64,000 nucleotides of DNA, from the IMG/VR virus record IMGVR_UViG_3300033146_004128, positions 123,665 through 187,664 of that record; one strand, 5' to 3'. This DNA is from a virus. Shown here one piece after another: positions 1 to 64,000 of the stretch (positions are counted from its first letter, which is position 1; each line of letters starts with the position of its first letter). The position numbers were made by a program, and so were the translations under genes. The notes beneath the pieces are model-generated. The model did not search any database. It was given only the letters and a program-made list of their open reading frames with translations, and was not told where the DNA came from.

Positions 1-37
1 AGAGAGAGATGGGGTTATACCTATAGAAAAAAAGATA

Positions 38-847
38 TTGAGCAGTATAAAGTGCAAAATAGATCCTATAAGTGGGGACAGCCTAACAATATTTAATGAG
101 GATTTAACAAAGAACTATAAGGTTACATTACAGTATGATGGGGATACACGTTTCCTGGCAGAGAATGGATATCCTGATCCTGTAGAGCTAATTAGAGAGC
201 CATGCTACAGGGAGCCTGACATAGATGCACTTAAGGTATCGTGGTGTGATGATGTGTCTATGAGCAAAGTTAAGCTTAAAACAGGGACAGAAAGAAAACC
301 TATAGGCAGATCATATCTTGACTCAAGCAGTACGTTTATGGCATATAGCGTATCTTTTGTTGTATATACAGGAGAAAGATATAACCTGTTTGAATCTCAA
401 AACATTGTAGTGTTCGTAGATAGAGGAAAATTATATATAAATGACACAGAGCTTATGGATGTTAGGCTTGGTGAAAAAACAATATTTACTATACTTAGAT
501 ATCCTTACTACAACACGTATGGAGCATATTCCACGAGGAACCATATTGCGTCCATTATCCTTGTTGACAAGTTTGCACTTGCTCTCCATCTTGATGGATC
601 ACAGAACTATAAAGATGCATTTGTAAACACTGGAGAAGATGGATTCGAGGTTTATGACTCGAATGTGTACAGGATAGATAGAGAGGTTGACGGACATGGA
701 GTAACTCCCTACTACTTAAGAAGATATGCGTATACTGCCGAGGGTGTGTATCAGGATACTCTCATTAGTCAGCACTTTAGCAGTATGCTTCAGGCGAAGA
801 GAGCACCATGTAAAATACTTAAAGAAATGAGAGGTGAATGCAAATGA
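38..847 (+). CDS. hypothetical protein (269 aa)
   Basis: Long ORF, first of a run of abutting + strand genes leading to terL; no recognisable motif; start codon uncertain. Confidence 0.6.
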   Translation: MSSIKCKIDPISGDSLTIFNEDLTKNYKVTLQYDGDTRFLAENGYPDPVELIREPCYREPDIDALKVSWCDDVSMSKVKLKTGTERKPIGRSYLDSSSTFMAYSVSFVVYTGERYNLFESQNIVVFVDRGKLYINDTELMDVRLGEKTIFTILRYPYYNTYGAYSTRNHIASIILVDKFALALHLDGSQNYKDAFVNTGEDGFEVYDSNVYRIDREVDGHGVTPYYLRRYAYTAEGVYQDTLISQHFSSMLQAKRAPCKILKEMRGECK

Positions 848-2118
848 TAAACATGAAGGAAGTTTTTTACTCAAAAATAGGAAACCATTCTATGGGTAGA
901 GAGATTGTATATAAGGTATACTTCGGGAGTATAGACCCACAGTTCTACTTTGCTGCATATGTTATTCCAAGAGGAGAATCTTATGACATGTTTTACATCC
1001 CACAGGTGAACAATATTGCCGACAATGGGATTATTGATATGTCCGAAGACAGCTCCACATCAAGAATGAATATTCAATATGGAGAGCCTGTAGAAATTCT
1101 CCTAACAAACCCTTTTGTTGAAGGAAGAGGATCTATTGTTAGTGTATCTGTATCTATAGATGAGAGTCCCGTTGCAGTAAACACCAGCAGTCTTACCCAA
1201 TTTAACCTAGACGATGCAAGGGCTATAACAAGAGAAGCCATACAGCCATTGATAGACGCAAAGATGTATCTACTTGCCAATATTGCAATGATAGAGGTTG
1301 AGACCAAGCTCAGAAACATATTGGAATCTTCCGTAGGCGTTAATCAGGATACTGCAATACCTACAATCCTGAGAAGTGTTCTAGCAGTAAAGAAAATTTT
1401 CATAGACAACCTACCTGATGGGATGCCTGAAGAAGACGAAGAGATGTTCTATATGCTGTATGTGCGAATGCTAAATGTATCTCCAGACTCGAATAATATA
1501 CCTAGTATATTTGCAAAGGGGATACTGTTTGCAAATATGATGTACTCAGAGGGAATGACGGCACACTTGATACCATATGAAATACTGTTCAGACTAATGA
1601 TAGATTGGTCAAAAGAATATAGGCCAGAGTACGTGTATCTACTAAAGCAAGCATCAGACAATATTGAGATAAAGAGAACCATATCTGTAAACCTGTCTAC
1701 CATGGAGGATCAGTCTAAGGTATATGAGCTTCTCAATAAGACTCAAGAGTTCGTGTACTTGACGAATATAAGGTTCACAAATATGGATAACGGGGAGTAT
1801 AAGGACTTCAGAATAAACAATGAGTACTTCGAAAACTACATAAAGACCACAGACAGATGTATAGAGCAAAAGGGAATACCGTCAGAAGATGGTACAATTA
1901 CGATACAATACGGATATGGAACAGATTGCGATAGCTTCATAGGGCTAACATCGACAGACAATCAAAATGTAAAGCGTGGTGTTAGGCGTGACGATAAGAT
2001 TATTGATAATGAGTTCAAGACGGCAAGAACATGGCAATGGGTCAATGACGAGATCATCCAGATAGAGGGTGATGTTACTACAGCAGGAACGATAGCTGTT
2101 GAATTTACAGGAGTATAG
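838..2118 (+). CDS. hypothetical protein, possibly virion-associated (426 aa)
   Basis: Long ORF overlapping the previous stop, SD-like gaggtg upstream; no recognisable motif. Confidence 0.65.
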   Translation: MQMINMKEVFYSKIGNHSMGREIVYKVYFGSIDPQFYFAAYVIPRGESYDMFYIPQVNNIADNGIIDMSEDSSTSRMNIQYGEPVEILLTNPFVEGRGSIVSVSVSIDESPVAVNTSSLTQFNLDDARAITREAIQPLIDAKMYLLANIAMIEVETKLRNILESSVGVNQDTAIPTILRSVLAVKKIFIDNLPDGMPEEDEEMFYMLYVRMLNVSPDSNNIPSIFAKGILFANMMYSEGMTAHLIPYEILFRLMIDWSKEYRPEYVYLLKQASDNIEIKRTISVNLSTMEDQSKVYELLNKTQEFVYLTNIRFTNMDNGEYKDFRINNEYFENYIKTTDRCIEQKGIPSEDGTITIQYGYGTDCDSFIGLTSTDNQNVKRGVRRDDKIIDNEFKTARTWQWVNDEIIQIEGDVTTAGTIAVEFTGV

Positions 2119-2832
2119 ATGAATAATATTATGCATGATTTCAGTGGGAAGATATCAGCTACAATGAATGCGCTAGACAAGGATGCAACCTTGTATGCAA
2201 TGGCTTCAAGAGCAGAAATGCCTGCCATACTAGCGTTCTATGGAGCATGCATGATCGTAGGTAGAGACATTCTTGAATATGAGAACGAAACTATACAATA
2301 TCTTCTCCTTGAGAAGAGGACTGCACCATCAATAGTCCAGAAGGCAATAATGGTAAAAAGTCTGATCTCAAACATGGATGGTGTATTGACTGTGCCTGAG
2401 TATTTAAACATTGCTGCAGATGTACTATGTGATGATGATGTAGAGACTGGGATCATTGATTATGTAGAGCCGGCAAAGTTGATATGGACTATAATCATGC
2501 TTATGGCCATTTATAATGCTGACAATATACCCATTGATGGGGATGCGCTAAGATATGTAGTTGCATGCCTTAAATCAGATGGCTGGACAATGCCTCCATA
2601 TTTACTTAACGTAGACAAGGTTGCAACATACTTTGAATATTATGATGAGGAATACTATAAGTCCATAATGTGTGAGGAGAATGAACTACTTATGGTGTGC
2701 GGGACAAATACTGACAGAGATATGGTTGATGCAAAATCAAACTTCATGGAAATGCATAAGCCACTATTCCAATATCTTCATCTAAAATCTGCAGAACTTC
2801 AAAGAGAAACAAAAGATCTTAGGGTTAAATAA
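2119..2832 (+). CDS. hypothetical protein immediately upstream of terL (237 aa)
   Basis: Abuts the previous gene and overlaps the terL start (TAATG); no small-terminase HTH recognised. Confidence 0.65.
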   Translation: MNNIMHDFSGKISATMNALDKDATLYAMASRAEMPAILAFYGACMIVGRDILEYENETIQYLLLEKRTAPSIVQKAIMVKSLISNMDGVLTVPEYLNIAADVLCDDDVETGIIDYVEPAKLIWTIIMLMAIYNADNIPIDGDALRYVVACLKSDGWTMPPYLLNVDKVATYFEYYDEEYYKSIMCEENELLMVCGTNTDRDMVDAKSNFMEMHKPLFQYLHLKSAELQRETKDLRVK

Positions 2833-4418
2833 TGAGGACTGACACTAGGGTATCATTCCTTATTGACAAGTATGCCCAGATAGATGGCAAGAAGATGGAC
2901 TTCGACAAGTATGATGCCTTTAGGCTACCGTACGAAGTTGATGAAAGAAAGATGATGGTTACTGCCGGTAGACAGGTCGGAAAGACAGTATACCTTGCAG
3001 CTAAGATATCAGCCAAGTCCATAATAAGAAAATCAAACAGAGCTGTGTATGTTGCCCCACTTGAAGCACAGACAAAATCTTTCTCAAAAACAAAACTGCA
3101 AAAAATTATCGATGATACACCTCAGTTTAAGGCAGTATATACAGGAAGTGATGCGCAGAGTGATGTTTTCTTCAAGAAGAATATACTTGGAAGCTATGTA
3201 GAGCTTACGTATGCATCACTATCTGGAATGGACCCCGTGCGTGTACGTGGTAAGTCAGCAGATGACTTGTATATTGATGAAGCACAGGATATTGACTACG
3301 ACATACTTCCTGCGATAGAAGAGGTAACTACATCATCAAGTCAGCCAGTAATAACATATACAGGTACAGCAAAGAGTCTGGAGAATACTACCGGTGTAAT
3401 ATGGGAGAGATCCACAAAGATGGAGAGAATGATAAGATGTACGTCTTGTCACAAGCTAAACAATCTAGGGTACTCAAATGTTACAAAAGAAGGTCTGGTA
3501 TGTAACAATATGAAATGCAGAAAGCGACTCGATGTTGCAAATGCAGAATGGATGATGACCGGGGACAAGCATGCAAACTATGTTGCATTTAGGATCCCTC
3601 AGATATGTCTACCATTCCATAATGAGCCAGAGAAGTGGCAGGCAGTATGGTCTAAGTACGAAGAATACCCTCCTGACAAATTCAACCAAGAGGTTCTTGG
3701 GATACCAAGTGGAGCGTCTGATAGGTTCCTTACTCTAGACAAGATGAAGAAGTTGTGTACCGGTGGTAGAATGACATATACTCCAGACAGGGAGTTTATG
3801 TCAAGATATCATGGATTCTTTATGGGTATCGACTGGACCGGTGATGGTCTTTTGCAAAAATCTAGGACCGTTGCTGTAATAATTGGTCATAGACGTGATG
3901 GCAAGATGGAAATGGTTTGGGGAAAAATATTCCCTCCAGGTAATGCAAACCATCAGGCAGAGGATCTAATAAAACAAGCTCAACTATTTCAGTGTACCAT
4001 TGTCGGAGCAGATGCCGGTATGGGAATGATACAGAATGCTGACATGATGCAGAGCCTTGGCAATAATAGATTCAGACAGATACAATATGTTGCAAGCAAT
4101 GATGGATTCTCATATGAGATTGATAAGAACATGATTAGACTAGGCAAGACACAAGCGATAGATACGGTAATGAGTATGTTTGTAGGAAAGTTTTTTCCAA
4201 GGCCTCTCAATGGAGGGAAGAAGCTAGAGTTCATAATGCCTGACTATGATGACTCTAGGTTTTTCGTAGAGGATATACTTGCTGAGTTTGAACAGGAAAC
4301 ACGACAAGGTAAGAAAATGTGGACTCATAGTAATATGAAGCCAGACGATACGCTACATGCTATAGTCTTCGGATTATATGCTTACATGCATCACAGAAAC
4401 AAGGTGTCGTTCTACTAG
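2832..4418 (+). CDS. terL: terminase large subunit (GpA-like, with Cys-rich Zn-ribbon insert)
   Basis: Walker A VTAGRQVGKT, Walker B LYIDEAQD, coupling motif TGTA, CTSC...CNNMKC insert, RNaseH-like nuclease motifs MGIDW, GADAG and PDDTLHA. Confidence 0.93.
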   Translation: MRTDTRVSFLIDKYAQIDGKKMDFDKYDAFRLPYEVDERKMMVTAGRQVGKTVYLAAKISAKSIIRKSNRAVYVAPLEAQTKSFSKTKLQKIIDDTPQFKAVYTGSDAQSDVFFKKNILGSYVELTYASLSGMDPVRVRGKSADDLYIDEAQDIDYDILPAIEEVTTSSSQPVITYTGTAKSLENTTGVIWERSTKMERMIRCTSCHKLNNLGYSNVTKEGLVCNNMKCRKRLDVANAEWMMTGDKHANYVAFRIPQICLPFHNEPEKWQAVWSKYEEYPPDKFNQEVLGIPSGASDRFLTLDKMKKLCTGGRMTYTPDREFMSRYHGFFMGIDWTGDGLLQKSRTVAVIIGHRRDGKMEMVWGKIFPPGNANHQAEDLIKQAQLFQCTIVGADAGMGMIQNADMMQSLGNNRFRQIQYVASNDGFSYEIDKNMIRLGKTQAIDTVMSMFVGKFFPRPLNGGKKLEFIMPDYDDSRFFVEDILAEFEQETRQGKKMWTHSNMKPDDTLHAIVFGLYAYMHHRNKVSFY

Positions 4419-4451
4419 TAAGACACAGCTATTGGTTTTTTAGATAAAATG

Positions 4452-4460
4452 TGATACTAT
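4452..4460 (+). promoter_or_regulatory. extended -10 promoter-like element TG-A-TACTAT for the capsid operon
   Basis: In the short intergenic gap before the scaffold-like gene, with a T-rich upstream tract. Confidence 0.45.
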
Positions 4461-4488
4461 TTGATAAAGATAAAATCAAGGGAAAACC

Positions 4489-4806
4489 ATGCTTTCAAGA
4501 AAAGAAGTAGCGAGCCAGCTCAGAAAGGCTGCGACAGAGATACAAAAACTATCGGACGACAATGCTGCACTGGCTAGCGAAAACGAAGGACTTTTACAAA
4601 AAGTTGCTGGACTAGAAGCACAAGTGACTTCTTCTAATGATGACCCCACCGCACTGCAGAAAGAGGCGGAAGAAGGTTTTTCATTTAGAAGTGGAAATGG
4701 ATTCGGATCATCGGCAGACGATATTCCAACGATGAGTTCAGACTTGTCAGCAGAACAGCGTCTAGACATGATCTTAAATGGTGAGTCGCCTAGCGACTTT
4801 GAATAA
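4489..4806 (+). CDS. putative capsid scaffold-like coiled-coil protein (105 aa) with K-x-A motifs
   Basis: Heptad coiled coil, acidic; LRKAAT, LQKVAG, LQKEAE; two genes upstream of the major capsid gene. Confidence 0.5.
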   Translation: MLSRKEVASQLRKAATEIQKLSDDNAALASENEGLLQKVAGLEAQVTSSNDDPTALQKEAEEGFSFRSGNGFGSSADDIPTMSSDLSAEQRLDMILNGESPSDFE

Positions 4807-4827
4807 TAAAACATAAGGAATTTAATT

Positions 4828-5259
4828 ATGGGTTACAAAACTGAAAAGATTTTTGGCAGACGAGAAATGGTGCACATTGTGTCACCAGACTTTCTTGCTC
4901 TCCCGAAACTTGAAATTGAACTAGGAGATGGCGTTGTTGTCAAGTCCGGTGAGTTTGTTGGTTATGATGGTCAGAAGATCACACTAACTGATGCAAAAAA
5001 AGGTTTCTTCCTGGTAACAGAAGATAGCCATTACAATGACATGCTCGATAGAATGAAGCCGTCAGGTGTAGTAGAAGGGTTCTTCGGTGAGATGCTAATT
5101 CACACTAAAGTATTCAATGAAGGTGGTACAGCGTTCGCAGCAGGCGACAAAGTATCTATAAAAGATGGTGGGATTGTTCACGTAGACGGAACAAACACTA
5201 TTGAAGTTGGTGAAGTTGTTGGCCGTGGTGCTGACTGGCTTGCTATCATACTTGGTTAA
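4828..5259 (+). CDS. putative capsid decoration/cement protein (143 aa)
   Basis: Directly upstream of the capsid gene, beta-rich, FAAGDKVSIKDG pattern typical of beta-tulip-like decoration proteins; SD aaggaa. Confidence 0.5.
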   Translation: MGYKTEKIFGRREMVHIVSPDFLALPKLEIELGDGVVVKSGEFVGYDGQKITLTDAKKGFFLVTEDSHYNDMLDRMKPSGVVEGFFGEMLIHTKVFNEGGTAFAAGDKVSIKDGGIVHVDGTNTIEVGEVVGRGADWLAIILG

Positions 5260-5271
5260 TAAGGAGAACAC

Positions 5272-6249
5272 ATGAAACCAGCAGTATCTACTACAGTGAG
5301 TTCAAGCCAGTTCGTTTCAAGACTATTCAGTGACCCTGAATTTGTTAAAGAAGCAGCAGAAGGTATCTCACTTTTTATCCAAGACAAAATTCGTGAAAAA
5401 GGGTTCGCTCGTAAGATCGTTGAGCCTACATACATTTCACCAAAAGACTTAGTGCCAACAGAGCACACTGATCAGCCGGCTATTATGGTTGAGAGAGATG
5501 TCGATGCACGTGCAATGACTGTACCTCTAAGAGGACGTGGTGAGTTCAGATACCATGAGACAGATCGTTATACAGTATATTTCCAAAAAATTGTATCTGA
5601 GAAGATCAGAAAATCAAAAATGGAAATGATGACAGTTAAGACTGACTACAAGAAGTTGTTTAGAGATCGTATCTCAGAAGCAATGTATGAAGTTGAAGAC
5701 TTGACAGTAATGGGCGGAGTAAACAAAGTTCTCGGAGACGAAGAAGTAGCGTTTAAGGCAGCAAATGGTGGAAACCTTTCTACTCAAGGTAACAAATCGT
5801 TCTCAGGTCAAACTGTGTACTTTAACAATGGTGAAACTCTAGACAAGTCTAACCTTGTGTTCTTGTTCCAAATGCCAACTCGTAACCGTATCGCTAACAA
5901 AACTGTCCTCTTGACAGAGACTCTTATCCAAGAGCTTATGCATATGACTATGCAAGAAGTTGGTGATAGTGTTGTATCTAAGTTTTGGGAAGATGGTGTT
6001 GATAACATCTCTGACTTCTGGAACAAGAAGATCGTTACTACGATTAAGTCGCACATTGTTAAAAACAACGAGATCTATACTTTTGCTCCGCAAGATATGT
6101 ATGGACATTTCTTCATCCTACAGGACCACACGTCTTATATGGAAGTTGATCGTGATATGATGACAATGGACAGTGAAGCGTATATCGCACATGCTATTGG
6201 TAACACTAAAGGTGTTTACAAAGGCGTATTCACAGACATCGAAGCATAA
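5272..6249 (+). CDS. major capsid protein, HK97-fold (325 aa)
   Basis: Size, position after scaffold/decoration genes near terL, strong SD aaggag, biased codon use (cgt, gtt, aca); IREKGFARKIV...DQPAIMVERD N-arm/E-loop-like segment. Confidence 0.78.
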   Translation: MKPAVSTTVSSSQFVSRLFSDPEFVKEAAEGISLFIQDKIREKGFARKIVEPTYISPKDLVPTEHTDQPAIMVERDVDARAMTVPLRGRGEFRYHETDRYTVYFQKIVSEKIRKSKMEMMTVKTDYKKLFRDRISEAMYEVEDLTVMGGVNKVLGDEEVAFKAANGGNLSTQGNKSFSGQTVYFNNGETLDKSNLVFLFQMPTRNRIANKTVLLTETLIQELMHMTMQEVGDSVVSKFWEDGVDNISDFWNKKIVTTIKSHIVKNNEIYTFAPQDMYGHFFILQDHTSYMEVDRDMMTMDSEAYIAHAIGNTKGVYKGVFTDIEA

Positions 6250-6260
6250 GGAGATCTGTT

Positions 6261-6725
6261 ATGAGAGTTGATATTTACCTAACAAACCTAACCAAGGAGA
6301 AGTTGTCGGTTGGAATGACCACACTTGAGCCTGGTGAGACGGAAAAGATTTTACAAAAAGACTTCGAGCGTAAAGCATCCTACATAGATCGCATGATCAA
6401 AGAAGGAAGATTGTCTTTCGGTAACTCTGGTAAGTCAGCTCCAGCAGATATACTTGTAGAGCCTACAGTCGAGGGAGCCAATACTGGCTCTCAAGATGAG
6501 GCAAAAAATGCTGGGGATGATACCAAAGAAGAGACACAGACAAGTGAAGCAGATGCTTCTAAAGACGAAGCTACTCAAGAAGTTGCGAAAGAGGAAGCTG
6601 CGGAAACTGAGGCTGATTCTAAAGATGAGGAAACCTCAATAGAAGTTACTGATCAAGAAGCAAAAGAAGAGCCTAAGATAGTCGAAGAAGTTCCGGCGCC
6701 TAAGCGTTCACAAAAGAAAAAATAA
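6261..6725 (+). CDS. hypothetical protein with acidic low-complexity C-terminus (154 aa)
   Basis: SD aaggag; E/A/K-rich tail ending KRSQKKK, as often follows capsid genes. Confidence 0.65.
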   Translation: MRVDIYLTNLTKEKLSVGMTTLEPGETEKILQKDFERKASYIDRMIKEGRLSFGNSGKSAPADILVEPTVEGANTGSQDEAKNAGDDTKEETQTSEADASKDEATQEVAKEEAAETEADSKDEETSIEVTDQEAKEEPKIVEEVPAPKRSQKKK

Positions 6726-6834
6726 TAAGGGGTTGATATGCTTGACGGAGTCTGCAGAGAAAAGATAGAGAAGATGATATTTGCTCACCTCCTCACAAAG
6801 TATCTTAAACAGTTGCTACGAGAAGGAGGACACC

Positions 6835-7803
6835 ATGTTGGTTGATGCACTAAGCGATATAGATATGGCTGTTCTTAAGAGTAAGATAGAAGAGATAGAT
6901 GGGGCAGCTCACAGACTTGAGAAAGTCGCATCTCTTCCGTTGGATGACAGAAATGATTTAACGAAGGAAGCGTTTGCTTGGCCTGAGGAAAAATTGTTTC
7001 CTATATACTCTCCTGCTCACGCTCTTGTTTCAAGCGTATACCTTGAAGGGAACGATGATGTTCCCGGATTTGTGAAAGAAGCGTGCGAAGAAGCATGTGC
7101 TTTGTTTGGTATGGACGTCCAGATAGGGGCACTTGAGAAAATAGCATCTACACCAGATGAGCTAGAGGCATCGGATTTCCTAATGCCGGCAGCAAGAAAA
7201 TTGCCTGTTGTTGATAAGGATACATTCAGAATGTCTGCAAGCGTACTTGAGAAGGTAGCTTCAGACCTAACTGGTGATGATCTAATCATAGCCAATAGAC
7301 AACTTGTGAAGAAAGCAAGAGACCTTGGAGAGGATGTTTCTGACGAAGCATTGTCACTAGGGTTATATGGAACGATTGATGCCATAGGGGCCAGAAGCAC
7401 GCTTCATGAGCGTACTCTTATTACCGGTGATGAAAGATATGAAAAAGTCGCATCAGACATTAGTGGAGACACAGTGTACTCCGTTGAGAAGGTAGCCTCT
7501 ATAGTTATGGATGTTCTATCCTTAGATGAAGAGCATGGGCTTGACAAAACAGCAAAAGAAGCAATTCTTGAGCTAGTTAACCCAGGAGAAGTTTCAGAAG
7601 TCTTTGAGATTGGAGCAGAGGAAATTCCTGTAGACAAAATAGCATCGATTGATGCTGAGGACTGGGTAGATGTACTGCCTAGGTCTATTGTCGAAGGGAT
7701 GTTTAGTGATGGATATTTAGATACTAGTATCCTGAGAGAGATTACGGACAATGCTAGCCCCGAAGAGAAAGAGGCTATAGCAATGTTTGTTAATAAAATT
7801 TAA
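6835..7803 (+). CDS. acidic K-x-A-motif-rich putative internal head protein (322 aa)
   Basis: Start re-assigned to the ATG after SD aaggagg; LEKVAS x2, LEKIAS, YEKVAS, VEKVAS, VDKIAS, LDKTAK. Confidence 0.7.
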   Translation: MLVDALSDIDMAVLKSKIEEIDGAAHRLEKVASLPLDDRNDLTKEAFAWPEEKLFPIYSPAHALVSSVYLEGNDDVPGFVKEACEEACALFGMDVQIGALEKIASTPDELEASDFLMPAARKLPVVDKDTFRMSASVLEKVASDLTGDDLIIANRQLVKKARDLGEDVSDEALSLGLYGTIDAIGARSTLHERTLITGDERYEKVASDISGDTVYSVEKVASIVMDVLSLDEEHGLDKTAKEAILELVNPGEVSEVFEIGAEEIPVDKIASIDAEDWVDVLPRSIVEGMFSDGYLDTSILREITDNASPEEKEAIAMFVNKI

Positions 7804-7815
7804 AAGGATCTTATT

Positions 7816-8073
7816 ATGGCAGTAATGCTTGATTACAGAAAAGGAACTGAGCATAGTTTGTCACCATTTTTTGGGGCAGGAACAGCGAAGCCGATTGACT
7901 GGATACACAGAGAAGAAGGCGAGAAGACTACAGCCGCAGGTCTTGTAGATGGAGCCGACGGGATAGATAATGCTACCTCCGGGACCACTGCCGTACTTAG
8001 TGCGCAGATTTCAGGGATAGCTGGGTATACAAAATACCAAGGTCAAATAACCATGGTCGAAATACCATTATAG
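7816..8073 (+). CDS. small hypothetical virion protein (85 aa)
   Basis: SD aaagga, in the head operon. Confidence 0.6.
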   Translation: MAVMLDYRKGTEHSLSPFFGAGTAKPIDWIHREEGEKTTAAGLVDGADGIDNATSGTTAVLSAQISGIAGYTKYQGQITMVEIPL

Positions 8074-8089
8074 AGATAAGGAGAAAGAC

Positions 8090-8386
8090 ATGGCAACTAT
8101 ACCAACAAGTGCACCATCAGTTGATGAAACAGGACTGATAGGAGGAGCAGATATAACCATAAATAAGACTGTGCAGGCAGTAAACAAGAATGAGCCAATT
8201 TTTGGAGTTGGATCAGAGAAACTAGTGGGATATGTAGCACTAGAAATGTATGAGCAATATCAGGCAAGCGTAGTAGGTGGCGGCGGTGGCGGCAGCGGAT
8301 ACTCTCTTTTTGAAGGAGAGTCATATGCATCTGGAAAACCATATGTTGTAGCAGAGTCCGTATGGGCAATAGGAGAAGGTATCTAA
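8090..8386 (+). CDS. small hypothetical protein with poly-Gly linker (98 aa)
   Basis: SD aaggag; VVGGGGGGSG; stop overlaps the next ATG. Confidence 0.6.
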   Translation: MATIPTSAPSVDETGLIGGADITINKTVQAVNKNEPIFGVGSEKLVGYVALEMYEQYQASVVGGGGGGSGYSLFEGESYASGKPYVVAESVWAIGEGI

Positions 8387-9015
8387 TGGATACCAGCGTT
8401 TATAGTCCTCTGGTGCAAGAGCATCAGGGAACAATAGACCATTTCCGTAGGCAGTACTCTTCGGAGATACCTCCTGCGGAACTAGACTTAAAGCTTTACA
8501 ACTACTCAAAAGATGCAGAGAGAACTTTCGACAAGTCAAAAAATGCATCATTTAAAACTCATCTAAGCAATCATCTTACGAAACTAAAGAGAGACGTTCA
8601 TCAGTCAGGATCGAATCTTAAAGTTAGTGAGGATGTTGGAATGTCCATAAATAAACTAAGGACATCTGGGGATGAATTTTACATGAGGCACGGAAGAGAG
8701 CCAACCACAAGTGAACTATCAAAGCATACAGGGATGGATCAGAAGTTTGTGTCTAAGTATAGCAAAATGGGATCCATCAAGACTGTAATGACTGACAAGT
8801 TTGAGACTGGTACGAACTATGCATCAATACAAGACCTTCTGCCTAATCTTTCCAAAAAAGAACAGAGGGTTGCTGACACGATAACAAACAGCATGTCAAC
8901 CCCTGAAGCACTTAAGCATACAAAAATGTCTAATGGTGCATTCTACAAAGAGAGAAATAAGCTCAAAGACAGAATGAGAATGGCATACTTAAGAAGCAAT
9001 ACAAAGGAGATGTAG
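8386..9015 (+). CDS. divergent sigma-70 family factor (FliA/WhiG-like, 209 aa)
   Basis: Region-2-like AERTFDKSKNASFKTHL, region-3 HGREPTTSELSKHTGM, region-4 LPNLSKKEQRV...HTH; start taken at the ATG overlapping the previous TAA. Confidence 0.72.
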   Translation: MDTSVYSPLVQEHQGTIDHFRRQYSSEIPPAELDLKLYNYSKDAERTFDKSKNASFKTHLSNHLTKLKRDVHQSGSNLKVSEDVGMSINKLRTSGDEFYMRHGREPTTSELSKHTGMDQKFVSKYSKMGSIKTVMTDKFETGTNYASIQDLLPNLSKKEQRVADTITNSMSTPEALKHTKMSNGAFYKERNKLKDRMRMAYLRSNTKEM

Positions 9016-9016
9016 T

Positions 9017-9475
9017 ATGGTTGCAAACATAACCTCGATAGTTACACGTGACTTTGTTCCTTCTCCAATAGAGGGATACACTATAGAATCCATAAACGAA
9101 TTGATGATCAATATAGCATACTCGATAAATGGAATTCTTGAAAAGATAAGAGATAGAGGATTCAATATGGAAGATATTTCACTTAAAAATATAGACAACA
9201 TAACCCAGGTAACAGAAGTTCTTAACGAAAACATAAATATGATCAATAAATATTTTAGTGATATGAATGAAACTTTCGCACAAAACTACATGCTTAACAA
9301 AGAGGTTCTTGAGACAATGAAGATAGATGTGGCAAACACTGATGCAATGAGCACCATTGTTGTATTCGATGACAGGGTTGATGTAGAGCTGGACAATGGA
9401 CAGATAGTATCAGTTAAGAAAAATGAGGTAACGTCTGTAAAGGGAAATGATACGCAGACAATAGCACATGCTTAA
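9017..9475 (+). CDS. hypothetical protein (152 aa)
   Basis: SD aaggag; abuts its neighbours. Confidence 0.6.
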   Translation: MVANITSIVTRDFVPSPIEGYTIESINELMINIAYSINGILEKIRDRGFNMEDISLKNIDNITQVTEVLNENINMINKYFSDMNETFAQNYMLNKEVLETMKIDVANTDAMSTIVVFDDRVDVELDNGQIVSVKKNEVTSVKGNDTQTIAHA

Positions 9476-10247
9476 TATAAAGATAGTCACAAACACAGTA
9501 TCATCTTTCAAGTTCACTATCTCAGAGAATGTGAGCTTTTCAAGTGCAGTCCTATGGCTTGGAGACAGCGGAGATGAGGCTAAGCTTGACGTATACAGTG
9601 CATCAACTGGAAAGTCTGAATCAAATATTATACGAGTTGATGTTGGCACCGGTGAAATAACAGTTGACCTAAACAAACTTCCTTTTGACTCTATATACTA
9701 CAAAAACTTTCACATGCAGTTTCTTGATGGTAACGACATAGAAGTAGATAAGACGAAGATATTTCAGATATCACCAGAGGGTAAAGAGTCATTGTATGGG
9801 ATAGTAAACAAGCTTACGTTTGACTTTGTGCAGATGGCAAGCTTCTCTGGGACAAGAGTAAGAATATTCAATGCATCCTTGGTGCAAAACAAATGCCCTG
9901 AGTGTTGGGATGAAGAGCTTGAGCAGCCGATATCATCAACATGCACATGCTCAGGAAGACAATATAACACTATTGATATATTATGCCGCAAGGTTAAGAC
10001 TCAGAGTAAACAAGAATATGGGGATACTGGATCAAAAACACGAGAGAGTGTTATGTTCCAGACATACGCAAGAACAGACTTCGTAAAAGGTGTGCTGTTC
10101 GCAGACCTTGGCAATAAAGAAATATATGAGGTTCTAGACAGGACTGTGGCTAATATCGGAGGAGTAAGAACCTCTACGATGTTTGTTGGGTCAATGATAA
10201 AGCCAAATGACTCAAGAGTCCAAGGAATACTGGACTTACTTGATTAA
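9468..10247 (+). CDS. putative head-closure/neck protein with Cys motif (259 aa)
   Basis: KCPECWD...STCTCSG followed by a beta-barrel-like C-terminus, an architecture seen in myovirus head-completion proteins. Confidence 0.5.
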   Translation: MLNIKIVTNTVSSFKFTISENVSFSSAVLWLGDSGDEAKLDVYSASTGKSESNIIRVDVGTGEITVDLNKLPFDSIYYKNFHMQFLDGNDIEVDKTKIFQISPEGKESLYGIVNKLTFDFVQMASFSGTRVRIFNASLVQNKCPECWDEELEQPISSTCTCSGRQYNTIDILCRKVKTQSKQEYGDTGSKTRESVMFQTYARTDFVKGVLFADLGNKEIYEVLDRTVANIGGVRTSTMFVGSMIKPNDSRVQGILDLLD

Positions 10248-12077
10248 GTTCATCCTTATATTGGACACAAGATTGTAGAAGTTATCTTCATTTTCAAGAT
10301 GCGTCTTGAGATGATCATGGTCTGAATATTGTGATGATATCATGGTTAGGCAGTCCCTGAAGAATCTTGCATATAGTTTATCTGGGTGTGTCCCTTCTAG
10401 TCTTCTAGACATGACATACTTTGCCGGCCCAAAGCTTTCCTGGCTCATTACTATATCGGCATCCTCTTCGTGCTCAACAAATACAACCTTTTGCTTTATG
10501 TTTGGATGATAGTCTTCCCTGCCCTCATTTATAAAAGCAAACTCTCCATCCTTAAGTGTAAGAAGATCAGGGTCTTTTCCTACTGATGATATTGGGTTGA
10601 AGGCCCTTGAGCAAAAGTATCTTTTTGCATTCACTTTTCCAACTTTTGTTGTGTAGTAGACAGATACCCTATACTCTATGTCAAATAAGATTGCCAAAGC
10701 AAGACCATATGTACTTCTGAGAGCCGTATTTGCGTCTTTAAGGCTGTTAAATATGAATAGGTATGACTTAGCCCTATTGACTAGGTTTTTACCCTTATAG
10801 CTTGCCCTGTCAGCAATTATCCATTTCGTATTCTTGGATACAGTCTTTAGGTTCGTTGATTCGAACCTTATCTCTCTTTTTCCATACTTGAAAAACATTC
10901 TCACATTATCGAACTCGTAGCACATATCTGATACTGACGACTCACTTGTTCCTACGTAGTCACGAATATATTCATGAACAACAGCTATCATGTCATCAAT
11001 GGGCATGTGAGATACCATGTCACTTACTGTGTCTATGGACTTTATCTTTTTAGCAAGCCTCCGTGCAGAAGCATTATCATTTGCACTTGCATACACATAC
11101 TGTGCATTTCCGTATCTCTCAGATATTATCGTGCTGAACCCTTTTGATACGATAAAGAACATATCAAGTATTCCAAAAACAAACTTCTTGTCAGTGTCGC
11201 TTATCTTTGTGTCAAGGTTTGATCTTGAAGCTATCATTGATGCTATATTTTCAGGGATAGGCTTCCCAAGTCTTGCGCATGCTGACACAACCTCTTTTAT
11301 CGCTTCTGTTGCCTCCCTAGATGACATCCTATGAATAACCTTGTCAACTAATGCTATAGGAGTCATCTTGTTTATCCTTAGCGGAGCAATAGTCAGAGTG
11401 GTAGGGTTCTTTATGATAGATGATGCTATTTTTATTTCATGAGTGACAGCAGACTTTACTTGTGTTATAACCCCGGCACTACACCATTCTATAAGACTAG
11501 GTATCATCTCTGAAGTGACCGTATTCTTTGTTTTTGTGTACGCTCTATGGTATGTGAATGTCTTTATTACTATCGCTGTATGATTAGTACTATCATGATT
11601 TATGAGTCGTGTGTTCTCAGGCTCAAATGCAAGAAGCTTCGCATCACTGGTGCTATTTATTACAAGGAAGCCTGTTTCCATGCCCTCTATGTTAAATACA
11701 GGCTTCACCCTATTCTTTTTGTTTATGTGAGCTGTTCCCCATGGCATCTTAACTTTTATTTTTGATGAAGCAACAAATACCCCGTCATCGTCAAACTCTC
11801 CAGTTTCATCATTGAAGTAGATATGCTTATCTGCTGTCCAGGTAAAGTTTCCGTAAGTTGGATCCGGCTCAGACCTATACAACATTGCGATGCAGTTAAG
11901 CGATCTATTAGCAGATAGTTCATCTTCGATATCAAAAGATTTATCAAGATATGATATAACTCTTTTGAACTCTTTAAATCTTGCTCCAGATGCAACAAAA
12001 TAGTCATTATGCACATGTATGTCAACTCCAAGTGATGAGTTTATTAAGTCAATATGCTTTGAAAAAGAATTGTTCAT
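10236..12077 (-). CDS. hypothetical protein (613 aa)
   Basis: Long ORF, SD ggagggg; last gene of the - strand tail operon; no motif recognised. Confidence 0.65.
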   Translation of the reverse strand: MNNSFSKHIDLINSSLGVDIHVHNDYFVASGARFKEFKRVISYLDKSFDIEDELSANRSLNCIAMLYRSEPDPTYGNFTWTADKHIYFNDETGEFDDDGVFVASSKIKVKMPWGTAHINKKNRVKPVFNIEGMETGFLVINSTSDAKLLAFEPENTRLINHDSTNHTAIVIKTFTYHRAYTKTKNTVTSEMIPSLIEWCSAGVITQVKSAVTHEIKIASSIIKNPTTLTIAPLRINKMTPIALVDKVIHRMSSREATEAIKEVVSACARLGKPIPENIASMIASRSNLDTKISDTDKKFVFGILDMFFIVSKGFSTIISERYGNAQYVYASANDNASARRLAKKIKSIDTVSDMVSHMPIDDMIAVVHEYIRDYVGTSESSVSDMCYEFDNVRMFFKYGKREIRFESTNLKTVSKNTKWIIADRASYKGKNLVNRAKSYLFIFNSLKDANTALRSTYGLALAILFDIEYRVSVYYTTKVGKVNAKRYFCSRAFNPISSVGKDPDLLTLKDGEFAFINEGREDYHPNIKQKVVFVEHEEDADIVMSQESFGPAKYVMSRRLEGTHPDKLYARFFRDCLTMISSQYSDHDHLKTHLENEDNFYNLVSNIRMNLIK

Positions 12078-12083
12078 GTGTAA

Positions 12084-12326
12084 TTATATCCCCTCCGACA
12101 TCTCTCTAATGATGTCATCTATGTCAGTGGAGTCACCTCCTCCTGCAGCCAATAGACTACCGTATACACCAAGCAATGATCCATTAATCTGCATCATCGT
12201 ATTCTTTCTTGACTTGTATGACAATAGCCCCTCAAGAACGCTCCGCTCAAGTGCATCAGTTGGAGGCTCTATTATAGTGTCCAGCCTTTTATACGCCCAG
12301 AGTATTATTCCTCTGGACTCTGTGCT
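12084..12326 (-). CDS. tail assembly chaperone T-segment (-1 frame extension, 80 aa)
   Basis: Open in the -1 frame from the slippery heptamer of the upstream ORF (STESRGIILWAYKR...); no convincing own start or SD. Confidence 0.65.
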   Translation of the reverse strand, partial: STESRGIILWAYKRLDTIIEPPTDALERSVLEGLLSYKSRKNTMMQINGSLLGVYGSLLAAGGGDSTDIDDIIREMSEGI

Positions 12327-12332
12327 AAAAAA
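12295..12332 (-). other. -1 programmed ribosomal frameshift signal: U UUU UUA + 7-nt spacer + 8-bp hairpin
   Basis: GAT TTT TTA in frame (heptamer at 12326-12332); hairpin GTCCAGAG/CTCTGGGC at 12295-12318. Confidence 0.72.
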
Positions 12333-13087
12333 TCTACAAGTCCTGGGTGAAGAAGGAGGTGTGCGATTCTCCAAAATGACTTAGTTGTATTTATGATAGC
12401 AGTGATCTTTACCTCACTAGTCTCTTTAAGCATGTCATATCTGTCATTTGCACTCATCTCTGACATATCATCTCCATCAAGAGCTACTACTGCATATGAA
12501 AGGTTTCTAAGTTGCGTAAAGGTGTCGAACTCTTTTTGTGAAATAGGATCAAGCAACAGCCTCCTTACATACTCTGTATAGTCAACATAGTCATTCACAG
12601 TCTTGCTTCTCATTGTTACGCTTGATCCAAATGGAAGGTCAAAATCCTGTTCAAAATATCCCTTGCTTGAGAACACTCCTGCTGCAGCCTTAATCAGGTC
12701 GCTCTTATCTACTTCAAGATTCCCCATTGCTACTTCAAAAGGCTGGTCTGCTATCTCATGCATTATTTGATCCATGGCATCCTCTTCGCTGACGTTCTCA
12801 TCCTTCAGCCTTTCAGACTCTTTCTCTATAAAACTTCGCTCATAGTCATCAACATCTTCTTCGTCATCTTCTTTTGGACCAGGAATGACTCCTGCGTTCT
12901 TGTTTTTCTCAAGAAAAGAACTCTCCTCGAAGTCTATAGCCTCTGTGGAAATAGAGTCTTCTGACAAGCTTCCTCTTGCAACATTCCCCTTGTCAAGTTC
13001 CTGCAGCTTTTTCTCTGTGTCTTTATCTGTATCTGACTTGCTTTGCTTTGGAGGGAGAACCTCTTCTTTTATTGTTTTCGTACTCAT
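12305..13087 (-). CDS. tail assembly chaperone G-like protein (260 aa)
   Basis: Acidic N-terminus; C-terminal TAC-like segment (FEQDFDLPFGSSVTMRSKT); ends just after a slippery site; SD aaggaa. Confidence 0.6.
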   Translation of the reverse strand: MSTKTIKEEVLPPKQSKSDTDKDTEKKLQELDKGNVARGSLSEDSISTEAIDFEESSFLEKNKNAGVIPGPKEDDEEDVDDYERSFIEKESERLKDENVSEEDAMDQIMHEIADQPFEVAMGNLEVDKSDLIKAAAGVFSSKGYFEQDFDLPFGSSVTMRSKTVNDYVDYTEYVRRLLLDPISQKEFDTFTQLRNLSYAVVALDGDDMSEMSANDRYDMLKETSEVKITAIINTTKSFWRIAHLLLHPGLVDFLAQSPEE

Positions 13088-13101
13088 CTTGCTTTCCTTT
13101 T

Positions 13102-14538
13102 TTATTGTGTTAATACGACTGATTTTGTCATGCCTAATATAAATGCAAGCTCTATTGCCTGCTCTGCAACTGTCTCCGCTACTATGGTTGGATCCAGAGT
13201 TACAACTGAAGAGTCAGATCCTAGACTACCATTTATAATTTTAGATAGCTCTTCTACCGCTCCATCTATGTTCGATCTGCATCCAGACCCCTGCCCCATA
13301 TTTGTGTATGCATATGATGCACCTGGAACAACTCCACCGCTTAGTGACAACTCAAGAGAGTTTATGCAGTCATCAGCCCTATCCTTTCGCTCCGTAACAG
13401 CATTTACTGTGTTCCCGCCAACTATAACTTTTATAAGCTTTTTCTTGAGTATTGACAATATTGTTTTAAACATATCCCTTTCCTCGTCAGATGAGACAGA
13501 CCTCATTTTACCCATGTAGTAATCAGCAAGTCTATCAACATCGTCTTGATTTGACTTGTCCTCACCGGTTATCGTTATCGACTTTCTCTTTACTGATATT
13601 CTTGAGATTTTAGTCATCATCTCAGGTGTAACATCACATATGTCTATTCCGCTAGACTCTCCAACAACTGTTCCATTTATGGCGGTAGAGATTGCCTCTA
13701 TGGCAAGTGATGTGTTTATGGCACTACCACCATCTATGGCAATAGGCAAAAGATTTATTGACACACCGTGATTTATCGATAGAGCTGACAGTGATGTCAT
13801 CGCAAACTGAGGTGCAATAATGACTAGATTCTCAACTCCTGCATTCACACAGGTGGTAATCAGTTCAACAATGTCATCCTCACCACTAACCTCAGATGTA
13901 GACAGTATCACATGCGCATCTTTCAAATCAGAAGTCCTGCTATCTTTATTGTCATAAAAAATTAAGTCTATGATATTACCAGTGAAGTTTATACCGTCAA
14001 CAACATCAACTTTTGTAACACCTCTAACCTGTGGGTCTGCTATAACACCAGATATTCCACTCTCATCTGCTATTTTGAATGCAGATACTATCGCCTCTGC
14101 CAATATCTTATCACCGGCAGTTGAGGTCATTGCTACAGTCATTGCTTCAGGAGAGTCTACGGTTATATCCCTACTGTTTTTCCTTATGTTGTTCTTAACT
14201 GTATCTATGATGTGATCTTTGTGCATGAAGTCTGCACTGTTGAAATTAGCAAGTATCTTATTGGCCAGGACAACTGTGGTGGTGGTTCCGTCCCCTGCCT
14301 TAGATAGTGTGTTCAGAGAAGCTTCTTGTATCACACTTATGATTGCCTGCTCTAGAGGCTCCGTAGATACAAGAGCCCTAATAACAGACACTCCATCTTT
14401 TGTTGCAAGAGACGTGTCTCCGTTGGATAGCACCACAAATCCACCGTTTGGACCATACGTAGACTCAACAAGAGACGACACCTGTTCCATAACATTTCTC
14501 ACAAAATCAGTTGAATTTGGACCGGTTGACTTTATCAT
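13102..14538 (-). CDS. groEL: phage-encoded GroEL-like chaperonin (478 aa, divergent, no GGM tail)
   Basis: STYGPNG, TKDGVSV, AGDGTTT nucleotide-binding motif, KDRADD...GVVPG (D398-equivalent retained). Confidence 0.92.
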   Translation of the reverse strand: MIKSTGPNSTDFVRNVMEQVSSLVESTYGPNGGFVVLSNGDTSLATKDGVSVIRALVSTEPLEQAIISVIQEASLNTLSKAGDGTTTTVVLANKILANFNSADFMHKDHIIDTVKNNIRKNSRDITVDSPEAMTVAMTSTAGDKILAEAIVSAFKIADESGISGVIADPQVRGVTKVDVVDGINFTGNIIDLIFYDNKDSRTSDLKDAHVILSTSEVSGEDDIVELITTCVNAGVENLVIIAPQFAMTSLSALSINHGVSINLLPIAIDGGSAINTSLAIEAISTAINGTVVGESSGIDICDVTPEMMTKISRISVKRKSITITGEDKSNQDDVDRLADYYMGKMRSVSSDEERDMFKTILSILKKKLIKVIVGGNTVNAVTERKDRADDCINSLELSLSGGVVPGASYAYTNMGQGSGCRSNIDGAVEELSKIINGSLGSDSSVVTLDPTIVAETVAEQAIELAFILGMTKSVVLTQ

Positions 14539-14789
14539 TTTAATACCCTCGCAATAATGTCATCTGTAGTTATGACTATGTAGTCTTTATTCTCGTATTC
14601 AAGCTCCGTACCTGCATATCTTGCAATAAGAAACTTGTCTCCTTCCTTTACCCCATCTACTCCACAACTAAGTATCTCCACAGTCAATGGCTTTTCCTTG
14701 TTGCTAGATGTTTTTACAACGCCGGCAGAGTTCTTATTGTCAACTCCTATCCTGCGAGCAATTATATTGTCTCCGAAAGATTTTATCAT
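14535..14789 (-). CDS. groES: GroES-like co-chaperonin (84 aa)
   Basis: MIKSFGDNIIARR, mobile-loop-like KNSAGVVKT, VKEGDKFLIARYAGTELEYENKDYIVITTDDIIA; start after SD caggag; ATGA overlap with groEL. Confidence 0.9.
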   Translation of the reverse strand: MIKSFGDNIIARRIGVDNKNSAGVVKTSSNKEKPLTVEILSCGVDGVKEGDKFLIARYAGTELEYENKDYIVITTDDIIARVLK

Positions 14790-14869
14790 TATATCTCCTG
14801 ATATTGTAGTATCAGTAGTATACCCTAGCAAAATTAGATAATACCTTAATCGTATATATATTATGTGCC

Positions 14870-17800
14870 TTACGTCTTCTTTATATCGGGACCAGGTTTA
14901 TTTAAAGCATCTCTCACTGCTTCAGTTGCCACGGCAATTCTCTCAAGAATTGACTGCGTATTGTCCTTTGACACACCCTTCTCTGTTCTACTTCGACTCA
15001 TGACGCTTGTGTCCTTAGTTATCTTATTCATGGTTCTGTTTATATGAAAGTCTTCGCCGACAGGTGGAGTCACATTGAAGTCTGCGCTAGCCAGATGTTT
15101 TGGAATCCTTGCCTTGTCCGGACCATCAAGCGCCTTGCTGTCCACTCCTTTTTTGTTTTTTTCAGAAGTCTCAATGTCAGCATCTGGAGAGCCACCATCT
15201 CGTGGAGGAAGCCCAAAAGCAGCCCTGTAGTCTGCCTTTGCCTTTGTGCCATCTGGGTAATACCCCTCTGCATTCGCAAAAGCCTTAGTTCTTCCAGTCA
15301 CTACTCCGAACCCATCATCCTTAGGCTCAGGCAACCCAAACGCTTCCCTATAGTTTCCCATTGCCTTTGTGCCATCTGGGTAATACCCCTCTGCATTCGC
15401 AAAAGCCTTAATTCTCCCAATCTCAACCCCAAAATGATCACCTTTTTCTTTACTCATTTGTCCAGGACTTATAAATCTAGCTTGAGACTCAGCTGACCCT
15501 ATAACCTCTTTGTCCCCAGTATTTATTTCATAATTATCATTAGGATGATCCTTTATCCACTCTTTACTATCTATGGAGGGACCCATACTTGCCCTGAGGG
15601 CTTTTTTTGCCAAAGTCCTGATATCTTTATTATGTTCTACTTCAGTGTTCGATACATTTTTGTGTCCAGAACTACCTTCTCCTGACCCTATCCCATAACT
15701 ATCAACTTCACTTCTTTTTGATTTTGATCTTCTTTGAATATACTTAGGTGTAAATTTCTCCCCTTTATATATTACTCTATCCTTGCTCTCGTATTTAGTC
15801 CCTCTAGGCTTAGCATTCTTCTTCGCAACATCAAGCTTATCGCTAGCAACTTTCATTTCTGCAGCCAATTCTGCAGTTCTTTTAGCATCTTCAGCTTTCC
15901 GTGCGCCAATACTAGTTCCAGACTCATCTATATCATTCTTGTCACCAAGCATGGCCATCTTCAGCTTTCGTACATCCTTTCCTTTTCCATATCCTCCAGC
16001 TGTGTACGCATCTTTTTCCTCAGAATATCCACCATCTTTTTTATCATTATAGAACGATATCGACAATCTATCTTTTTTCGCTGTTACTTTGACTCCTCCT
16101 GCATATTGCCCTTGCAAATCTCTCTGTATAGACTCACCAAATTTCTTTGCCTCTTTAGCATCCTTGAACTGAGCAATGGACATATCAAAGGCTTTGCCCT
16201 TTTTGTGTCTCTCCTCATTTTGCTCAGATCCTCCAGTGAGTAGCAGTGTCTTTCCTTTTTTGGAAAGAGCATTTTTAGTTCTCAATAGCATATCGCTAGT
16301 GTCATCTTTTAATCCATCTAGACTAGTTCCTCCAAATGTAAGAACTGCACCCTTTCTAACACCTCCTACTTTACTCATATCCCTTCTTCCTGAAGGCATA
16401 GGGACATTATCTTTTGGGTCAGCCATGCCCATATTTTTTGGAGGCTTGGCTTGATGGTCAACGGATGTGTTTTTTACTGTCTGGGTTGGCTTTGATGCAG
16501 GAGTTGGTCTATCTTTATCATTATTCATGGTAGCCCATTCATTCTTCTTGCTATTGCCTACATGATCAACCTCAACCTTCTTTCCTTTAGTGGTATGCCT
16601 GTCAGAAGTTTTTATTGCGTCCTTCTTATCAGTATCGCTAGCTACAGGTTCTGCTACTGGAGTCTTTTTGACTGTTGCCCTCTTTGGCGGCACAACTGGC
16701 TCATCAGAAGCATCCCTAGATACAGGAGTCATAGTTTTAGCAGAATCTTCTTTTATCTTCTGAGATAAGCTGTATACTTTATTCACAGATGCAGTAAAGT
16801 CAGTTTCGGCTATGCTTTTTGTGCTTGATCCCTTCCCCTTATCTGTATTCCTGACCAAATCTGCCATTTTTGAATTTATTTGATTCAATATGTTTTCTAT
16901 AGGGTTCTGCCCCTTATTTACAGACCTGTCCTCTATTGTTTTTGCTGTTATGCCAGATGATCCTCTGTCTGCGAATGACTGAGTAAGCAATTCTTCTCCA
17001 GTAACCCCTGCCTCCTTCTTCTTGTCCCCACCTGTTATATTCTCCATGGCCCTAGACAGAACTCTTTCAGTCATGGTCATGTCTTCATATTTCTTTTCTC
17101 CAATAGCATCATACTTTTTACGTATCTCTGCGCCAGACATTCTTGTCATCTTACCTTTTTCCCCAACGTGAAATAGTCCAGCAACACCCATTGCACTAGC
17201 CTGTTTCTCTGAAGAAAGCAGGTTCTCACCGAATAGATGCCTATTTCTTGCATTTTCCAAGCCTATTGTCACTGCTCCTATAGTACTATTTTTGAAATCT
17301 TTCTCTGAAATATCTCCAAGTGCTTTTATTCCTGATAGACTGTCTACCATTTTCTTCTGTTCGGTTGAAAGTTTTTCATACTCATCTTGAGTATCGTTCA
17401 GTATCCCTTGGTCTGCAAGCTTAGAATTACTCTTACCATGTATATTCTTTGCTCTCTTCTTGGCAAGAGAGAATATTTTTGTTCTGTCTTCTTCTCCAAG
17501 CTGTGTCCATTTTACAGCAGCAACAGATGCGTCACCATCCTTAAGTATATCTGCTGCTATATTTCCTTTTGTACCCTTCATGCTGTCTAGATACAGAGAA
17601 CTTATATAGTCGGAGTCCATCGCATCACCTACAGCAAGATTGTCTGCATTTTTTGTAATAGTTCTACCAACAGCCTTAGACGTATCTTGGGCTTCCTGGT
17701 CATCCATATGAAGTGATCTCATAAGATTCTTATATGTAGGCTTTTCGTATGTCTTTGTCATATCTATACCAAGAGTCTCTACTTCTTGCTTTGTTGCATT

Positions 17801-20611
17801 TCCGTTATACCCTATGTTAAATGCAGCTGCGGCAGCTCTTATATCAACACCTGCATGCTTTAATGACTCGGCCTTGATGTGCGCCGCTTCAAAACTATCA
17901 ACGGCTCCTTTGTGTGTACCCTTCCCATACAGTAGGGCATCCGAAAGGAATCCTTTTGCCTGAGATCCAAGTTTTGACAATTTAGGGTCGGAAGCTATAA
18001 ATTTCTCTATTCCCTCTTTTTCACCATACTTAGAAGTACTTTCTTGCAATTTTCCATAGTCAATATCTTTTTCGGCATCTGCAGCTGATATGATAGCCTT
18101 CTGTGCTTTTGTTGCTGATTTTACCATTGTTGTCGTGTCTCGTATCACGTCCTCGCTTTTTGCATTTATTTTATCTCCCATTCCCCAAAAATCATAGAAC
18201 TTATTCGCCATACCATCATGCTCTCCTCTTTCTGCGCTGGCAGCTTGATACATGGAGAATACTGCTGCCTCTCGTGTTGGTTTGAACTTCTTATTGTTTA
18301 GCGTTGCTCCTGCATCCTTGAAGTCATTATCCTTTAGTGTAGAGAAGAATAGGTCCATGTTTGACACAACCTCATCATTTCCAGCCTGTATCTTTTCTGA
18401 GAATGTTTCAAAGTCAATCTTGCCAGATCTGTAGTCCGCAAACGCATTTGTGTTTTTTGTCCTGGCATTACTCTCTGCTCTTTGCATATCGTTTGAGGAC
18501 TTAGCCATAGCCGCAACCTCTTTATGATCAACAGTCGCAAAGCCAAACGCCCCGACAGCTTCCGTTAGCGCATCCCATCCAACTGCTTCAAATGCACCAA
18601 GCATTCCTTTCCCTATATCCTGTCTGTTTATTCCTGCACGTGTGCCTAGACTCTGGAGATTCTTTCTCTCGTCCTCATACTGAGTACTTAGCCCAGGTAG
18701 ATAGTTCGTGAACGATGCCTCTCTGTTTCCAGTGCCAAGCATATCTTTGTACCCATCATCACTAGCAGAATCCATTTTAGCATTTACTTTTGCGAACTCA
18801 AGGCTATTGCCTGCTATTCCGGTAGCTGCCTTTTTCCCAGCCTCTGTAACGGTTCCTACACTTACTCCATTGGATGTTAGCTTCTTTACATCCTGTAGAA
18901 GACCCTCTATAAAACCTCCAAACACTTTTCTTACTGCGGTAAGTCCTGATTCCCACTGCTTCTCAAATGATCCTGAGTCAATAGCTGCACTACGCTGCTC
19001 TAGTTTTTTTGCCTTCTCGACAGATTTCATGACACTTTCATACCCACCGTTGCCTGCTGCACTAAATATAGCCCTTGTCTTACTTGACAAAGTCATTCCT
19101 GAAGCACGGACAAGGTTTCTATCTTGTGTCACTTTAGCCATATAGCCAATTTGTGTCTTTACTGCATCCCATGAGCCAGAATCGTGAAGTGCCCTAGAGT
19201 ACCCCTCTGTCATCTTTTTCATTGCTGCAGGATCCTGCATTAGTATAGAAGCAGTTTCTGTTGTTGTAAGAGCACCGTTCTTGGAGTACGTATCTAATAG
19301 TTCTCCTAGGGTAAATTCCCCATTCTTGTGCCCTTTTTTTACTTTTTCAAATGATTTTTGTATTAGTGAGTCCTGATCTTCACTACTCATTTTCTCGAAC
19401 GCTTTTCTTCCTCCTGCTGACGTGTATGCCTCCCCTATAGCAAGAGCACCATACACATTCTCACTAGCAGCCATATTCTTACTGAATGCAAGTTGAGCCG
19501 TAGGACCAGATGCGAACGTATTATACGCCTTGTTTGCCTGGTCGATAGCTTGTATCTGCTCTTCGTTGTTACCTAGTTTTTTCTGAAGTTCAGGGTCAAG
19601 TTTTATCATATCCATCATTGTTGATTTAGACATAACAGCATCAGCCTTAGATAGCACATTTATTGGATCGTTCGCTTCAGCTTCCTGAAGAAGGTTCCCC
19701 ATTAGATTGCTGGCATCCATTCCGTACTTTCTTGCTGCACTGCCTACTGACCTTGACGCTTCCACAGCAGCTCCGTTTGACAGACCTGTTCCATTTAGTC
19801 TTCGAAGTGTATCCATTATCTCTGAGATGTCAGATCCTCCAAATATCTCAACAAGAGATTTTGCTACGCCTTTAAGGTCTTTTATCTTAGATGTTATGTC
19901 TCCGGTTCCTTGTGCTCCTGATATGTTTCCGGTCTTAATTCCCTCATCCATTATTCGTGTAATCTCCCCCACGCTGAAATATGGATCCTCCGTTGCGGAC
20001 TCTTCCATAGATGAGTACACCTTCTTGCTGTCTGATATACTATATCCGAAGTCAGCACCATATGGACTATCAGTATTTGCAAGCCCCATAAGGCTTCTAT
20101 GTGTCTCAAGTTGCCTACCAGCCCTTTGAGAATACATTTCTCCTAAGCTTCCGCCTATGCCTCCTCCGGCCATACTACCCACCATACTACCAACGAGAGC
20201 ACCAATACCAGGAATAGGTATCATCGCCTGCCCAATCATTGCTCCAAGGGCAGACCCAGCAAATCCTCCGCCTATCTCCATTCCTGTTGATGCCATTGCG
20301 GCAGTAGACCCCTCTCTAAGGTTTGCCATATGGGCTTGGAATGTTGCTCCGTGTGCTCCTGCTGGTTTTGATAGTAGGTTTGTTCTTCCCATCATGAATG
20401 AAGATGTAAAAGGGTTGTCATACATTGGAGAATAAGGAGATGACCACGTACTAGACTGTCCACCCCCATACATATTCTGCATGTTGAAGTTGCTGGATGG
20501 ATTCATGTACCCCTGTGGTCCACCAGACATCATGCCTGGATTAGCAGTAAATCCCTGCCAAGGGCTCATGTGCATATAGCCATTACTTTGTTGCATGTAC
20601 GGATCTAGCAT
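14870..20611 (-). CDS. tape-measure-like protein (1913 aa) with low-complexity C-terminal extension
   Basis: Very long A/K/G/S-rich helical ORF in the tail operon, Gly-rich hydrophobic segment near the N-terminus (GGFAGSALGAMIG...GALVGSMVG), adjacent to baseplate and chaperone genes. Confidence 0.72.
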   Translation of the reverse strand: MLDPYMQQSNGYMHMSPWQGFTANPGMMSGGPQGYMNPSSNFNMQNMYGGGQSSTWSSPYSPMYDNPFTSSFMMGRTNLLSKPAGAHGATFQAHMANLREGSTAAMASTGMEIGGGFAGSALGAMIGQAMIPIPGIGALVGSMVGSMAGGGIGGSLGEMYSQRAGRQLETHRSLMGLANTDSPYGADFGYSISDSKKVYSSMEESATEDPYFSVGEITRIMDEGIKTGNISGAQGTGDITSKIKDLKGVAKSLVEIFGGSDISEIMDTLRRLNGTGLSNGAAVEASRSVGSAARKYGMDASNLMGNLLQEAEANDPINVLSKADAVMSKSTMMDMIKLDPELQKKLGNNEEQIQAIDQANKAYNTFASGPTAQLAFSKNMAASENVYGALAIGEAYTSAGGRKAFEKMSSEDQDSLIQKSFEKVKKGHKNGEFTLGELLDTYSKNGALTTTETASILMQDPAAMKKMTEGYSRALHDSGSWDAVKTQIGYMAKVTQDRNLVRASGMTLSSKTRAIFSAAGNGGYESVMKSVEKAKKLEQRSAAIDSGSFEKQWESGLTAVRKVFGGFIEGLLQDVKKLTSNGVSVGTVTEAGKKAATGIAGNSLEFAKVNAKMDSASDDGYKDMLGTGNREASFTNYLPGLSTQYEDERKNLQSLGTRAGINRQDIGKGMLGAFEAVGWDALTEAVGAFGFATVDHKEVAAMAKSSNDMQRAESNARTKNTNAFADYRSGKIDFETFSEKIQAGNDEVVSNMDLFFSTLKDNDFKDAGATLNNKKFKPTREAAVFSMYQAASAERGEHDGMANKFYDFWGMGDKINAKSEDVIRDTTTMVKSATKAQKAIISAADAEKDIDYGKLQESTSKYGEKEGIEKFIASDPKLSKLGSQAKGFLSDALLYGKGTHKGAVDSFEAAHIKAESLKHAGVDIRAAAAAFNIGYNGNATKQEVETLGIDMTKTYEKPTYKNLMRSLHMDDQEAQDTSKAVGRTITKNADNLAVGDAMDSDYISSLYLDSMKGTKGNIAADILKDGDASVAAVKWTQLGEEDRTKIFSLAKKRAKNIHGKSNSKLADQGILNDTQDEYEKLSTEQKKMVDSLSGIKALGDISEKDFKNSTIGAVTIGLENARNRHLFGENLLSSEKQASAMGVAGLFHVGEKGKMTRMSGAEIRKKYDAIGEKKYEDMTMTERVLSRAMENITGGDKKKEAGVTGEELLTQSFADRGSSGITAKTIEDRSVNKGQNPIENILNQINSKMADLVRNTDKGKGSSTKSIAETDFTASVNKVYSLSQKIKEDSAKTMTPVSRDASDEPVVPPKRATVKKTPVAEPVASDTDKKDAIKTSDRHTTKGKKVEVDHVGNSKKNEWATMNNDKDRPTPASKPTQTVKNTSVDHQAKPPKNMGMADPKDNVPMPSGRRDMSKVGGVRKGAVLTFGGTSLDGLKDDTSDMLLRTKNALSKKGKTLLLTGGSEQNEERHKKGKAFDMSIAQFKDAKEAKKFGESIQRDLQGQYAGGVKVTAKKDRLSISFYNDKKDGGYSEEKDAYTAGGYGKGKDVRKLKMAMLGDKNDIDESGTSIGARKAEDAKRTAELAAEMKVASDKLDVAKKNAKPRGTKYESKDRVIYKGEKFTPKYIQRRSKSKRSEVDSYGIGSGEGSSGHKNVSNTEVEHNKDIRTLAKKALRASMGPSIDSKEWIKDHPNDNYEINTGDKEVIGSAESQARFISPGQMSKEKGDHFGVEIGRIKAFANAEGYYPDGTKAMGNYREAFGLPEPKDDGFGVVTGRTKAFANAEGYYPDGTKAKADYRAAFGLPPRDGGSPDADIETSEKNKKGVDSKALDGPDKARIPKHLASADFNVTPPVGEDFHINRTMNKITKDTSVMSRSRTEKGVSKDNTQSILERIAVATEAVRDALNKPGPDIKKT
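15238..15410. repeat. two perfect 50-bp direct repeats (15238-15287 and 15361-15410), 123 bp apart
   Basis: ttgcctttgtgccatctgggtaatacccctctgcattcgcaaaagcctta twice; encodes KAFANAEGYYPDGTKA. Confidence 0.95.
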
Positions 20612-20619
20612 AATGTTTC

Positions 20620-21342
20620 CTATTCTATTATATTTATAATCTTATTAGAGTCAAAAGTAAAAGCTTTTCTTAAGTATGAGTATTCTTTTCTTATTGATAC
20701 TTTTATATATGGAGGTTCAAGGTCTAAATCAACTGCCTTATCCACAAAACTGTCAGCAGGTATAATGTCGTCCACAGCAAGAGTAACCGCATCAGGAAAA
20801 TTCAATATGTAGCTTCCTGCAGATGTAGTCATTTCCCCTGTAGATTTATCAAGTGAGTTTATAGTCTCTTCCTCTGCAAAATATGTTGCCCCAAATCTTG
20901 TATTGTACAAGAACTCAAGTCTAGAGTAGAACTGCTTTGAGAACATCTTTCCATCAGTCTTTGCGCTTCCCGTAATTGTCTTATTGAACAGGACAGGTTC
21001 AAGAATGAAATGTATGAACACTATCTTTCCTTTGTGTTGATATACCGGATCAGTATTTGAAAATGGTCCAGTTATATCAACATTCTCCCATCCAGCACCA
21101 ACATTTATCTGTGTTATCCTTGTATCTATTTTAGAACCTAGTCCATCTCTAAACTCACATGTACTATCATCTATATCATGTATCATGCACGGGAGAGTCA
21201 TTGTACCACCCTTACACGATACTATATTATCCGTAACAAAAGCCTCGTGTGACCTAAGTCTTCCGCTAGCTGCAATTATATACTCATCTTCAGATAAGGC
21301 TTTATACTCGTACGGGAATAAGCAGTTATATGACTGTAACAT
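20620..21342 (-). CDS. putative tail/baseplate protein (240 aa)
   Basis: Between the baseplate-like gene and the tape measure; beta-rich. Confidence 0.5.
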   Translation of the reverse strand: MLQSYNCLFPYEYKALSEDEYIIAASGRLRSHEAFVTDNIVSCKGGTMTLPCMIHDIDDSTCEFRDGLGSKIDTRITQINVGAGWENVDITGPFSNTDPVYQHKGKIVFIHFILEPVLFNKTITGSAKTDGKMFSKQFYSRLEFLYNTRFGATYFAEEETINSLDKSTGEMTTSAGSYILNFPDAVTLAVDDIIPADSFVDKAVDLDLEPPYIKVSIRKEYSYLRKAFTFDSNKIINIIE

Positions 21343-22576
21343 CGCCGGTCTCCAAGTCTTCTATTTGTGATAGGCGTATACATGTATTATCTATGTCTAC
21401 CCACGAGAATATGGATCTTGGGCTAACTGCTAGATTGTTGTTGTATATTTTTATTCTTTTTTTAATAAGTGGGTTTATCCATAGTACGGCATCTATCCCA
21501 ACTATAGAATTCCCACTCTTCTGAAGTATTCTTGATAGTTCTGATATTTTTGATGTCCATTTGCCACCATCCATAGGGGTCTTAAGAAATGATATAACTT
21601 TAGCAATAGAGTTTTTGTTTTGTAATTGTATATCTATATCTATAGGAAGAAGCCCAAAGAATTCAATATCGTATTCAGGGTTGTCTGACTTAAGCTCGTT
21701 CTCCTTGGTTGGATCATCGTTGTAGTATTCAGTCTTCATGGTGGCAGAGATTGGACCAGTGTACTCTATCTCTATGGATCTAGTAGCGAAACCTACATAT
21801 CCTCCATCCATTGATGTACACTTTACCTGTCCTCTTACACTTTCAGGTATGTCTATGGTTTTCCATTTTCTTGCAGGAAGAACTTTCGTTTTTGTCTCGC
21901 CATCAAGAGCTGTTAGTGGCTCTCCGCTTGCTGTGATGTCTGTCTTTAAATATACATCGATAAAGTTAGTTACTCTTCCTGAATTTGAAATTATTTTATA
22001 CTTCTCTATATCGGCCATTGTTATTGGCTGATTCATTATGTCTACAACCTCTATAGTCGAAGATAAATTCTCATACATCATTGCGGCACCAAATTTGTTA
22101 CCTGTAAAGTACATTAAGTCTGGAGAGTTTCTAAACATAGTCCAAAACACCCCAGTTGCTCCGTCTATTGCATAAGGGTATTTATTAACTATATTCATCA
22201 TGTCAGAGTGTATTCGTGTGTCAGATACCGTCAGCCGGTTCTCTATAGCAGAAACTATATCATTCGATGTCATGTTTGTAGTATCTATGCCTATATCAGT
22301 AGCAAAAGATGAGAAGTACGCATCCTTTTTTGTTGGAGAAATCAAGTCATCTGAAAATATGTCGGACAAAGAGAGTGTTGATCTCTGTTCATACATAGTA
22401 TAGTAGTTTAGTAGTGTTGCATAAAATATAGGTTGAACAAAGAAGGTGTCTATTAAGTGTTGATTGATTGTGTAGTCATCAAGAGTAAATCTCTCCTGAA
22501 CAAATGTATCCACTTCGTTTCTTATTGCTCCTAACATCTCAGGAGTGAAGCGTGATTTTATTAGTTCTATATTCAT
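21326..22576 (-). CDS. putative baseplate wedge (J/gp6-like) protein (416 aa)
   Basis: N-terminal helical segment (EVDTFVQERF...LIDTFFVQP) and later TDPV-like cyclic architecture loosely resembling baseplate J; position in the tail operon. Confidence 0.4.
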   Translation of the reverse strand: MNIELIKSRFTPEMLGAIRNEVDTFVQERFTLDDYTINQHLIDTFFVQPIFYATLLNYYTMYEQRSTLSLSDIFSDDLISPTKKDAYFSSFATDIGIDTTNMTSNDIVSAIENRLTVSDTRIHSDMMNIVNKYPYAIDGATGVFWTMFRNSPDLMYFTGNKFGAAMMYENLSSTIEVVDIMNQPITMADIEKYKIISNSGRVTNFIDVYLKTDITASGEPLTALDGETKTKVLPARKWKTIDIPESVRGQVKCTSMDGGYVGFATRSIEIEYTGPISATMKTEYYNDDPTKENELKSDNPEYDIEFFGLLPIDIDIQLQNKNSIAKVISFLKTPMDGGKWTSKISELSRILQKSGNSIVGIDAVLWINPLIKKRIKIYNNNLAVSPRSIFSWVDIDNTCIRLSQIEDLETGDVTVI

Positions 22577-22605
22577 AGTGTATGCCTTTCAAGAAAAACA
22601 CAACA

Positions 22606-23778
22606 CTATGGGCGTAATGTCATGTTTTGATATTTGTTCATTGCAGGACCTACTTCAAGTGCCGTTGCTCCAGCTACTCCAAGAGTACCAACAGCACCTA
22701 ATGTAGACCCACCATTTACGAAGCCTTTTGCTCCACCGCTTACAATATTCAAAGGGTTTCCAGTTAGAGCCCCTTTTATACTTCCTGAGGCTGCACCAAA
22801 TACTCTTCCCGGTAATTTTGCTGTCCCCATTATAACACTAGAACCCTTATTCCATCCATGGGCTGCACCAGATAATGGATTTTTTCCTGTAAGTAAGCTC
22901 TTTGTTCCTTGTATTGCGGCACCACCTATTTTTCCGGGAAGCTTGGTGGCCTTATACCCAAGCTTCCCTAGTTTAAAACCCGTCCTTGCAATCCCTCCGA
23001 GGAGGCTAGTTAGAAATGCTATCTTTTCAAGGTCGTCATATGATGATGCTTCTTTAACAAGAGTCTTTGCTTCCTGGATGTCTCCCAGGGTAACAATTAT
23101 TCGTTCTGCTGCTTCTGTACGTATAGCGTCCATGTCGACAGATGCTACCTTTAGCAGGGTTGTCTCTGCATCATTTGAGACAGCTACCATCTCAGGTATT
23201 ATACTTCCCATCCCATTGTCTATAACCATTCCGATTATTGATCTAAGCTCGGATGCGTCATTTGCTATCTTTGTGAGATCTTCTATCTCTGCACCAAACA
23301 TATCATTGAGCATGGCAATAGCTCTAACCTTATCGGTCTTGAACGACTCCTCTTCTCTGTCTGCTTTCTTGTCAAGCTCTGAGTCTATGATATGCTCTGC
23401 AACTTTTCTAAATGTAGATTCTGATCCACCATTTGATGATCTGGCACTTATCGGTCTGTGAGCTCCTATTACGAACATCGAATCATCTACCATTGCTATC
23501 TTGTCTATAGTCTTTGTATTATCAGATGCTGTCTTCTCTACAGTTGGGTCTTCTACCGACCTAGTCACATGAGAGTCTTTTATCTCTGGCTCAAGAACAT
23601 TAAAGTCGATATTTCCGTCAGTATCTCTTCCTTCTAGCCTACTTAAAAAGAATTGCTTATTGACTTCCCTAGCGAGTGTCGTCTTGTGCACATCATCTAA
23701 AGAGGATGCTTCCTTGGCAAACTCCCCATACGGATCCTCCGCTGATGCTATCTGAATAGCTAGTGTTTTATAGTCCAT
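22606..23778 (-). CDS. K-x-A-rich putative internal head protein: acidic N-region plus basic Gly-rich C-module (390 aa)
   Basis: Start re-assigned to MDYK after SD aaggaa; FAKEAS, VEKTAS, IDKIAM, FRKVAE, LTKIAN, LLKVAS, LVKEAS, LEKIAF, then a G/K-rich tail. Confidence 0.7.
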   Translation of the reverse strand: MDYKTLAIQIASAEDPYGEFAKEASSLDDVHKTTLAREVNKQFFLSRLEGRDTDGNIDFNVLEPEIKDSHVTRSVEDPTVEKTASDNTKTIDKIAMVDDSMFVIGAHRPISARSSNGGSESTFRKVAEHIIDSELDKKADREEESFKTDKVRAIAMLNDMFGAEIEDLTKIANDASELRSIIGMVIDNGMGSIIPEMVAVSNDAETTLLKVASVDMDAIRTEAAERIIVTLGDIQEAKTLVKEASSYDDLEKIAFLTSLLGGIARTGFKLGKLGYKATKLPGKIGGAAIQGTKSLLTGKNPLSGAAHGWNKGSSVIMGTAKLPGRVFGAASGSIKGALTGNPLNIVSGGAKGFVNGGSTLGAVGTLGVAGATALEVGPAMNKYQNMTLRP

Positions 23779-23837
23779 TTTATATTCCTTGTTTTTTATG
23801 GCCCTCAGTCCTCCCATCCAAGATGAGAGGGTCAGGG

Positions 23838-24098
23838 TCAATAGTCCTTAGGGACCAATGGCTCTGATTCGTCCATTTTTTGCTTGCCGATATAAGCACC
23901 ACCAGCACCTACGGCTGCAGTACCTCTAACGAAAGCTCGTTGGTCTTTAGCAGCTTTTACGCTCTTCTTACCAACCTTTATATCATTTGCATTTCCCGAC
24001 TTCTTGGCAGCTTTGAGTGCCTTCTTTGCCTTCTTCACATTTTTACCTGTGAAAGACTTTGTAGCAAATCCAAGAATGCTAGCTTCTTTGTTTAACAT
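23838..24098 (-). CDS. small basic K-x-A protein (86 aa)
   Basis: MLNKEAS then a Lys/Ala-rich helix and GTAAVGAGGAYIG; SD aaggag. Confidence 0.7.
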   Translation of the reverse strand: MLNKEASILGFATKSFTGKNVKKAKKALKAAKKSGNANDIKVGKKSVKAAKDQRAFVRGTAAVGAGGAYIGKQKMDESEPLVPKDY

Positions 24099-24122
24099 GA
24101 CTGCTCCTTTGTGCAGAGGGGA

Positions 24123-25577
24123 TTACCCTCTACCTTGGAATGAAGCCATCCCGGCTGCACCAGCGCCAGCAAGACCAAGTCCACCTGCAACTGTTGCTGC
24201 TCTAGATACATTTCTGCTCTTCTTGGCAGACTGTAGTTTGCCCTTAGCTTTGCTTACAGCTTTCTTCTTACCGAAGATTTTCTTAGATGCTTTTGCAACA
24301 CCTTTTTCTGCTTCAGCTACGCCTTTTCCGCTAACGTTCTTAGCATATGTCTTAGCTCCAGACTTTACTGCTTCTTTTGCTTTACCGAATGCTTTTTTTG
24401 CCGTATCTATCTTTCCTGCTTCTTTCTCTACTTCCAACATTAGGTCTGTAAGAGATGCACCCTCGATATCTGAAAGATACTCAAACGCTTCAGCAATTTT
24501 GTCAATAGACTCTTCGTCAAGACCATCAAACTCAGATGCAACTTTATCTTGTGCTTCCTCATCTTCGGCAGATGCAAAGTTCTCAGCAAATTCGATTGCA
24601 TTAACTGCATCCAATCCTGCTTCATCTAGGAAGTCATATGCTTCCGCAACTTTGTCCCATACTTCGTCTGTAGCAGATACTTCTTCTGAAGCCTGTTTAT
24701 TAAGAGCTGCTGCTGTTCCGCCTACTGCTAGTGTACCACCGGCAATACCTGCTCCAATACGAGCATTCTTTGTATCTTTCTTAGCTTGTGCTACTGCTTC
24801 AAGTTTCTTCTTTTTACCAAAGAACCCTTTTTTAGCATTTGCTTCTGCTGCGCTTAGGTTTTTACCGGTAACATCTCCATACAATTTTTTAACTGCACCT
24901 TTTGCTTTTCCGAAACCTTCTCCGACAGCTTTCTTTGCAGCTTCCATCTTGCCTGCTTCTTTGTCAAACTCTGCCATAAGGCTTGTTAATGACTGACCTT
25001 CAATATCAGAAAGGTATTCAAAGGCTTCAGCAATCTTATCGATTGACTCTTCATCAAGTCCGTCAAAGTCAGATGCTACTTTATCTTGAGCATCTTCGTC
25101 TTCTGCGCTTGAGTACTCTTCTGCAAACTCCATAGATGTAACAGGATCTAAACCAGACTCACTAAGGTACTCGTGTGCTTCTGCAACTTTTTCCCATACT
25201 TCGTCTGTAGCAGATATGCCCATTGCTTCTTCAGCTTCTTCAGCTTGCTTGTCAAGTAGTCCAGAGATGATCTGTAGATCAAGTTCTTCAAGTCCAGCCT
25301 CTTTCACCATTTCAAGTGCATCCGCTTCTGTGAAGTCTTCTTCTCCGTAGTATCTCTCATATGCAGATACTGCCTCCAGGAAAGCACTAGGCTCCTGATC
25401 TTCAGCTACCTTGATAAGATTTTCCTGAGTATAAACATTTCCATATACGAGGTTATGCATAACTCTAGCGTCATTTTCCGATACTCCATCTGCCTCAGCC
25501 ATCTTAATTAGGCCATCTACGTTGTCGCTACCTTCGATTACACCGAGATAGTTGATTGTTAGTTCTGATAATGTCAT
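24123..25577 (-). CDS. polyprotein-like K-x-A protein with a 179-aa internal duplication (484 aa)
   Basis: Acidic spacer / cationic module repeated twice; 13 K-x-A motifs in or flanking the acidic spacers; SD aaggaa. Confidence 0.8.
   Translation of the reverse strand: MTLSELTINYLGVIEGSDNVDGLIKMAEADGVSENDARVMHNLVYGNVYTQENLIKVAEDQEPSAFLEAVSAYERYYGEEDFTEADALEMVKEAGLEELDLQIISGLLDKQAEEAEEAMGISATDEVWEKVAEAHEYLSESGLDPVTSMEFAEEYSSAEDEDAQDKVASDFDGLDEESIDKIAEAFEYLSDIEGQSLTSLMAEFDKEAGKMEAAKKAVGEGFGKAKGAVKKLYGDVTGKNLSAAEANAKKGFFGKKKKLEAVAQAKKDTKNARIGAGIAGGTLAVGGTAAALNKQASEEVSATDEVWDKVAEAYDFLDEAGLDAVNAIEFAENFASAEDEEAQDKVASEFDGLDEESIDKIAEAFEYLSDIEGASLTDLMLEVEKEAGKIDTAKKAFGKAKEAVKSGAKTYAKNVSGKGVAEAEKGVAKASKKIFGKKKAVSKAKGKLQSAKKSRNVSRAATVAGGLGLAGAGAAGMASFQGRG
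24416..25214 (-). repeat. internal tandem duplication, period 537 bp (179 aa)
   Basis: cccatacttcgtctgtagcagata present twice, 537 bp apart; SATDEVW(E/D)KVAEA...QDKVAS(D/E)FDGLDEESIDKIAEAFEYLSDIEG repeated. Confidence 0.9.
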
Positions 25578-25621
25578 GACATTATTCCTTTATTTTGGTT
25601 TTAGTTTTTGCCCACACTAGT

Positions 25622-25629
25622 ATTATAGC
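25622..25629 (-). promoter_or_regulatory. -10 promoter box GCTATAAT for the 484-aa gene operon
   Basis: Perfect TATAAT about 45 nt upstream of the ATG, T-rich upstream, no TTGACA. Confidence 0.6.
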
Positions 25630-25683
25630 GTAAAGTTTACAAAAAACAAATAATGGTAAATAGGGGGGGGATTAAGGGAGGGT

Positions 25684-25702
25684 GCAGGGGATAATCCCCT
25701 GC
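25684..25702 (-). terminator. GC-rich hairpin GCAGGGGA-TAA-TCCCCTGC after the 280-aa gene
   Basis: Perfect 8-bp stem just past the stop codon; no canonical U-tract. Confidence 0.5.
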
Positions 25703-25709
25703 GTGTAGG

Positions 25710-26552
25710 TTACGCTTCTGAAGAAGACTTCAAGTATGTGATTCTACAAGTTTTGCCATCATATTCACCAGCCGTTCCCGGCAATAGTGTCCACTCTTTA
25801 GCGTTTGTACCAGGAACGATATCAACAACATCCCAAACACCACTAGATACTTCTACTTCTGCAGTTCCACCAACAACATCTCCTACAGGAGTGTATGTAG
25901 ACGAGAACCCGTCTCCAGTAATAGCAAGTCCGCTATCAACTTTCATCTCTGTTGATTGTGCTGCTGCATCAACCAATGCTTTCAATGTCTTAACTGATTC
26001 TGCAGAGGCAGGAACAGCTGATCCACCAGTAGTCAAGTCGTCAACAATGTCAGCATACTTAACGAATGGAGTTACGTCAATGTTCTGTGCAAGGATCTGC
26101 AATAGAGCCCAACCTGAACCATCAATATAGATATATGCCGCTGCAGTACCTTCGTCATCGCCAAGAGAAGAATCTCCTGTTGTGTCGATTACGTATGCAA
26201 TCAATGAATCGTACGGGTTAGAATAGTTATCTCTCTCAGAGATATCAGAAACAACAACAGAGTCATCAACTGATGCCACATATGCCTTCAACTTATCTAC
26301 TGACCACGTTACGGTATTTCCTGTATCTGCAGTATCATCAATGATTCCGCTAACAGAACTGCTGATCGCAGAGATTTGAGATGTAAGATCTGTAACAATC
26401 TCGTTAACCGCTGCTGTAGATGCAACTGTTGAAACACTGTTCGAGTTCTCAACGTCAACCTTAGCCGCCATGATAGCTGCAATGTTAATCTTTCCTGCCA
26501 ATAATCCTGTAAGACCGTCGATGGATCCTACTCTTCTTTTTCTTAATGCCAT
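25710..26552 (-). CDS. virion fibre/decoration-like protein (280 aa)
   Basis: DDLTTGGSAVPASAESVKTLK and TWSVDKLK motifs typical of phage fibre repeats; own promoter and SD. Confidence 0.55.
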   Translation of the reverse strand: MALRKRRVGSIDGLTGLLAGKINIAAIMAAKVDVENSNSVSTVASTAAVNEIVTDLTSQISAISSSVSGIIDDTADTGNTVTWSVDKLKAYVASVDDSVVVSDISERDNYSNPYDSLIAYVIDTTGDSSLGDDEGTAAAYIYIDGSGWALLQILAQNIDVTPFVKYADIVDDLTTGGSAVPASAESVKTLKALVDAAAQSTEMKVDSGLAITGDGFSSTYTPVGDVVGGTAEVEVSSGVWDVVDIVPGTNAKEWTLLPGTAGEYDGKTCRITYLKSSSEA

Positions 26553-26588
26553 GTTTAATTCCTTATGGGTATTTTTTTGTACAATGCC

Positions 26589-26597
26589 ATTATATCA
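26589..26597 (-). promoter_or_regulatory. extended -10 promoter TG-A-TATAAT
   Basis: Perfect TGnTATAAT in the gap upstream of the 280-aa gene, preceded by a T-run. Confidence 0.65.
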
Positions 26598-26613
26598 TAA
26601 AAAAAATTCAATG

Positions 26614-26910
26614 TCAGTATGAGAATTTCAGCTTGAAGTATGCGTTTATCTTTTTTGACTCATCATTGACGAAAAACCTTCCGTATAGTACAGATGGCAC
26701 TGGAGCCATGGTGTCCGTATCAAAGGAGAACTGTATTGTTGTGCCTGTTATTGATACGGGGTTGAACGTATCAATAATGTCTTGCAACCCATCAGGATAC
26801 TTCTTTGTTCTGAATATCTCTATCTTTGCCTCTGTAGGGTTATCGGAAAGCCCGTCAACATCCACAAAGAAGTCTACTGTATTCCCGACTGTTATATCAA
26901 GTGTTTCCAT
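26614..26910 (-). CDS. BppU-N-like small baseplate/Ig-like protein (98 aa)
   Basis: LDITVGNTVDFFVDVDG...TIQFSFDTDTM pattern. Confidence 0.45.
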   Translation of the reverse strand: METLDITVGNTVDFFVDVDGLSDNPTEAKIEIFRTKKYPDGLQDIIDTFNPVSITGTTIQFSFDTDTMAPVPSVLYGRFFVNDESKKINAYFKLKFSY

Positions 26911-28271
26911 TAAAATATTCCTTCATATGCTTTTTCTAGTGAAACATAGTTTATTGATGATGTTATCAGTCCTGCATGAGCTGTTACTGTAACGCCTGTT
27001 ATAAATCCCTGATCACCAATATTTCCTTCTTCAACTGCAGTCTCAACACCTTCAGATGTTATGATTGCTTTCTGCAATGATATCTCTCCACCGGATATAG
27101 TAAGTGGTTCATAAAAACCAATGGCAGTGGCATCAACAACTGCTGTTTTAGCACTAGCGCCCATTATCGCTCTTAACCCCATCATTTCCTGCATCTTTGC
27201 TATAAGTAGTGTCTTTGCTGCAACTGCTGCTGCTCCAACATCAACATCCTCTTCTATGTCCTTGATGTCTTTATCAATCATTCTATCTTTTGCTTTTTTT
27301 ATCTTAAGTAGAGGAACTGTTATTTCATCGTCTCCCATCTTAACCGTAGCTGTATCCCCATCGATATTCATCCCCCCTGCGTTAAAGTCTACTGCTTGAA
27401 GTAATGGTATGCTCTCCATAGTCATTATGGCATTCATTCCAACTGCATTAGATATTCCAGCGCCAGGTAAAGCTCTATGGTTAAGCTTGTTTTTTTCATT
27501 TGCTACAGAGTTAAGTATCGAAAAGTTTGAAACACTATTATCTCCAATAGCTGATTTTTCTCCGACAGCTCCAGTACTTGTTAAGTTTACTATGGTTTCT
27601 TTTTTGATTCTTGTTGTGTCAAAAGATCCACGTATAGAAACAACAGTTTCCGCTTCAACGCTTATGCCTACTGATTTCATACAAGTTACCTCATCAGTAA
27701 GCATAAAACCTTCCTCTTTTTGAATCACTACTATTCCTAATCCAGCATAGATTGTCTGCATTATGACTGCAGGGGTCAATCGTCTTATTTGCAGCATCTG
27801 TGATACTAAATGAGGAGGTGCTCTAAAAAGCTCACCTATTTGTGTAAATGTCTCCTGTGTCGCTCCTGCCATGGATACCGTTCCTGCTGCCCCAACAGCA
27901 GTTAAAAGCTTACTGAAAACATAACCTATGTCTAAAACATTAACTGCTATATTTAGCATGTCTGTCTGTGTAAGTACTCCTGATCCCTCCGATGGGCCAT
28001 CTGGTGTTTTCCCCTTACCTGTCATGTCAACAAGAATTACCTTTTGCAGATCAAGAACAAATTGTGGCATATATGTCTCAAGTATAGCTACCCCGGACCC
28101 ACTAACTGTTTCACTTGAGTTTGCAAGTATCATTCCCTCAGGTGCAGTGTACTCTGAGTCCGGAGATCTCTCAACAGATACAGAATACCACCCACAAAAT
28201 CCGTCAAAGTTTGATTGTATTGTTATTGAATATACTCCAACTCCACCCTCTAATGCATCAGACATAGCCAT
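26910..28271 (-). CDS. putative baseplate/tail protein (453 aa)
   Basis: Long ORF within the contiguous tail operon; no specific motif. Confidence 0.5.
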   Translation of the reverse strand: MAMSDALEGGVGVYSITIQSNFDGFCGWYSVSVERSPDSEYTAPEGMILANSSETVSGSGVAILETYMPQFVLDLQKVILVDMTGKGKTPDGPSEGSGVLTQTDMLNIAVNVLDIGYVFSKLLTAVGAAGTVSMAGATQETFTQIGELFRAPPHLVSQMLQIRRLTPAVIMQTIYAGLGIVVIQKEEGFMLTDEVTCMKSVGISVEAETVVSIRGSFDTTRIKKETIVNLTSTGAVGEKSAIGDNSVSNFSILNSVANEKNKLNHRALPGAGISNAVGMNAIMTMESIPLLQAVDFNAGGMNIDGDTATVKMGDDEITVPLLKIKKAKDRMIDKDIKDIEEDVDVGAAAVAAKTLLIAKMQEMMGLRAIMGASAKTAVVDATAIGFYEPLTISGGEISLQKAIITSEGVETAVEEGNIGDQGFITGVTVTAHAGLITSSINYVSLEKAYEGIF

Positions 28272-28272
28272 C

Positions 28273-29664
28273 TTACCAGCTCCTTACTTTACCTGACGTA
28301 GTGGCACCTACGCCTATGTCGTGCAGTGCATTTTTTACATCTTCTACTGTTGCGCAGTCATTCACTGACGCTAGTAACTGTGGTCTCCTACTGAACTCCG
28401 GGGAGCTTGTAAGCTTTAGGAAGCTTGACGATGTTGACTGTATTGCCATATATTCAGAGTTATCTATGAATACACCTGGGTTTTCTATGAGAAGTCTAGA
28501 TGCAACCATATCGTACACAGTTTTTATGGTTGTTGCCATTCTTCCTCTGGCCATAGAGATGTCTTCCGGGCTTGCTGTGTATCCATGTGGGGATACCGCA
28601 TACAGCATCAAATATTCTCTCTTTAATGACTCTTGGTCCACATCGTCTTTGTCTCCATATAGAACACCATGTATATCCCTTATTGAGTATCTGTCTAGCA
28701 CTGAGTCGTTATTGCCATCTATGGATGGATGAATAAATGATGTTGAATACCCAGGCTGACACTCTTTAGGAATAGATACTACATCTGAAACAAAAGATCC
28801 CAAGGATGTAAGCACTGTCTCTGCAGAATTGTCAGTTGCAACATTTTTTAGGTCTGTTCCAACTATATCCATCCTTGATACGCCTAGGTTAGACAAGTCC
28901 TTCCTTACTACCGCACTATCTATATTACTCTTAGATATTAGGGACTTCTCAGAGGGAGAACTTCTTAACGTTAGGTCTTTGCCTATTACTAATGTAGTCG
29001 GAGATGACGATAGAGTTATTGATCCGTCTTCACCAACATCAATAAAGTTTGATAACACCTTCCTGGTGCTGGCTTTTATCATCTTTCTACTTTTTGATGT
29101 TCCTGCGATCTTGTAGGCAATAATTCTATTTACGGCTGACTCTCTATTTATAGTTGAATCAGAAGAGAGTATAAGTTTCCCATACGCTTTACCCTCTTCC
29201 TTGGTGGAGTAGTTATTTCTGAAATATAATACACTCGGAACCTCTCCATCAAGAAAAGTATCCACAGACGGATCATATTCTCTCTGTATGACAGTGACCC
29301 CAGACTGTCTCCTTACAAACGTTTCTCCAAGCTTGTCTATAAGGTTTGTAGAGATCTCCTTAGGAAGCATGGAGTCAATGCCGTAGACATAATTGTCTCC
29401 AAAAACCGGACTACCCCCATTTGCTATGTCTAGAGATATGCTTCCCTCACTTTTCCATGAGTCTTCTCCTATTACTGTCTTAACCCTACCTATTACAATT
29501 TCTGTTATGGATGTGCTATATTTAATAATAGAGGCAACAGAATTCGATCTCAACTCTATAGACCCCTGTATTAGATTGTCTATGGATGTTGTTATTCCTC
29601 CGACTGATGACTGTATGTAGTCAACTATCGCCTTATACTTGTCAAAATCAAAATTCCTTGCCAT
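28273..29664 (-). CDS. putative baseplate/tail protein (463 aa)
   Basis: Long ORF, SD aggag, contiguous operon. Confidence 0.5.
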   Translation of the reverse strand: MARNFDFDKYKAIVDYIQSSVGGITTSIDNLIQGSIELRSNSVASIIKYSTSITEIVIGRVKTVIGEDSWKSEGSISLDIANGGSPVFGDNYVYGIDSMLPKEISTNLIDKLGETFVRRQSGVTVIQREYDPSVDTFLDGEVPSVLYFRNNYSTKEEGKAYGKLILSSDSTINRESAVNRIIAYKIAGTSKSRKMIKASTRKVLSNFIDVGEDGSITLSSSPTTLVIGKDLTLRSSPSEKSLISKSNIDSAVVRKDLSNLGVSRMDIVGTDLKNVATDNSAETVLTSLGSFVSDVVSIPKECQPGYSTSFIHPSIDGNNDSVLDRYSIRDIHGVLYGDKDDVDQESLKREYLMLYAVSPHGYTASPEDISMARGRMATTIKTVYDMVASRLLIENPGVFIDNSEYMAIQSTSSSFLKLTSSPEFSRRPQLLASVNDCATVEDVKNALHDIGVGATTSGKVRSW

Positions 29665-29676
29665 TACATTCTCCTA

Positions 29677-30354
29677 CTAAACGTTGTTTTTTATATGCTC
29701 ATCTATGTCAAAATCTTCAAATTCAAGCATTGATTTGTTCTCATAAATCTTTCTATCAAGAGCAGGGAACGGTAGAGAGTCTTTAAATACTTGAGATGAT
29801 AGAAGATCGTCAGTTCTCATATTGTATATTGTAGCCTTTTTTGTACCAGGTCGCAACGTATACCATCTTCCATCTTTGAAGTCGCAAGTGAATATGAAAC
29901 CTTTTGAGTTTCTCAATATAAGCTTATCTGATGCAGTTGCTATGATTATCTTAAGGCTTACCTTTCTTGGAAACACCTCAGCATCACGACCTCCACTTTC
30001 TTTTATATCATCGTCATATCCACCACGCTCAAACTTGGCAGCTACCGATGGAAGTTCATACACGTCCCTCATCTCTTCTTTTGCCATAACCTTTCCATGA
30101 ACAATTTCAAGATCGTATGTTGATATAAACACACCTATATTTACAGAGTCTGACTTCTTTGGTGATGTCAGGAAGAATGTTCTCTCATTTTTATCATATT
30201 TCAATCCTGCGATGTGCTTTGTCTTATTCTTATACTTCACTGGTCTTACGTCCATGAAGCCAATAATACTTTTGCCCCTTAGTGCAGATGCTATTCCAGA
30301 TGCTTTGTCCTTGTAAAATTTAGATACTGCTGCGTTCAATACTATGTTTGCCAT
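29677..30354 (-). CDS. hypothetical basic protein (225 aa)
   Basis: ORF abutting its neighbours. Confidence 0.6.
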   Translation of the reverse strand: MANIVLNAAVSKFYKDKASGIASALRGKSIIGFMDVRPVKYKNKTKHIAGLKYDKNERTFFLTSPKKSDSVNIGVFISTYDLEIVHGKVMAKEEMRDVYELPSVAAKFERGGYDDDIKESGGRDAEVFPRKVSLKIIIATASDKLILRNSKGFIFTCDFKDGRWYTLRPGTKKATIYNMRTDDLLSSQVFKDSLPFPALDRKIYENKSMLEFEDFDIDEHIKNNV

Positions 30355-30689
30355 TATTCATATTCCTTATGTGGGTAGTCTATAGTCATTAACCTGTCAT
30401 CAAAAACAGATGATATAGATATTGTAAAGGTACTACCTTTTCGTGTACCATCTCTTGTTGCGGATATTGCAACCATTCCGTCTCCGGATATTATTCCGTT
30501 CATTACCTTAAGACCATACTCATCATTAAAAGCTCCGATTGAGTAGTTTATTAGTCCAGACCTCTGCATCTTAGTAAGAGTATCAAGAGTTTTCTCTATC
30601 AGTCCTATTTCAGTATCAATATTAGAGAACTTTTTTATCTTCCTTAGCACTCCTGATGCTTCCATTGCAGTTAGTTCACTTTTAGCCAT
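30354..30689 (-). CDS. hypothetical protein (111 aa)
   Basis: SD aaggaa; overlaps its neighbours. Confidence 0.6.
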   Translation of the reverse strand: MAKSELTAMEASGVLRKIKKFSNIDTEIGLIEKTLDTLTKMQRSGLINYSIGAFNDEYGLKVMNGIISGDGMVAISATRDGTRKGSTFTISISSVFDDRLMTIDYPHKEYE

Positions 30690-30906
30690 CTGTATTCCTT
30701 CTCTTGTATGTTACTATCTTTGTCAAAATACCAGTCTGATCCCAGTTCTCTTCAACATCAACAAGCTCAAGGTCAGGAGATTGCTCTATGGTTGTGAGAA
30801 GGTCTGCGTATACAGTTGCCTCTGTATGATCATCAAATACATACATCTGAGAGTGAAAACTATACCTACTCTTCTTAGGGTTTATTCTGTCTCTCAGCCA
30901 ATTCAT
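30682..30906 (-). CDS. hypothetical protein (74 aa)
   Basis: ATGA-type overlap with the upstream gene. Confidence 0.55.
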   Translation of the reverse strand: MNWLRDRINPKKSRYSFHSQMYVFDDHTEATVYADLLTTIEQSPDLELVDVEENWDQTGILTKIVTYKRRNTDG

Positions 30907-31100
30907 TTCTTTCTCGAAATTGTTTGCTCTATCAGGCCAAAGAATCTTGACATCTTTGCATATATCTTTGGACTACACTGGTATAGTCTTCTTTTTATCA
31001 ACTGAAGTTCCGTAAGAGATATATTATCTCCAAACCATTCAGTACGGTTCTCTTCCATAAATTGTCTCAGTTTTGTGCATGATATATTTATAAAGTCCAT
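30903..31100 (-). CDS. hypothetical protein (65 aa)
   Basis: SD gaggggg upstream; operon context. Confidence 0.55.
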   Translation of the reverse strand: MDFINISCTKLRQFMEENRTEWFGDNISLTELQLIKRRLYQCSPKIYAKMSRFFGLIEQTISRKK

Positions 31101-31118
31101 ATTTGTTCCCCCTCTCTA

Positions 31119-31349
31119 TTATGTTGTAACAACAGTGGTTACGTCAGCAAGTATACCATATATTCTCTTGGAATGCCCCTTTGCAAGCATGTATGCGCAT
31201 ATTCCAACTACATCACCATGCGTTGCTGCATCTTTCCCTGATAGTGGTCTTCGAGCTGATGACTCAGCATCAATAAACATTGTCTTTGTTTTTGACATAG
31301 AGCTCATTTCTGGACCGGTTACTATTCCTATTTGTTTCTTAAACTTCAT
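31119..31349 (-). CDS. hypothetical protein (76 aa)
   Basis: SD gaagga; operon context. Confidence 0.55.
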   Translation of the reverse strand: MKFKKQIGIVTGPEMSSMSKTKTMFIDAESSARRPLSGKDAATHGDVVGICAYMLAKGHSKRIYGILADVTTVVTT

Positions 31350-31352
31350 ATA

Positions 31353-34300
31353 TTATCCTTCCTCTATAAGTAGTGTTGACACAACTTTTCCATCAATCTC
31401 TTCTGTTCCCCATGTAAGGGTTGGGTTATTTACAGGTGTTGCTCCCAGTGGTATCCCTCCTCCTCCACTAGCTAGTCCAGCCATATACTCAATTTTTGAT
31501 ATGCTATTACTGATATAGGTTCCCAGGTCAGAAGACGTGTGTATTGCTCTTATGCTAGTAACGATATCATCCTTCCACGTGAAAGAGTTATGAGCTCCTA
31601 TGTGCCCTACCCATGAAACGAAGACAGAGTAAGGAAGTATCTCATCAGCAAACTCATCCGCCTCAAAAATTAGTCCGATGATCTTGTTGAAGTTTTCTTC
31701 CCAATCATCATATGCGATACTGTCTTTGTTCTCTATGAAGTACAATAGAACTTTCAAGAAAACAGTTATCAGCGGAGAGTATATACTTTCATCCTGATCT
31801 GCCTCTCCTGAATATACACTAGACTCAAGCATCATTGAAGCAAGCTCATACGGAGATAGTGAATCAAAACTCTGGTAGAACGACTGTAGGTATACTCTAG
31901 CACTGTTTATGGACACGATGCTTCCATCATCAGCTATCTCTATGGCATCAGTAAGTAGAGCTAGTACTGACTCATTATATTTCTTGGAATACCCATTAGG
32001 TGAGTGATTCAATGCTAGGTCTACATTCGTAGAAAAGAAACCTGTTCTTACAAGCTCTCCATACAGCCTATCTTCTATCCCAGTATCATCAGGTATTTGT
32101 ATGCTAATGACTTTTCCAAGGGACACATCTGTGCCTTCCATGAGCCATTGCCCATCATTGAAGGTTGCACGTGATGGAGACGGAGGATCATATAGTGAGG
32201 ACTCAGGAAACGTAAGTGCATGTATTGAACCTGTAAGATGAAAAATAAGCTGACCTTCGGTAACTGTGGTCCCAAGAGCGTAGTTTTTTGACTGAAGAGC
32301 AAGGGCTTGGTTTCTCATGTTCCTGAAATACAACTTTGACATTGTTACTGTTGCATCTATGGGTATGCCACCTATTCCGTAGTTATTCTCAGGTGCAGCC
32401 TCCGGCTCATTAACGCCAAAAACAAAGTCTGCAAATTTATCATCACTATAGAACCCAGACAATTTTGATGCATCCACTACGTATGCTCCTGCCAAGGCTA
32501 TAAACCTTTGTTCCCGCAGTCCATCATCTATTTGCATTGCAAGCTCCATTAGGTACTTGTATACTTCATCTACATCATTTTCACTTAGTTGTGGAAGAAG
32601 CGCATAATTAATAAACCCTTCAAGAACTTCATTTCCCAGTATTCTTCGTATCTCCTCTATATCATCAGCGTTAAATGTATCTAGGCGAATTGGCATGGTC
32701 GCCACATCTCCAACTTGGTTATATGACTCAGTGTCCTCTTTGAGTAAGCTGTATAGGGACTCATACTTTTGACCAACATTTGGTATTCTATTTTCAAGAG
32801 CAGTGGAAAATGATGCAGTATCATCTTGCAGTACCAGCCTCTCGTAGTCTCTTGGAGATATAGTTAAGACAGCAACACCTATTGTAGACTTTGCAGCAAT
32901 ACTATTTGCTCCCGCCTCAACAAAGAACCATCTATTGGACTTTGCTTGCGGAGTAGCATACATTGGATATATTGCTTCAGGGAAGTTTCTTCTTGCCGGT
33001 GATACTAAATCAGAAGCGGATGCTATCCTACTCTCTTCAGATCTGACTATAGTTTCAAACCTTGGTGCAACAGTAGACACGGGTGGAACAAAATTGTTTG
33101 TATTGTCTACTAGTGTAGGAACTTGTGGGATCATCATATACGAATCAGAGAATGCCATCCCTGAAGACACTATCTTGTTTATATCCTCATTATTTAGAGG
33201 TTCACGAATATTTGTAATTATTCCACCATCTTTTTTAAGCTGTGGCAATGATTCACTTCCTATTGTTGGAAGACCTCTAAGATCATATCTTAAAAGAGTA
33301 TCTCTGTCGATAGGAGTAACATAGTTGAACTCACCAGACGTAGAGACAGTGAATGATGTCCCTGGTGACGAAGCTACAAGGGTTATGAGTGATGAAGAGT
33401 ATGACGCTATAACATCTGACTGATCAGCGTTTATTCCAGCAGTAAGAGCCTGTGCTAGGGTTGCTTCGTCTACTATGTACTCATTTCCCTGAAGGCTAGG
33501 ATCTATCTCTACTCTTGTGCTATTTATCTCTATGTAATATGTATTATCTGGGTTAAATTTGATTATCTCAACTGTACCCTTCTGAGCTGTAGCTGCAGAA
33601 AAATCAGACACATGAATATACTCATACTTCTCTGCTTCTAGTGTTGACACAGTTACTGTCTGGTCAGAAGATGCTTCAATAATAATCTTCGAAGCACCTA
33701 TCTCAAGTTGTACACTATCTGCTGTGGAGTATTCATCTCCAGTATCAAACCCAGGCATAACAACAACTCTTATGTCTACATCTTGGAACGCATTAACAAG
33801 ATCTCGTATGTCTGCTATTGTTGGGTATACAGGGTCAAATCCATCATGCTCAAATGTTATCAATATCTTCTCTGGATTTGAAGCGTCCTGCTCTATCGTT
33901 AGGTCGCCTTCCTCTGTAGGCACAATCATCTCAACTTCATATGACAGGGAGTCGTCAGAATTCTTTGCATACCACCCGAATACTTTGTCTCCTGCTCCAT
34001 TTTCGAACACAGTTGACCAATATCCAGTGTCTAGAGACACAGACAGATTTGCATCTGCTCCAAGTTCGTCAGATAATCCAGTTGCTATGTCTTCTGCAGT
34101 GTCGGGCGATGATGATGAATATGTATAGTCAACCCCACCAACATTTACAGTATAATCATTCTCGTAGTTTAAAATAACTGTTAGCTCATCACGGTATAGA
34201 GATGCACTTGCTGATGCCTCTATCTCTTGGTAGTCGGCTATCTTTGACCCTGAACCTTTTAGCTCACCGTCCGAAATATCCTGCTCTATAAATGACACGT

Positions 34301-34946
34301 CTGCATATGATATAACTATGTTTTTTAGAGAATTATCTATTGTCAGCTTTATAATATCAACATTGTCTGATCCTATATTTGGGACGTATCTAGTAATAAA
34401 CGAGTCTATGTTTAATATTCCATCAGGGTCAGACATGCTTGCTGACTCTATCTCTATGAATGGGACTGTAACATCACTACTGCTTTTTGGCATAGCCGAG
34501 CTAGATGATGATATTTCTGCTTTTGTTACAGTGTTTGACGAGTTAAGGTACCCACCAGTAATTGCGCTCTGCTCAACACTTGAAACACTTATATAAGCAT
34601 TCTCCATCTCCTGTTCTATTTTAGATATTGTCCACGCTGGAGACCCGGTTTCTCCATCTACGTATTTTTCTGCAACTATGGTAAGATTGCTACCAATGGT
34701 CCTGAACTCATCGCCATCTGTAAATTGGTTTGAGTCGATCAATTCAAGTACATTTTCGACCCTCGAAGTAATTATCTTTTCTTTCATAGTGCTTACAGCC
34801 TCCATCATATAGTTTCTTTTATCACTAGTTATTTTGTTAATCAAGTTGTCGTACTCGCCAATAAGCGAGTCGACTGCATCATCTACTGATCCCAGAGAAT
34901 AGCCGGAAGCTAAATTCTCCAGTAGCCAATCATTATCGATAGCCAT
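31353..34946 (-). CDS. large acidic virion structural protein (1197 aa)
   Basis: Contains Ig-like inserts of the type seen in sheath/fibre proteins (YTVNVGGVDYTY...DIATGL; ATLAQALTAGINA...ITLVASSPGTSFTV). Confidence 0.55.
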   Translation of the reverse strand: MAIDNDWLLENLASGYSLGSVDDAVDSLIGEYDNLINKITSDKRNYMMEAVSTMKEKIITSRVENVLELIDSNQFTDGDEFRTIGSNLTIVAEKYVDGETGSPAWTISKIEQEMENAYISVSSVEQSAITGGYLNSSNTVTKAEISSSSSAMPKSSSDVTVPFIEIESASMSDPDGILNIDSFITRYVPNIGSDNVDIIKLTIDNSLKNIVISYADVSFIEQDISDGELKGSGSKIADYQEIEASASASLYRDELTVILNYENDYTVNVGGVDYTYSSSSPDTAEDIATGLSDELGADANLSVSLDTGYWSTVFENGAGDKVFGWYAKNSDDSLSYEVEMIVPTEEGDLTIEQDASNPEKILITFEHDGFDPVYPTIADIRDLVNAFQDVDIRVVVMPGFDTGDEYSTADSVQLEIGASKIIIEASSDQTVTVSTLEAEKYEYIHVSDFSAATAQKGTVEIIKFNPDNTYYIEINSTRVEIDPSLQGNEYIVDEATLAQALTAGINADQSDVIASYSSSLITLVASSPGTSFTVSTSGEFNYVTPIDRDTLLRYDLRGLPTIGSESLPQLKKDGGIITNIREPLNNEDINKIVSSGMAFSDSYMMIPQVPTLVDNTNNFVPPVSTVAPRFETIVRSEESRIASASDLVSPARRNFPEAIYPMYATPQAKSNRWFFVEAGANSIAAKSTIGVAVLTISPRDYERLVLQDDTASFSTALENRIPNVGQKYESLYSLLKEDTESYNQVGDVATMPIRLDTFNADDIEEIRRILGNEVLEGFINYALLPQLSENDVDEVYKYLMELAMQIDDGLREQRFIALAGAYVVDASKLSGFYSDDKFADFVFGVNEPEAAPENNYGIGGIPIDATVTMSKLYFRNMRNQALALQSKNYALGTTVTEGQLIFHLTGSIHALTFPESSLYDPPSPSRATFNDGQWLMEGTDVSLGKVISIQIPDDTGIEDRLYGELVRTGFFSTNVDLALNHSPNGYSKKYNESVLALLTDAIEIADDGSIVSINSARVYLQSFYQSFDSLSPYELASMMLESSVYSGEADQDESIYSPLITVFLKVLLYFIENKDSIAYDDWEENFNKIIGLIFEADEFADEILPYSVFVSWVGHIGAHNSFTWKDDIVTSIRAIHTSSDLGTYISNSISKIEYMAGLASGGGGIPLGATPVNNPTLTWGTEEIDGKVVSTLLIEEG

Positions 34947-36742
34947 TAGTTTTCCTCTAGTGTCTCTAGTCTAGTAAATATATCTGCCATCTTTTGCTTA
35001 TAGTCAGCATTTAAGGCACGCACTGTCTCTGATGTTTTTTTAGATAAATCCGAAACAGTCTGAACTGCATCTGAAATATCAATTACCATCTCTGCTGCTT
35101 TTGTATGTAGCAATGCAGTATCCATGTCTCTATACACTACTTCAGGAGGAAGCAATGAGGCATCTAGCTCATCAGTTACCTCTGCATAGTGAAGAGTGAA
35201 GTCTTTCGCATTTCTGATGTATAGTGCCACTCTACCTGCGCTATATCCAGTCTCTTCGATAGACAAGTGTTTGAACGGTGCATCTTGTGCAAAGTCCCCA
35301 TTTATCTTTCTGAATCTTAGAGTTTTTCCGAATGGGCCAAATGATATAATCATCTCATACTTTTCATTCTCGTCAGACGTGATAAACGACTCAGATACAG
35401 GCATATGTCCAGTAGCGGTATAAGGATTGTAGTCTGAACCCTTAAGGTCAAAACACATGTCTCCTCCATTGTCGACTTTTGCAAGTATTGCGCCTTTTAT
35501 TGCACCACGTATCCCTGTAAAGACAGTGTCGTATCCATCTCTACCTACTATAATAGGCTCAACTGATCCATCTGCAGCAGTGTATTTGTGGTACGTTTGA
35601 TCAAGTGAATCATTCTGTATTCCGCCCATGATGTTTATGCCTGTAATATCTCTAAGCATAGGGAACATGTCGTATGTATCATCTGACGATGAGGTACTTC
35701 TTGAGTCACCAATCTTGTTCCCAACTATATCATCAAGATATGCAGGTGCCGTACCAACAACAACAATACTTCTGTCTTTCAGTACAACAATAGAGAATGT
35801 CTCCCCTGCAATAACATCAATAGGCTGAGATCCTGCAGGAATAGATGTAACCTCTTCAGTTCCTGAGATACCTGATCCCCACTGATACACCTTGCCATCC
35901 TCGGCAAGCATAACATTTCTGTTGGCGCCTGAGCTAACCTTTAGAGATTTCTGACTAGGAACCGTTGTTCCTGAACCATGAAGTGTTCCATTAAGTTCTG
36001 TTGTTATGAGGTAGTCTTCTCCTGCAGTGATCGCAACTGATACATGGTTGATGCCTGATGTATCAAGAGAGCCTGTTGTCTCTATGGTTCCGTCTCTCTT
36101 GAGAATGGATACAAAGCTTTCGCCTGACGCAATACTGATAGGTCTGTCATTCTCATCAAAGTTAACACATGAGTCTGGTATAGCTATTGTTCCACTATGA
36201 TCATCTCCATACATCTCAACAGCACCACCAACTCTCATCACTACAGTGTATCCATCTCCACACGCAACCATCTCTACTGTCTCTGGAGATAGTATGTCAA
36301 GTTGTCCGTATGTATTGTCTCCTGATGTTCCTATGCATGTTCCTGTCTTGACCACTGAATGAGTGCTTGATGCATCTGCGCCATAGAACTTATCACATTG
36401 ATATTTTGACATAGATAGACAGTCAGGAGCACCTTCACATGAAGAACTGAATGTATCACCCTTCCATTCGACAGATGTTCCGTTATCAACAAGTGCAGCA
36501 AATCTTCCTGCTGCCCCAGCTCCAAATAGACCTGATCGGGCAGCAGTTGTGTACGGAGATGCACTAAACACAAGCCGTACTGACTTGTTCCCAGATGTAA
36601 AATCAAAAGCATCTCTAGATACTATCGCAACATCATAGTCTCCAGACCTTGTATTATCTATAGAGATTCCCCCATCCTGAGTAACTTGAGCCAAGTTACT
36701 ATTCGTGACGAAGTCATTTCCTGTTAAAAGTGTAGAACCCAT
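34946..36742 (-). CDS. RCC1/BLIP-II repeat beta-propeller protein with C-terminal coiled coil (598 aa)
   Basis: Five RCC1-like blades: VACGDGYTVVMRVGG, IASGESFVSILKRDG, ITAGEDYLITTELNG, VSSGANRNVMLAEDG, VIAGETFSIVVLKDR. Confidence 0.72.
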   Translation of the reverse strand: MGSTLLTGNDFVTNSNLAQVTQDGGISIDNTRSGDYDVAIVSRDAFDFTSGNKSVRLVFSASPYTTAARSGLFGAGAAGRFAALVDNGTSVEWKGDTFSSSCEGAPDCLSMSKYQCDKFYGADASSTHSVVKTGTCIGTSGDNTYGQLDILSPETVEMVACGDGYTVVMRVGGAVEMYGDDHSGTIAIPDSCVNFDENDRPISIASGESFVSILKRDGTIETTGSLDTSGINHVSVAITAGEDYLITTELNGTLHGSGTTVPSQKSLKVSSGANRNVMLAEDGKVYQWGSGISGTEEVTSIPAGSQPIDVIAGETFSIVVLKDRSIVVVGTAPAYLDDIVGNKIGDSRSTSSSDDTYDMFPMLRDITGINIMGGIQNDSLDQTYHKYTAADGSVEPIIVGRDGYDTVFTGIRGAIKGAILAKVDNGGDMCFDLKGSDYNPYTATGHMPVSESFITSDENEKYEMIISFGPFGKTLRFRKINGDFAQDAPFKHLSIEETGYSAGRVALYIRNAKDFTLHYAEVTDELDASLLPPEVVYRDMDTALLHTKAAEMVIDISDAVQTVSDLSKKTSETVRALNADYKQKMADIFTRLETLEEN

Positions 36743-36752
36743 AGTCTTCTCC

Positions 36753-37124
36753 TTAGATATCTATTTTGTTTTGAATGTCTGCTATAACAACATCAGCAAG
36801 TTTTGTAGCAATAGTAGATAGGTGCTCAAAGTCTGAGTTTCCTAATTCTTTTGCGATCTTAATGATGTCGTCAGTAGTATCTGCGTTCTCCATGTCTGTT
36901 GCGATCTTCTCAAGCATATTTGACATAGATAGTCCTTCTGCACCTATTTCTCCTGCAATTTCACTTGCAACAATATTTGCATCTTCTGCTGTCTTTGACA
37001 GATGATCTCCAGATAGCCTCTCTCTTAGTGACTTGAGCCCGGCAGTCTTGCTAAGTGCAGACTTTTGAGCCTTCTCTTCTGCTATAGATGATACTAGATC
37101 AGATACGTTTATTTCGTTTTTCAT
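36753..37124 (-). CDS. small acidic K-x-A protein (123 aa)
   Basis: LSKTAG, LSKTAE, LEKIAT, IIKIAK, ATKLAD. Confidence 0.7.
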   Translation of the reverse strand: MKNEINVSDLVSSIAEEKAQKSALSKTAGLKSLRERLSGDHLSKTAEDANIVASEIAGEIGAEGLSMSNMLEKIATDMENADTTDDIIKIAKELGNSDFEHLSTIATKLADVVIADIQNKIDI

Positions 37125-37138
37125 TTTATTTTCCTTTG

Positions 37139-37672
37139 TTAGTTTTGAATTGAGTAGAACCCGTCTACTTTTAAGAATACTGTGCCTAGGACACTACACG
37201 ATATAAGTGAAGAGTCAGTGCTCTCAGCCAGCCCGGACTTACCCCAACTAATAAATTCAGCGCCGATTATGTTTGGATGCATCTTGGATACTATTGTCAT
37301 TCCAGTTGTCAGTATTGCTTCCATGACCAATCCTCCTAGTTTTTCTGCCTCAAGATATGAGTTTCCGTAGCATGTAAACTCTATTGGGTACTCAAGCATA
37401 TGTGCTGTGTGAGACTCGAATGTATCAAGTGATTGATTAACAATTCCTCTTTCACTAAGCATTAAAGATCTTGGGACATGAGATAGTCCACCTCTTTCTA
37501 CGACTATAAGGGGAGCCCTATTCAGATTCTGCTTTATGCCATTCTTTATCTCGACAGCAGATGGGTCAATATTATACGACTCAAGACCCGTTGATATTAT
37601 CTTCTTGTACGTAGCGAGCACGTCTCTGTATAAACTAAGTCTCTCGTCTGTAGCATCAGCCCTTAGAAACAT
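37139..37672 (-). CDS. putative tail terminator/completion protein (177 aa)
   Basis: PLIVVERG...IEFTCYGNSYLEAEKLGGLV pattern typical of gpU-like tail completion proteins. Confidence 0.5.
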   Translation of the reverse strand: MFLRADATDERLSLYRDVLATYKKIISTGLESYNIDPSAVEIKNGIKQNLNRAPLIVVERGGLSHVPRSLMLSERGIVNQSLDTFESHTAHMLEYPIEFTCYGNSYLEAEKLGGLVMEAILTTGMTIVSKMHPNIIGAEFISWGKSGLAESTDSSLISCSVLGTVFLKVDGFYSIQN

Positions 37673-38148
37673 TATCCTTCTCCAAGATTATACTTAGATG
37701 AAAGATAGTTTTTGTATGCTGACGATCTTCCTGTCTTTTTACCTGACAGCAACTCCCTGGAAGCTTGCTGTCTATTATACTCACTTTTTTGTTTCTTCGC
37801 AGACATTACCCCGGCAACTCCTGCTGCAGCCAATCCGAGAACACCATTCTTTCTTCCTGAAGTTAGAGATTTGAACCTCTTGCTATCTTTTAGATTTAGT
37901 GTTCTACCAACAAGATATGAAAGTGAACCGCCTGTAGCGGCATCCTTCACTGTCTCTTCCTTGTTGTGTGGTGATCTTCGTGTCTTCTTTGCTTCAGATA
38001 TAGCCTCCATCTTCGCAAGACTCATATCTGACGATGCTACCTTTTCTCCAGTGCTAGTGTCAAAAGATGAGAAGTCATCAGTAAATAGGGGCTTATTCTT
38101 CTTCTTCTTGTATTGCTTTTTTACTGGGAGTGGTTTTTTTTCGATCAT
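37672..38148 (-). CDS. basic K-x-A protein with Gly/Ala hydrophobic segment (158 aa)
   Basis: GEKVAS; GVLGLAAAGVAGVMSA. Confidence 0.65.
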   Translation of the reverse strand: MIEKKPLPVKKQYKKKKNKPLFTDDFSSFDTSTGEKVASSDMSLAKMEAISEAKKTRRSPHNKEETVKDAATGGSLSYLVGRTLNLKDSKRFKSLTSGRKNGVLGLAAAGVAGVMSAKKQKSEYNRQQASRELLSGKKTGRSSAYKNYLSSKYNLGEG

Positions 38149-38732
38149 ACAGATACTCCCCCTGCTAACCCAGAAGACTGACCACTGATTGCATCATATA
38201 AAGTATTGTAGTTTCCGCCACCTCTATGTTGTATATCACCAACAGTCTTTGCGGTGTTAAGGTCTACACCACCAACAGCATGAGCGGTGTTAAGGAATGT
38301 AGATGCAAGCATTGGATCTTTTGCAACACGTGGAGATACTGCATATGCACTATTAAGCCACATTTTTAATTTTCCATTACTTACATTTGACAAGGCAGGA
38401 TTTTCTCTCTTCGCAAATGCTATGATTCCATTCCTGTGCTTATTGAAAAGATTTTTATTATGTTTTTTTTCCATATCTTTTGCTATTCCACCTGCTAGTG
38501 CAACGCCAAGACCAACTACTGCAGTTTGTCCTAGTCCACTAATAAGTCTATCTGAAAAACCAGCAGTTTTTTCGATTTCTTCATCATCAGTAGTTTTGGC
38601 TAGATCTTTTTGTATGTTTCTTAGAAGGTATACTGCTTGTGCTGTCTTCTCTAGCAATATCTCATTATCCTCAAGAAAGCCCTCTTCTTCCACGGAAGCG
38701 GCGGTCTTTTCTAATTCTTGTTTTGTAATCAT
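38145..38732 (-). CDS. K-x-A protein: acidic pro-region plus membrane-type module (195 aa)
   Basis: LEKTAA, LEKTAQ, IEKTAG then FSDRLISGLGQTAVVGLGVALAGGIA; SD aggag. Confidence 0.7.
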   Translation of the reverse strand: MITKQELEKTAASVEEEGFLEDNEILLEKTAQAVYLLRNIQKDLAKTTDDEEIEKTAGFSDRLISGLGQTAVVGLGVALAGGIAKDMEKKHNKNLFNKHRNGIIAFAKRENPALSNVSNGKLKMWLNSAYAVSPRVAKDPMLASTFLNTAHAVGGVDLNTAKTVGDIQHRGGGNYNTLYDAISGQSSGLAGGVSV

Positions 38733-38780
38733 TGGTAAATACTCCTAGCATTTTTTTCAAAAAATAGTTATGTTACCAAT

Positions 38781-38789
38781 ATTATAGCA
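38781..38789 (-). promoter_or_regulatory. extended -10 promoter TG-C-TATAAT
   Basis: Perfect TGnTATAAT about 50 nt upstream of the 195-aa gene; part of a 13-bp motif repeated at 54616-54628. Confidence 0.65.
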
Positions 38790-38859
38790 AAAGTTTTATG
38801 ATAACAATAGGCTTGAGTATGGTTTGTAGGCACAAGCGATGTTGTGCCGGTGTAGGTTT

Positions 38860-39213
38860 TTAAAATCCGAACCAGTTTTTCTTTGGCTCTTCTTCTTTTT
38901 TTTCTATATTAACTGATGCTGGTTCCCATTTGTTATAGGTATCCATTATTGCACTTAGCGTCTTTACCTGGTATTTTCTTTCCACCAGTTCATTGGTCAT
39001 AGCCTTGAATACCTTAGGGGAGAGAACTATGTTTCCATTTTCTTTTCTGCCATCAATTCTTATGTGGCTATTTGTATTGAACTTTGGATATACCAACTCA
39101 GGGTTTGGAACCACTACTACTGGTGCAGGGCATGTCCCAAAGCATCCAGAAAGCAGTAATGATGTAGCTACACTAAATAATAATAGTGAAGTCTTCGCCT
39201 TCTTTGATCTCAT
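38860..39213 (-). CDS. outer-membrane spanin (o-spanin) lipoprotein (117 aa)
   Basis: Signal peptide with lipobox LLLSG-C, Pro-rich after the Cys; start overlaps the i-spanin 3' end. Confidence 0.72.
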   Translation of the reverse strand: MRSKKAKTSLLLFSVATSLLLSGCFGTCPAPVVVVPNPELVYPKFNTNSHIRIDGRKENGNIVLSPKVFKAMTNELVERKYQVKTLSAIMDTYNKWEPASVNIEKKEEEPKKNWFGF

Positions 39214-39478
39214 CTATCTTCTCCTGTATTTGTTTTACTTTCTCTTTGGCTATAGTGCTATTCTGAACAACAGTTTTTGCAACATCTTTGTGTAGATTTG
39301 CTTTCGCCCTGCTTATCTGTGACACCTTCTCCGCAGCAGCAACTTTGCCCTCAGCAGTTTTTATCTCTGTGTCCATGTTCTTTATCTTGTAATGCTGTCC
39401 TCTAGCATACAAACCGAGTGCTCCAACTATCGCTGTCAATATCCCTACTATGTATGTCATAATCTCTGCTGTGATCAT
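39173..39478 (-). CDS. inner-membrane spanin (i-spanin) (101 aa)
   Basis: Single N-terminal TM helix followed by a coiled coil; directly upstream of the lipoprotein. Confidence 0.68.
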   Translation of the reverse strand: MITAEIMTYIVGILTAIVGALGLYARGQHYKIKNMDTEIKTAEGKVAAAEKVSQISRAKANLHKDVAKTVVQNSTIAKEKVKQIQEKIDEIKEGEDFTIII

Positions 39479-39738
39479 TATACGTCTCCTGCTTCCGGTT
39501 CTCTAACCTTTGATCTTAACGATCTGCTTGTAACGAATCTAAGCATTGTTCCCACTGTAGCTATTGACACCATGAATAGTCCAAAAGCCTGATCAGAGGT
39601 GAACATTCCTCTTAGAAATCCTGAGTATGCCTCTATTGCTCCAGAGAGCCCAAGTATAAAGTTAAATATCAATGTTTTACTTGATGACAAGTATTCCCAA
39701 GATATTTTAACCGGTCCTAAAAAATAAGTTTCTATCAT
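39478..39738 (-). CDS. putative holin (86 aa, two hydrophobic helices)
   Basis: Start re-assigned after SD aaagga; LIFNFILGLSGAI and AFGLFMVSIATVGTML segments, basic C-terminus; precedes the spanins. Confidence 0.6.
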   Translation of the reverse strand: MIETYFLGPVKISWEYLSSSKTLIFNFILGLSGAIEAYSGFLRGMFTSDQAFGLFMVSIATVGTMLRFVTSRSLRSKVREPEAGDV

Positions 39739-39751
39739 GTTTTTTCCTTTG

Positions 39752-41494
39752 TTATAATATGCCAAGGGCAAACTTTGCCCTATCCGAACGTATGTCTTTG
39801 GTGTCTTCTTTCTTTCCAAATAGAAGCCCCTCAGTCAATCCTTTTTTTATGCCCCTGTAGTTTATCTGTTGCCACATAGACTTACCTGTCATTGGTCTTT
39901 GCTCATATGTCTTAAAGACTGGTTGATAGTCAAGAGGACCATGAGACACCTTTACTGACCCAACACCATTTCTCTTCAGGTATCCTGCAACTTTTTTAGT
40001 TATCTGCTTTCCTGGGCTGAAATGTAGAGCTGGCTCAGCAAGGTACTTTTTTGTTATCTGCTTGTCTCCAGTGCTCATAATTTTCATATGTGTTCCTGCC
40101 AATGTAGGAACAAAGCTATCGAATGTCTTTAAATCCGTGTTGGACTTATCGCTTTTAGCCTTAACCAGATTTAGATATCCACGACTAACAACTTCAAAGT
40201 TTCTCTTATCTATAGTACCATTATTTGCCTTATCAAGAGCATCAACAAGATACTTTCTTCCCTCTACTATTCCTCTGTGGTTTACTATATCCTTTGTTGA
40301 GGCAAGTCCATTTGTTACAATGTCCCCACGATCAACCATAGCCCCCACTGCAACAGTTGGAGCCACATGGTGAGATGTCGCATGATCAACTCCTCCAATA
40401 TTTATGTTGTACCCACCGGTTGTGAGTTTACTTATAGAATTTACCTTGCCACCAATAGTAGCTACTGTTGCCTTCCCATTGAACTTGTCTGTAGAGTTTA
40501 ATAGTATCTTGGCTGCCTGGAACCCAGAAGGTATCTTCGATGCAGTCTTTCCAGCAACGTTATGCTTTGCACTTAGTATCAACTGTGTAGACTTCTCTGA
40601 TAATCCTTGTGCGGCTTCTATACCAACATTGTGCCCAATAGTAGGCAAGCTTCCACTTGAATTCTTCCCCATGCACATTGCGCATACGCCATGTTTTGAT
40701 TGGCACGTTATTGGAGATCTTACTTTTATCTTCTTCTTGCCCATAGCTCTAAGTGTCTTCAGATACTGCTCGGTGACAAGTTTATTAGTCCCTGCTTCGT
40801 ATCTACTTAGAGCATCATTACCATCTGTAGGAACAACTATTCCATTCTTTGTTCCGCAGTCTTTCTGGTCTATCTTTACATCTTCGGCATTAGCAATAAG
40901 TACTTTTCCCATTGCTCCAGGCTCAGATGTAGATACAGCTGCCTGAACCGCTGCAAACCTTGCTTGCCCTCCAGAGGCATACTGCTCGTGAGAATTTAGT
41001 CCTGCTGCAAGACTATTTTTTATCATAAAAGGATATGGTTCAGAGTTCATATCTACTGCATACACAACACCACCGGTTATTCTTGATGCAGTGGAAGGAT
41101 TTCCCCTTCCTTTTGACTTTGCTTGAGAAACGAGATTGTTTCCATCATTAACCATTACCATTTCTTGCGTCTTGTTAAAAACATTGATGAGATGCGATTT
41201 CGCCTTCTCTTTGCTCATTCCGTTAAGCTTATTGCCTTCACGATGAAGCATATCATCAATACTTTTCTTGTTCTTTAGTGAGAACTCTGCAGGTCCCATG
41301 TTGTGACCATTTAGATACGCAAGCTCTTCTCCGAGCTCACGTATCTTGTGTATCTTGGAAGCATACATTGCTGGATACTTCTGTGCGTACACAGATAATT
41401 TTGCATTTATCTTGGGCTTAGTCAATGGAGTATCTGACTGGCTGAACTGTATGTCTTTCGGCATAAGCTTGTTTAGCTCAAAGATAGCATCCAT
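39752..41494 (-). CDS. rpoC: DNA-directed RNA polymerase beta-prime subunit, C-terminal half (580 aa)
   Basis: Bridge helix GLNSHEQYASGGQARFAAVQAAVSTSEPG, DCGT, Zn site RSPITC...GVCAMC, trigger loop VGIEAAQGLSEKSTQLILSAKH, IDKRNFEVV; no NADFDGD motif. Confidence 0.9.
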   Translation of the reverse strand: MDAIFELNKLMPKDIQFSQSDTPLTKPKINAKLSVYAQKYPAMYASKIHKIRELGEELAYLNGHNMGPAEFSLKNKKSIDDMLHREGNKLNGMSKEKAKSHLINVFNKTQEMVMVNDGNNLVSQAKSKGRGNPSTASRITGGVVYAVDMNSEPYPFMIKNSLAAGLNSHEQYASGGQARFAAVQAAVSTSEPGAMGKVLIANAEDVKIDQKDCGTKNGIVVPTDGNDALSRYEAGTNKLVTEQYLKTLRAMGKKKIKVRSPITCQSKHGVCAMCMGKNSSGSLPTIGHNVGIEAAQGLSEKSTQLILSAKHNVAGKTASKIPSGFQAAKILLNSTDKFNGKATVATIGGKVNSISKLTTGGYNINIGGVDHATSHHVAPTVAVGAMVDRGDIVTNGLASTKDIVNHRGIVEGRKYLVDALDKANNGTIDKRNFEVVSRGYLNLVKAKSDKSNTDLKTFDSFVPTLAGTHMKIMSTGDKQITKKYLAEPALHFSPGKQITKKVAGYLKRNGVGSVKVSHGPLDYQPVFKTYEQRPMTGKSMWQQINYRGIKKGLTEGLLFGKKEDTKDIRSDRAKFALGIL

Positions 41495-41509
41495 AATTTA
41501 GTCCCAGCC

Positions 41510-42052
41510 TTATGCGTAAGTTGCTTCTAGCTGTGTTCTCTTGCTAGTAACGATTGTCTTGAATTGTGCAAGCGCAGTAATTGTTGTCTCTACTGTATGT
41601 GTAGGGCTATACTTCAACTTGTCGATTCTTTCTCTCTCGATTATCTTAGGGTCTCTTGCTACCATTGTACCTGTACCGTCGTCTTCTTCAATAGGAACTA
41701 CAAGTGTCGAAACATTTGGAATTATATATTGAGTATAGAACTCTGATTTTGGGTTGTAATCAAAAGATATGATCCCACTTATAGTAGGTGTCATGTTCCA
41801 TGCATACTTTCCAGCCACTGAATTTACAGAAAATCTAACATCAGCAATTCCGCTGTCAGCTGTAGCTATATCCTCAATATCAGAAAGTGCATTTGCTGCT
41901 TCTGTTACCTTTGAAACAATATTGTCTATCTCGTTCTCCATGCAAGTAAGTCTACATATACTTAACTGTACGTCTGCCAATGGATCTGGCTCCCATAGTG
42001 TTACATTACATTTTTCTAAGTCTGCCTGAATCTGCTCATAATTTGTTGCCAT
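41510..42052 (-). CDS. hypothetical protein (180 aa)
   Basis: SD aggag; TATAAT box at 42082-42087 upstream. Confidence 0.6.
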   Translation of the reverse strand: MATNYEQIQADLEKCNVTLWEPDPLADVQLSICRLTCMENEIDNIVSKVTEAANALSDIEDIATADSGIADVRFSVNSVAGKYAWNMTPTISGIISFDYNPKSEFYTQYIIPNVSTLVVPIEEDDGTGTMVARDPKIIERERIDKLKYSPTHTVETTITALAQFKTIVTSKRTQLEATYA

Positions 42053-42105
42053 AGTGTTCTCCTGTTTTTTTGGTTACTGTTATTATACACAAAAAAGTGC
42101 ATTTT

Positions 42106-43482
42106 CTATAGGGTAATAGCGGACGACCCTGTGCTGTCAACTCTTATCCCTCTTGTTCCGCCTCCAATTATAGCAGAAGACCCTCCAAATACGGTAGCAT
42201 CTTCAGTTGCAGATACAGTAAAGCTTCCCATTACTGATATGGTCATATCTCCTCCCCATGTTAAAGATGGTATCCCCACGCTTCCTCCGCAGTATCCTGG
42301 AGTAGACGAGGATATGTTTATCTCAGGTATTGCTATACTGTCAACGTTTACGTGAACAGCATTTGAATACACTCCTGCATAGTCAGAAGACACAAAGCTC
42401 TTCTTCGCAATTATCCCATGTTCAAGACTGTATGTCTTTTTGTTTGCGGAATACTCAACTACACCGCCATCACTCATTACAATATTCATAGCGAATATTG
42501 AGTACTCTTCTCCATTAAAGAATCCATTTATTTGTAATATGTCACTAGACGCATTACTACATGGTGGTATAGGAACATGTGCTCTTTCGAGATTTCCGGC
42601 TCCAGGCATAAGGAAAAATTCCATACTCTTTATCCTGTTTTCGCCTGCACATCCTCCACAGTATGCATACACGGAGTCAAATGTTCCGTACTTGTCAAAC
42701 ACTTCATGGAAAACAGATTCTTGACCTCTGAATAAAAGCCTTGACCATTGAAAAGTTAAAAGCAACTCTCCTAGGTGAAGGCCAAACATTTTTATGAATG
42801 GATCAGCTTCAAGATCTGCGAATGCCATTTCGTACGTTCTTGATCCACCTTCCTCATCACCACTCATCATGGAAACAACGGACTTTTTTGCAGCCTCTAT
42901 GTCTCCTGCTCCTCCTGCGGACCTTGCTGTTGTTATATCAATTTCTATATGGATACCAGCACTGAAGTTATCTATGACTATTGTGCTTCCATAGAGTGCC
43001 ATAAGGTGAGGAGTTACTATCTCTACCGTGCCATTATCTCTTGCAATAACCTTTGACTCACAGGACGTTGCTATTCCTGCAGCAGTTGGTCCTGCGAAGG
43101 CAATGTTTCCATTACCTGTTTTTACAGAGTCTAATCCTAATTGTGTATCTGCAAAAAAGAATTGTGAAGTTTGTCCATATTTGTCTTCTTGGCCTACGCC
43201 ATTAGCATCGGCTTTACCCTTTGCCGTAGGTTCAGGAACTGTATTCTCTCCGGATATGGCATAGAAGTTTAGGTATCTTTTCAATGATGACAGCTTAGCT
43301 ATTGCTTGAGCAGGATAAATCTGAGGGTAGGACATAGACAAATCAAGAACTACAGCTTGGCCCATCTGTGGAGATATTCCCATATATCTTGGAACGTCTA
43401 TCTCGTTACTGTACTCCGTAAGAACAGTTATTGATGACTCAGTTATACCTGTCACACGTCCGGATATTCGTGATGATGGCAT
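42106..43482 (-). CDS. putative baseplate spike (gpV/gp5-like) protein (458 aa)
   Basis: N-terminal OB-fold-like GRVTGI...PQMGQAVVL; C-terminal beta-helix-like GDMTISVMGSFTVSA. Confidence 0.55.
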   Translation of the reverse strand: MPSSRISGRVTGITESSITVLTEYSNEIDVPRYMGISPQMGQAVVLDLSMSYPQIYPAQAIAKLSSLKRYLNFYAISGENTVPEPTAKGKADANGVGQEDKYGQTSQFFFADTQLGLDSVKTGNGNIAFAGPTAAGIATSCESKVIARDNGTVEIVTPHLMALYGSTIVIDNFSAGIHIEIDITTARSAGGAGDIEAAKKSVVSMMSGDEEGGSRTYEMAFADLEADPFIKMFGLHLGELLLTFQWSRLLFRGQESVFHEVFDKYGTFDSVYAYCGGCAGENRIKSMEFFLMPGAGNLERAHVPIPPCSNASSDILQINGFFNGEEYSIFAMNIVMSDGGVVEYSANKKTYSLEHGIIAKKSFVSSDYAGVYSNAVHVNVDSIAIPEINISSSTPGYCGGSVGIPSLTWGGDMTISVMGSFTVSATEDATVFGGSSAIIGGGTRGIRVDSTGSSAITL

Positions 43483-44781
43483 TTAATTCCCCCCTCTATA
43501 AACAACGGCTTCATCACCGTTTGCTCTAACTCCTGTTATATTGTGCGCAAATCCATTATCGACAAGTTCAACATAATACTCAGGAATGTCTTTAGATAAG
43601 CTAAAGCCTCTTCTTGACAGTGTTACGCTTTTACCATCATTGAAATTCACTTTATATTGAGCGTAGTCCTGCTTTCCAAATGCTCTCCTGGCAACCTCTC
43701 CTGGCTTAGCAGCTCTTGAGTCACCATATAGATCCCTTTTGATACCGTCACTACTTAATGCTTTTGCAAACATATTTCTAGCTGCTATCTTCTCAATGAA
43801 CTCATTTGTGTAGTCAAGAGATGTAGCAAACTTAATCATCGAGCATGGTGGGTTAGCCTCGGCCTTCTCGATTAACATTCTAGCAAATATCTCATTATCG
43901 CAATTTTTTGCACAGTCAGCATACTCTTCTTTTGGCATATCCGACCCTATAAACAAGGCCTCTGAAGGTTTTAGTACAAGTCTTTTTGAATGTACAATCT
44001 TAATGATCGCTTCAGGACTCATTCCTCTTCTGAACTTATCCATCTCGTCAACGCTTACGGATGATGGGAGGGTATCTATGGCATCTATATACTTAACCAG
44101 TGTTGCAACTTTTTCATCTATGCTGTATGACTCATCCGATGCAACTTTCTGAAACAATGCATGTCCTTGAGCGTCTGCCGGCTTCCGGACTACTGATATA
44201 TCAAAGAAGTTCATTGGTGGTATATTTATTGCGTATACAACTTGACCATTTGGCTTCTGTCTATGCATCTCGAATTTGAGATGATCACATCTGTTTGCAA
44301 GCGACCCCTTAGTAATTGACCCACAATATGAGCACATTTCCTGAGGAACCTTTACTCCCATAGATACTTTTATCCTTGACCCACTTTCTATGTCAGAATA
44401 TATATCTGGAGCCTTGCTCTTCTTTATCTCAAGTAAAAGCTCTACTCTATGCATATCATCATTGTATATTGCTTTCACAACATTACCTATAGATTTTGAC
44501 GGATCCTTATTGAAATGCTGTATAAATATACCTGCAGACTCAAATGTCTTATAAAACTCTTTCAGGTCTTTTTCATAAAAGAAATCACCATTATTGTTTT
44601 CACCATAATAATCACCTGCACCCATAGCTATAACATGTAGGTATGCATTGTTCTTTTTCTGATCTATTTTATCAAGAAGATTCTCTCCTGCTGTTTTTAT
44701 CATAGGGCAAGATCCACCAAAGCACGAGCTGTGCTCAATTTCCATCTGGTCTACGGTAAAGTCAATTATCTTAGTTAGCAT
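43483..44781 (-). CDS. prohead maturation protease (HK97/herpes assemblin fold) with Zn-finger insert and K-x-A sites (432 aa)
   Basis: His in FIQHFNKD, Ser in KVSMG, CSYC...CDH insert, FFDISVVRKPAD; flanked by MIKTAG, FQKVAS, DEKVAT, MIKFAT, IEKIAA. Confidence 0.82.
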   Translation of the reverse strand: MLTKIIDFTVDQMEIEHSSCFGGSCPMIKTAGENLLDKIDQKKNNAYLHVIAMGAGDYYGENNNGDFFYEKDLKEFYKTFESAGIFIQHFNKDPSKSIGNVVKAIYNDDMHRVELLLEIKKSKAPDIYSDIESGSRIKVSMGVKVPQEMCSYCGSITKGSLANRCDHLKFEMHRQKPNGQVVYAINIPPMNFFDISVVRKPADAQGHALFQKVASDESYSIDEKVATLVKYIDAIDTLPSSVSVDEMDKFRRGMSPEAIIKIVHSKRLVLKPSEALFIGSDMPKEEYADCAKNCDNEIFARMLIEKAEANPPCSMIKFATSLDYTNEFIEKIAARNMFAKALSSDGIKRDLYGDSRAAKPGEVARRAFGKQDYAQYKVNFNDGKSVTLSRRGFSLSKDIPEYYVELVDNGFAHNITGVRANGDEAVVYRGGN

Positions 44782-44793
44782 ATGTGTCCTTGC

Positions 44794-45027
44794 TTATACT
44801 GTTATCTCATGCGAGATCTCATTGTCTCTCATATATTGCTTAATGTCGTTAAGAAGAATTTTCTCTTCCTCTATTTCTTTTTCTGAAAATGGATCCGTCT
44901 CAAGAAGTAGTCTTTTGTGCTCAACTTGAACATGTGCAGACCTAATAATTGATGGCAGATCATTGACTATAGTATCATAAAATTTATCAAGGTCTGTGCT
45001 TAGCGTGAACTGTATATTTATTTTCAT
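44794..45027 (-). CDS. hypothetical protein (77 aa)
   Basis: SD aggaa; operon context. Confidence 0.55.
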   Translation of the reverse strand: MKINIQFTLSTDLDKFYDTIVNDLPSIIRSAHVQVEHKRLLLETDPFSEKEIEEEKILLNDIKQYMRDNEISHEITV

Positions 45028-45049
45028 ATCATATTCCTATTCCTGGACC

Positions 45050-46099
45050 TTATACGGCCCAGTTTATCTCAAGTTCAGTATCTGATACTGATTGCACCAT
45101 AAACGGTACAGGATAGTAAGCACCATCCTTATAGTAACACATATCAAAGTCATTAAATGACCCTGTAGGAGTTACATATCCATCTTGCACTACGAAGTTG
45201 TATTCTTCTCCAGTATCCGGATTTTTACCAACTATCATTGATATCTGATTGTGTATGTCCGATCCATACTTTTCTACAAGCTTGGAGATAAAGAATGAAG
45301 ATATGGTCTCATTCTCACCGTCCTCATTTACTGGTTTATTCGCAAAGCACAGTGTCCACTGGTTAGGGAATATCTTTATTGCACCACTTGCAATTCCATG
45401 GTCTATATCGGCTATCTCGTACCTTACTGAGTCAAGAGTAAATACTTCTGTCTCCATTGTAAGGCTTACAGAGTTTACATCTCCTGCAACAAAGAAGCTA
45501 GGAGTGAACCCAGACTCTACGCTACTTGTAAGCTCAATAGGTATAGATATTGATGTCTCAAATGCATATACTGGAGAATTTACATTATACTCGCTAGATA
45601 TAGAGTGTACAGGAACGTTTACGTTTAGAGCAGTAGGAGCATATCCCTCTACTATAGTTCCATTTATACTTGTGTCCCCACTCTCTATTGTCTCTGCTGT
45701 TACAGATATATTCTCTACTGAGCTGTGTCTTCCTACAATTTTACCAATAAAGTATGGAGCTCTGTGTGTAACTGCTACAAAGTTCAACAAGTCGTAATTG
45801 ATCTCATAATTTATAACATCAGCATTTGTGTACAGAGTTATGTTCGGAGCAAGATTAGGATACACATCGTCACCAGGTTCTCTTATATATGCGCCATATT
45901 GCAATTCTACTTTAGGTATCTCAAAGACAGCAGAAGGAACGAAGAGCTCAATAGCAGTATGGTCTCCCTCTACTACAGATATATGATTATTTGTTAGTAC
46001 CACGGCTGTCAATACAGAAACATCTCCGGATAAATTTATAGTGCCAATATTAGCACCAGGGGTCGTTGACCCCAAGTATGGTAGATTTACATCCATCAC
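45050..46099 (-). CDS. putative virion structural protein (349 aa)
   Basis: SD aggagg; beta-rich, acidic. Confidence 0.55.
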   Translation of the reverse strand: MMDVNLPYLGSTTPGANIGTINLSGDVSVLTAVVLTNNHISVVEGDHTAIELFVPSAVFEIPKVELQYGAYIREPGDDVYPNLAPNITLYTNADVINYEINYDLLNFVAVTHRAPYFIGKIVGRHSSVENISVTAETIESGDTSINGTIVEGYAPTALNVNVPVHSISSEYNVNSPVYAFETSISIPIELTSSVESGFTPSFFVAGDVNSVSLTMETEVFTLDSVRYEIADIDHGIASGAIKIFPNQWTLCFANKPVNEDGENETISSFFISKLVEKYGSDIHNQISMIVGKNPDTGEEYNFVVQDGYVTPTGSFNDFDMCYYKDGAYYPVPFMVQSVSDTELEINWAV

Positions 46100-46108
46100 A
46101 TCCTCCTA

Positions 46109-48016
46109 CTAGAGTGTGTTTACGTTAAAGTCATATACCAACCAGCTTCCTGAGTTTGAGAAGATGGCTCTCTCAGAGCCAGCAACTGTACATACTATAG
46201 CATCTTGAGAATATACAACATTCCCAACGTCTGCAGTGATAGACACGATTGTGTTGTCAATCTTGATCTCGCTTAGAGCTCCATCTGTAGCTAGTACCAC
46301 AAACTTTCCTGCGATAACCATGATGTCATCAACATCAAGTGCAGAAGCAGCAGAGAAGTCACTCATTCCTGAAGCATCTATGATCTTAACTTTTTTATCT
46401 GTACCAAGTCCAAGAACATTACCGTTAAAGTATACTGCCTTAGACACAGAGTCTTTGTTTACGATCAGGTTGTTAACGATATCGTTTTTGTCTTCTCCAA
46501 AGTTACCGATAGCATGGAATGTCTCAGCTGTCTTGATAAACGCATTGTTTTCTGTAACCGTGATATTCTCAATAGTCTCAGTAGACAAGTTCAAGTCAAC
46601 AAAGAACTTAGATGATACAACTCTACCATCAGATGCTATTGCAAGTATATGTCCATTCCCACCAAGTACAGTGTCGAATGTATCATCCAACAACTCATTG
46701 TATAGGTTGTAGTTGGACGGGTTATTAAACTCTATTCCATGATCAACTTGCACACCAAGCATTGTTCCATCTGCAAACGTATATGGAGTAAAGAAGATTC
46801 TCTCAGACGTATCAACTGCACTTACGGCACCTGCTTTTGTCTCTGTGAAAGATGCTAGAGATAGCTCTATCTTCTTAACCTCGAAAGTATCACTTGTGTA
46901 GTGAGCTGTGAGTGTATTTGCGACCTCATTGACTTTAAATGCAAACTTCTGAGATGAAACATTTTGAGCAGTAAAGGCAGTAAAGAACTGTTGTTCGAAG
47001 TTTGAATACAATTCACTTTCAAAAAGAAGGTTCACTAAATCATTATCTCTAACGAAAGCTTCTCTCTCCAATGCGAACGTTTCATCATAGAAGATGTTAG
47101 ACAATGAGATTGTAGTCTCAATAGAAAGTCTCTCTGCTGCAATGGCACCAAAGTATCCATCGTTGTTTATGACAAGGTTTCTAATCTTACTTCCCACTGG
47201 AAGAGCTAGTACAGCATCGATATCCACGATTATCTCTCTTAGAGAAGGATCATTCTCGACAGCAGTAACATTGTCGTCTGAGTTTGCTATCTCTGAAAGA
47301 TCAGTAGAGTTAAACACGTACATAAGTCTTGCTCTGATACCAAACGGAGAGTCACTCTCAAGTGCTCTTGCTTCAGGAGTTAAATATATCGCATCCATTG
47401 CAGGTGAGTCTTCAGCTAAGTACTCAATAGTTTTGTACTTCTGAACATCAAGTCCAGTGATACTCGCTACATATTTAACATACGCAATCTCAACAGTAGA
47501 GATAAGCCCATTGATAGCATCCGGGTATGTTGCAACAACATGGTCTGTTACAGTTGTGTTAAGAAGAAGCTTGTCCCAAAAATTTGAAACTGAAGCAATA
47601 GATTTCAAGAATGACTCATCACCTGATCCAAATATAACATCCATTACATCTTCTGTAAAGAACAATGTAGCAAAAGTATCATCTTCAAAAAGACCGTCAG
47701 CAAATCCATCTACTGTGAATGCTACAAGTCTGTCATCTACAAACACGTTCCCATTCAGTTCAGTCACTGTTCTTCCGTTGTTTGTCTCAAAGGCAATGTA
47801 TCCATCTTTAAGTGCATCATACATAGAATCTTTTGATGCTTCAGACATCTTGAATTCTAGTAGAGCCTGGAATTTCTTTCTGAATGAAACTGAGTTCATT
47901 GATGTAGTTAGGTCTGACAGTGTTAAATCGTCAGCATATAGTCCAGCTAGTACGCTTACGTCTGGCAGTTCTGCAATAACATTTGCGTCTGTTATTTGAG
48001 TTGTAAAGTTAGGCAT
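46109..48016 (-). CDS. putative tail fibre/virion protein (635 aa), C-terminal beta-propeller-like
   Basis: SD aaggaa; very acidic; short beta-repeat C-terminus. Confidence 0.5.
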   Translation of the reverse strand: MPNFTTQITDANVIAELPDVSVLAGLYADDLTLSDLTTSMNSVSFRKKFQALLEFKMSEASKDSMYDALKDGYIAFETNNGRTVTELNGNVFVDDRLVAFTVDGFADGLFEDDTFATLFFTEDVMDVIFGSGDESFLKSIASVSNFWDKLLLNTTVTDHVVATYPDAINGLISTVEIAYVKYVASITGLDVQKYKTIEYLAEDSPAMDAIYLTPEARALESDSPFGIRARLMYVFNSTDLSEIANSDDNVTAVENDPSLREIIVDIDAVLALPVGSKIRNLVINNDGYFGAIAAERLSIETTISLSNIFYDETFALEREAFVRDNDLVNLLFESELYSNFEQQFFTAFTAQNVSSQKFAFKVNEVANTLTAHYTSDTFEVKKIELSLASFTETKAGAVSAVDTSERIFFTPYTFADGTMLGVQVDHGIEFNNPSNYNLYNELLDDTFDTVLGGNGHILAIASDGRVVSSKFFVDLNLSTETIENITVTENNAFIKTAETFHAIGNFGEDKNDIVNNLIVNKDSVSKAVYFNGNVLGLGTDKKVKIIDASGMSDFSAASALDVDDIMVIAGKFVVLATDGALSEIKIDNTIVSITADVGNVVYSQDAIVCTVAGSERAIFSNSGSWLVYDFNVNTL

Positions 48017-48083
48017 TTTTGTTCCTTTAGTGTTTTATGTTTATGAGCATATTTTATCATAAATAGCTCTCTTATGGAAGACT

Positions 48084-48470
48084 CTATAAAAGAGTCTCTG
48101 TTGGCTGTTCCCAATCTGAACCGTCACAGAAAACAGAAACTATGTCTCCGGTCTCAGTATCTCTTACGGCTTGTATGCAAACAGCGAATGTATCATCTTC
48201 AAGTGCCACTACGGTATGGCTCTTGTCAGCAGGAACAAGAAATACGTCACCTTGCTTGAATGTCCCTATACTTGATCTCTCTCCGGACTGTAGACCATCT
48301 TCGTATTTCATCTCGAAAACTTCAACACTTCCGCTACCCACTAGATGTGCGTGACTGAAATTGTGCTTGTGGCCTAGCTTGTAGTCTCCACTCTTCTCGA
48401 ATTTCATAGTGTGGATCCATACATTTGCTACGATCTCTTCTTTTACGATTGGTTGTCTTTGCGTTCTCAC
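48084..48470 (-). CDS. cupin-fold protein (128 aa)
   Basis: GHKHNFSHAHLVGSGSVEV...FLVPADKSHTVVALEDDT two-motif cupin signature. Confidence 0.72.
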   Translation of the reverse strand: MRTQRQPIVKEEIVANVWIHTMKFEKSGDYKLGHKHNFSHAHLVGSGSVEVFEMKYEDGLQSGERSSIGTFKQGDVFLVPADKSHTVVALEDDTFAVCIQAVRDTETGDIVSVFCDGSDWEQPTETLL

Positions 48471-48472
48471 TT

Positions 48473-48829
48473 CTATCTCTCCGTATCGATAACTGCAACA
48501 CTGGCTATAGTTGGAATGTCACGATTATACTCTCTATCACATCTTGAAATATGATTTTCCTTCATCCCTTTTGATGGGAACATGAGTACTCCGTCACGAA
48601 TCTCAATATCTCTAATGTTGTTCCTCCTAGCTATAGAAATAACATCTTCAGCAGATGCTACAGTCATATAGCTAGATTTTTCAAACAGCTCTTCTATATA
48701 TTCTATAAAGACACATGTCTCATTGTCGGTTCTGAATATTATCCTTGCTATCATAGTCTCTTCGAGATCCTTCTTGAATCTATTTCTAAATTCATTAGGC
48801 ATAACAAGTAAAGCAGTTTTATACATCAT
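48473..48829 (-). CDS. hypothetical protein (118 aa)
   Basis: ATGA overlap with the upstream gene. Confidence 0.55.
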   Translation of the reverse strand: MMYKTALLVMPNEFRNRFKKDLEETMIARIIFRTDNETCVFIEYIEELFEKSSYMTVASAEDVISIARRNNIRDIEIRDGVLMFPSKGMKENHISRCDREYNRDIPTIASVAVIDTER

Positions 48830-49152
48830 TCTGAATATGCAGCATTTCCACTTGCATCATACCAAGTCCCATCGTAAAGCCATACTGGCTTATTTAAGTC
48901 CGTATCAAATGCAGTGTTAGCTTCACCTGGGCCAGTCATTGCTTGAATGTCTGCGGAATTATTCGCTGGGAACGAAGCAGGAACTGATACCTGATCAGCC
49001 TGCAGTCCAATAGGAACAGGGTTGCTCTCTGCTGACTCCATGACAATTTCTTCGCCATTTCTAAGATCTGTTATCCTACATGGGTAAGATAGTTGTGTTG
49101 TATCGATAGTTACATCTGCCGGTGTATCTTTTGGAATAATATAGTTAGTCAT
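48826..49152 (-). CDS. hypothetical fibre-associated protein (108 aa)
   Basis: AFDTDLNKPVWLYDGTWYDASG resembles a fibre C-terminal module; SD aagga. Confidence 0.5.
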   Translation of the reverse strand: MTNYIIPKDTPADVTIDTTQLSYPCRITDLRNGEEIVMESAESNPVPIGLQADQVSVPASFPANNSADIQAMTGPGEANTAFDTDLNKPVWLYDGTWYDASGNAAYSE

Positions 49153-49163
49153 AATTTGGTCCT

Positions 49164-49772
49164 TTATCCTGAGAAGACTGTAAAGTCTTGGTCTTCACTA
49201 TTCTGAATTTCTAGGTGTAGCTCATCGATTTTAGCATTCAATGTAGCAAACTCTGCGTTAAGTTTTGAATCAACATCTTCAAGAACTATCTCTTTGATAG
49301 TATACTGTATTCCCTTTGATCTTAGGTTGATAGAAGGGTTAGATATGTAGATACCATAGTTACCTGCCGTGTTGATTGTAAGCTCTATAGAATAGATACC
49401 AGTATTCCCAACTTGCGTAAGAGTATCACCATACCCTATTCCTTCAGATATTGGGAATTTAGTGTAGATAACATCACCTACAACCTTCTCAACATAGTAC
49501 TTGTTTCCATTAGCATCCTCAAATACCATACCGTCAGAGATTCCTCCACCAGACTGTACTGTGATTTGCTTTGTCCCTGCTGCCGCTGCTGCATCAACTG
49601 TAGATTCTGCAGGAGAAGCAATAGTCTCAACTATTTCAACTCCATCATTTGCTGCTTGAGTAATTGTACCATCTACAAGGTTTACTACCTTGGTGGTAAA
49701 ACCAGATGCACCGAAAAACTTCTGGTGGCTATTTAGTTCTAGAAAGAACGGGGTTCCCATTTTCTTTATCAT
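49164..49772 (-). CDS. putative virion protein (202 aa)
   Basis: SD aaggaa; beta-rich body with a short C-terminal coiled coil. Confidence 0.55.
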   Translation of the reverse strand: MIKKMGTPFFLELNSHQKFFGASGFTTKVVNLVDGTITQAANDGVEIVETIASPAESTVDAAAAAGTKQITVQSGGGISDGMVFEDANGNKYYVEKVVGDVIYTKFPISEGIGYGDTLTQVGNTGIYSIELTINTAGNYGIYISNPSINLRSKGIQYTIKEIVLEDVDSKLNAEFATLNAKIDELHLEIQNSEDQDFTVFSG

Positions 49773-49792
49773 TTTATTTTCCTTTTTGTTTA

Positions 49793-50260
49793 TTAACTAG
49801 CTGTGATAGTCCACTCTTCCTGGCTAGACATGCTGTCTAACAGCTCAGGGTCAAGTGTAACCTCAGTGCTTCCGCCACCTGTACCAGTGGAACCGCTTAC
49901 CCCTACCATATCGATAAGGTTTGATACTCTCATTGATACTGTTACCTTAAAGTCACCTATTGTGTCTTCGATAGGATCAGTACCATCATGTCTATATAGG
50001 TTTCCTCTGATTGTAAGTCTATGGTCTCCTTCATATGGTCTTATCTTCCATCCATTTTGGAGGAAGTATGTTAGACCTAGCTGATCTTCAGGGAGAGGGT
50101 TCCCTCCTACTATATCAAAAGCCATTCTATATTTAGAGTTGTCCGAGTGTATGAACCATCTTTTCCACTCAGAGTATATATCCTCTCTTACATCTAGGCT
50201 TGTTATACCGGGACCGACTATGATAAGTTCTCTGTCTCCGTCAAATGTTACTACTGCCAT
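49793..50260 (-). CDS. putative virion/tail-associated protein (155 aa)
   Basis: FDGDRELI...DIYSEWKRWF...YFLQNGWKIRP; SD aggag. Confidence 0.55.
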   Translation of the reverse strand: MAVVTFDGDRELIIVGPGITSLDVREDIYSEWKRWFIHSDNSKYRMAFDIVGGNPLPEDQLGLTYFLQNGWKIRPYEGDHRLTIRGNLYRHDGTDPIEDTIGDFKVTVSMRVSNLIDMVGVSGSTGTGGGSTEVTLDPELLDSMSSQEEWTITAS

Positions 50261-50556
50261 TACAAGACTCCTTTCTGAAGTAATTCACGAATAAATGTCT
50301 GATTTCCACTCTGATCAATTTGCAATAGCGCAACAGTAGATAATGATACCTCTGATCCAGTAATCGTAAAGTCGTGCGATGTGATATGAGGAACTCTGTT
50401 CCCGTCCACAATCTCTAGCTTTTGTACTACAACTCCATCATGGTTATACACATATGTAAGCCCGTCCTCAGACAGTGCAGTTGCACCGTCTACGAGACTT
50501 CTTGTTATACCGTTTTCGAGTCTATTCTTTTTAAGTTCTATTAGTAATTCTTCCAT
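50260..50556 (-). CDS. hypothetical protein (98 aa)
   Basis: SD aggag; operon context. Confidence 0.55.
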   Translation of the reverse strand: MEELLIELKKNRLENGITRSLVDGATALSEDGLTYVYNHDGVVVQKLEIVDGNRVPHITSHDFTITGSEVSLSTVALLQIDQSGNQTFIRELLQKGVL

Positions 50557-50557
50557 A

Positions 50558-52756
50558 CTATACTCCTATGTAACCGTGATCTTTTTCAGGTCTTACTGCA
50601 AATACATTAAGTTGCCCTTGATCAAAGGTTTGAGATATAACAGTGTTCTTAGCCATATCGCTACCTGCTAGAACTATTGTTACGTCAAATGGCTCTCCTG
50701 GAGTTCTTCCGTTAGAGTCATCTCCAACAAAGTCGTAAGTAAAGTCTATAAAGTCCATACCATCAACAATACCGCTAACAGGTCTTCCCTCTGCATCCTT
50801 AATAAGTACACCTGCTGATGTACCATATCCATCACTATAGTACGCAAAGTACTTAGCATTGGCATCGATAACTGCATTTGTGTCGAATATTATTCTTCCT
50901 TTTTCAAAGTCCATAGGGTAGACATATCTGCTATCTGTTGTAGCAAGCTTGACTGAAGAAAGGTATGTTGTTCCACTTATTGTCCCGGATACAGCTCTTA
51001 CTTTAAGTAGGAACCCTTCGTCAGGGATAATGGTTTCAGAAGCTAAGTTCTCTCCATTTAGAGCCTGATATGGGCCAAACCCATCTCCTGTATCAATAGC
51101 ATAGTCTATTGCAATCGCAGAAAGACCATACCCGGTAAGAGTTGGTGCAACATCATTTAGTGTTACCCCTTTTATTCTGTAAGGTGTAGTGAACTCAATC
51201 GTATCTCCTGCACCGGTAAAGTATACTCTACCATTGTTTGAGAATTTTATTCCACCAAGTAGATTGCTGAATAGGCTTGACTCTACAGAGTCTTTGGACA
51301 TAACAAAAACAAGCTCTCCGTCTGTAGCTGATGTGTACAGCTGTGCGAATGAAGACCCCTGAGTTCCTTTATTGTCCTCTTTTACTGATGTTGCCTCCAC
51401 ACCCTTAATTACTGCGTTTGGAGCTTCAACAGAGACTCTTTCTCTTACGGCAGATGTGATATGCTGAAGTAGTATACCGTTGTTCTTAGAAGGAATAGAG
51501 AATGGCTCTGTTCCAGTGTGCCCTTCATAGTACATTTCTGACACTCTTGTGCCGAATGATACGTCACAAGCTATTACGTTCGTAGCATATGAACTCTGTA
51601 TGTCTGTATTTATGACAGTTACACCTGGAGAGTTTTTTATTCCAAGGTATGCAAGTTTTGCACCACCGTTAGCAGGAACATTCCAATCTCTAACTAAAAC
51701 TCCTGATGAGTCTTCTATGGACAAGTTCATTGTTGCTTTGCTGCTGTTCTCTGTGAAGAGTGTGCTGTCTATAGTGTCAACACCAACAACACGGCTATCA
51801 CTTACATTTGAAAGTCTTGTTGCTCCACCTACGCCAGTAACATTTTGAATGTCTGACGTTTGAACCGTTGTCATAAGTACAGCATAGTCAGTAGAACTAT
51901 CTCTTTTTGCTACTAGGCCGAATACTTTATCAACCGTAATATTCTTAAGGTAGTTAAATGTAACACCTTTTGACTTTGTGGATGCTCCAGATACATTGTT
52001 TACTGTACCGTTTGATGCGTAACTAAAACTTAAACCTGTTGAGTAATTGTCTTTTATACCTGCGTGAACATCTTCAATCTCGAAGTCGTTACAATATTGT
52101 ATATATGCAGATCCATAGAACGCAACTCTTTCAAGGTCTATATGATCCATACCTTTTAGTGTACTGTTAAAGTCTGAGAATGAAGCGTCTTTTATTGATA
52201 TAAATCCACCTTCGTCATATACTACTTTTGCTGTAGTCGTGCTTCCGAATGGAGTTACTGTAGAGAAGATAATATTTGGTACTTTGATCTTGCATCCATT
52301 TTCAGGAACTCTTGCTTCTCCTTCAGTACTTGAGAACTCTATTGCTCCTGCGTTCCATTCGAACACTCTTCCTGATATGATATTATCTGGGAAGTCGCTA
52401 AATGACAACAGCGTAGATCCTGGAGTGTTTATACCGTACCATGGCTCATAGTCATCTGACCCGGATGTCTTCTCTACCCAAATTACATTTATTGGATGTT
52501 CTGACTGCCAGTGTGGCACTGTGAATCCTCTTGTTCCATCTGCGGTGCCCAACTCAATCATTGAACCTCTTACATTTAACTGACCGAAAGCCTTAACCGA
52601 TATATATCCTGAACTCTCAAAAGCGAGAACAAGTCCCGTATTGGAATTGTTGACAATGTTGCACACACCATCATTGATATTTATATAGTCAATAGTTTCA
52701 GCAAGTGTTTCGTCTATAGTTAGCACATCGCCACTATTTACGTTATAACTAGCCAT
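50558..52756 (-). CDS. tailspike-like parallel beta-helix protein (732 aa)
   Basis: Start re-assigned to MASYNV after SD aagggg; central stacked beta-coil repeats (EIEDVHAG, GTVNNVSG, NITVDKVFG, DIQNVTG). Confidence 0.55.
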   Translation of the reverse strand: MASYNVNSGDVLTIDETLAETIDYININDGVCNIVNNSNTGLVLAFESSGYISVKAFGQLNVRGSMIELGTADGTRGFTVPHWQSEHPINVIWVEKTSGSDDYEPWYGINTPGSTLLSFSDFPDNIISGRVFEWNAGAIEFSSTEGEARVPENGCKIKVPNIIFSTVTPFGSTTTAKVVYDEGGFISIKDASFSDFNSTLKGMDHIDLERVAFYGSAYIQYCNDFEIEDVHAGIKDNYSTGLSFSYASNGTVNNVSGASTKSKGVTFNYLKNITVDKVFGLVAKRDSSTDYAVLMTTVQTSDIQNVTGVGGATRLSNVSDSRVVGVDTIDSTLFTENSSKATMNLSIEDSSGVLVRDWNVPANGGAKLAYLGIKNSPGVTVINTDIQSSYATNVIACDVSFGTRVSEMYYEGHTGTEPFSIPSKNNGILLQHITSAVRERVSVEAPNAVIKGVEATSVKEDNKGTQGSSFAQLYTSATDGELVFVMSKDSVESSLFSNLLGGIKFSNNGRVYFTGAGDTIEFTTPYRIKGVTLNDVAPTLTGYGLSAIAIDYAIDTGDGFGPYQALNGENLASETIIPDEGFLLKVRAVSGTISGTTYLSSVKLATTDSRYVYPMDFEKGRIIFDTNAVIDANAKYFAYYSDGYGTSAGVLIKDAEGRPVSGIVDGMDFIDFTYDFVGDDSNGRTPGEPFDVTIVLAGSDMAKNTVISQTFDQGQLNVFAVRPEKDHGYIGV

Positions 52757-52837
52757 ACTAGATCCCCTTTTTTTATTTTGCATATTGTACCATGTGTAGG
52801 ACACAGTATGCAAGACTTTAATTTTTGTGTCATGAAA

Positions 52838-52846
52838 ATTTTACCA
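52838..52846 (-). promoter_or_regulatory. extended -10 promoter TG-G-TAAAAT heading the - strand structural operon
   Basis: Between the tRNA cluster and the first structural gene; T-rich upstream. Confidence 0.55.
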
Positions 52847-52903
52847 TAATAAAAGCTTTTTTACTATAGCTGTGTTTTGTAATATTTGTGAGTATTTGTT
52901 TGT

Positions 52904-52980
52904 TGGTGGGCAGAAGAGGACTCGAACCTCCGACCATCCCGTTATGAGCGGGATGCTCTAACCAACTGAGCTACCTGCCC
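52904..52980 (-). tRNA. tRNA with CAT anticodon (Ile2/lysidine type more likely than elongator Met)
   Basis: 77-nt cloverleaf GGGCAGGTAGCTCAGTTGGTTAGAGC...CT CAT AA...GGTTCGAGTCC...CCCACCA; G1G2G3C4 acceptor resembles Ile tRNAs; CCA encoded. Confidence 0.92.
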
Positions 52981-53000
52981 GTGAGAGTTATGTAAGTATG

Positions 53001-53088
53001 TGGCAGAGGGTATAGGATTCGAACCTATGGTGACTTTCGCCACAACTCCTTAGCAGGGAGCCCATTTAAGCCACTCATGCAACCCTCT
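53001..53088 (-). tRNA. trnS: tRNA-Ser(GCT)
   Basis: 88 nt with long variable arm, loop CT GCT AA, discriminator G, CCA encoded. Confidence 0.93.
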
Positions 53089-53203
53089 ATCTTTGTTTTT
53101 TATATCGATCAATAACAGTTATTGTTACCATGACTATAGTTGTAAAAATTGCAAACCTTACTACTAGTGACGCCAAAGAAGCGATGAAGTCCAAGCTATG
53201 CAT
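53087..53203 (-). CDS. possible 38-aa single-TM peptide between the two Ser tRNAs
   Basis: [38 protein letters not shown]; SD-like aggt; fills the spacer exactly. Confidence 0.35.
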
Positions 53204-53234
53204 TATCTTACCTATTTTCTTTCATGTTTATATG

Positions 53235-53322
53235 TGGCAGAGGGTAAGGGATTCGAACCCTTGGTACCTTTCGATACGCTGGTTTTCAAGACCAGTGCTT
53301 TCGACCACTCAGCCAACCCTCT
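53235..53322 (-). tRNA. trnS: tRNA-Ser(TGA)
   Basis: 88 nt with long variable arm, loop CT TGA AA, discriminator G, CCA encoded; TATAAT box at 53335-53340 upstream. Confidence 0.94.
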
Positions 53323-53372
53323 ACACAGAAGAGAATTATACTACCACTGCTATTAACTTTCTCTTAAATAAT

Positions 53373-53381
53373 TGATATAAT
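53373..53381 (+). promoter_or_regulatory. extended -10 promoter TG-A-TATAAT for HNH-amidase (divergent from the tRNA promoter)
   Basis: Perfect TGnTATAAT 17 nt upstream of the HNH ATG. Confidence 0.6.
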
Positions 53382-53398
53382 TACAAAAAGGGTTTTTT

Positions 53399-53707
53399 AT
53401 GGCAAAAAATTGGCATAGTTCACGAGAGTATCGCATATGGCGTATGCTAGTAATAAGAAGAGATAAGGTGTGCCAGGTTCCCGGATGCAATAGTATCAAA
53501 GGGCGTGCGGCACATCACATGAACAGTGGGTCGTATTTCCCTGATGAGAGATATGATGTTGACAATGGAGTCACACTATGTGGTAAGTGCCACATGAACT
53601 TCCATAACAACTTCAAGAGGTCATATAGAGAGAAGTGTACAAAGTATGACTTCGCAAACTTTATGGTATTATGTACGTACCTAAAATCAATTCACACAGG
53701 AGAATAG
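53399..53707 (+). CDS. small HNH endonuclease (102 aa)
   Basis: RRDKVCQVPGC...AHH...DNGVTLCGKCH. Confidence 0.88.
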   Translation: MAKNWHSSREYRIWRMLVIRRDKVCQVPGCNSIKGRAAHHMNSGSYFPDERYDVDNGVTLCGKCHMNFHNNFKRSYREKCTKYDFANFMVLCTYLKSIHTGE

Positions 53708-53709
53708 CA

Positions 53710-54261
53710 ATGAAAAAAATAGCATTAGTCGTAGGCCACAGGAGTAGAAGCCAAGGAGCCTATGGAGATATGGGTATATCAGAATGGAAGTTCTATAATC
53801 AACTCGTAAAAGAGATAGTTGAAGAAGCAGAAGATGTAGATGTGGAGCTAAAGGTATTTCACAGGAGAGAGAGTGGTCATGGATACACATCCAGAATGAA
53901 GGCACTACACAGAGAAATCGATGCATGGGGTGCGGATATATCTATTGCGCTACACTTCAACGCCTCATCTCATGCAAGTGCAAATGGACATGAGGTGCTT
54001 CACTGTGCTTTCAGTTCCACAAGCGCAAAGTATGCATCGATTATGAACTCTGCATTCACGAAGCACTTGAATAATAGGGATAGAGGAGTAAAGCCAAAGT
54101 CAAGAAAAGATAGAGGTGGTGGATTCCTATGTAGAGGAAGGTCTTATTGTATATTGATAGAACCATTCTTCGCATCTCACCAGCATGAATATATGCCTGG
54201 TCAACGTGCACGAGAGGAACTTATAAACTCATTCATAGAGTTTTTTGATAAGGTATCGTAG
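53710..54261 (+). CDS. N-acetylmuramoyl-L-alanine amidase (Amidase_3) endolysin (183 aa)
   Basis: IALVVGH, ISEWKF, ISIALHFNA, NGHEV, RDRGVK, CILIEPFF Zn-amidase motifs; start after SD aggag. Confidence 0.88.
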   Translation: MKKIALVVGHRSRSQGAYGDMGISEWKFYNQLVKEIVEEAEDVDVELKVFHRRESGHGYTSRMKALHREIDAWGADISIALHFNASSHASANGHEVLHCAFSSTSAKYASIMNSAFTKHLNNRDRGVKPKSRKDRGGGFLCRGRSYCILIEPFFASHQHEYMPGQRAREELINSFIEFFDKVS

Positions 54262-54273
54262 GCAACTGCCTAC
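54258..54273. terminator. hairpin GTAGGC-AACT-GCCTAC between convergent genes
   Basis: 6-bp perfect stem at the amidase stop, facing the convergent 106-aa gene. Confidence 0.5.
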
Positions 54274-54276
54274 TAC

Positions 54277-54597
54277 CTATTTATTTATAATCTTCTCTAA
54301 TCTCTTCACCCCTCTTTTATAGGACGACTCTGTTCTGTCCTTGACTGACTGAAGATACTTTTGCTTGAACCTCGCCTTAAGGGCCTTCTTTACATTCTTT
54401 GGGCGTGACGATTCTTCTATCTTTGCATACCCATCATCTCTGGTCTTATTGAAAGTTTCTATCTTGGACTTTGCAGCCCTCTTCTTTATGTCCTTCACTC
54501 TAACCTTTGGATCTGCAGACGCTTCCATTAAATACTTATATTTCTTCACGATACGTCTACCTGTTCCTTTTGCTGTCATAGCAGTCTTGTTATGCAT
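54277..54597 (-). CDS. small highly basic protein (106 aa)
   Basis: Very K/R-rich; SD aaggaa; GCTATAAT promoter box at 54621-54628. Confidence 0.65.
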   Translation of the reverse strand: MHNKTAMTAKGTGRRIVKKYKYLMEASADPKVRVKDIKKRAAKSKIETFNKTRDDGYAKIEESSRPKNVKKALKARFKQKYLQSVKDRTESSYKRGVKRLEKIINK

Positions 54598-54670
54598 TAT
54601 ACTTCCTTTATTTTTCCAATATTATAGCTACATTGTCCATGCATGTAAAGATGTAAAAACTGCGTAAAAA

Positions 54671-54690
54671 CGGGTATATACTATGTAGGA
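54671..54690 (+). promoter_or_regulatory. 20-bp promoter-like repeat CGGGTATATACTATGTAGGA, copy 1
   Basis: Exact copy at 55086-55105; contains a TATACT -10 box; precedes a + strand gene. Confidence 0.65.
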
Positions 54691-54776
54691 GATTATATCT
54701 TCTCTTTCTGTGCCGATCTGGATCATACATAAGTATTTGATGATCTGAATTAGTCCAAGGCAGAAAGGAGGCATCC

Positions 54777-62156: not shown

Positions 62157-63313
62157 ATTTTTCAGGAATAATGAATCTTGCCTTTAATCTAGAGCAAGAA
62201 AGAACAAGCAATGAAAGAATGACATATACAGGTCACGACGTAAAAGTCGGAGCCAGTACAGTTGCTGGGTGTGCAAGAAAAGCAGCCTTTCCAATTCTGT
62301 TTGGAGAGGAACCACCAACCCTTGAGGAATTCTTTCGGATGAGAAAGGGGAACGTGGCAGAAGGTGTTGTCGAGGGGAACTTAGACATACTTGGAATACA
62401 GTACGAGAAGCAGGGAGAGTACAAAGGAGAAGGTCAGTTCGACTTCATCTTGGTTCACCCAGACATCTTCATTGATGCTAACGCACCAGGGGATAATCTT
62501 TCTGCTGAGGCTACAGAGTTCATCCAGAGATCGAAAGACAAAGGTTGTGATTATATTCTATACGAATTGAAGACAACCAATGCTATCCCGTCTGAGCCTC
62601 ATGACTATTGGGTTAGGCAGACAAACCTGCAAGCTCAATATATTGCAGATTCTCTTGGGATAGAACCTGAGAAGATAGACATCTATGTGTATGCTATCGA
62701 ACTTAATGATGGAAGAAATGCTGAGTTTAATATAGAGTTTGAAGTTGAAGAGGTCCTGATTGCACAAGATGATGCGTTGAGTTTTGCATCTGTTATTGAG
62801 GATTATATTCAGTATGCCAATAAAGAAAAAGATGCAATGGAGTTCACAATCCATGATGTAAACAGAAGAGTTGGAAATCTATGTTCAATATGTAAATTTG
62901 CACATAATTGTCTTGGAAGTGGAGAAACAGTTGAACTTCCTGACGACCTGGCCAGATCAGTCTCTGACGTTAAAGAGTGGGCTAAGCAAGAGAAGAATAT
63001 GAAAGCTCATAAGGAAGAAGTTAAGCAGTTCATGCTAAACTTAGGGGCAAAAAAGGCTAAGACATCGGGATTCAAGGTCACTTTAAAAGGTGGAAATAAG
63101 AAAGATGTCATAAACCCGGACTCATATACAGACGAAGAAAAACTTGCACTTGCAAAGAAGGATGCCAACCTGATAAAGATAGACGAAAAACAACTCTCAC
63201 GATATTTCGGTACTGAAGACGATAGTATGAAATGGGTAACTGACGAGAAGCATCTTAAAGAAAAAGTGTCTGCACTATCTGTAATGATTACCGAGGTAAA
63301 AAAAGAGGAGTAG
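62153..63313 (+). CDS. Cas4-like PD-(D/E)XK exonuclease with Fe-S Cys motif (386 aa)
   Basis: GASTVAGC...KG, HPD, YELKTT, QTNLQAQY, CSICKFAHNC; C-terminal coiled coil. Confidence 0.8.
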   Translation: MNFSGIMNLAFNLEQERTSNERMTYTGHDVKVGASTVAGCARKAAFPILFGEEPPTLEEFFRMRKGNVAEGVVEGNLDILGIQYEKQGEYKGEGQFDFILVHPDIFIDANAPGDNLSAEATEFIQRSKDKGCDYILYELKTTNAIPSEPHDYWVRQTNLQAQYIADSLGIEPEKIDIYVYAIELNDGRNAEFNIEFEVEEVLIAQDDALSFASVIEDYIQYANKEKDAMEFTIHDVNRRVGNLCSICKFAHNCLGSGETVELPDDLARSVSDVKEWAKQEKNMKAHKEEVKQFMLNLGAKKAKTSGFKVTLKGGNKKDVINPDSYTDEEKLALAKKDANLIKIDEKQLSRYFGTEDDSMKWVTDEKHLKEKVSALSVMITEVKKEE

Positions 63314-63316
63314 ACA

Positions 63317-64000
63317 ATGAGAGTAAACTTATATAGCGATTTCACGCAGATACCAAATTCTATCATACTTGACAAGGAGTTGTCTGATGGCGCAAAGATG
63401 CTATGGATATATATAGCATCTAAGCCTAGTACATGGAAGTTCTATGACAGGAACCTGAGGGGAGAGGCAGGCTTATCAAGAAGCACACTTCAGCGACGAC
63501 GTATGGAGCTCGTTAAAGCAGGATACCTAGTAGTGCAAGAAAGAGTAGGTGAGTCTGGTGCAACCACAGGTATGGACTATCATATGTTTGATAGCAGAGG
63601 AGACAGAAAATCATATACAGAAAACATAAAGGGTTTGAATATACGAGAGGTAGGGGGTGCCACTGGTGACACCGGGGGGGGTGCCACTGGTGACACCGGG
63701 ACGGGGGTACCACTGGTGACACCCCTTAGTAATACTAATACTAACACTGACCTTAATGTCGCACATGCTCCTGTCGCAACAAAAGTTGACGACGTTGCTC
63801 CTAAAGCTTTTACTGAGACTATGCTGCACAAATGGGCAAAGGACATTGATCGTGCCATCAGGCTAGACAAGCGTACAAAGTCACAGCTCATAGAAGCGAT
63901 AGACTGGATACACAGTGGAACTGGTACTTTTTGGATATCCAATATCATGTCAGGTAAGAAGCTAAGAGAACAGTTTGACAAGATCACAGCACAGAGGAAA
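63317..64000 (+). CDS. lambda-O-like replication initiator, truncated at the window end (not in the ORF track)
   Basis: My translation: N-terminal wHTH FTQIPNSIILDKELSDGAKMLW...GLSRSTLQRRRMELVKAGYL; C-terminal WAKDIDRAIRLDKRT...FWISNIMSGKKLREQFDK typical of O-protein C-domains; SD gaggag. Confidence 0.8.
   Translation, partial: MRVNLYSDFTQIPNSIILDKELSDGAKMLWIYIASKPSTWKFYDRNLRGEAGLSRSTLQRRRMELVKAGYLVVQERVGESGATTGMDYHMFDSRGDRKSYTENIKGLNIREVGGATGDTGGGATGDTGTGVPLVTPLSNTNTNTDLNVAHAPVATKVDDVAPKAFTETMLHKWAKDIDRAIRLDKRTKSQLIEAIDWIHSGTGTFWISNIMSGKKLREQFDKITAQRK
63656..63723. repeat. three 18-bp quasi-palindromic iterons GGT(G/A)CCACTGGTGACACC (putative ori)
   Basis: 63656-73, 63680-97, 63706-23; inside the initiator linker; followed by AT-rich TTAGTAATACTAATACTAA. 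Confidence 0.85.

Follow-up and report, generated by a model that had tools for sequence, protein, structure and literature searches.

A polyprotein-like phage gene most likely cut by the head maturation protease at conserved Lys-x-Ala tags

Proteolysis of head-internal proteins has precedents among tailed phages. In T4, core proteins are diced and internal proteins lose their leaders, and in the giant Salmonella phage SPN3US the ejection proteins carry propeptides of 111–254 aa that are cut several times, while the protease cleaves its own C-terminus (PMC5694885, PMC10052503). Herpesvirus assemblins cut after Ala, as at YLQA-T and VQA-S (PMC4498786). Here, we report a gene for a 484-aa protein in an uncultured 188-kb phage, in which acidic regions alternate with two cationic modules and in which a short Lys-x-Ala motif recurs far more often than expected. 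It lies at 24123–25577 on the minus strand, with its stop codon at 24123–25, of the 64,000-nt stretch of DNA that was analysed (the window, to whose numbering coordinates refer unless given as genome positions). Its product is probably, though by no means surely, a precursor for proteins of the head interior (prohead core) that would be cut by the phage's own assemblin-fold protease at K-x-A.

The gene was taken from the list of open reading frames, and the plus-strand frame across 24123–25577 is crowded with stops. The protein has 24 homologues at 36–66% identity, and the gene order around it is kept in the loci L003 and L004. Searches of the region and the protein by megablast and tblastn against 50,697 phage records gave no match; Pfam gave none at the gathering score, and PHROG matches were at E of 1e-3 or worse, with nothing meaningful for the protein, the separate modules or eight neighbouring proteins. 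Foldseek comparison of the AF2 model with BFVD and PDB gave no hit at E ≤1e-3 and weak helical look-alikes (tape-measure and sigma proteins) at E ≥0.1, and the best score in the ESM Atlas was 0.77.

The charge alternates along the protein: residues 1–208 hold 57 D/E against 10 K/R (net −47), residues 209–296 hold 18 K and 1 R against 6 D/E (net +13), residues 297–387 are at net −27, and residues 388–484 hold 21 K and 3 R against 4 D/E (net +20). The junctions read DKEA208|G209, LNKQA296 and EKEA387|G388. Cationic module 1 (residues 209–296; 24690–24953, minus strand; module HMM domain 209–296, i-E 1.7e-18) ends in IGAGIAGGTLAVGGTAAAL followed by LNKQA, and module 2 (residues 388–484; 24126–24416, minus strand; module HMM domain 388–477, i-E 2.3e-17) ends in AATVAGGLGLAGAGAAGMA followed by SFQGRG. 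The residue counts, junction strings and both Gly/Ala-rich ends given in the preliminary description all agreed with a recount, and the 179-aa duplication noted there is borne out by a 300-nt direct repeat (24347–24646 and 24884–25183, 69% identity) with a spacing of 537 nt, equal to 179 aa. The acidic part comprises an N-terminal helical domain (residues 1–118; 25224–25577, minus strand; AF2 helices with pLDDT 78–93), with sites at K25, K56, K92 and K110, and two copies of a repeat. Copy 1 (residues 119–208; 24954–25223, minus strand) has sites at K130, K166, K181 and K206; copy 2 (residues 297–387; 24417–24689, minus strand), evident from the DNA repeat and modelled at pLDDT 85–95, has them at K309, K345, K360 and K385. 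The two acidic copies are 74% identical, against 50% for the two modules.

Each of the 12 lysines in the acidic regions stands in K-x-A (Ala fraction 0.13, p ~2e-11), a number that none of 200,000 shuffles reached, the maximum being 8. An alignment of the 24 homologues has 20 invariant columns, and the K and A of such sites account for 9 of them. K25/A27 is invariant and K110-Q-A112 nearly so, and in acidic copy 1 the invariant residues are K130/A132, A168, K181/A183 and K206/A208. The genome as a whole has 23 matches to [DE]K[VILTM]A[SETG], where 3.3 would be expected (z = 11.8). A fuller motif, hydrophobic-x-K-x-A, was found 11 times in the precursor against 2.3 expected; nine of these sites lie within the acidic parts and the remaining two close the cationic modules, while two KVAS sites in the acidic domains lack the hydrophobic residue. 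The fuller motif was not found inside either cationic module. An earlier caveat, that the Lys/Ala-rich modules contain incidental K-x-A matches, loses its force in that all these matches lack a hydrophobic residue at the second position ahead of the Lys, and the two modules are, as first proposed, the units that the sites delimit. The site logo reads L/F/I/V at P5, E/D at P4, K at P3, V/T/I/E at P2, A at P1 and S>E>G at P1'. Genome-wide the motif is confined to a few proteins, namely the precursor, proteins of 340, 411, 123, 195 and 802 aa, and the protease. The comparison supports the view that the K-x-A sites act as a genuine processing code, at which cleavage would take place.

The presumed processing enzyme is a head maturation protease of assemblin fold (43483–44781, minus strand; phrog_18299, E = 6.5e-13). 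Its profile gave no match to PDB sequences in HMMER, and its AF2 model aligns with T4 gp21 (5jbl) and with the VZV protease (1vzv) at a VIA-align Z of 10.5 (rmsd 2.4–2.6 Å over 113–127 residues) and with the PrV protease at Z = 9.8. The sites K29-x-A31 and K212-V-A214 flank the catalytic domain in predicted disordered linkers (pLDDT <50), and K29, A31, K212 and A214 are each kept without change across 31 homologues, the most distant of them at 26% identity. The major capsid protein (5272–6249, plus strand), 31% identical to the capsid protein gp226 of Salmonella phage Arash, carries FVK26-E-A28 near its N-terminus, with K26, E27 and A28 invariant among this phage, Vibrio phage D181 and Arash. 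A 340-aa acidic protein (6781–7803, plus strand) is a scaffold-like substrate candidate with six E/D-K-V/I-A-S sites, 12 of its 19 lysines in K-x-A (p = 2.6e-8) and 10 fuller-motif sites against 0.73 expected. The motif in the precursor is the same short motif as in the capsid propeptide and at the protease's own putative trimming sites. Its occurrence where maturation cuts are classically made, at the capsid N-terminus and on the protease flanks, argues for a head precursor, as do the placing of every acidic-region Lys in K-x-A, the invariant K/A columns and the small number of motif proteins in the genome. The fold shared with T4 gp21 and the herpesvirus assemblins points the same way, because assemblins cut after Ala. 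Judged from these sequences and models, cutting of the precursor by the phage's head protease at conserved Lys-x-Ala tags is most likely.

The rule of T4, phiKZ and SPN3US, a conserved x-x-Glu at the junctions, does not describe the precursor, whose junctions are D/E-K-E-A-G/S and N-K-Q-A-S with only K and A invariant. T4-like cleavage after Glu (K-E|A) is the less likely choice because several residues (E, Q, V, I, T, M) occur at P2, whereas the Ala never changes; with that register P1 would be Q, V or T in several homologues. Every experimentally mapped head protease of T4-type phages cuts after Glu, not Ala, which counts against a head precursor cut in the way proposed.

Profile searches show the cationic module to be a true unit of homology. 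It occurs as a stand-alone gene and in precursors with one, two or at least three significant copies, with partial matches numbering up to six; the comparison of repeat number among relatives, suggested at the outset, thus revealed that module copy number varies between precursors. The polyproteins with at least three modules are metagenomic and 680–695 aa long. In the precursor the module directly follows hydrophobic-x-K-x-A, as it does in two of the metagenomic proteins, P0168 (E = 5.6e-15) and P0174 (E = 3.9e-10), and in the latter two the modules are retained while the acidic part has shrunk to linkers of ~12 aa. A scan of viral contigs for P0168 gave no match. A homologous unit that starts after a site and holds no internal site is in line with a processed head precursor.

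Two neighbouring genes share parts of this design. An 86-aa stand-alone module paralogue (23838–24098, minus strand), starting MLNKEA|S, was detected by the module HMM at E = 3.2e-5 when a few thousand ORFs were searched, namely the genome's 238 proteins and the six-frame ORFs of three loci; its counterpart in L003 lacks the N-terminal motif, which counts against the head-precursor reading. A 411-aa protein (22606–23841, minus strand) has an acidic region with nine hydrophobic-x-K-x-A sites (1.06 expected) and, after LEKIA|F, a basic Gly-rich tail; BLASTP against Arash gp220 gave motif-level matches only. It also counts against a role in the head that the precursor gene lies outside the head-gene block, just upstream of groES/groEL and of the gene for a 1913-aa protein. 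This large neighbour matches no family, and BLASTP gave no significant similarity between it and Arash gp4, so that its identity as a tape measure is unsupported.

In Arash and D181 the proteins adjoining the protease and capsid genes are equally motif-rich, and this, together with the precedent of T4 and SPN3US, favours a precursor of head proteins. Among them are small basic Gly/Ala-rich proteins, Arash gp224 and D181_0279, the latter starting MFKSA|S. Arash gp220–gp225, including gp223 and gp224, are reported in virion preparations (Arash paper, per-protein coverage). These Arash proteins are analogues of precursor-type proteins rather than proven homologues: the precursor-family profile had no match in the whole Arash and D181 genomes, the module HMM detected neither gp224 nor D181_0279, and BLASTP of the precursor against gp224 gave motif-level matches only. 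Within this genome the module HMM had no match to the other basic polyproteins at genome positions 64556–66893. On sequence grounds these, Arash gp224 and D181_0279 are analogues, not shown homologues, of the module proteins. An acidic unit of ~27 aa in the precursor is similar to the units repeated in Arash gp223 and D181_0278, two proteins encoded between the protease and capsid genes, the position of a scaffold. Alignment of the precursor family with gp223 and D181_0278 by hhalign gave a probability of 6%, at which value the idea that an acidic and a basic gene were fused here is unproven.

The acidic parts had been described as spacers that neutralise the modules during synthesis. This description fits poorly, as they are modelled as confident helical domains (pLDDT 85–95), are better conserved than the modules (58% against 24% identity among homologues), and carry a charge (−47 and −27) far above that of the modules (+13 and +20). 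Such conservation is unusual in a disposable propeptide and counts against the head-precursor reading, as does the position of most K-x-A sites of these domains inside confidently modelled helices, where access would be poorer than in linkers. The acidic helical domains may instead be the functional product, either in the scaffold or core, where they would be relatives of the acidic repeat proteins that adjoin the protease gene of Arash and D181, or as a packaged DNA-mimicking anti-defence effector, with the basic tails as accessories for loading or DNA tethering. The strong conservation and confident fold of the repeat, its likeness to the repeats found at the scaffold position and the report of gp223 in virion preparations all speak for such a product. 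The profile comparison with gp223 and D181_0278 is not significant, however, and Foldseek against BFVD and PDB gave no structural match to a scaffold or DNA-mimic protein. The invariant Lys of an otherwise acidic domain stands solely in K-x-A, which suits recognition sites better than a stable effector, and P0168 and P0174 keep the modules with little left of the acidic part. On balance we regard an acidic functional product as quite improbable. The acidic parts need not be lost from the particle, because the acidic, motif-rich gp223 is itself reported in virion preparations of Arash; this too counts against the head-precursor reading.

The modules had been described as membrane-peptide-like. 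Segment 1 (residues 274–292; 24702–24758, minus strand; pLDDT <50) has a Kyte-Doolittle 19-aa mean of 1.46 and an insertion sum of +3.5 kcal/mol, and segment 2 (residues 460–478; 24144–24200, minus strand) 1.32 and +4.3 kcal/mol, the energies being rough position-independent sums. With the usual transmembrane cut-offs at a mean of ≥1.6 and a negative energy, neither segment reaches the classical transmembrane or tail-anchor thresholds, and the ends are less hydrophobic than classical transmembrane helices. The maximum helical hydrophobic moments of the modules, 0.47 and 0.57, are near those of magainin (0.51) and melittin (0.55), but values as high arise in 19% and 8% of the shuffled module sequences; an amphipathicity like that of antimicrobial peptides is not clearly above what composition gives (p = 0.19 and 0.08).

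These values bear on the possibility that the modules are membrane-active ejection peptides, expelled before or with the DNA, whose glycine-zipper tails enter the inner membrane and form or prime a channel for DNA and a virion RNA polymerase, with DNA binding secondary. Each module ends in an 18–22-aa Gly/Ala-rich hydrophobic stretch with basic residues before it and an aromatic residue and a short polar tail after it, a layout kept in all homologues despite sequence drift, and similar segments occur in both small neighbours (86 and 411 aa) and N-terminally in the 1913-aa protein. The composition resembles that of viral fusion peptides and glycine-zipper channel formers. RNA polymerase subunits, reported in Arash virion preparations (Arash paper), would need delivery. 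The sub-threshold hydrophobicity and the moments, which are not clearly above shuffles, weigh against ejection peptides of this kind; Pfam and PHROGs gave no match to a holin, glycine-zipper or ejection-protein family, and a need for an ejectosome is not known in such phages. We consider such a primary membrane role unlikely.

Far less plausible, and in our estimate highly improbable, is a membrane-anchored assembly factor, in which the Gly/Ala segments would hold the acidic domain at the host inner membrane while the prohead or tail is being built and a K-E-A cut would free the particle, leaving the modules in the membrane and outside the virion. The basic stretch before a hydrophobic end does recall a tail anchor, the gene adjoins tail-module-like and chaperonin genes, and proheads of T4 and SPN3US form on the inner membrane, with release thought to need the protease (PMC10052503). 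Insertion by the translocon would call for more hydrophobic segments, though, and judging from charge the two-module form would put a stretch of +20 on the outer face, contrary to the positive-inside rule; the analogous gp224 of Arash is, moreover, reported in virion preparations. A polytopic membrane protein was rejected because of charge topology and weak hydrophobicity.

Under the preferred reading as a head precursor, we infer a capsid location, the cleavage and its exact bond, and the role of the peptides as follows. The precursor would be incorporated into the prohead, where the assemblin-fold maturation protease (43483–44781) would cut at hydrophobic-x-K-x-A, probably after Ala. The two acidic helical domains, with their nine fuller-motif sites and two KVAS, would be diced into pieces of ~15–50 aa, as expected because nine of the 11 fuller-motif sites fall in them, and would act as extended propeptides with multiple cuts, of the kind known from SPN3US, by which the protein is loaded into the prohead core. 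Two uncut cationic products would be freed, G209–A296 (88 aa, +13) and G388–G484 (97 aa, +20). These may remain with the packaged DNA as counter-ions and exit with it at infection, and their Gly/Ala-rich tails could provide self-association or contact with the host membrane.

A wider proposal, which we put forward as doubtful, is that in a clade of large phages from marine and enteric settings a T4-type head protease has been retuned to a herpesvirus-like specificity, hydrophobic-x-Lys-x-Ala followed by Ser; the clade would comprise this phage, Salmonella phage Arash, the Vibrio D181 group and numerous metagenomic contigs. From polyproteins of one to about six modules it would make a whole set of small cationic glycine-zipper peptides in the capsid, a previously unrecognised class of cargo with two roles, packing of the DNA and opening of the host membrane at infection. 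If the processing is as proposed, an Ala-cutting, herpesvirus-like lineage would bear on the evolution of specificity in the assembly machinery shared by phages and herpesviruses, and hydrophobic-x-K-x-A could be a simple predictor of the mature virion proteome in a poorly known clade, one member of which is a cultured Salmonella phage. Among tailed phages, a polyprotein bringing several small basic peptides into the capsid would have no described counterpart, and it might offer a tractable case for the loading of internal proteins, the management of DNA charge and what enters the host with the genome.

The likeness to described systems is partial in each case. SPN3US gp53/gp54 and their phiKZ homologue gp93 (prohead proteases gp245 and gp175) are, like the precursor as proposed, head-internal proteins whose long N-terminal propeptides hold several protease motifs and are cut small, and there too the protease trims itself and the proteins form paralogous families (PMC5694885, PMC10052503). 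They differ in the motif, A/S/G-x-Glu cut after Glu as against hydrophobic-x-K-x-A here, and in yielding one large mature protein per precursor, whereas two small basic products and a tandem duplication are predicted or seen here; the ejection proteins of these phages have no sequence or fold similarity to the precursor. With the T4 prohead core (IPI–III and Alt; gp22, gp67 and gp68 diced by gp21) the phage has the protease fold in common (Z = 10.5 to 5jbl). Basic internal proteins that are packaged and injected with the DNA, acidic core proteins cut to small peptides, and short cleavable leaders comparable to MLNKEA on the 86-aa paralogue would be further points of likeness. T4, in contrast, cuts at L/I-x-Glu, its leaders are 10–20 aa with one product per gene, and its internal proteins lack Gly/Ala hydrophobic tails and are encoded by non-homologous genes. 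The herpesvirus assemblins resemble the protease in fold, in sites that flank the protease domain and in Ala usually followed by Ser, comparable to the preferred P1 Ala and P1' Ser of the specificity that we infer here from the motif; their sites have no fixed Lys at P3, and their substrates are scaffold and protease only, with no cationic cargo polyproteins. The analogy with multi-copy antimicrobial-peptide precursors of animals, drawn in the preliminary description, holds for the alternating acidic and cationic layout and the variable copy number; it does not extend to the acidic parts, which are folded and conserved, to amphipathicity, which is not clearly above composition, or to the processing enzyme and cellular setting, which are unrelated. 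Although its cysteine protease and its lineage are unrelated and its precursors are not tandem polyproteins, adenovirus offers a parallel in pVII, pX (mu) and pVI, from which a capsid-resident protease frees, within the particle, small peptides that are highly basic and condense DNA, together with one that acts on membranes.

The precursor gene at 24123-25577 is a 484-aa ORF on the minus strand in the ORF listing of the window, and the plus-strand reading of this interval is riddled with stops. Residues 1-208 hold 57 D/E versus 10 K/R (net charge -47), residues 209-296 hold 18 K and 1 R versus 6 D/E (+13), residues 297-387 have a net charge of -27, and residues 388-484 hold 21 K and 3 R versus 4 D/E (+20). 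The composition given in the preliminary description was reproduced on recount, and the 179-aa duplication that it noted is seen as a 300-nt direct repeat with a spacing of 537 nt and 69% identity; the observation stands overall, with the strand alone corrected, to minus.

The window covers the final 64 kb of a contig of 187,664 bp. It encodes a head-maturation protease, GroES and GroEL as a pair, and the rear half of the beta-prime subunit of a bacterial-type RNAP. The closest named relatives, Vibrio phages D181, D148 and D69 and the "orphan" Salmonella myovirus Arash, are distant (31-43% identity in capsid protein and protease). The precursor had no relative in Pfam, PHROG, PDB or BFVD and no match among 50,697 phage records; 24 metagenomic homologues were found, and 43 by exhaustive profile search. 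Its neighbourhood is kept in two viral contigs, L003 and L004, in the order 280-aa gene, precursor, small basic gene (missing from L004), ~350-aa gene, 416-aa gene, ~250-aa gene, giant protein and groES. The giant protein of the window (1913 aa, 14870-20611, minus strand) has a Gly-zipper-rich N-terminal region and two ~50-aa repeats near its C-terminus; it hit nothing in Pfam or PHROG, and BLASTP against Arash gp4 gave no significant match, just a weak collinear resemblance over the N-terminal 300 residues. Directly downstream, at 13102-14831 (minus strand), lie genes for GroES (Cpn10, E = 5.5e-11) and for a GroEL-like protein of reduced length (phrog_5725, E = 6.5e-57). The pair follows the giant gene in L004 too, with groEL after groES, and in L003 an 84-aa ORF occupies the groES position.

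Each of the 12 lysines in the two acidic regions belongs to a K-x-A triplet, a count reached in none of 200,000 shuffles (Ala fraction 0.13). Nine of the 20 columns invariant among the 24 homologues are K or A residues of such sites (K25/A27, K130/A132, A168, K181/A183, K206/A208), and K110-Q-A112 is nearly invariant. The logo of the fuller motif, hydrophobic-x-K-x-A, has L/F/I/V at P5, E/D at P4, K at P3, V/T/I/E at P2, A at P1 and S>E>G at P1', and [DE]K[VILTM]A[SETG] occurs 23 times genome-wide versus 3.3 expected (z = 11.8). As judged from sequence statistics, these K-x-A sites carry a genuine signal. The motif clusters in few proteins: the precursor, a 340-aa acidic protein, proteins of 411, 123 and 195 aa (all in the window), the protease, and an 802-aa protein near a portal-like gene. 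The 340-aa protein, encoded two genes past the capsid gene (6781-7803, plus strand), has 12 of its 19 lysines in K-x-A, including six E/D-K-V/I-A-S sites, and likely serves as a scaffold or core protein, to be diced during maturation. The motif is equally abundant in proteins flanking the protease and capsid genes of Arash (gp220, gp223, gp225) and D181 (D181_0275, 0278, 0280), which provides an independent replicate. The 195-aa protein (38145-38732, minus strand) has three E-K-T-A sites followed by a Gly-rich hydrophobic stretch, a layout shared with Arash gp221 and D181_0276 (L002:6147-6698; L001:5770-6309), which sit just upstream of their respective protease genes; for the 195-aa protein, a role as a small, conserved head protein is possible.

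The motif also occupies positions typical of maturation sites, and these are candidate cuts. The capsid protein (5272-6249) carries FVK26-E-A28 close to its N-terminus, and the K, E and A are invariant in the window, D181 and Arash at an overall identity of 31%. In the protease (43483-44781, minus strand), K29-x-A31 and K212-V-A214 lie on either side of the catalytic domain and, like the likely catalytic residues, are invariant in 31 homologues with identities down to 26%. Both fall in low-confidence linkers of the AF2 model (residues 1-32 and 203-219) that enclose a confidently modelled domain, which matches T4 gp21 (5jbl; VIA-align Z = 10.5, rmsd 2.4 A over 127 residues; Foldseek probability 0.99) and the VZV (Z = 10.5) and PrV (Z = 9.8) proteases. 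The modelled domain has the T4 gp21/herpesvirus assemblin fold. The T4-type phage proteases mapped so far all cut after Glu (PMC5694885), whereas in herpesvirus assemblins the cut follows Ala (YLQA-T and VQA-S; PMC4498786). Since the fold is shared with enzymes that cut after Ala, an Ala-then-Ser rule is plausible in this phage enzyme, where it would be new; the residue after the conserved flanking K-x-A is S, G or A, which suggests cleavage after Ala, as in herpesviruses, rather than after Glu. A further invariant cluster in the protease, C150/C153/C165/H167, is possibly a zinc site.

Predicted cuts at the fuller motif would break the acidic parts into pieces of 15-51 aa and leave exactly two large products intact, residues 209-296 and 388-484. 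The caveat raised earlier, that the modules contain incidental K-x-A triplets, is answered by the lack of a P5 hydrophobic residue in these triplets. An HMM built from 39 cationic modules detects an adjoining 86-aa ORF that starts MLNKEA|S (E = 3.2e-5) and matches two metagenomic polyproteins, P0168 (695 aa, E = 5.6e-15) and P0174 (678 aa, E = 3.9e-10), whose significant module copies start directly after L-E-K-E/T-A and whose acidic part is reduced to ~12-residue linkers. The module thus exists as a stand-alone protein and, within precursors, in one, two or at least three copies; by its profile it is a unit. Of the close family, eight members carry two modules and 16 a single one. The homologue P0003 minus exactly one 175-aa repeat unit equals P0009, with 100% identical flanks, and the two modules of P0003 are nearly identical to each other, unlike the window's pair; this difference reflects either natural copy-number change by recent unequal recombination or assembly collapse. 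The L003 counterpart of the 86-aa module (11470-11718) starts MSTYSFARD and has no N-terminal L-N-K-E-A leader; either some copies of this paralogue lack a cleavable leader or the start codon is wrongly called. Elsewhere in the genome (64556-66893; window -59108 to -56771, plus strand), a short way upstream of the portal-like gene and of the gene for the 802-aa protein, three adjacent genes encode very basic, Gly/Ala-rich proteins of 358, 101 and 321 aa (net +41, +19 and +38), punctuated by K-x-A in a layout like that of the modules; the module HMM did not detect them.

From what is at this level a sequence pattern we infer that the gene rather probably encodes a prohead-core precursor from which the protease would release two basic peptides. 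Freed from acidic domains acting as long, multiply cut propeptides, these would remain with the DNA and leave together with it. As the enzyme that cuts, the protease is favoured by the invariant sites on either side of its assemblin-fold domain. Small basic Gly/Ala-rich proteins (Arash gp224 and D181_0279, both net +21, the latter starting MFKSA|S) lie between the protease and capsid genes of Arash and D181, and their placement lends indirect support, by analogy, to a head location; they are analogues only, homology to the precursor not being detectable. Arash gp224 was reported in virion preparations, but the particle list also holds obvious non-structural enzymes and acidic gp223 and therefore cannot show loss of acidic parts.

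The acidic parts are not the "acidic spacers" of the preliminary description. They are modelled as confident helical domains (pLDDT 85-95, versus 50-88 in the modules and below 50 in the Gly/Ala ends), they are the best-conserved part of the protein (74% versus 50% identity between the two copies and 58% versus 24% among homologues), and their charge is well above what neutralising the modules would require. Conservation and confident folding would suit an acidic domain that is itself the real product, as scaffold or effector, a reading to which we give little credence. That the modules are instead membrane-active ejection peptides, in keeping with their description as "membrane-peptide-like", is unlikely: maximum hydrophobic moments of 0.47 and 0.57 lie in the range of magainin and melittin, yet 19% and 8% of shuffles reach them too, and for the Gly/Ala segments the Kyte-Doolittle means are 1.46 and 1.32 and the rough insertion sums +3.5 and +4.3 kcal/mol. 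The conserved module end (basic stretch, 18-22 Gly/Ala-rich residues, Tyr or Phe, short polar tail) suggests a glycine-zipper or fusion-peptide-like element rather than a classical transmembrane helix. A membrane-tethered assembly factor is highly improbable in view of the charge topology and the weak hydrophobicity.

A literature search found no paper on the Lys-x-Ala rule, the tandem polyprotein layout or small cationic glycine-zipper products, and these are what is new here; processed internal head proteins with cleavable propeptides are already known. In keeping with the prohead-core reading, the acidic domains are proposed to work like the long propeptides of the SPN3US ejection proteins, which are cut several times (PMC10052503), and may be likened to the core proteins of T4, which are diced.

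Follow-up and report, generated by a model that had tools for sequence, protein, structure and literature searches.

Multisubunit RNA polymerases (RNAPs) of phages are known mainly from phiKZ/AR9-type jumbo phages, which encode two versions of the enzyme, one of them packaged in the virion, and are reported to lack a sigma factor (PMC7824862). Each version is a phage-encoded bacterial-type enzyme of four to five polypeptides with a split beta subunit and neither alpha nor omega, and in both the virion (vRNAP) and the non-virion (nvRNAP) form the beta-prime subunit is divided after the double-psi barrel at a position that coincides with the cyanobacterial split (PMC7598289). A second group, mReC, was described from uncultured tailed phages (Weinheimer and Aylward 2020, PMC7481178); its beta and beta-prime homologues have the NADxDGD motif, align well with their cellular counterparts and fall outside Bacteria in phylogenetic position. 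That paper describes no beta::beta-prime-N fusion or separate beta-prime C gene and uses the word 'fused' for crAssphage only, the RNAP of which is undetectable with COG beta/beta-prime HMMs (PMC7481178). Two-barrel phage RNAPs delivered with the virion include crAss-like gp66 and the tape-measure-fused RNAP of P23-45 (PMC10770324). The known systems closest to the enzyme analyzed here are those of Salmonella phage Arash (OQ632216), the nearest cultured relative, and Vibrio phages D181, D148 and D69. Arash gp206 and gp216, which correspond to the two RNAP proteins described below, are among the most abundant proteins of the phage particle (3516 and 1210 spectra), and the sigma factor gp10 was also detected in the particle proteome (PMC10585845).

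We analyzed a 64,000-nucleotide window of a virus genome (IMG/VR record IMGVR_UViG_3300033146_004128, positions 123,665 to 187,664) together with the whole genome, which is complete at 187.7 kb with direct terminal repeats and a CheckV value of 100%. The window encodes a 580-aa protein that is a genuine beta-prime C-terminal module (hereafter beta-prime C), corresponding to regions F-H of the bacterial subunit, with homology far beyond chance. The original prediction had recognized this ORF and its motifs, all of which were recovered as quoted; its strand required correction, as the ORF lies on the minus strand from an ATG start and the plus-strand frame over the same interval contains many stops. 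The gene and its parts, in window positions, are:

39752..41494, minus strand: gene for the beta-prime C-terminal subunit of the phage RNAP (P0001, 580 aa), from the ORF, Pfam and PDB matches, fold and homologues
41150..41494, minus strand: N-terminal helical region, residues 1-115, beginning at the beta-prime split point by structural alignment
40886..40993, minus strand: bridge helix, residues 168-203, a helix over these residues in the model that aligns to E. coli beta-prime ~770-805
40673..40858, minus strand: Zn-binding site of C213 (DCGT) and C264, C271 and C274 (RSPITC...GVCAMC), from cysteine alignment
40499..40627, minus strand: trigger loop and its helices, residues 290-332, with invariant K310-H311 and no SI3-type insertion, from alignment

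Residues 165-338 of beta-prime C match Pfam RNA_pol_Rpb1_5 (PF04998) at 53.2 bits against a cut-off of 28.5, a six-frame search locates a second Rpb1_5 stretch in the protein for 55.1 bits combined, and beta-prime chains among PDB sequences match it at E 1e-26 (phmmer), with identity to bacterial beta-prime of 20-26%. The bridge-helix segment GGQARFAAVQAAVSTSEPGAMGKVLIANAEDV occupies residues 175-206, DCGT residues 212-215, RSPITCQSKHGVCAMC residues 259-274 and the trigger-loop SAKH residues 308-311, and the N-terminal region includes LTKPKINAKLSVYAQKY (residues 24-40) and IRELGEELAYLNGHNMG (residues 51-67). The only cysteines of beta-prime C are those at 213, 264, 271 and 274, four in all, which align with C814, C888, C895 and C898 of E. 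coli beta-prime and are nearly invariant across the family alignment (A1). The stretch TQLILSAKH aligns with E. coli TQLTMRTFH, pairing H311 with H936, and both K310 and H311 are invariant in the same alignment; SI3 is absent, since the alignment to E. coli jumps from ~937 to ~1117. As predicted, the catalytic NADFDGD loop is missing from this ORF, and a motif search of the 580-aa protein found no NADxDGD.

An AlphaFold model of beta-prime C (pLDDT 84, pTM 0.71) has the fold of a beta-prime C-terminal module and superposes on solved beta-prime chains with Z-scores of 25-28.5, aligning 494-520 of 580 residues at an rmsd of 4.4-5.8 Å. Model residues 1 to 580 correspond to S. aureus 561-1174, E. 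coli 573-1356 and T. thermophilus 876-1471, with residue 1 at E. coli beta-prime 573, M. smegmatis 666 and S. aureus 561. Cyanobacterial and plastid RpoC2, the partner of RpoC1 (gamma), is broken at nearly the same place and matches with Z-scores of 26-27.5; in structural alignment, model residues 12-13 pair with RpoC2 residues 6 and 1 (9dvs_F and 8gzh_Z), a comparison of first aligned residues only and thus precise to ~10 residues. Structural alignment of the model thereby confirms the suggested rpoC1/rpoC2-like N-terminus, with beta-prime C predicted to begin within ~12 residues of the cyanobacterial RpoC2 start.

A search of the complete genome for NADFDGD and beta domains identified the partner outside the window, in a 1415-aa ORF at genome positions 90579-94826 that carries Rpb2_3, Rpb2_6, Rpb1_1 and Rpb1_2 domains and an NADYDGD motif. 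Judged by its domains and alignments, this ORF is a nearly full-length beta fused to the catalytic N-terminal part of beta-prime; its beta part corresponds to residues 85-1035 of a 1104-aa cyanobacterial beta and its beta-prime part to E. coli residues 176-515, and sequence comparison of the fusion did not recover the first ~175 beta-prime residues, among them those of the N-terminal Zn finger. The fusion gene and the beta-prime C gene lie 69 kb apart on opposite strands. The fusion ends at about E. coli beta-prime 521 and beta-prime C starts at ~573, so the halves are not contiguous, unlike an exact shared break, and the intervening ~50 residues (~521-572), which directly precede the cyanobacterial-type break, have a counterpart in neither phage protein in the fusion and beta-prime C alignments. 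The expectation of a phage multisubunit RNAP, with the ORF as one subunit and its partners elsewhere in the genome, was thus borne out, and the likening of the ORF to phiKZ/AR9 enzymes stands for the phage-encoded split beta-prime but not for the partner, which is a single beta::beta-prime-N fusion rather than separate pieces.

The genome has one Rpb2_6 locus, one Rpb1_2, one Rpb1_5 and one NADxDGD motif, and the 1415-aa fusion is its only ORF combining Rpb2_6 and Rpb1_2 domains with NADxDGD. No second RNAP set was detected by Pfam Rpb1_2, Rpb2_6, Rpb1_5 and Rpb1_3 over the complete genome, by a DxDxD scan of all ORFs of at least 250 aa, or by Pfam and PHROG searches of ten large unassigned ORFs at genome 87-124 kb, and no match to alpha or omega was found in the genome. 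A pair of virion and non-virion RNAPs as in jumbo phages can therefore be set aside: with one RNAP set only, there is no division of labour between a vRNAP and an nvRNAP in this phage.

Together, these data support a reading in which the ORF is the beta-prime C-terminal module of the phage's own two-polypeptide bacterial-type RNAP, probably packaged in the virion; for this reading as a whole we estimate a probability of about 0.85. The enzyme core would consist of the 1415-aa fusion, contributing the double-psi barrel with NADYDGD, and the 580-aa beta-prime C, contributing the funnel helices, bridge helix, Zn site, trigger loop and C-terminal part of the clamp, with the cut predicted to fall directly after the catalytic barrel at the cyanobacterial beta-prime split site. 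Beta-prime C is predicted to dock non-covalently on the fusion protein, where its bridge helix and trigger loop would complete the active centre, and the tether from beta to beta-prime may replace part of the role of alpha and omega in assembly. The example of Arash suggests that virions would probably package the enzyme and deliver it on injection for early-gene transcription, perhaps accompanied by a sigma-like protein that the window encodes. Three further genes of the window bear on packaging and initiation:

43483..44781, minus strand: head-maturation-protease-like gene, two ORFs upstream of beta-prime C (PHROG 18299, E 6.5e-13)
39173-39478, minus strand: small ORF downstream of beta-prime C, matching Rz-like spanin PHROGs (E 4e-7)
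8386..9015, plus strand: sigma70-family-like protein P0217, 209 aa, a candidate specificity factor by homology to Arash gp10

The product of the protease-like gene shares 43% identity with the Arash virion protein gp222, and in most related contigs this gene lies 5-11 kb from the beta-prime C gene. Around beta-prime C, the original description of baseplate and protease genes and a lysis cassette stands for the protease-like and spanin-like matches, whereas the lysis cassette label is weakly supported and a baseplate gene was not confirmed among >30 neighbouring ORFs scanned against PHROG and Pfam, which gave almost no matches. Judged from the protease-like, spanin-like, TerL and major capsid protein (MCP) markers, the RNAP genes appear to lie among virion or late genes, as in a late operon.

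Packaging is suggested by the proteome of Arash, a relative of only ~30% identity, and the strongest alternative is that the same two-chain RNAP is synthesized in the infected cell and serves middle or late genes, as do the phiKZ and AR9 non-virion RNAPs, leaving early genes to host RNAP. TGnTATAAT, a host-type extended -10 element, precedes several genes within intergenic gaps, in one case 31 nt before the start of the fusion, which fits transcription of at least part of the genome by host RNAP, and the single RNAP set likewise agrees with an unpackaged enzyme; against this, the element is not statistically enriched (7 in the window versus 4.7 expected). The Arash authors noted that abundant enzymes might co-purify with virions (PMC10585845), but by spectral count both Arash subunits are among the five leading proteins, exceeding or approaching the major capsid protein, which makes carry-over hard to invoke. 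The position of both RNAP genes among virion genes, and the linkage of beta-prime C to a prohead-protease-like gene across distant relatives, also speak for a packaged enzyme, and we consider the unpackaged alternative unlikely.

A more specific version of the packaged two-polypeptide enzyme is that phages of this clade package and inject a sigma-dependent holoenzyme composed of the fusion, beta-prime C and a minimal sigma70-like factor, and, separately, that the shared beta-prime break reflects common descent and not merely a permissive site; we advance this proposal tentatively, as improbable in its full form. By blastp (1e-7), P0217 is homologous to Arash gp10, which carries a sigma-factor annotation. 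It scores 23.5 bits for Pfam Sigma70_r3, just below the cut-off of 25.3, and has relatives with a precomputed PF04539 match, and a Pfam search gave no match to Sigma70_r2. All ~50 PDB matches listed by Foldseek for the P0217 model are sigma factors or sigma-bearing RNAP complexes, at weak scores of E 7e-4 to 0.06 and TM of only 0.23-0.28. A scan for sigma70-type promoters returned 54 sites against 50.7 expected, and a terminator scan 10 against 9.6. Among k-mers of upstream regions, only GCTATAATA (six of seven genome copies upstream of genes) and ATATGGTATA (five of six) stood out, and neither k-mer counts nor motif scans yielded a candidate promoter for the phage RNAP.

Comparison with relatives shows that beta-prime C is no orphan but part of a two-protein phage enzyme that is widespread yet hardly described. 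We identified ~50 stand-alone homologues of beta-prime C at 28-83% identity and 697 clusters (50% identity) at E<1e-30, and for the beta-prime N region 1853 homologues, among which a fusion form of ~1400-1490 aa dominates. Close homologues of the two RNAP genes occur on contigs of matching length (192092, 192328, 153279, 183133 and 165427 bp), and a relative at 83% identity keeps the gene order. Other relatives encode the entire enzyme as one chain of ~2000 aa; in one of these, P0083 (2023 aa), the chain follows the fusion collinearly as far as its residue 1400 and beta-prime C from residue 1443 onward, and the 35-45 aa linker that precedes the beta-prime C region in single-chain relatives is absent from this genome. 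We considered an intein as the origin of the split in connection with P0078, a single-chain relative of 2510 aa with a LAGLIDADG intein (Pfam residues 1406-1821) near the split coordinate, and rejected it, as multiple alignment places the intein within the catalytic loop, between NADFDG and the final D, and not at the split. Megablast of the 10 kb around the beta-prime C gene against 50,697 phage records returned no match, and a scan of bacterial genomes returned a relative of 36% identity in a Sulfurimonas single-cell assembly, where its contig is 2 kb long, as well as remoter ones in one MAG each of Aquifex and Clostridia, all too distant to name the phage host.

The original prediction had also entertained a lone half-subunit that pairs with no phage enzyme and binds or modifies host RNAP, an idea that arose from a window without a beta or beta-prime N gene and for which we found no supporting evidence. 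We reject it as highly improbable, because a fusion gene carrying beta and beta-prime N is present in the same complete genome; relatives also encode both parts as one chain, and the two genes co-occur on related contigs. Although the ORF finds its best sequence matches among solved structures in bacterial beta-prime, a recently captured and decaying fragment of host rpoC is scarcely credible: the reading frame is intact, identity to bacterial beta-prime is only 20-26%, the ORF lies outside the bacterial clade, and it belongs to a large family of phage proteins that agree in length and N-terminus and have invariant functional residues. In the beta-prime C tree, which took in no cyanobacterial sequence, bacterial beta-prime forms its own clade (support 96/59) and the ORF is not nested within RpoC but groups with Arash and D181 among stand-alone phage forms, in a clade supported at 100/100; residues of catalytic relevance in beta-prime C are invariant in the family.

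The two-polypeptide phage RNAP most closely resembles that of Arash, in which gp216 is the homologue of beta-prime C. Arash-type phages have a stand-alone beta-prime C of ~600 aa with the same N-terminus (HMM positions 4-577) and genomes of ~180-188 kb, like this one, and Arash shares with this phage the portal, MCP, TerL, protease-like gene and sigma-like gene, at an identity of only ~30%. The Arash partner gp206 (~1500 aa) aligns over its full length to the fusion at 29% identity; its published record names it plainly as 'beta subunit' and leaves the fusion undescribed. The RNAP genes are ~4.8 kb apart in Arash and nearly adjacent in D181, compared to 69 kb on opposite strands here. A homing-endonuclease gene interrupts the fusion gene of D181, and a helicase gene directly follows beta-prime C in Arash, for which no homologue was found here.

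The phage enzyme shares with phiKZ/AR9-type RNAPs its phage-encoded, bacterial-type nature, the absence of alpha and omega and a beta-prime cut after the barrel, and differs in being a single enzyme with a whole, fused beta and in the presence of a candidate sigma-like gene. Our family HMM scores bacterial beta-prime at 130-212 bits compared to 72-74 bits for AR9 gp154 and Madawaska gp141, and the beta-prime C tree likewise puts AR9 and Madawaska on a branch far from this family. Cyanobacterial RpoC2 uses ~1216-1229 residues for the same core, whereas phage beta-prime C lacks the large trigger-loop insertion, and the N-terminal half is fused to beta, unlike cyanobacterial RpoC1. The natural rpoB-rpoC fusions of Helicobacter and Wolbachia tether the beta C-terminus to the beta-prime N-terminus, as here; in those bacteria beta-prime is whole, and alpha and omega are still used. 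Both the P23-45 and the crAss-like RNAPs are far more diverged from cellular RNAP, whereas beta-prime C here passes Pfam cut-offs. The mReC RNAPs share the NADxDGD motif and the branching outside Bacteria, and mReC capsid proteins match T4-type PF07068 (PMC7481178), while the MCP of this genome matches no Pfam family.

For annotation, a stand-alone phage beta-prime C gene should prompt a search of the genome for a beta::beta-prime-N fusion. A minimal two-polypeptide RNAP without alpha or omega, for which the beta pocket residues predict insensitivity to rifampicin, would be useful in structural and mechanistic studies and can be put to the test in the cultured member Arash. If the proposal of a sigma-dependent packaged holoenzyme is true, it would be the first virion RNAP to use a sigma-type initiation factor. 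The break point that this enzyme has in common with cyanobacteria and jumbo phages is relevant to the question of how and why the large subunits of RNAP split. The phage lineage carrying this enzyme, with genomes of ~150-220 kb, appears much larger than that of the phiKZ/AR9-type jumbo phages; its enzyme is closer to bacterial RNAP, is partitioned as beta::beta-prime N plus a free beta-prime C, switches between one-chain and two-chain forms, and acquires inteins and extra domains.

Translation confirms the coordinates and length of the 580-aa ORF of the original prediction (P0001, here the β′ C protein, a C-terminal module of RNA polymerase (RNAP) β′), and corrects its strand to minus, the same coordinates read on the plus strand giving a frame full of stops:

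39752–41494, minus strand: β′ C gene, 580 aa (ORF call and translation)

All motifs picked out earlier by eye are present in the translation, including the bridge-helix segment (residues 175–206), DCGT (212–215), the Zn-binding segment RSPITCQSKHGVCAMC (259–274), the trigger-loop SAKH (308–311) and the N-terminal strings LTKPKINAKLSVYAQKY and IRELGEELAYLNGHNMG, and a motif search of the 580 residues found no NADxDGD, in agreement with the reported lack of a catalytic loop. BLASTP alignment to E. coli β′ pairs the protein's cysteines, exactly four in total, with C814, C888, C895 and C898 and pairs H311 with H936, and reveals no SI3-type insertion in the trigger loop. Pfam RNA_pol_Rpb1_5 scores 53.2 bits (cut-off 28.5), and a phmmer search of PDB sequences recovers Firmicute β′ chains (E 1e-26).

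We used A1, an alignment of 33 family members, as input for an AlphaFold2 model of the β′ C protein (mean pLDDT 84, pTM 0.71) and compared the model with solved structures using VIA-align. Structure prediction, named at the outset as a point on which the assignment could fail, gives a β′ C-terminal fold (Z 25–28.5, 494–520 residues aligned, rmsd 4.4–5.8 Å), with model residues 1–580 all covered by the C-terminal part of β′:

Matches of the β′ C model to solved chains (VIA-align)
S. aureus β′ 561–1174: model 1–580
M. smegmatis β′ 666–1258: model 1–580
E. coli β′ 573–1356: model 1–580
T. thermophilus β′ 876–1471: model 1–580
Syn7942 RpoC2 (9dvs_F) 6–1229: model 12–580
Synechocystis RpoC2 (8gzh_Z) 1–1216: model 13–580

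For both cyanobacterial RpoC2 chains the match begins right at the N-terminus (residues 6 and 1), so the β′ C protein begins within about a dozen residues of the RpoC2 start, the position at which its N-terminus had been placed by eye. According to a review, jumbo-phage virion and non-virion RNAPs likewise have β′-like subunits split after the catalytic barrel, at the site of the cyanobacterial split (PMC7598289). The β′ C protein has the fold and key residues of the part of β′ that supplies the bridge helix, trigger loop and Zn site.

The source record, whose bases 123665–187664 make up the window, is 187,664 bp long, carries direct terminal repeats and is rated 100% complete. A six-frame search of the whole genome located Rpb2_6 at one locus and Rpb1_2 at one locus, both within the same 1418-codon frame:

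Genome 90579–94826, plus strand: β::β′ N fusion (P0002), 1415 aa, with Rpb2_3, Rpb2_6, Rpb1_1 and Rpb1_2 domains

Fusion residues about 58–959 correspond to a nearly full-length β (85–1035 of a 1104-aa cyanobacterial β) and residues about 1063–1412 to E. coli β′ 176–515, with the catalytic motif NADYDGD at residues 1351–1357 as the only NADxDGD in the genome. The two parts are joined by ~100 residues without assignment (960–1062), and sequence alignments find no counterpart in the fusion to the first ~175 residues of β′, including the N-terminal Zn finger. Searches of the complete record found no second Rpb1_5 locus, no alpha and no omega. Discovery of the fusion gene bears out the expectation that β and the catalytic β′ N-half lie outside the window and rules out a lone half-subunit acting on host RNAP, since the catalytic partner is encoded in the same complete genome. 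In the rifampicin resistance-determining region of β, an established determinant of sensitivity, E. coli D516, H526, R529 and S531 are replaced in the fusion by E345, G355, D358 and T360, and because of these differences the enzyme is predicted to be rifampicin-insensitive.

Searching 1.84 billion representative proteins yielded 697 clusters of β′ C homologues (E<1e-30), and we mapped the best 150 against both the β′ C protein and the fusion. Among these 150, ~50 are stand-alone forms of 565–681 aa that share an N-terminus (query residue 5–7 at subject residue 8–12), 18 are single chains of 2008–2587 aa in which β::β′ N runs directly into β′ C, and the remainder carry insertions or added domains. 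~30 relatives of roughly 1000 aa contain an insertion of about 400 aa; metagenomic relative P0100 has an N-terminal NUDIX domain, P0072 a C-terminal GNAT acetyltransferase, and single-chain P0078 an intein with a LAGLIDADG domain within the catalytic loop (NADFDG|D). In single-chain P0083 (2023 aa), the stretch up to residue 1400 is collinear with the fusion and the stretch from residue 1443 with the β′ C ORF, and multiple alignment shows that single-chain forms possess a 35–45 aa junction segment, E. coli β′ residues about 521–572, that is missing at the cut between the two genes of this phage. Because single-chain relatives are collinear with both genes apart from this segment, the two genes together, as judged from sequence, encode a single enzyme that lacks a short linker. 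Homologues of the β′ N region number 1853 (778–2477 aa, E<=1e-10), most of them fusions of 1400–1490 aa on contigs reaching about 220 kb, and several contigs of identical length occur in both the β′ C and β′ N homologue lists; with fusions dominant and contigs recurring in both lists, the two-chain layout is common. In Vibrio phage D181 (1452–6966 of its examined stretch), a homing-endonuclease gene interrupts the fusion homologue exactly between residues 492 and 493 (P0002 numbering), a pattern suggestive of a mobile intron or of a third split within the β part. A β′ C relative (36% identity) on a 2.2-kb contig of a Sulfurimonas sp. single-amplified genome gives a weak indication that some members of the phage clade infect Campylobacterota.

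We constructed an unrooted maximum-likelihood tree (LG+C20) from the first 319 aligned columns of 39 sequences, comprising stand-alone, single-chain and β′-only phage forms, Salmonella phage Arash (the nearest cultured relative), D181, AR9, Madawaska, YerA41 and IME392, together with E. coli, an Enterococcus sequence and six bacterial MAG proteins; cyanobacterial and phiKZ sequences were left out. The original prediction had raised nesting within bacterial RpoC as a challenge, and no such nesting is seen: capture of a host rpoC is rejected, as a single branch (support 96/59) sets the bacteria apart and the ORF lies in a phage clade of stand-alone forms only, including Arash and D181 (88/85), where it clusters with the stand-alone forms P0005, P0070 and P0071 (100/100). 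AR9 and Madawaska sit apart on a long branch of their own. Only two changes of the stand-alone state are needed, in a direction not readable from an unrooted tree, and the state could even have arisen once. The family HMM scores bacterial β′ at 100–212 bits, YerA41 and IME392 at about 120, and AR9 and Madawaska at 72–74.

A phage multisubunit RNAP with split β′ is a kind already known from phiKZ and AR9. In contrast to those phages, this lineage has a single enzyme, a whole β fused to β′ N, closer sequence similarity to bacterial RNAP, a sigma-like gene and frequent transitions between one-chain and two-chain forms. The closest described system is Arash, whose authors name 'beta' and 'beta-prime' subunits and leave fusion and split unremarked (PMC10585845). 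This lineage and the metagenomic mReC lineage may overlap, and the mReC paper describes no fusion with a free β′ C (PMC7481178); our literature searches turned up no account of the two-chain layout.

The β′ C gene lies within a long minus-strand block (about 10.2–52.8 kb), begins 16 nt past the stop of a preceding 180-aa ORF, and has few nameable neighbors, listed here together with other genes of the window:

2832–4418, plus strand: large terminase, homologous to that of Arash
5272–6249, plus strand: major capsid protein, homologous to that of Arash
13102–14538, minus strand, in the long block: GroEL-like chaperonin (PHROG 5725, E 6.5e-57)
14870–20611, minus strand: 1913-aa ORF, weakly similar to Arash gp4 (E 1e-4), which ranks second in abundance among Arash virion proteins (PMC10585845)
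34946–36742, minus strand: 598-aa RCC1-like β-propeller repeat protein, conserved in relatives
39173–39478, minus strand: Rz-like spanin candidate (PHROG match)
43483–44781, minus strand: head-maturation-protease-like (PHROG E 6.5e-13; 43% identity to Arash virion protein gp222)

Close relatives preserve the whole gene order around β′ C, and distant relatives keep the protease-like gene 5–11 kb away on the same strand. A mechanically listed 113-aa ORF with a TTG start (39478–39819, minus strand) shares 68 nt with the end of the β′ C gene; its true start is probably further downstream, since the gene called at this position in an 83%-identity relative has 87 aa and stays clear of β′ C.

The genome also encodes a candidate specificity factor:

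8386–9015, plus strand: sigma70-family-like protein, 209 aa, Arash gp10 homologue (blastp 1e-7)

Pfam Sigma70_r3 scores 23.5 bits on this protein, just below the 25.3 cut-off, and is present on its relatives in precomputed tables; thirteen homologues occur on related contigs. The Foldseek PDB matches listed for its model (pLDDT 75) are all sigma70-family factors or sigma-bearing RNAP complexes (E 7e-4 to 0.06), with TM of only 0.23–0.28, values that a flexible protein of three domains would be expected to give. Arash gp206, 29% identical to the fusion over a full-length alignment, tops the virion proteome of that phage with 3516 spectra, the β′ C homologue gp216 is fifth (1210) and the 'sigma factor' gp10 has 467, and the authors permit either an early-transcription role or co-purification (PMC10585845). 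Because gp206 and gp216 are found in the Arash virion, we infer that the phage RNAP would be packaged in the virion here. The fusion and β′ C protein would assemble non-covalently at the break, like RpoC1 and RpoC2, and the β-to-β′ tether may aid assembly without alpha and omega.

Genome-wide comparison of upstream regions yielded no phage-specific promoter motif; GCTATAATA and ATATGGTATA occur almost exclusively upstream of genes across the genome. Host-type extended −10 motifs (TGnTATAAT), for which the window shows no statistical enrichment, lie between genes or shortly before a gene start, with one 31 nt ahead of the fusion gene (genome 90548):

TGnTATAAT in the window
26589–26597, minus strand
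38781–38789, minus strand
42167–42175, minus strand
53373–53381, plus strand

An N4-like scheme is plausible, in which injected phage RNAP would transcribe early genes and host RNAP late genes.
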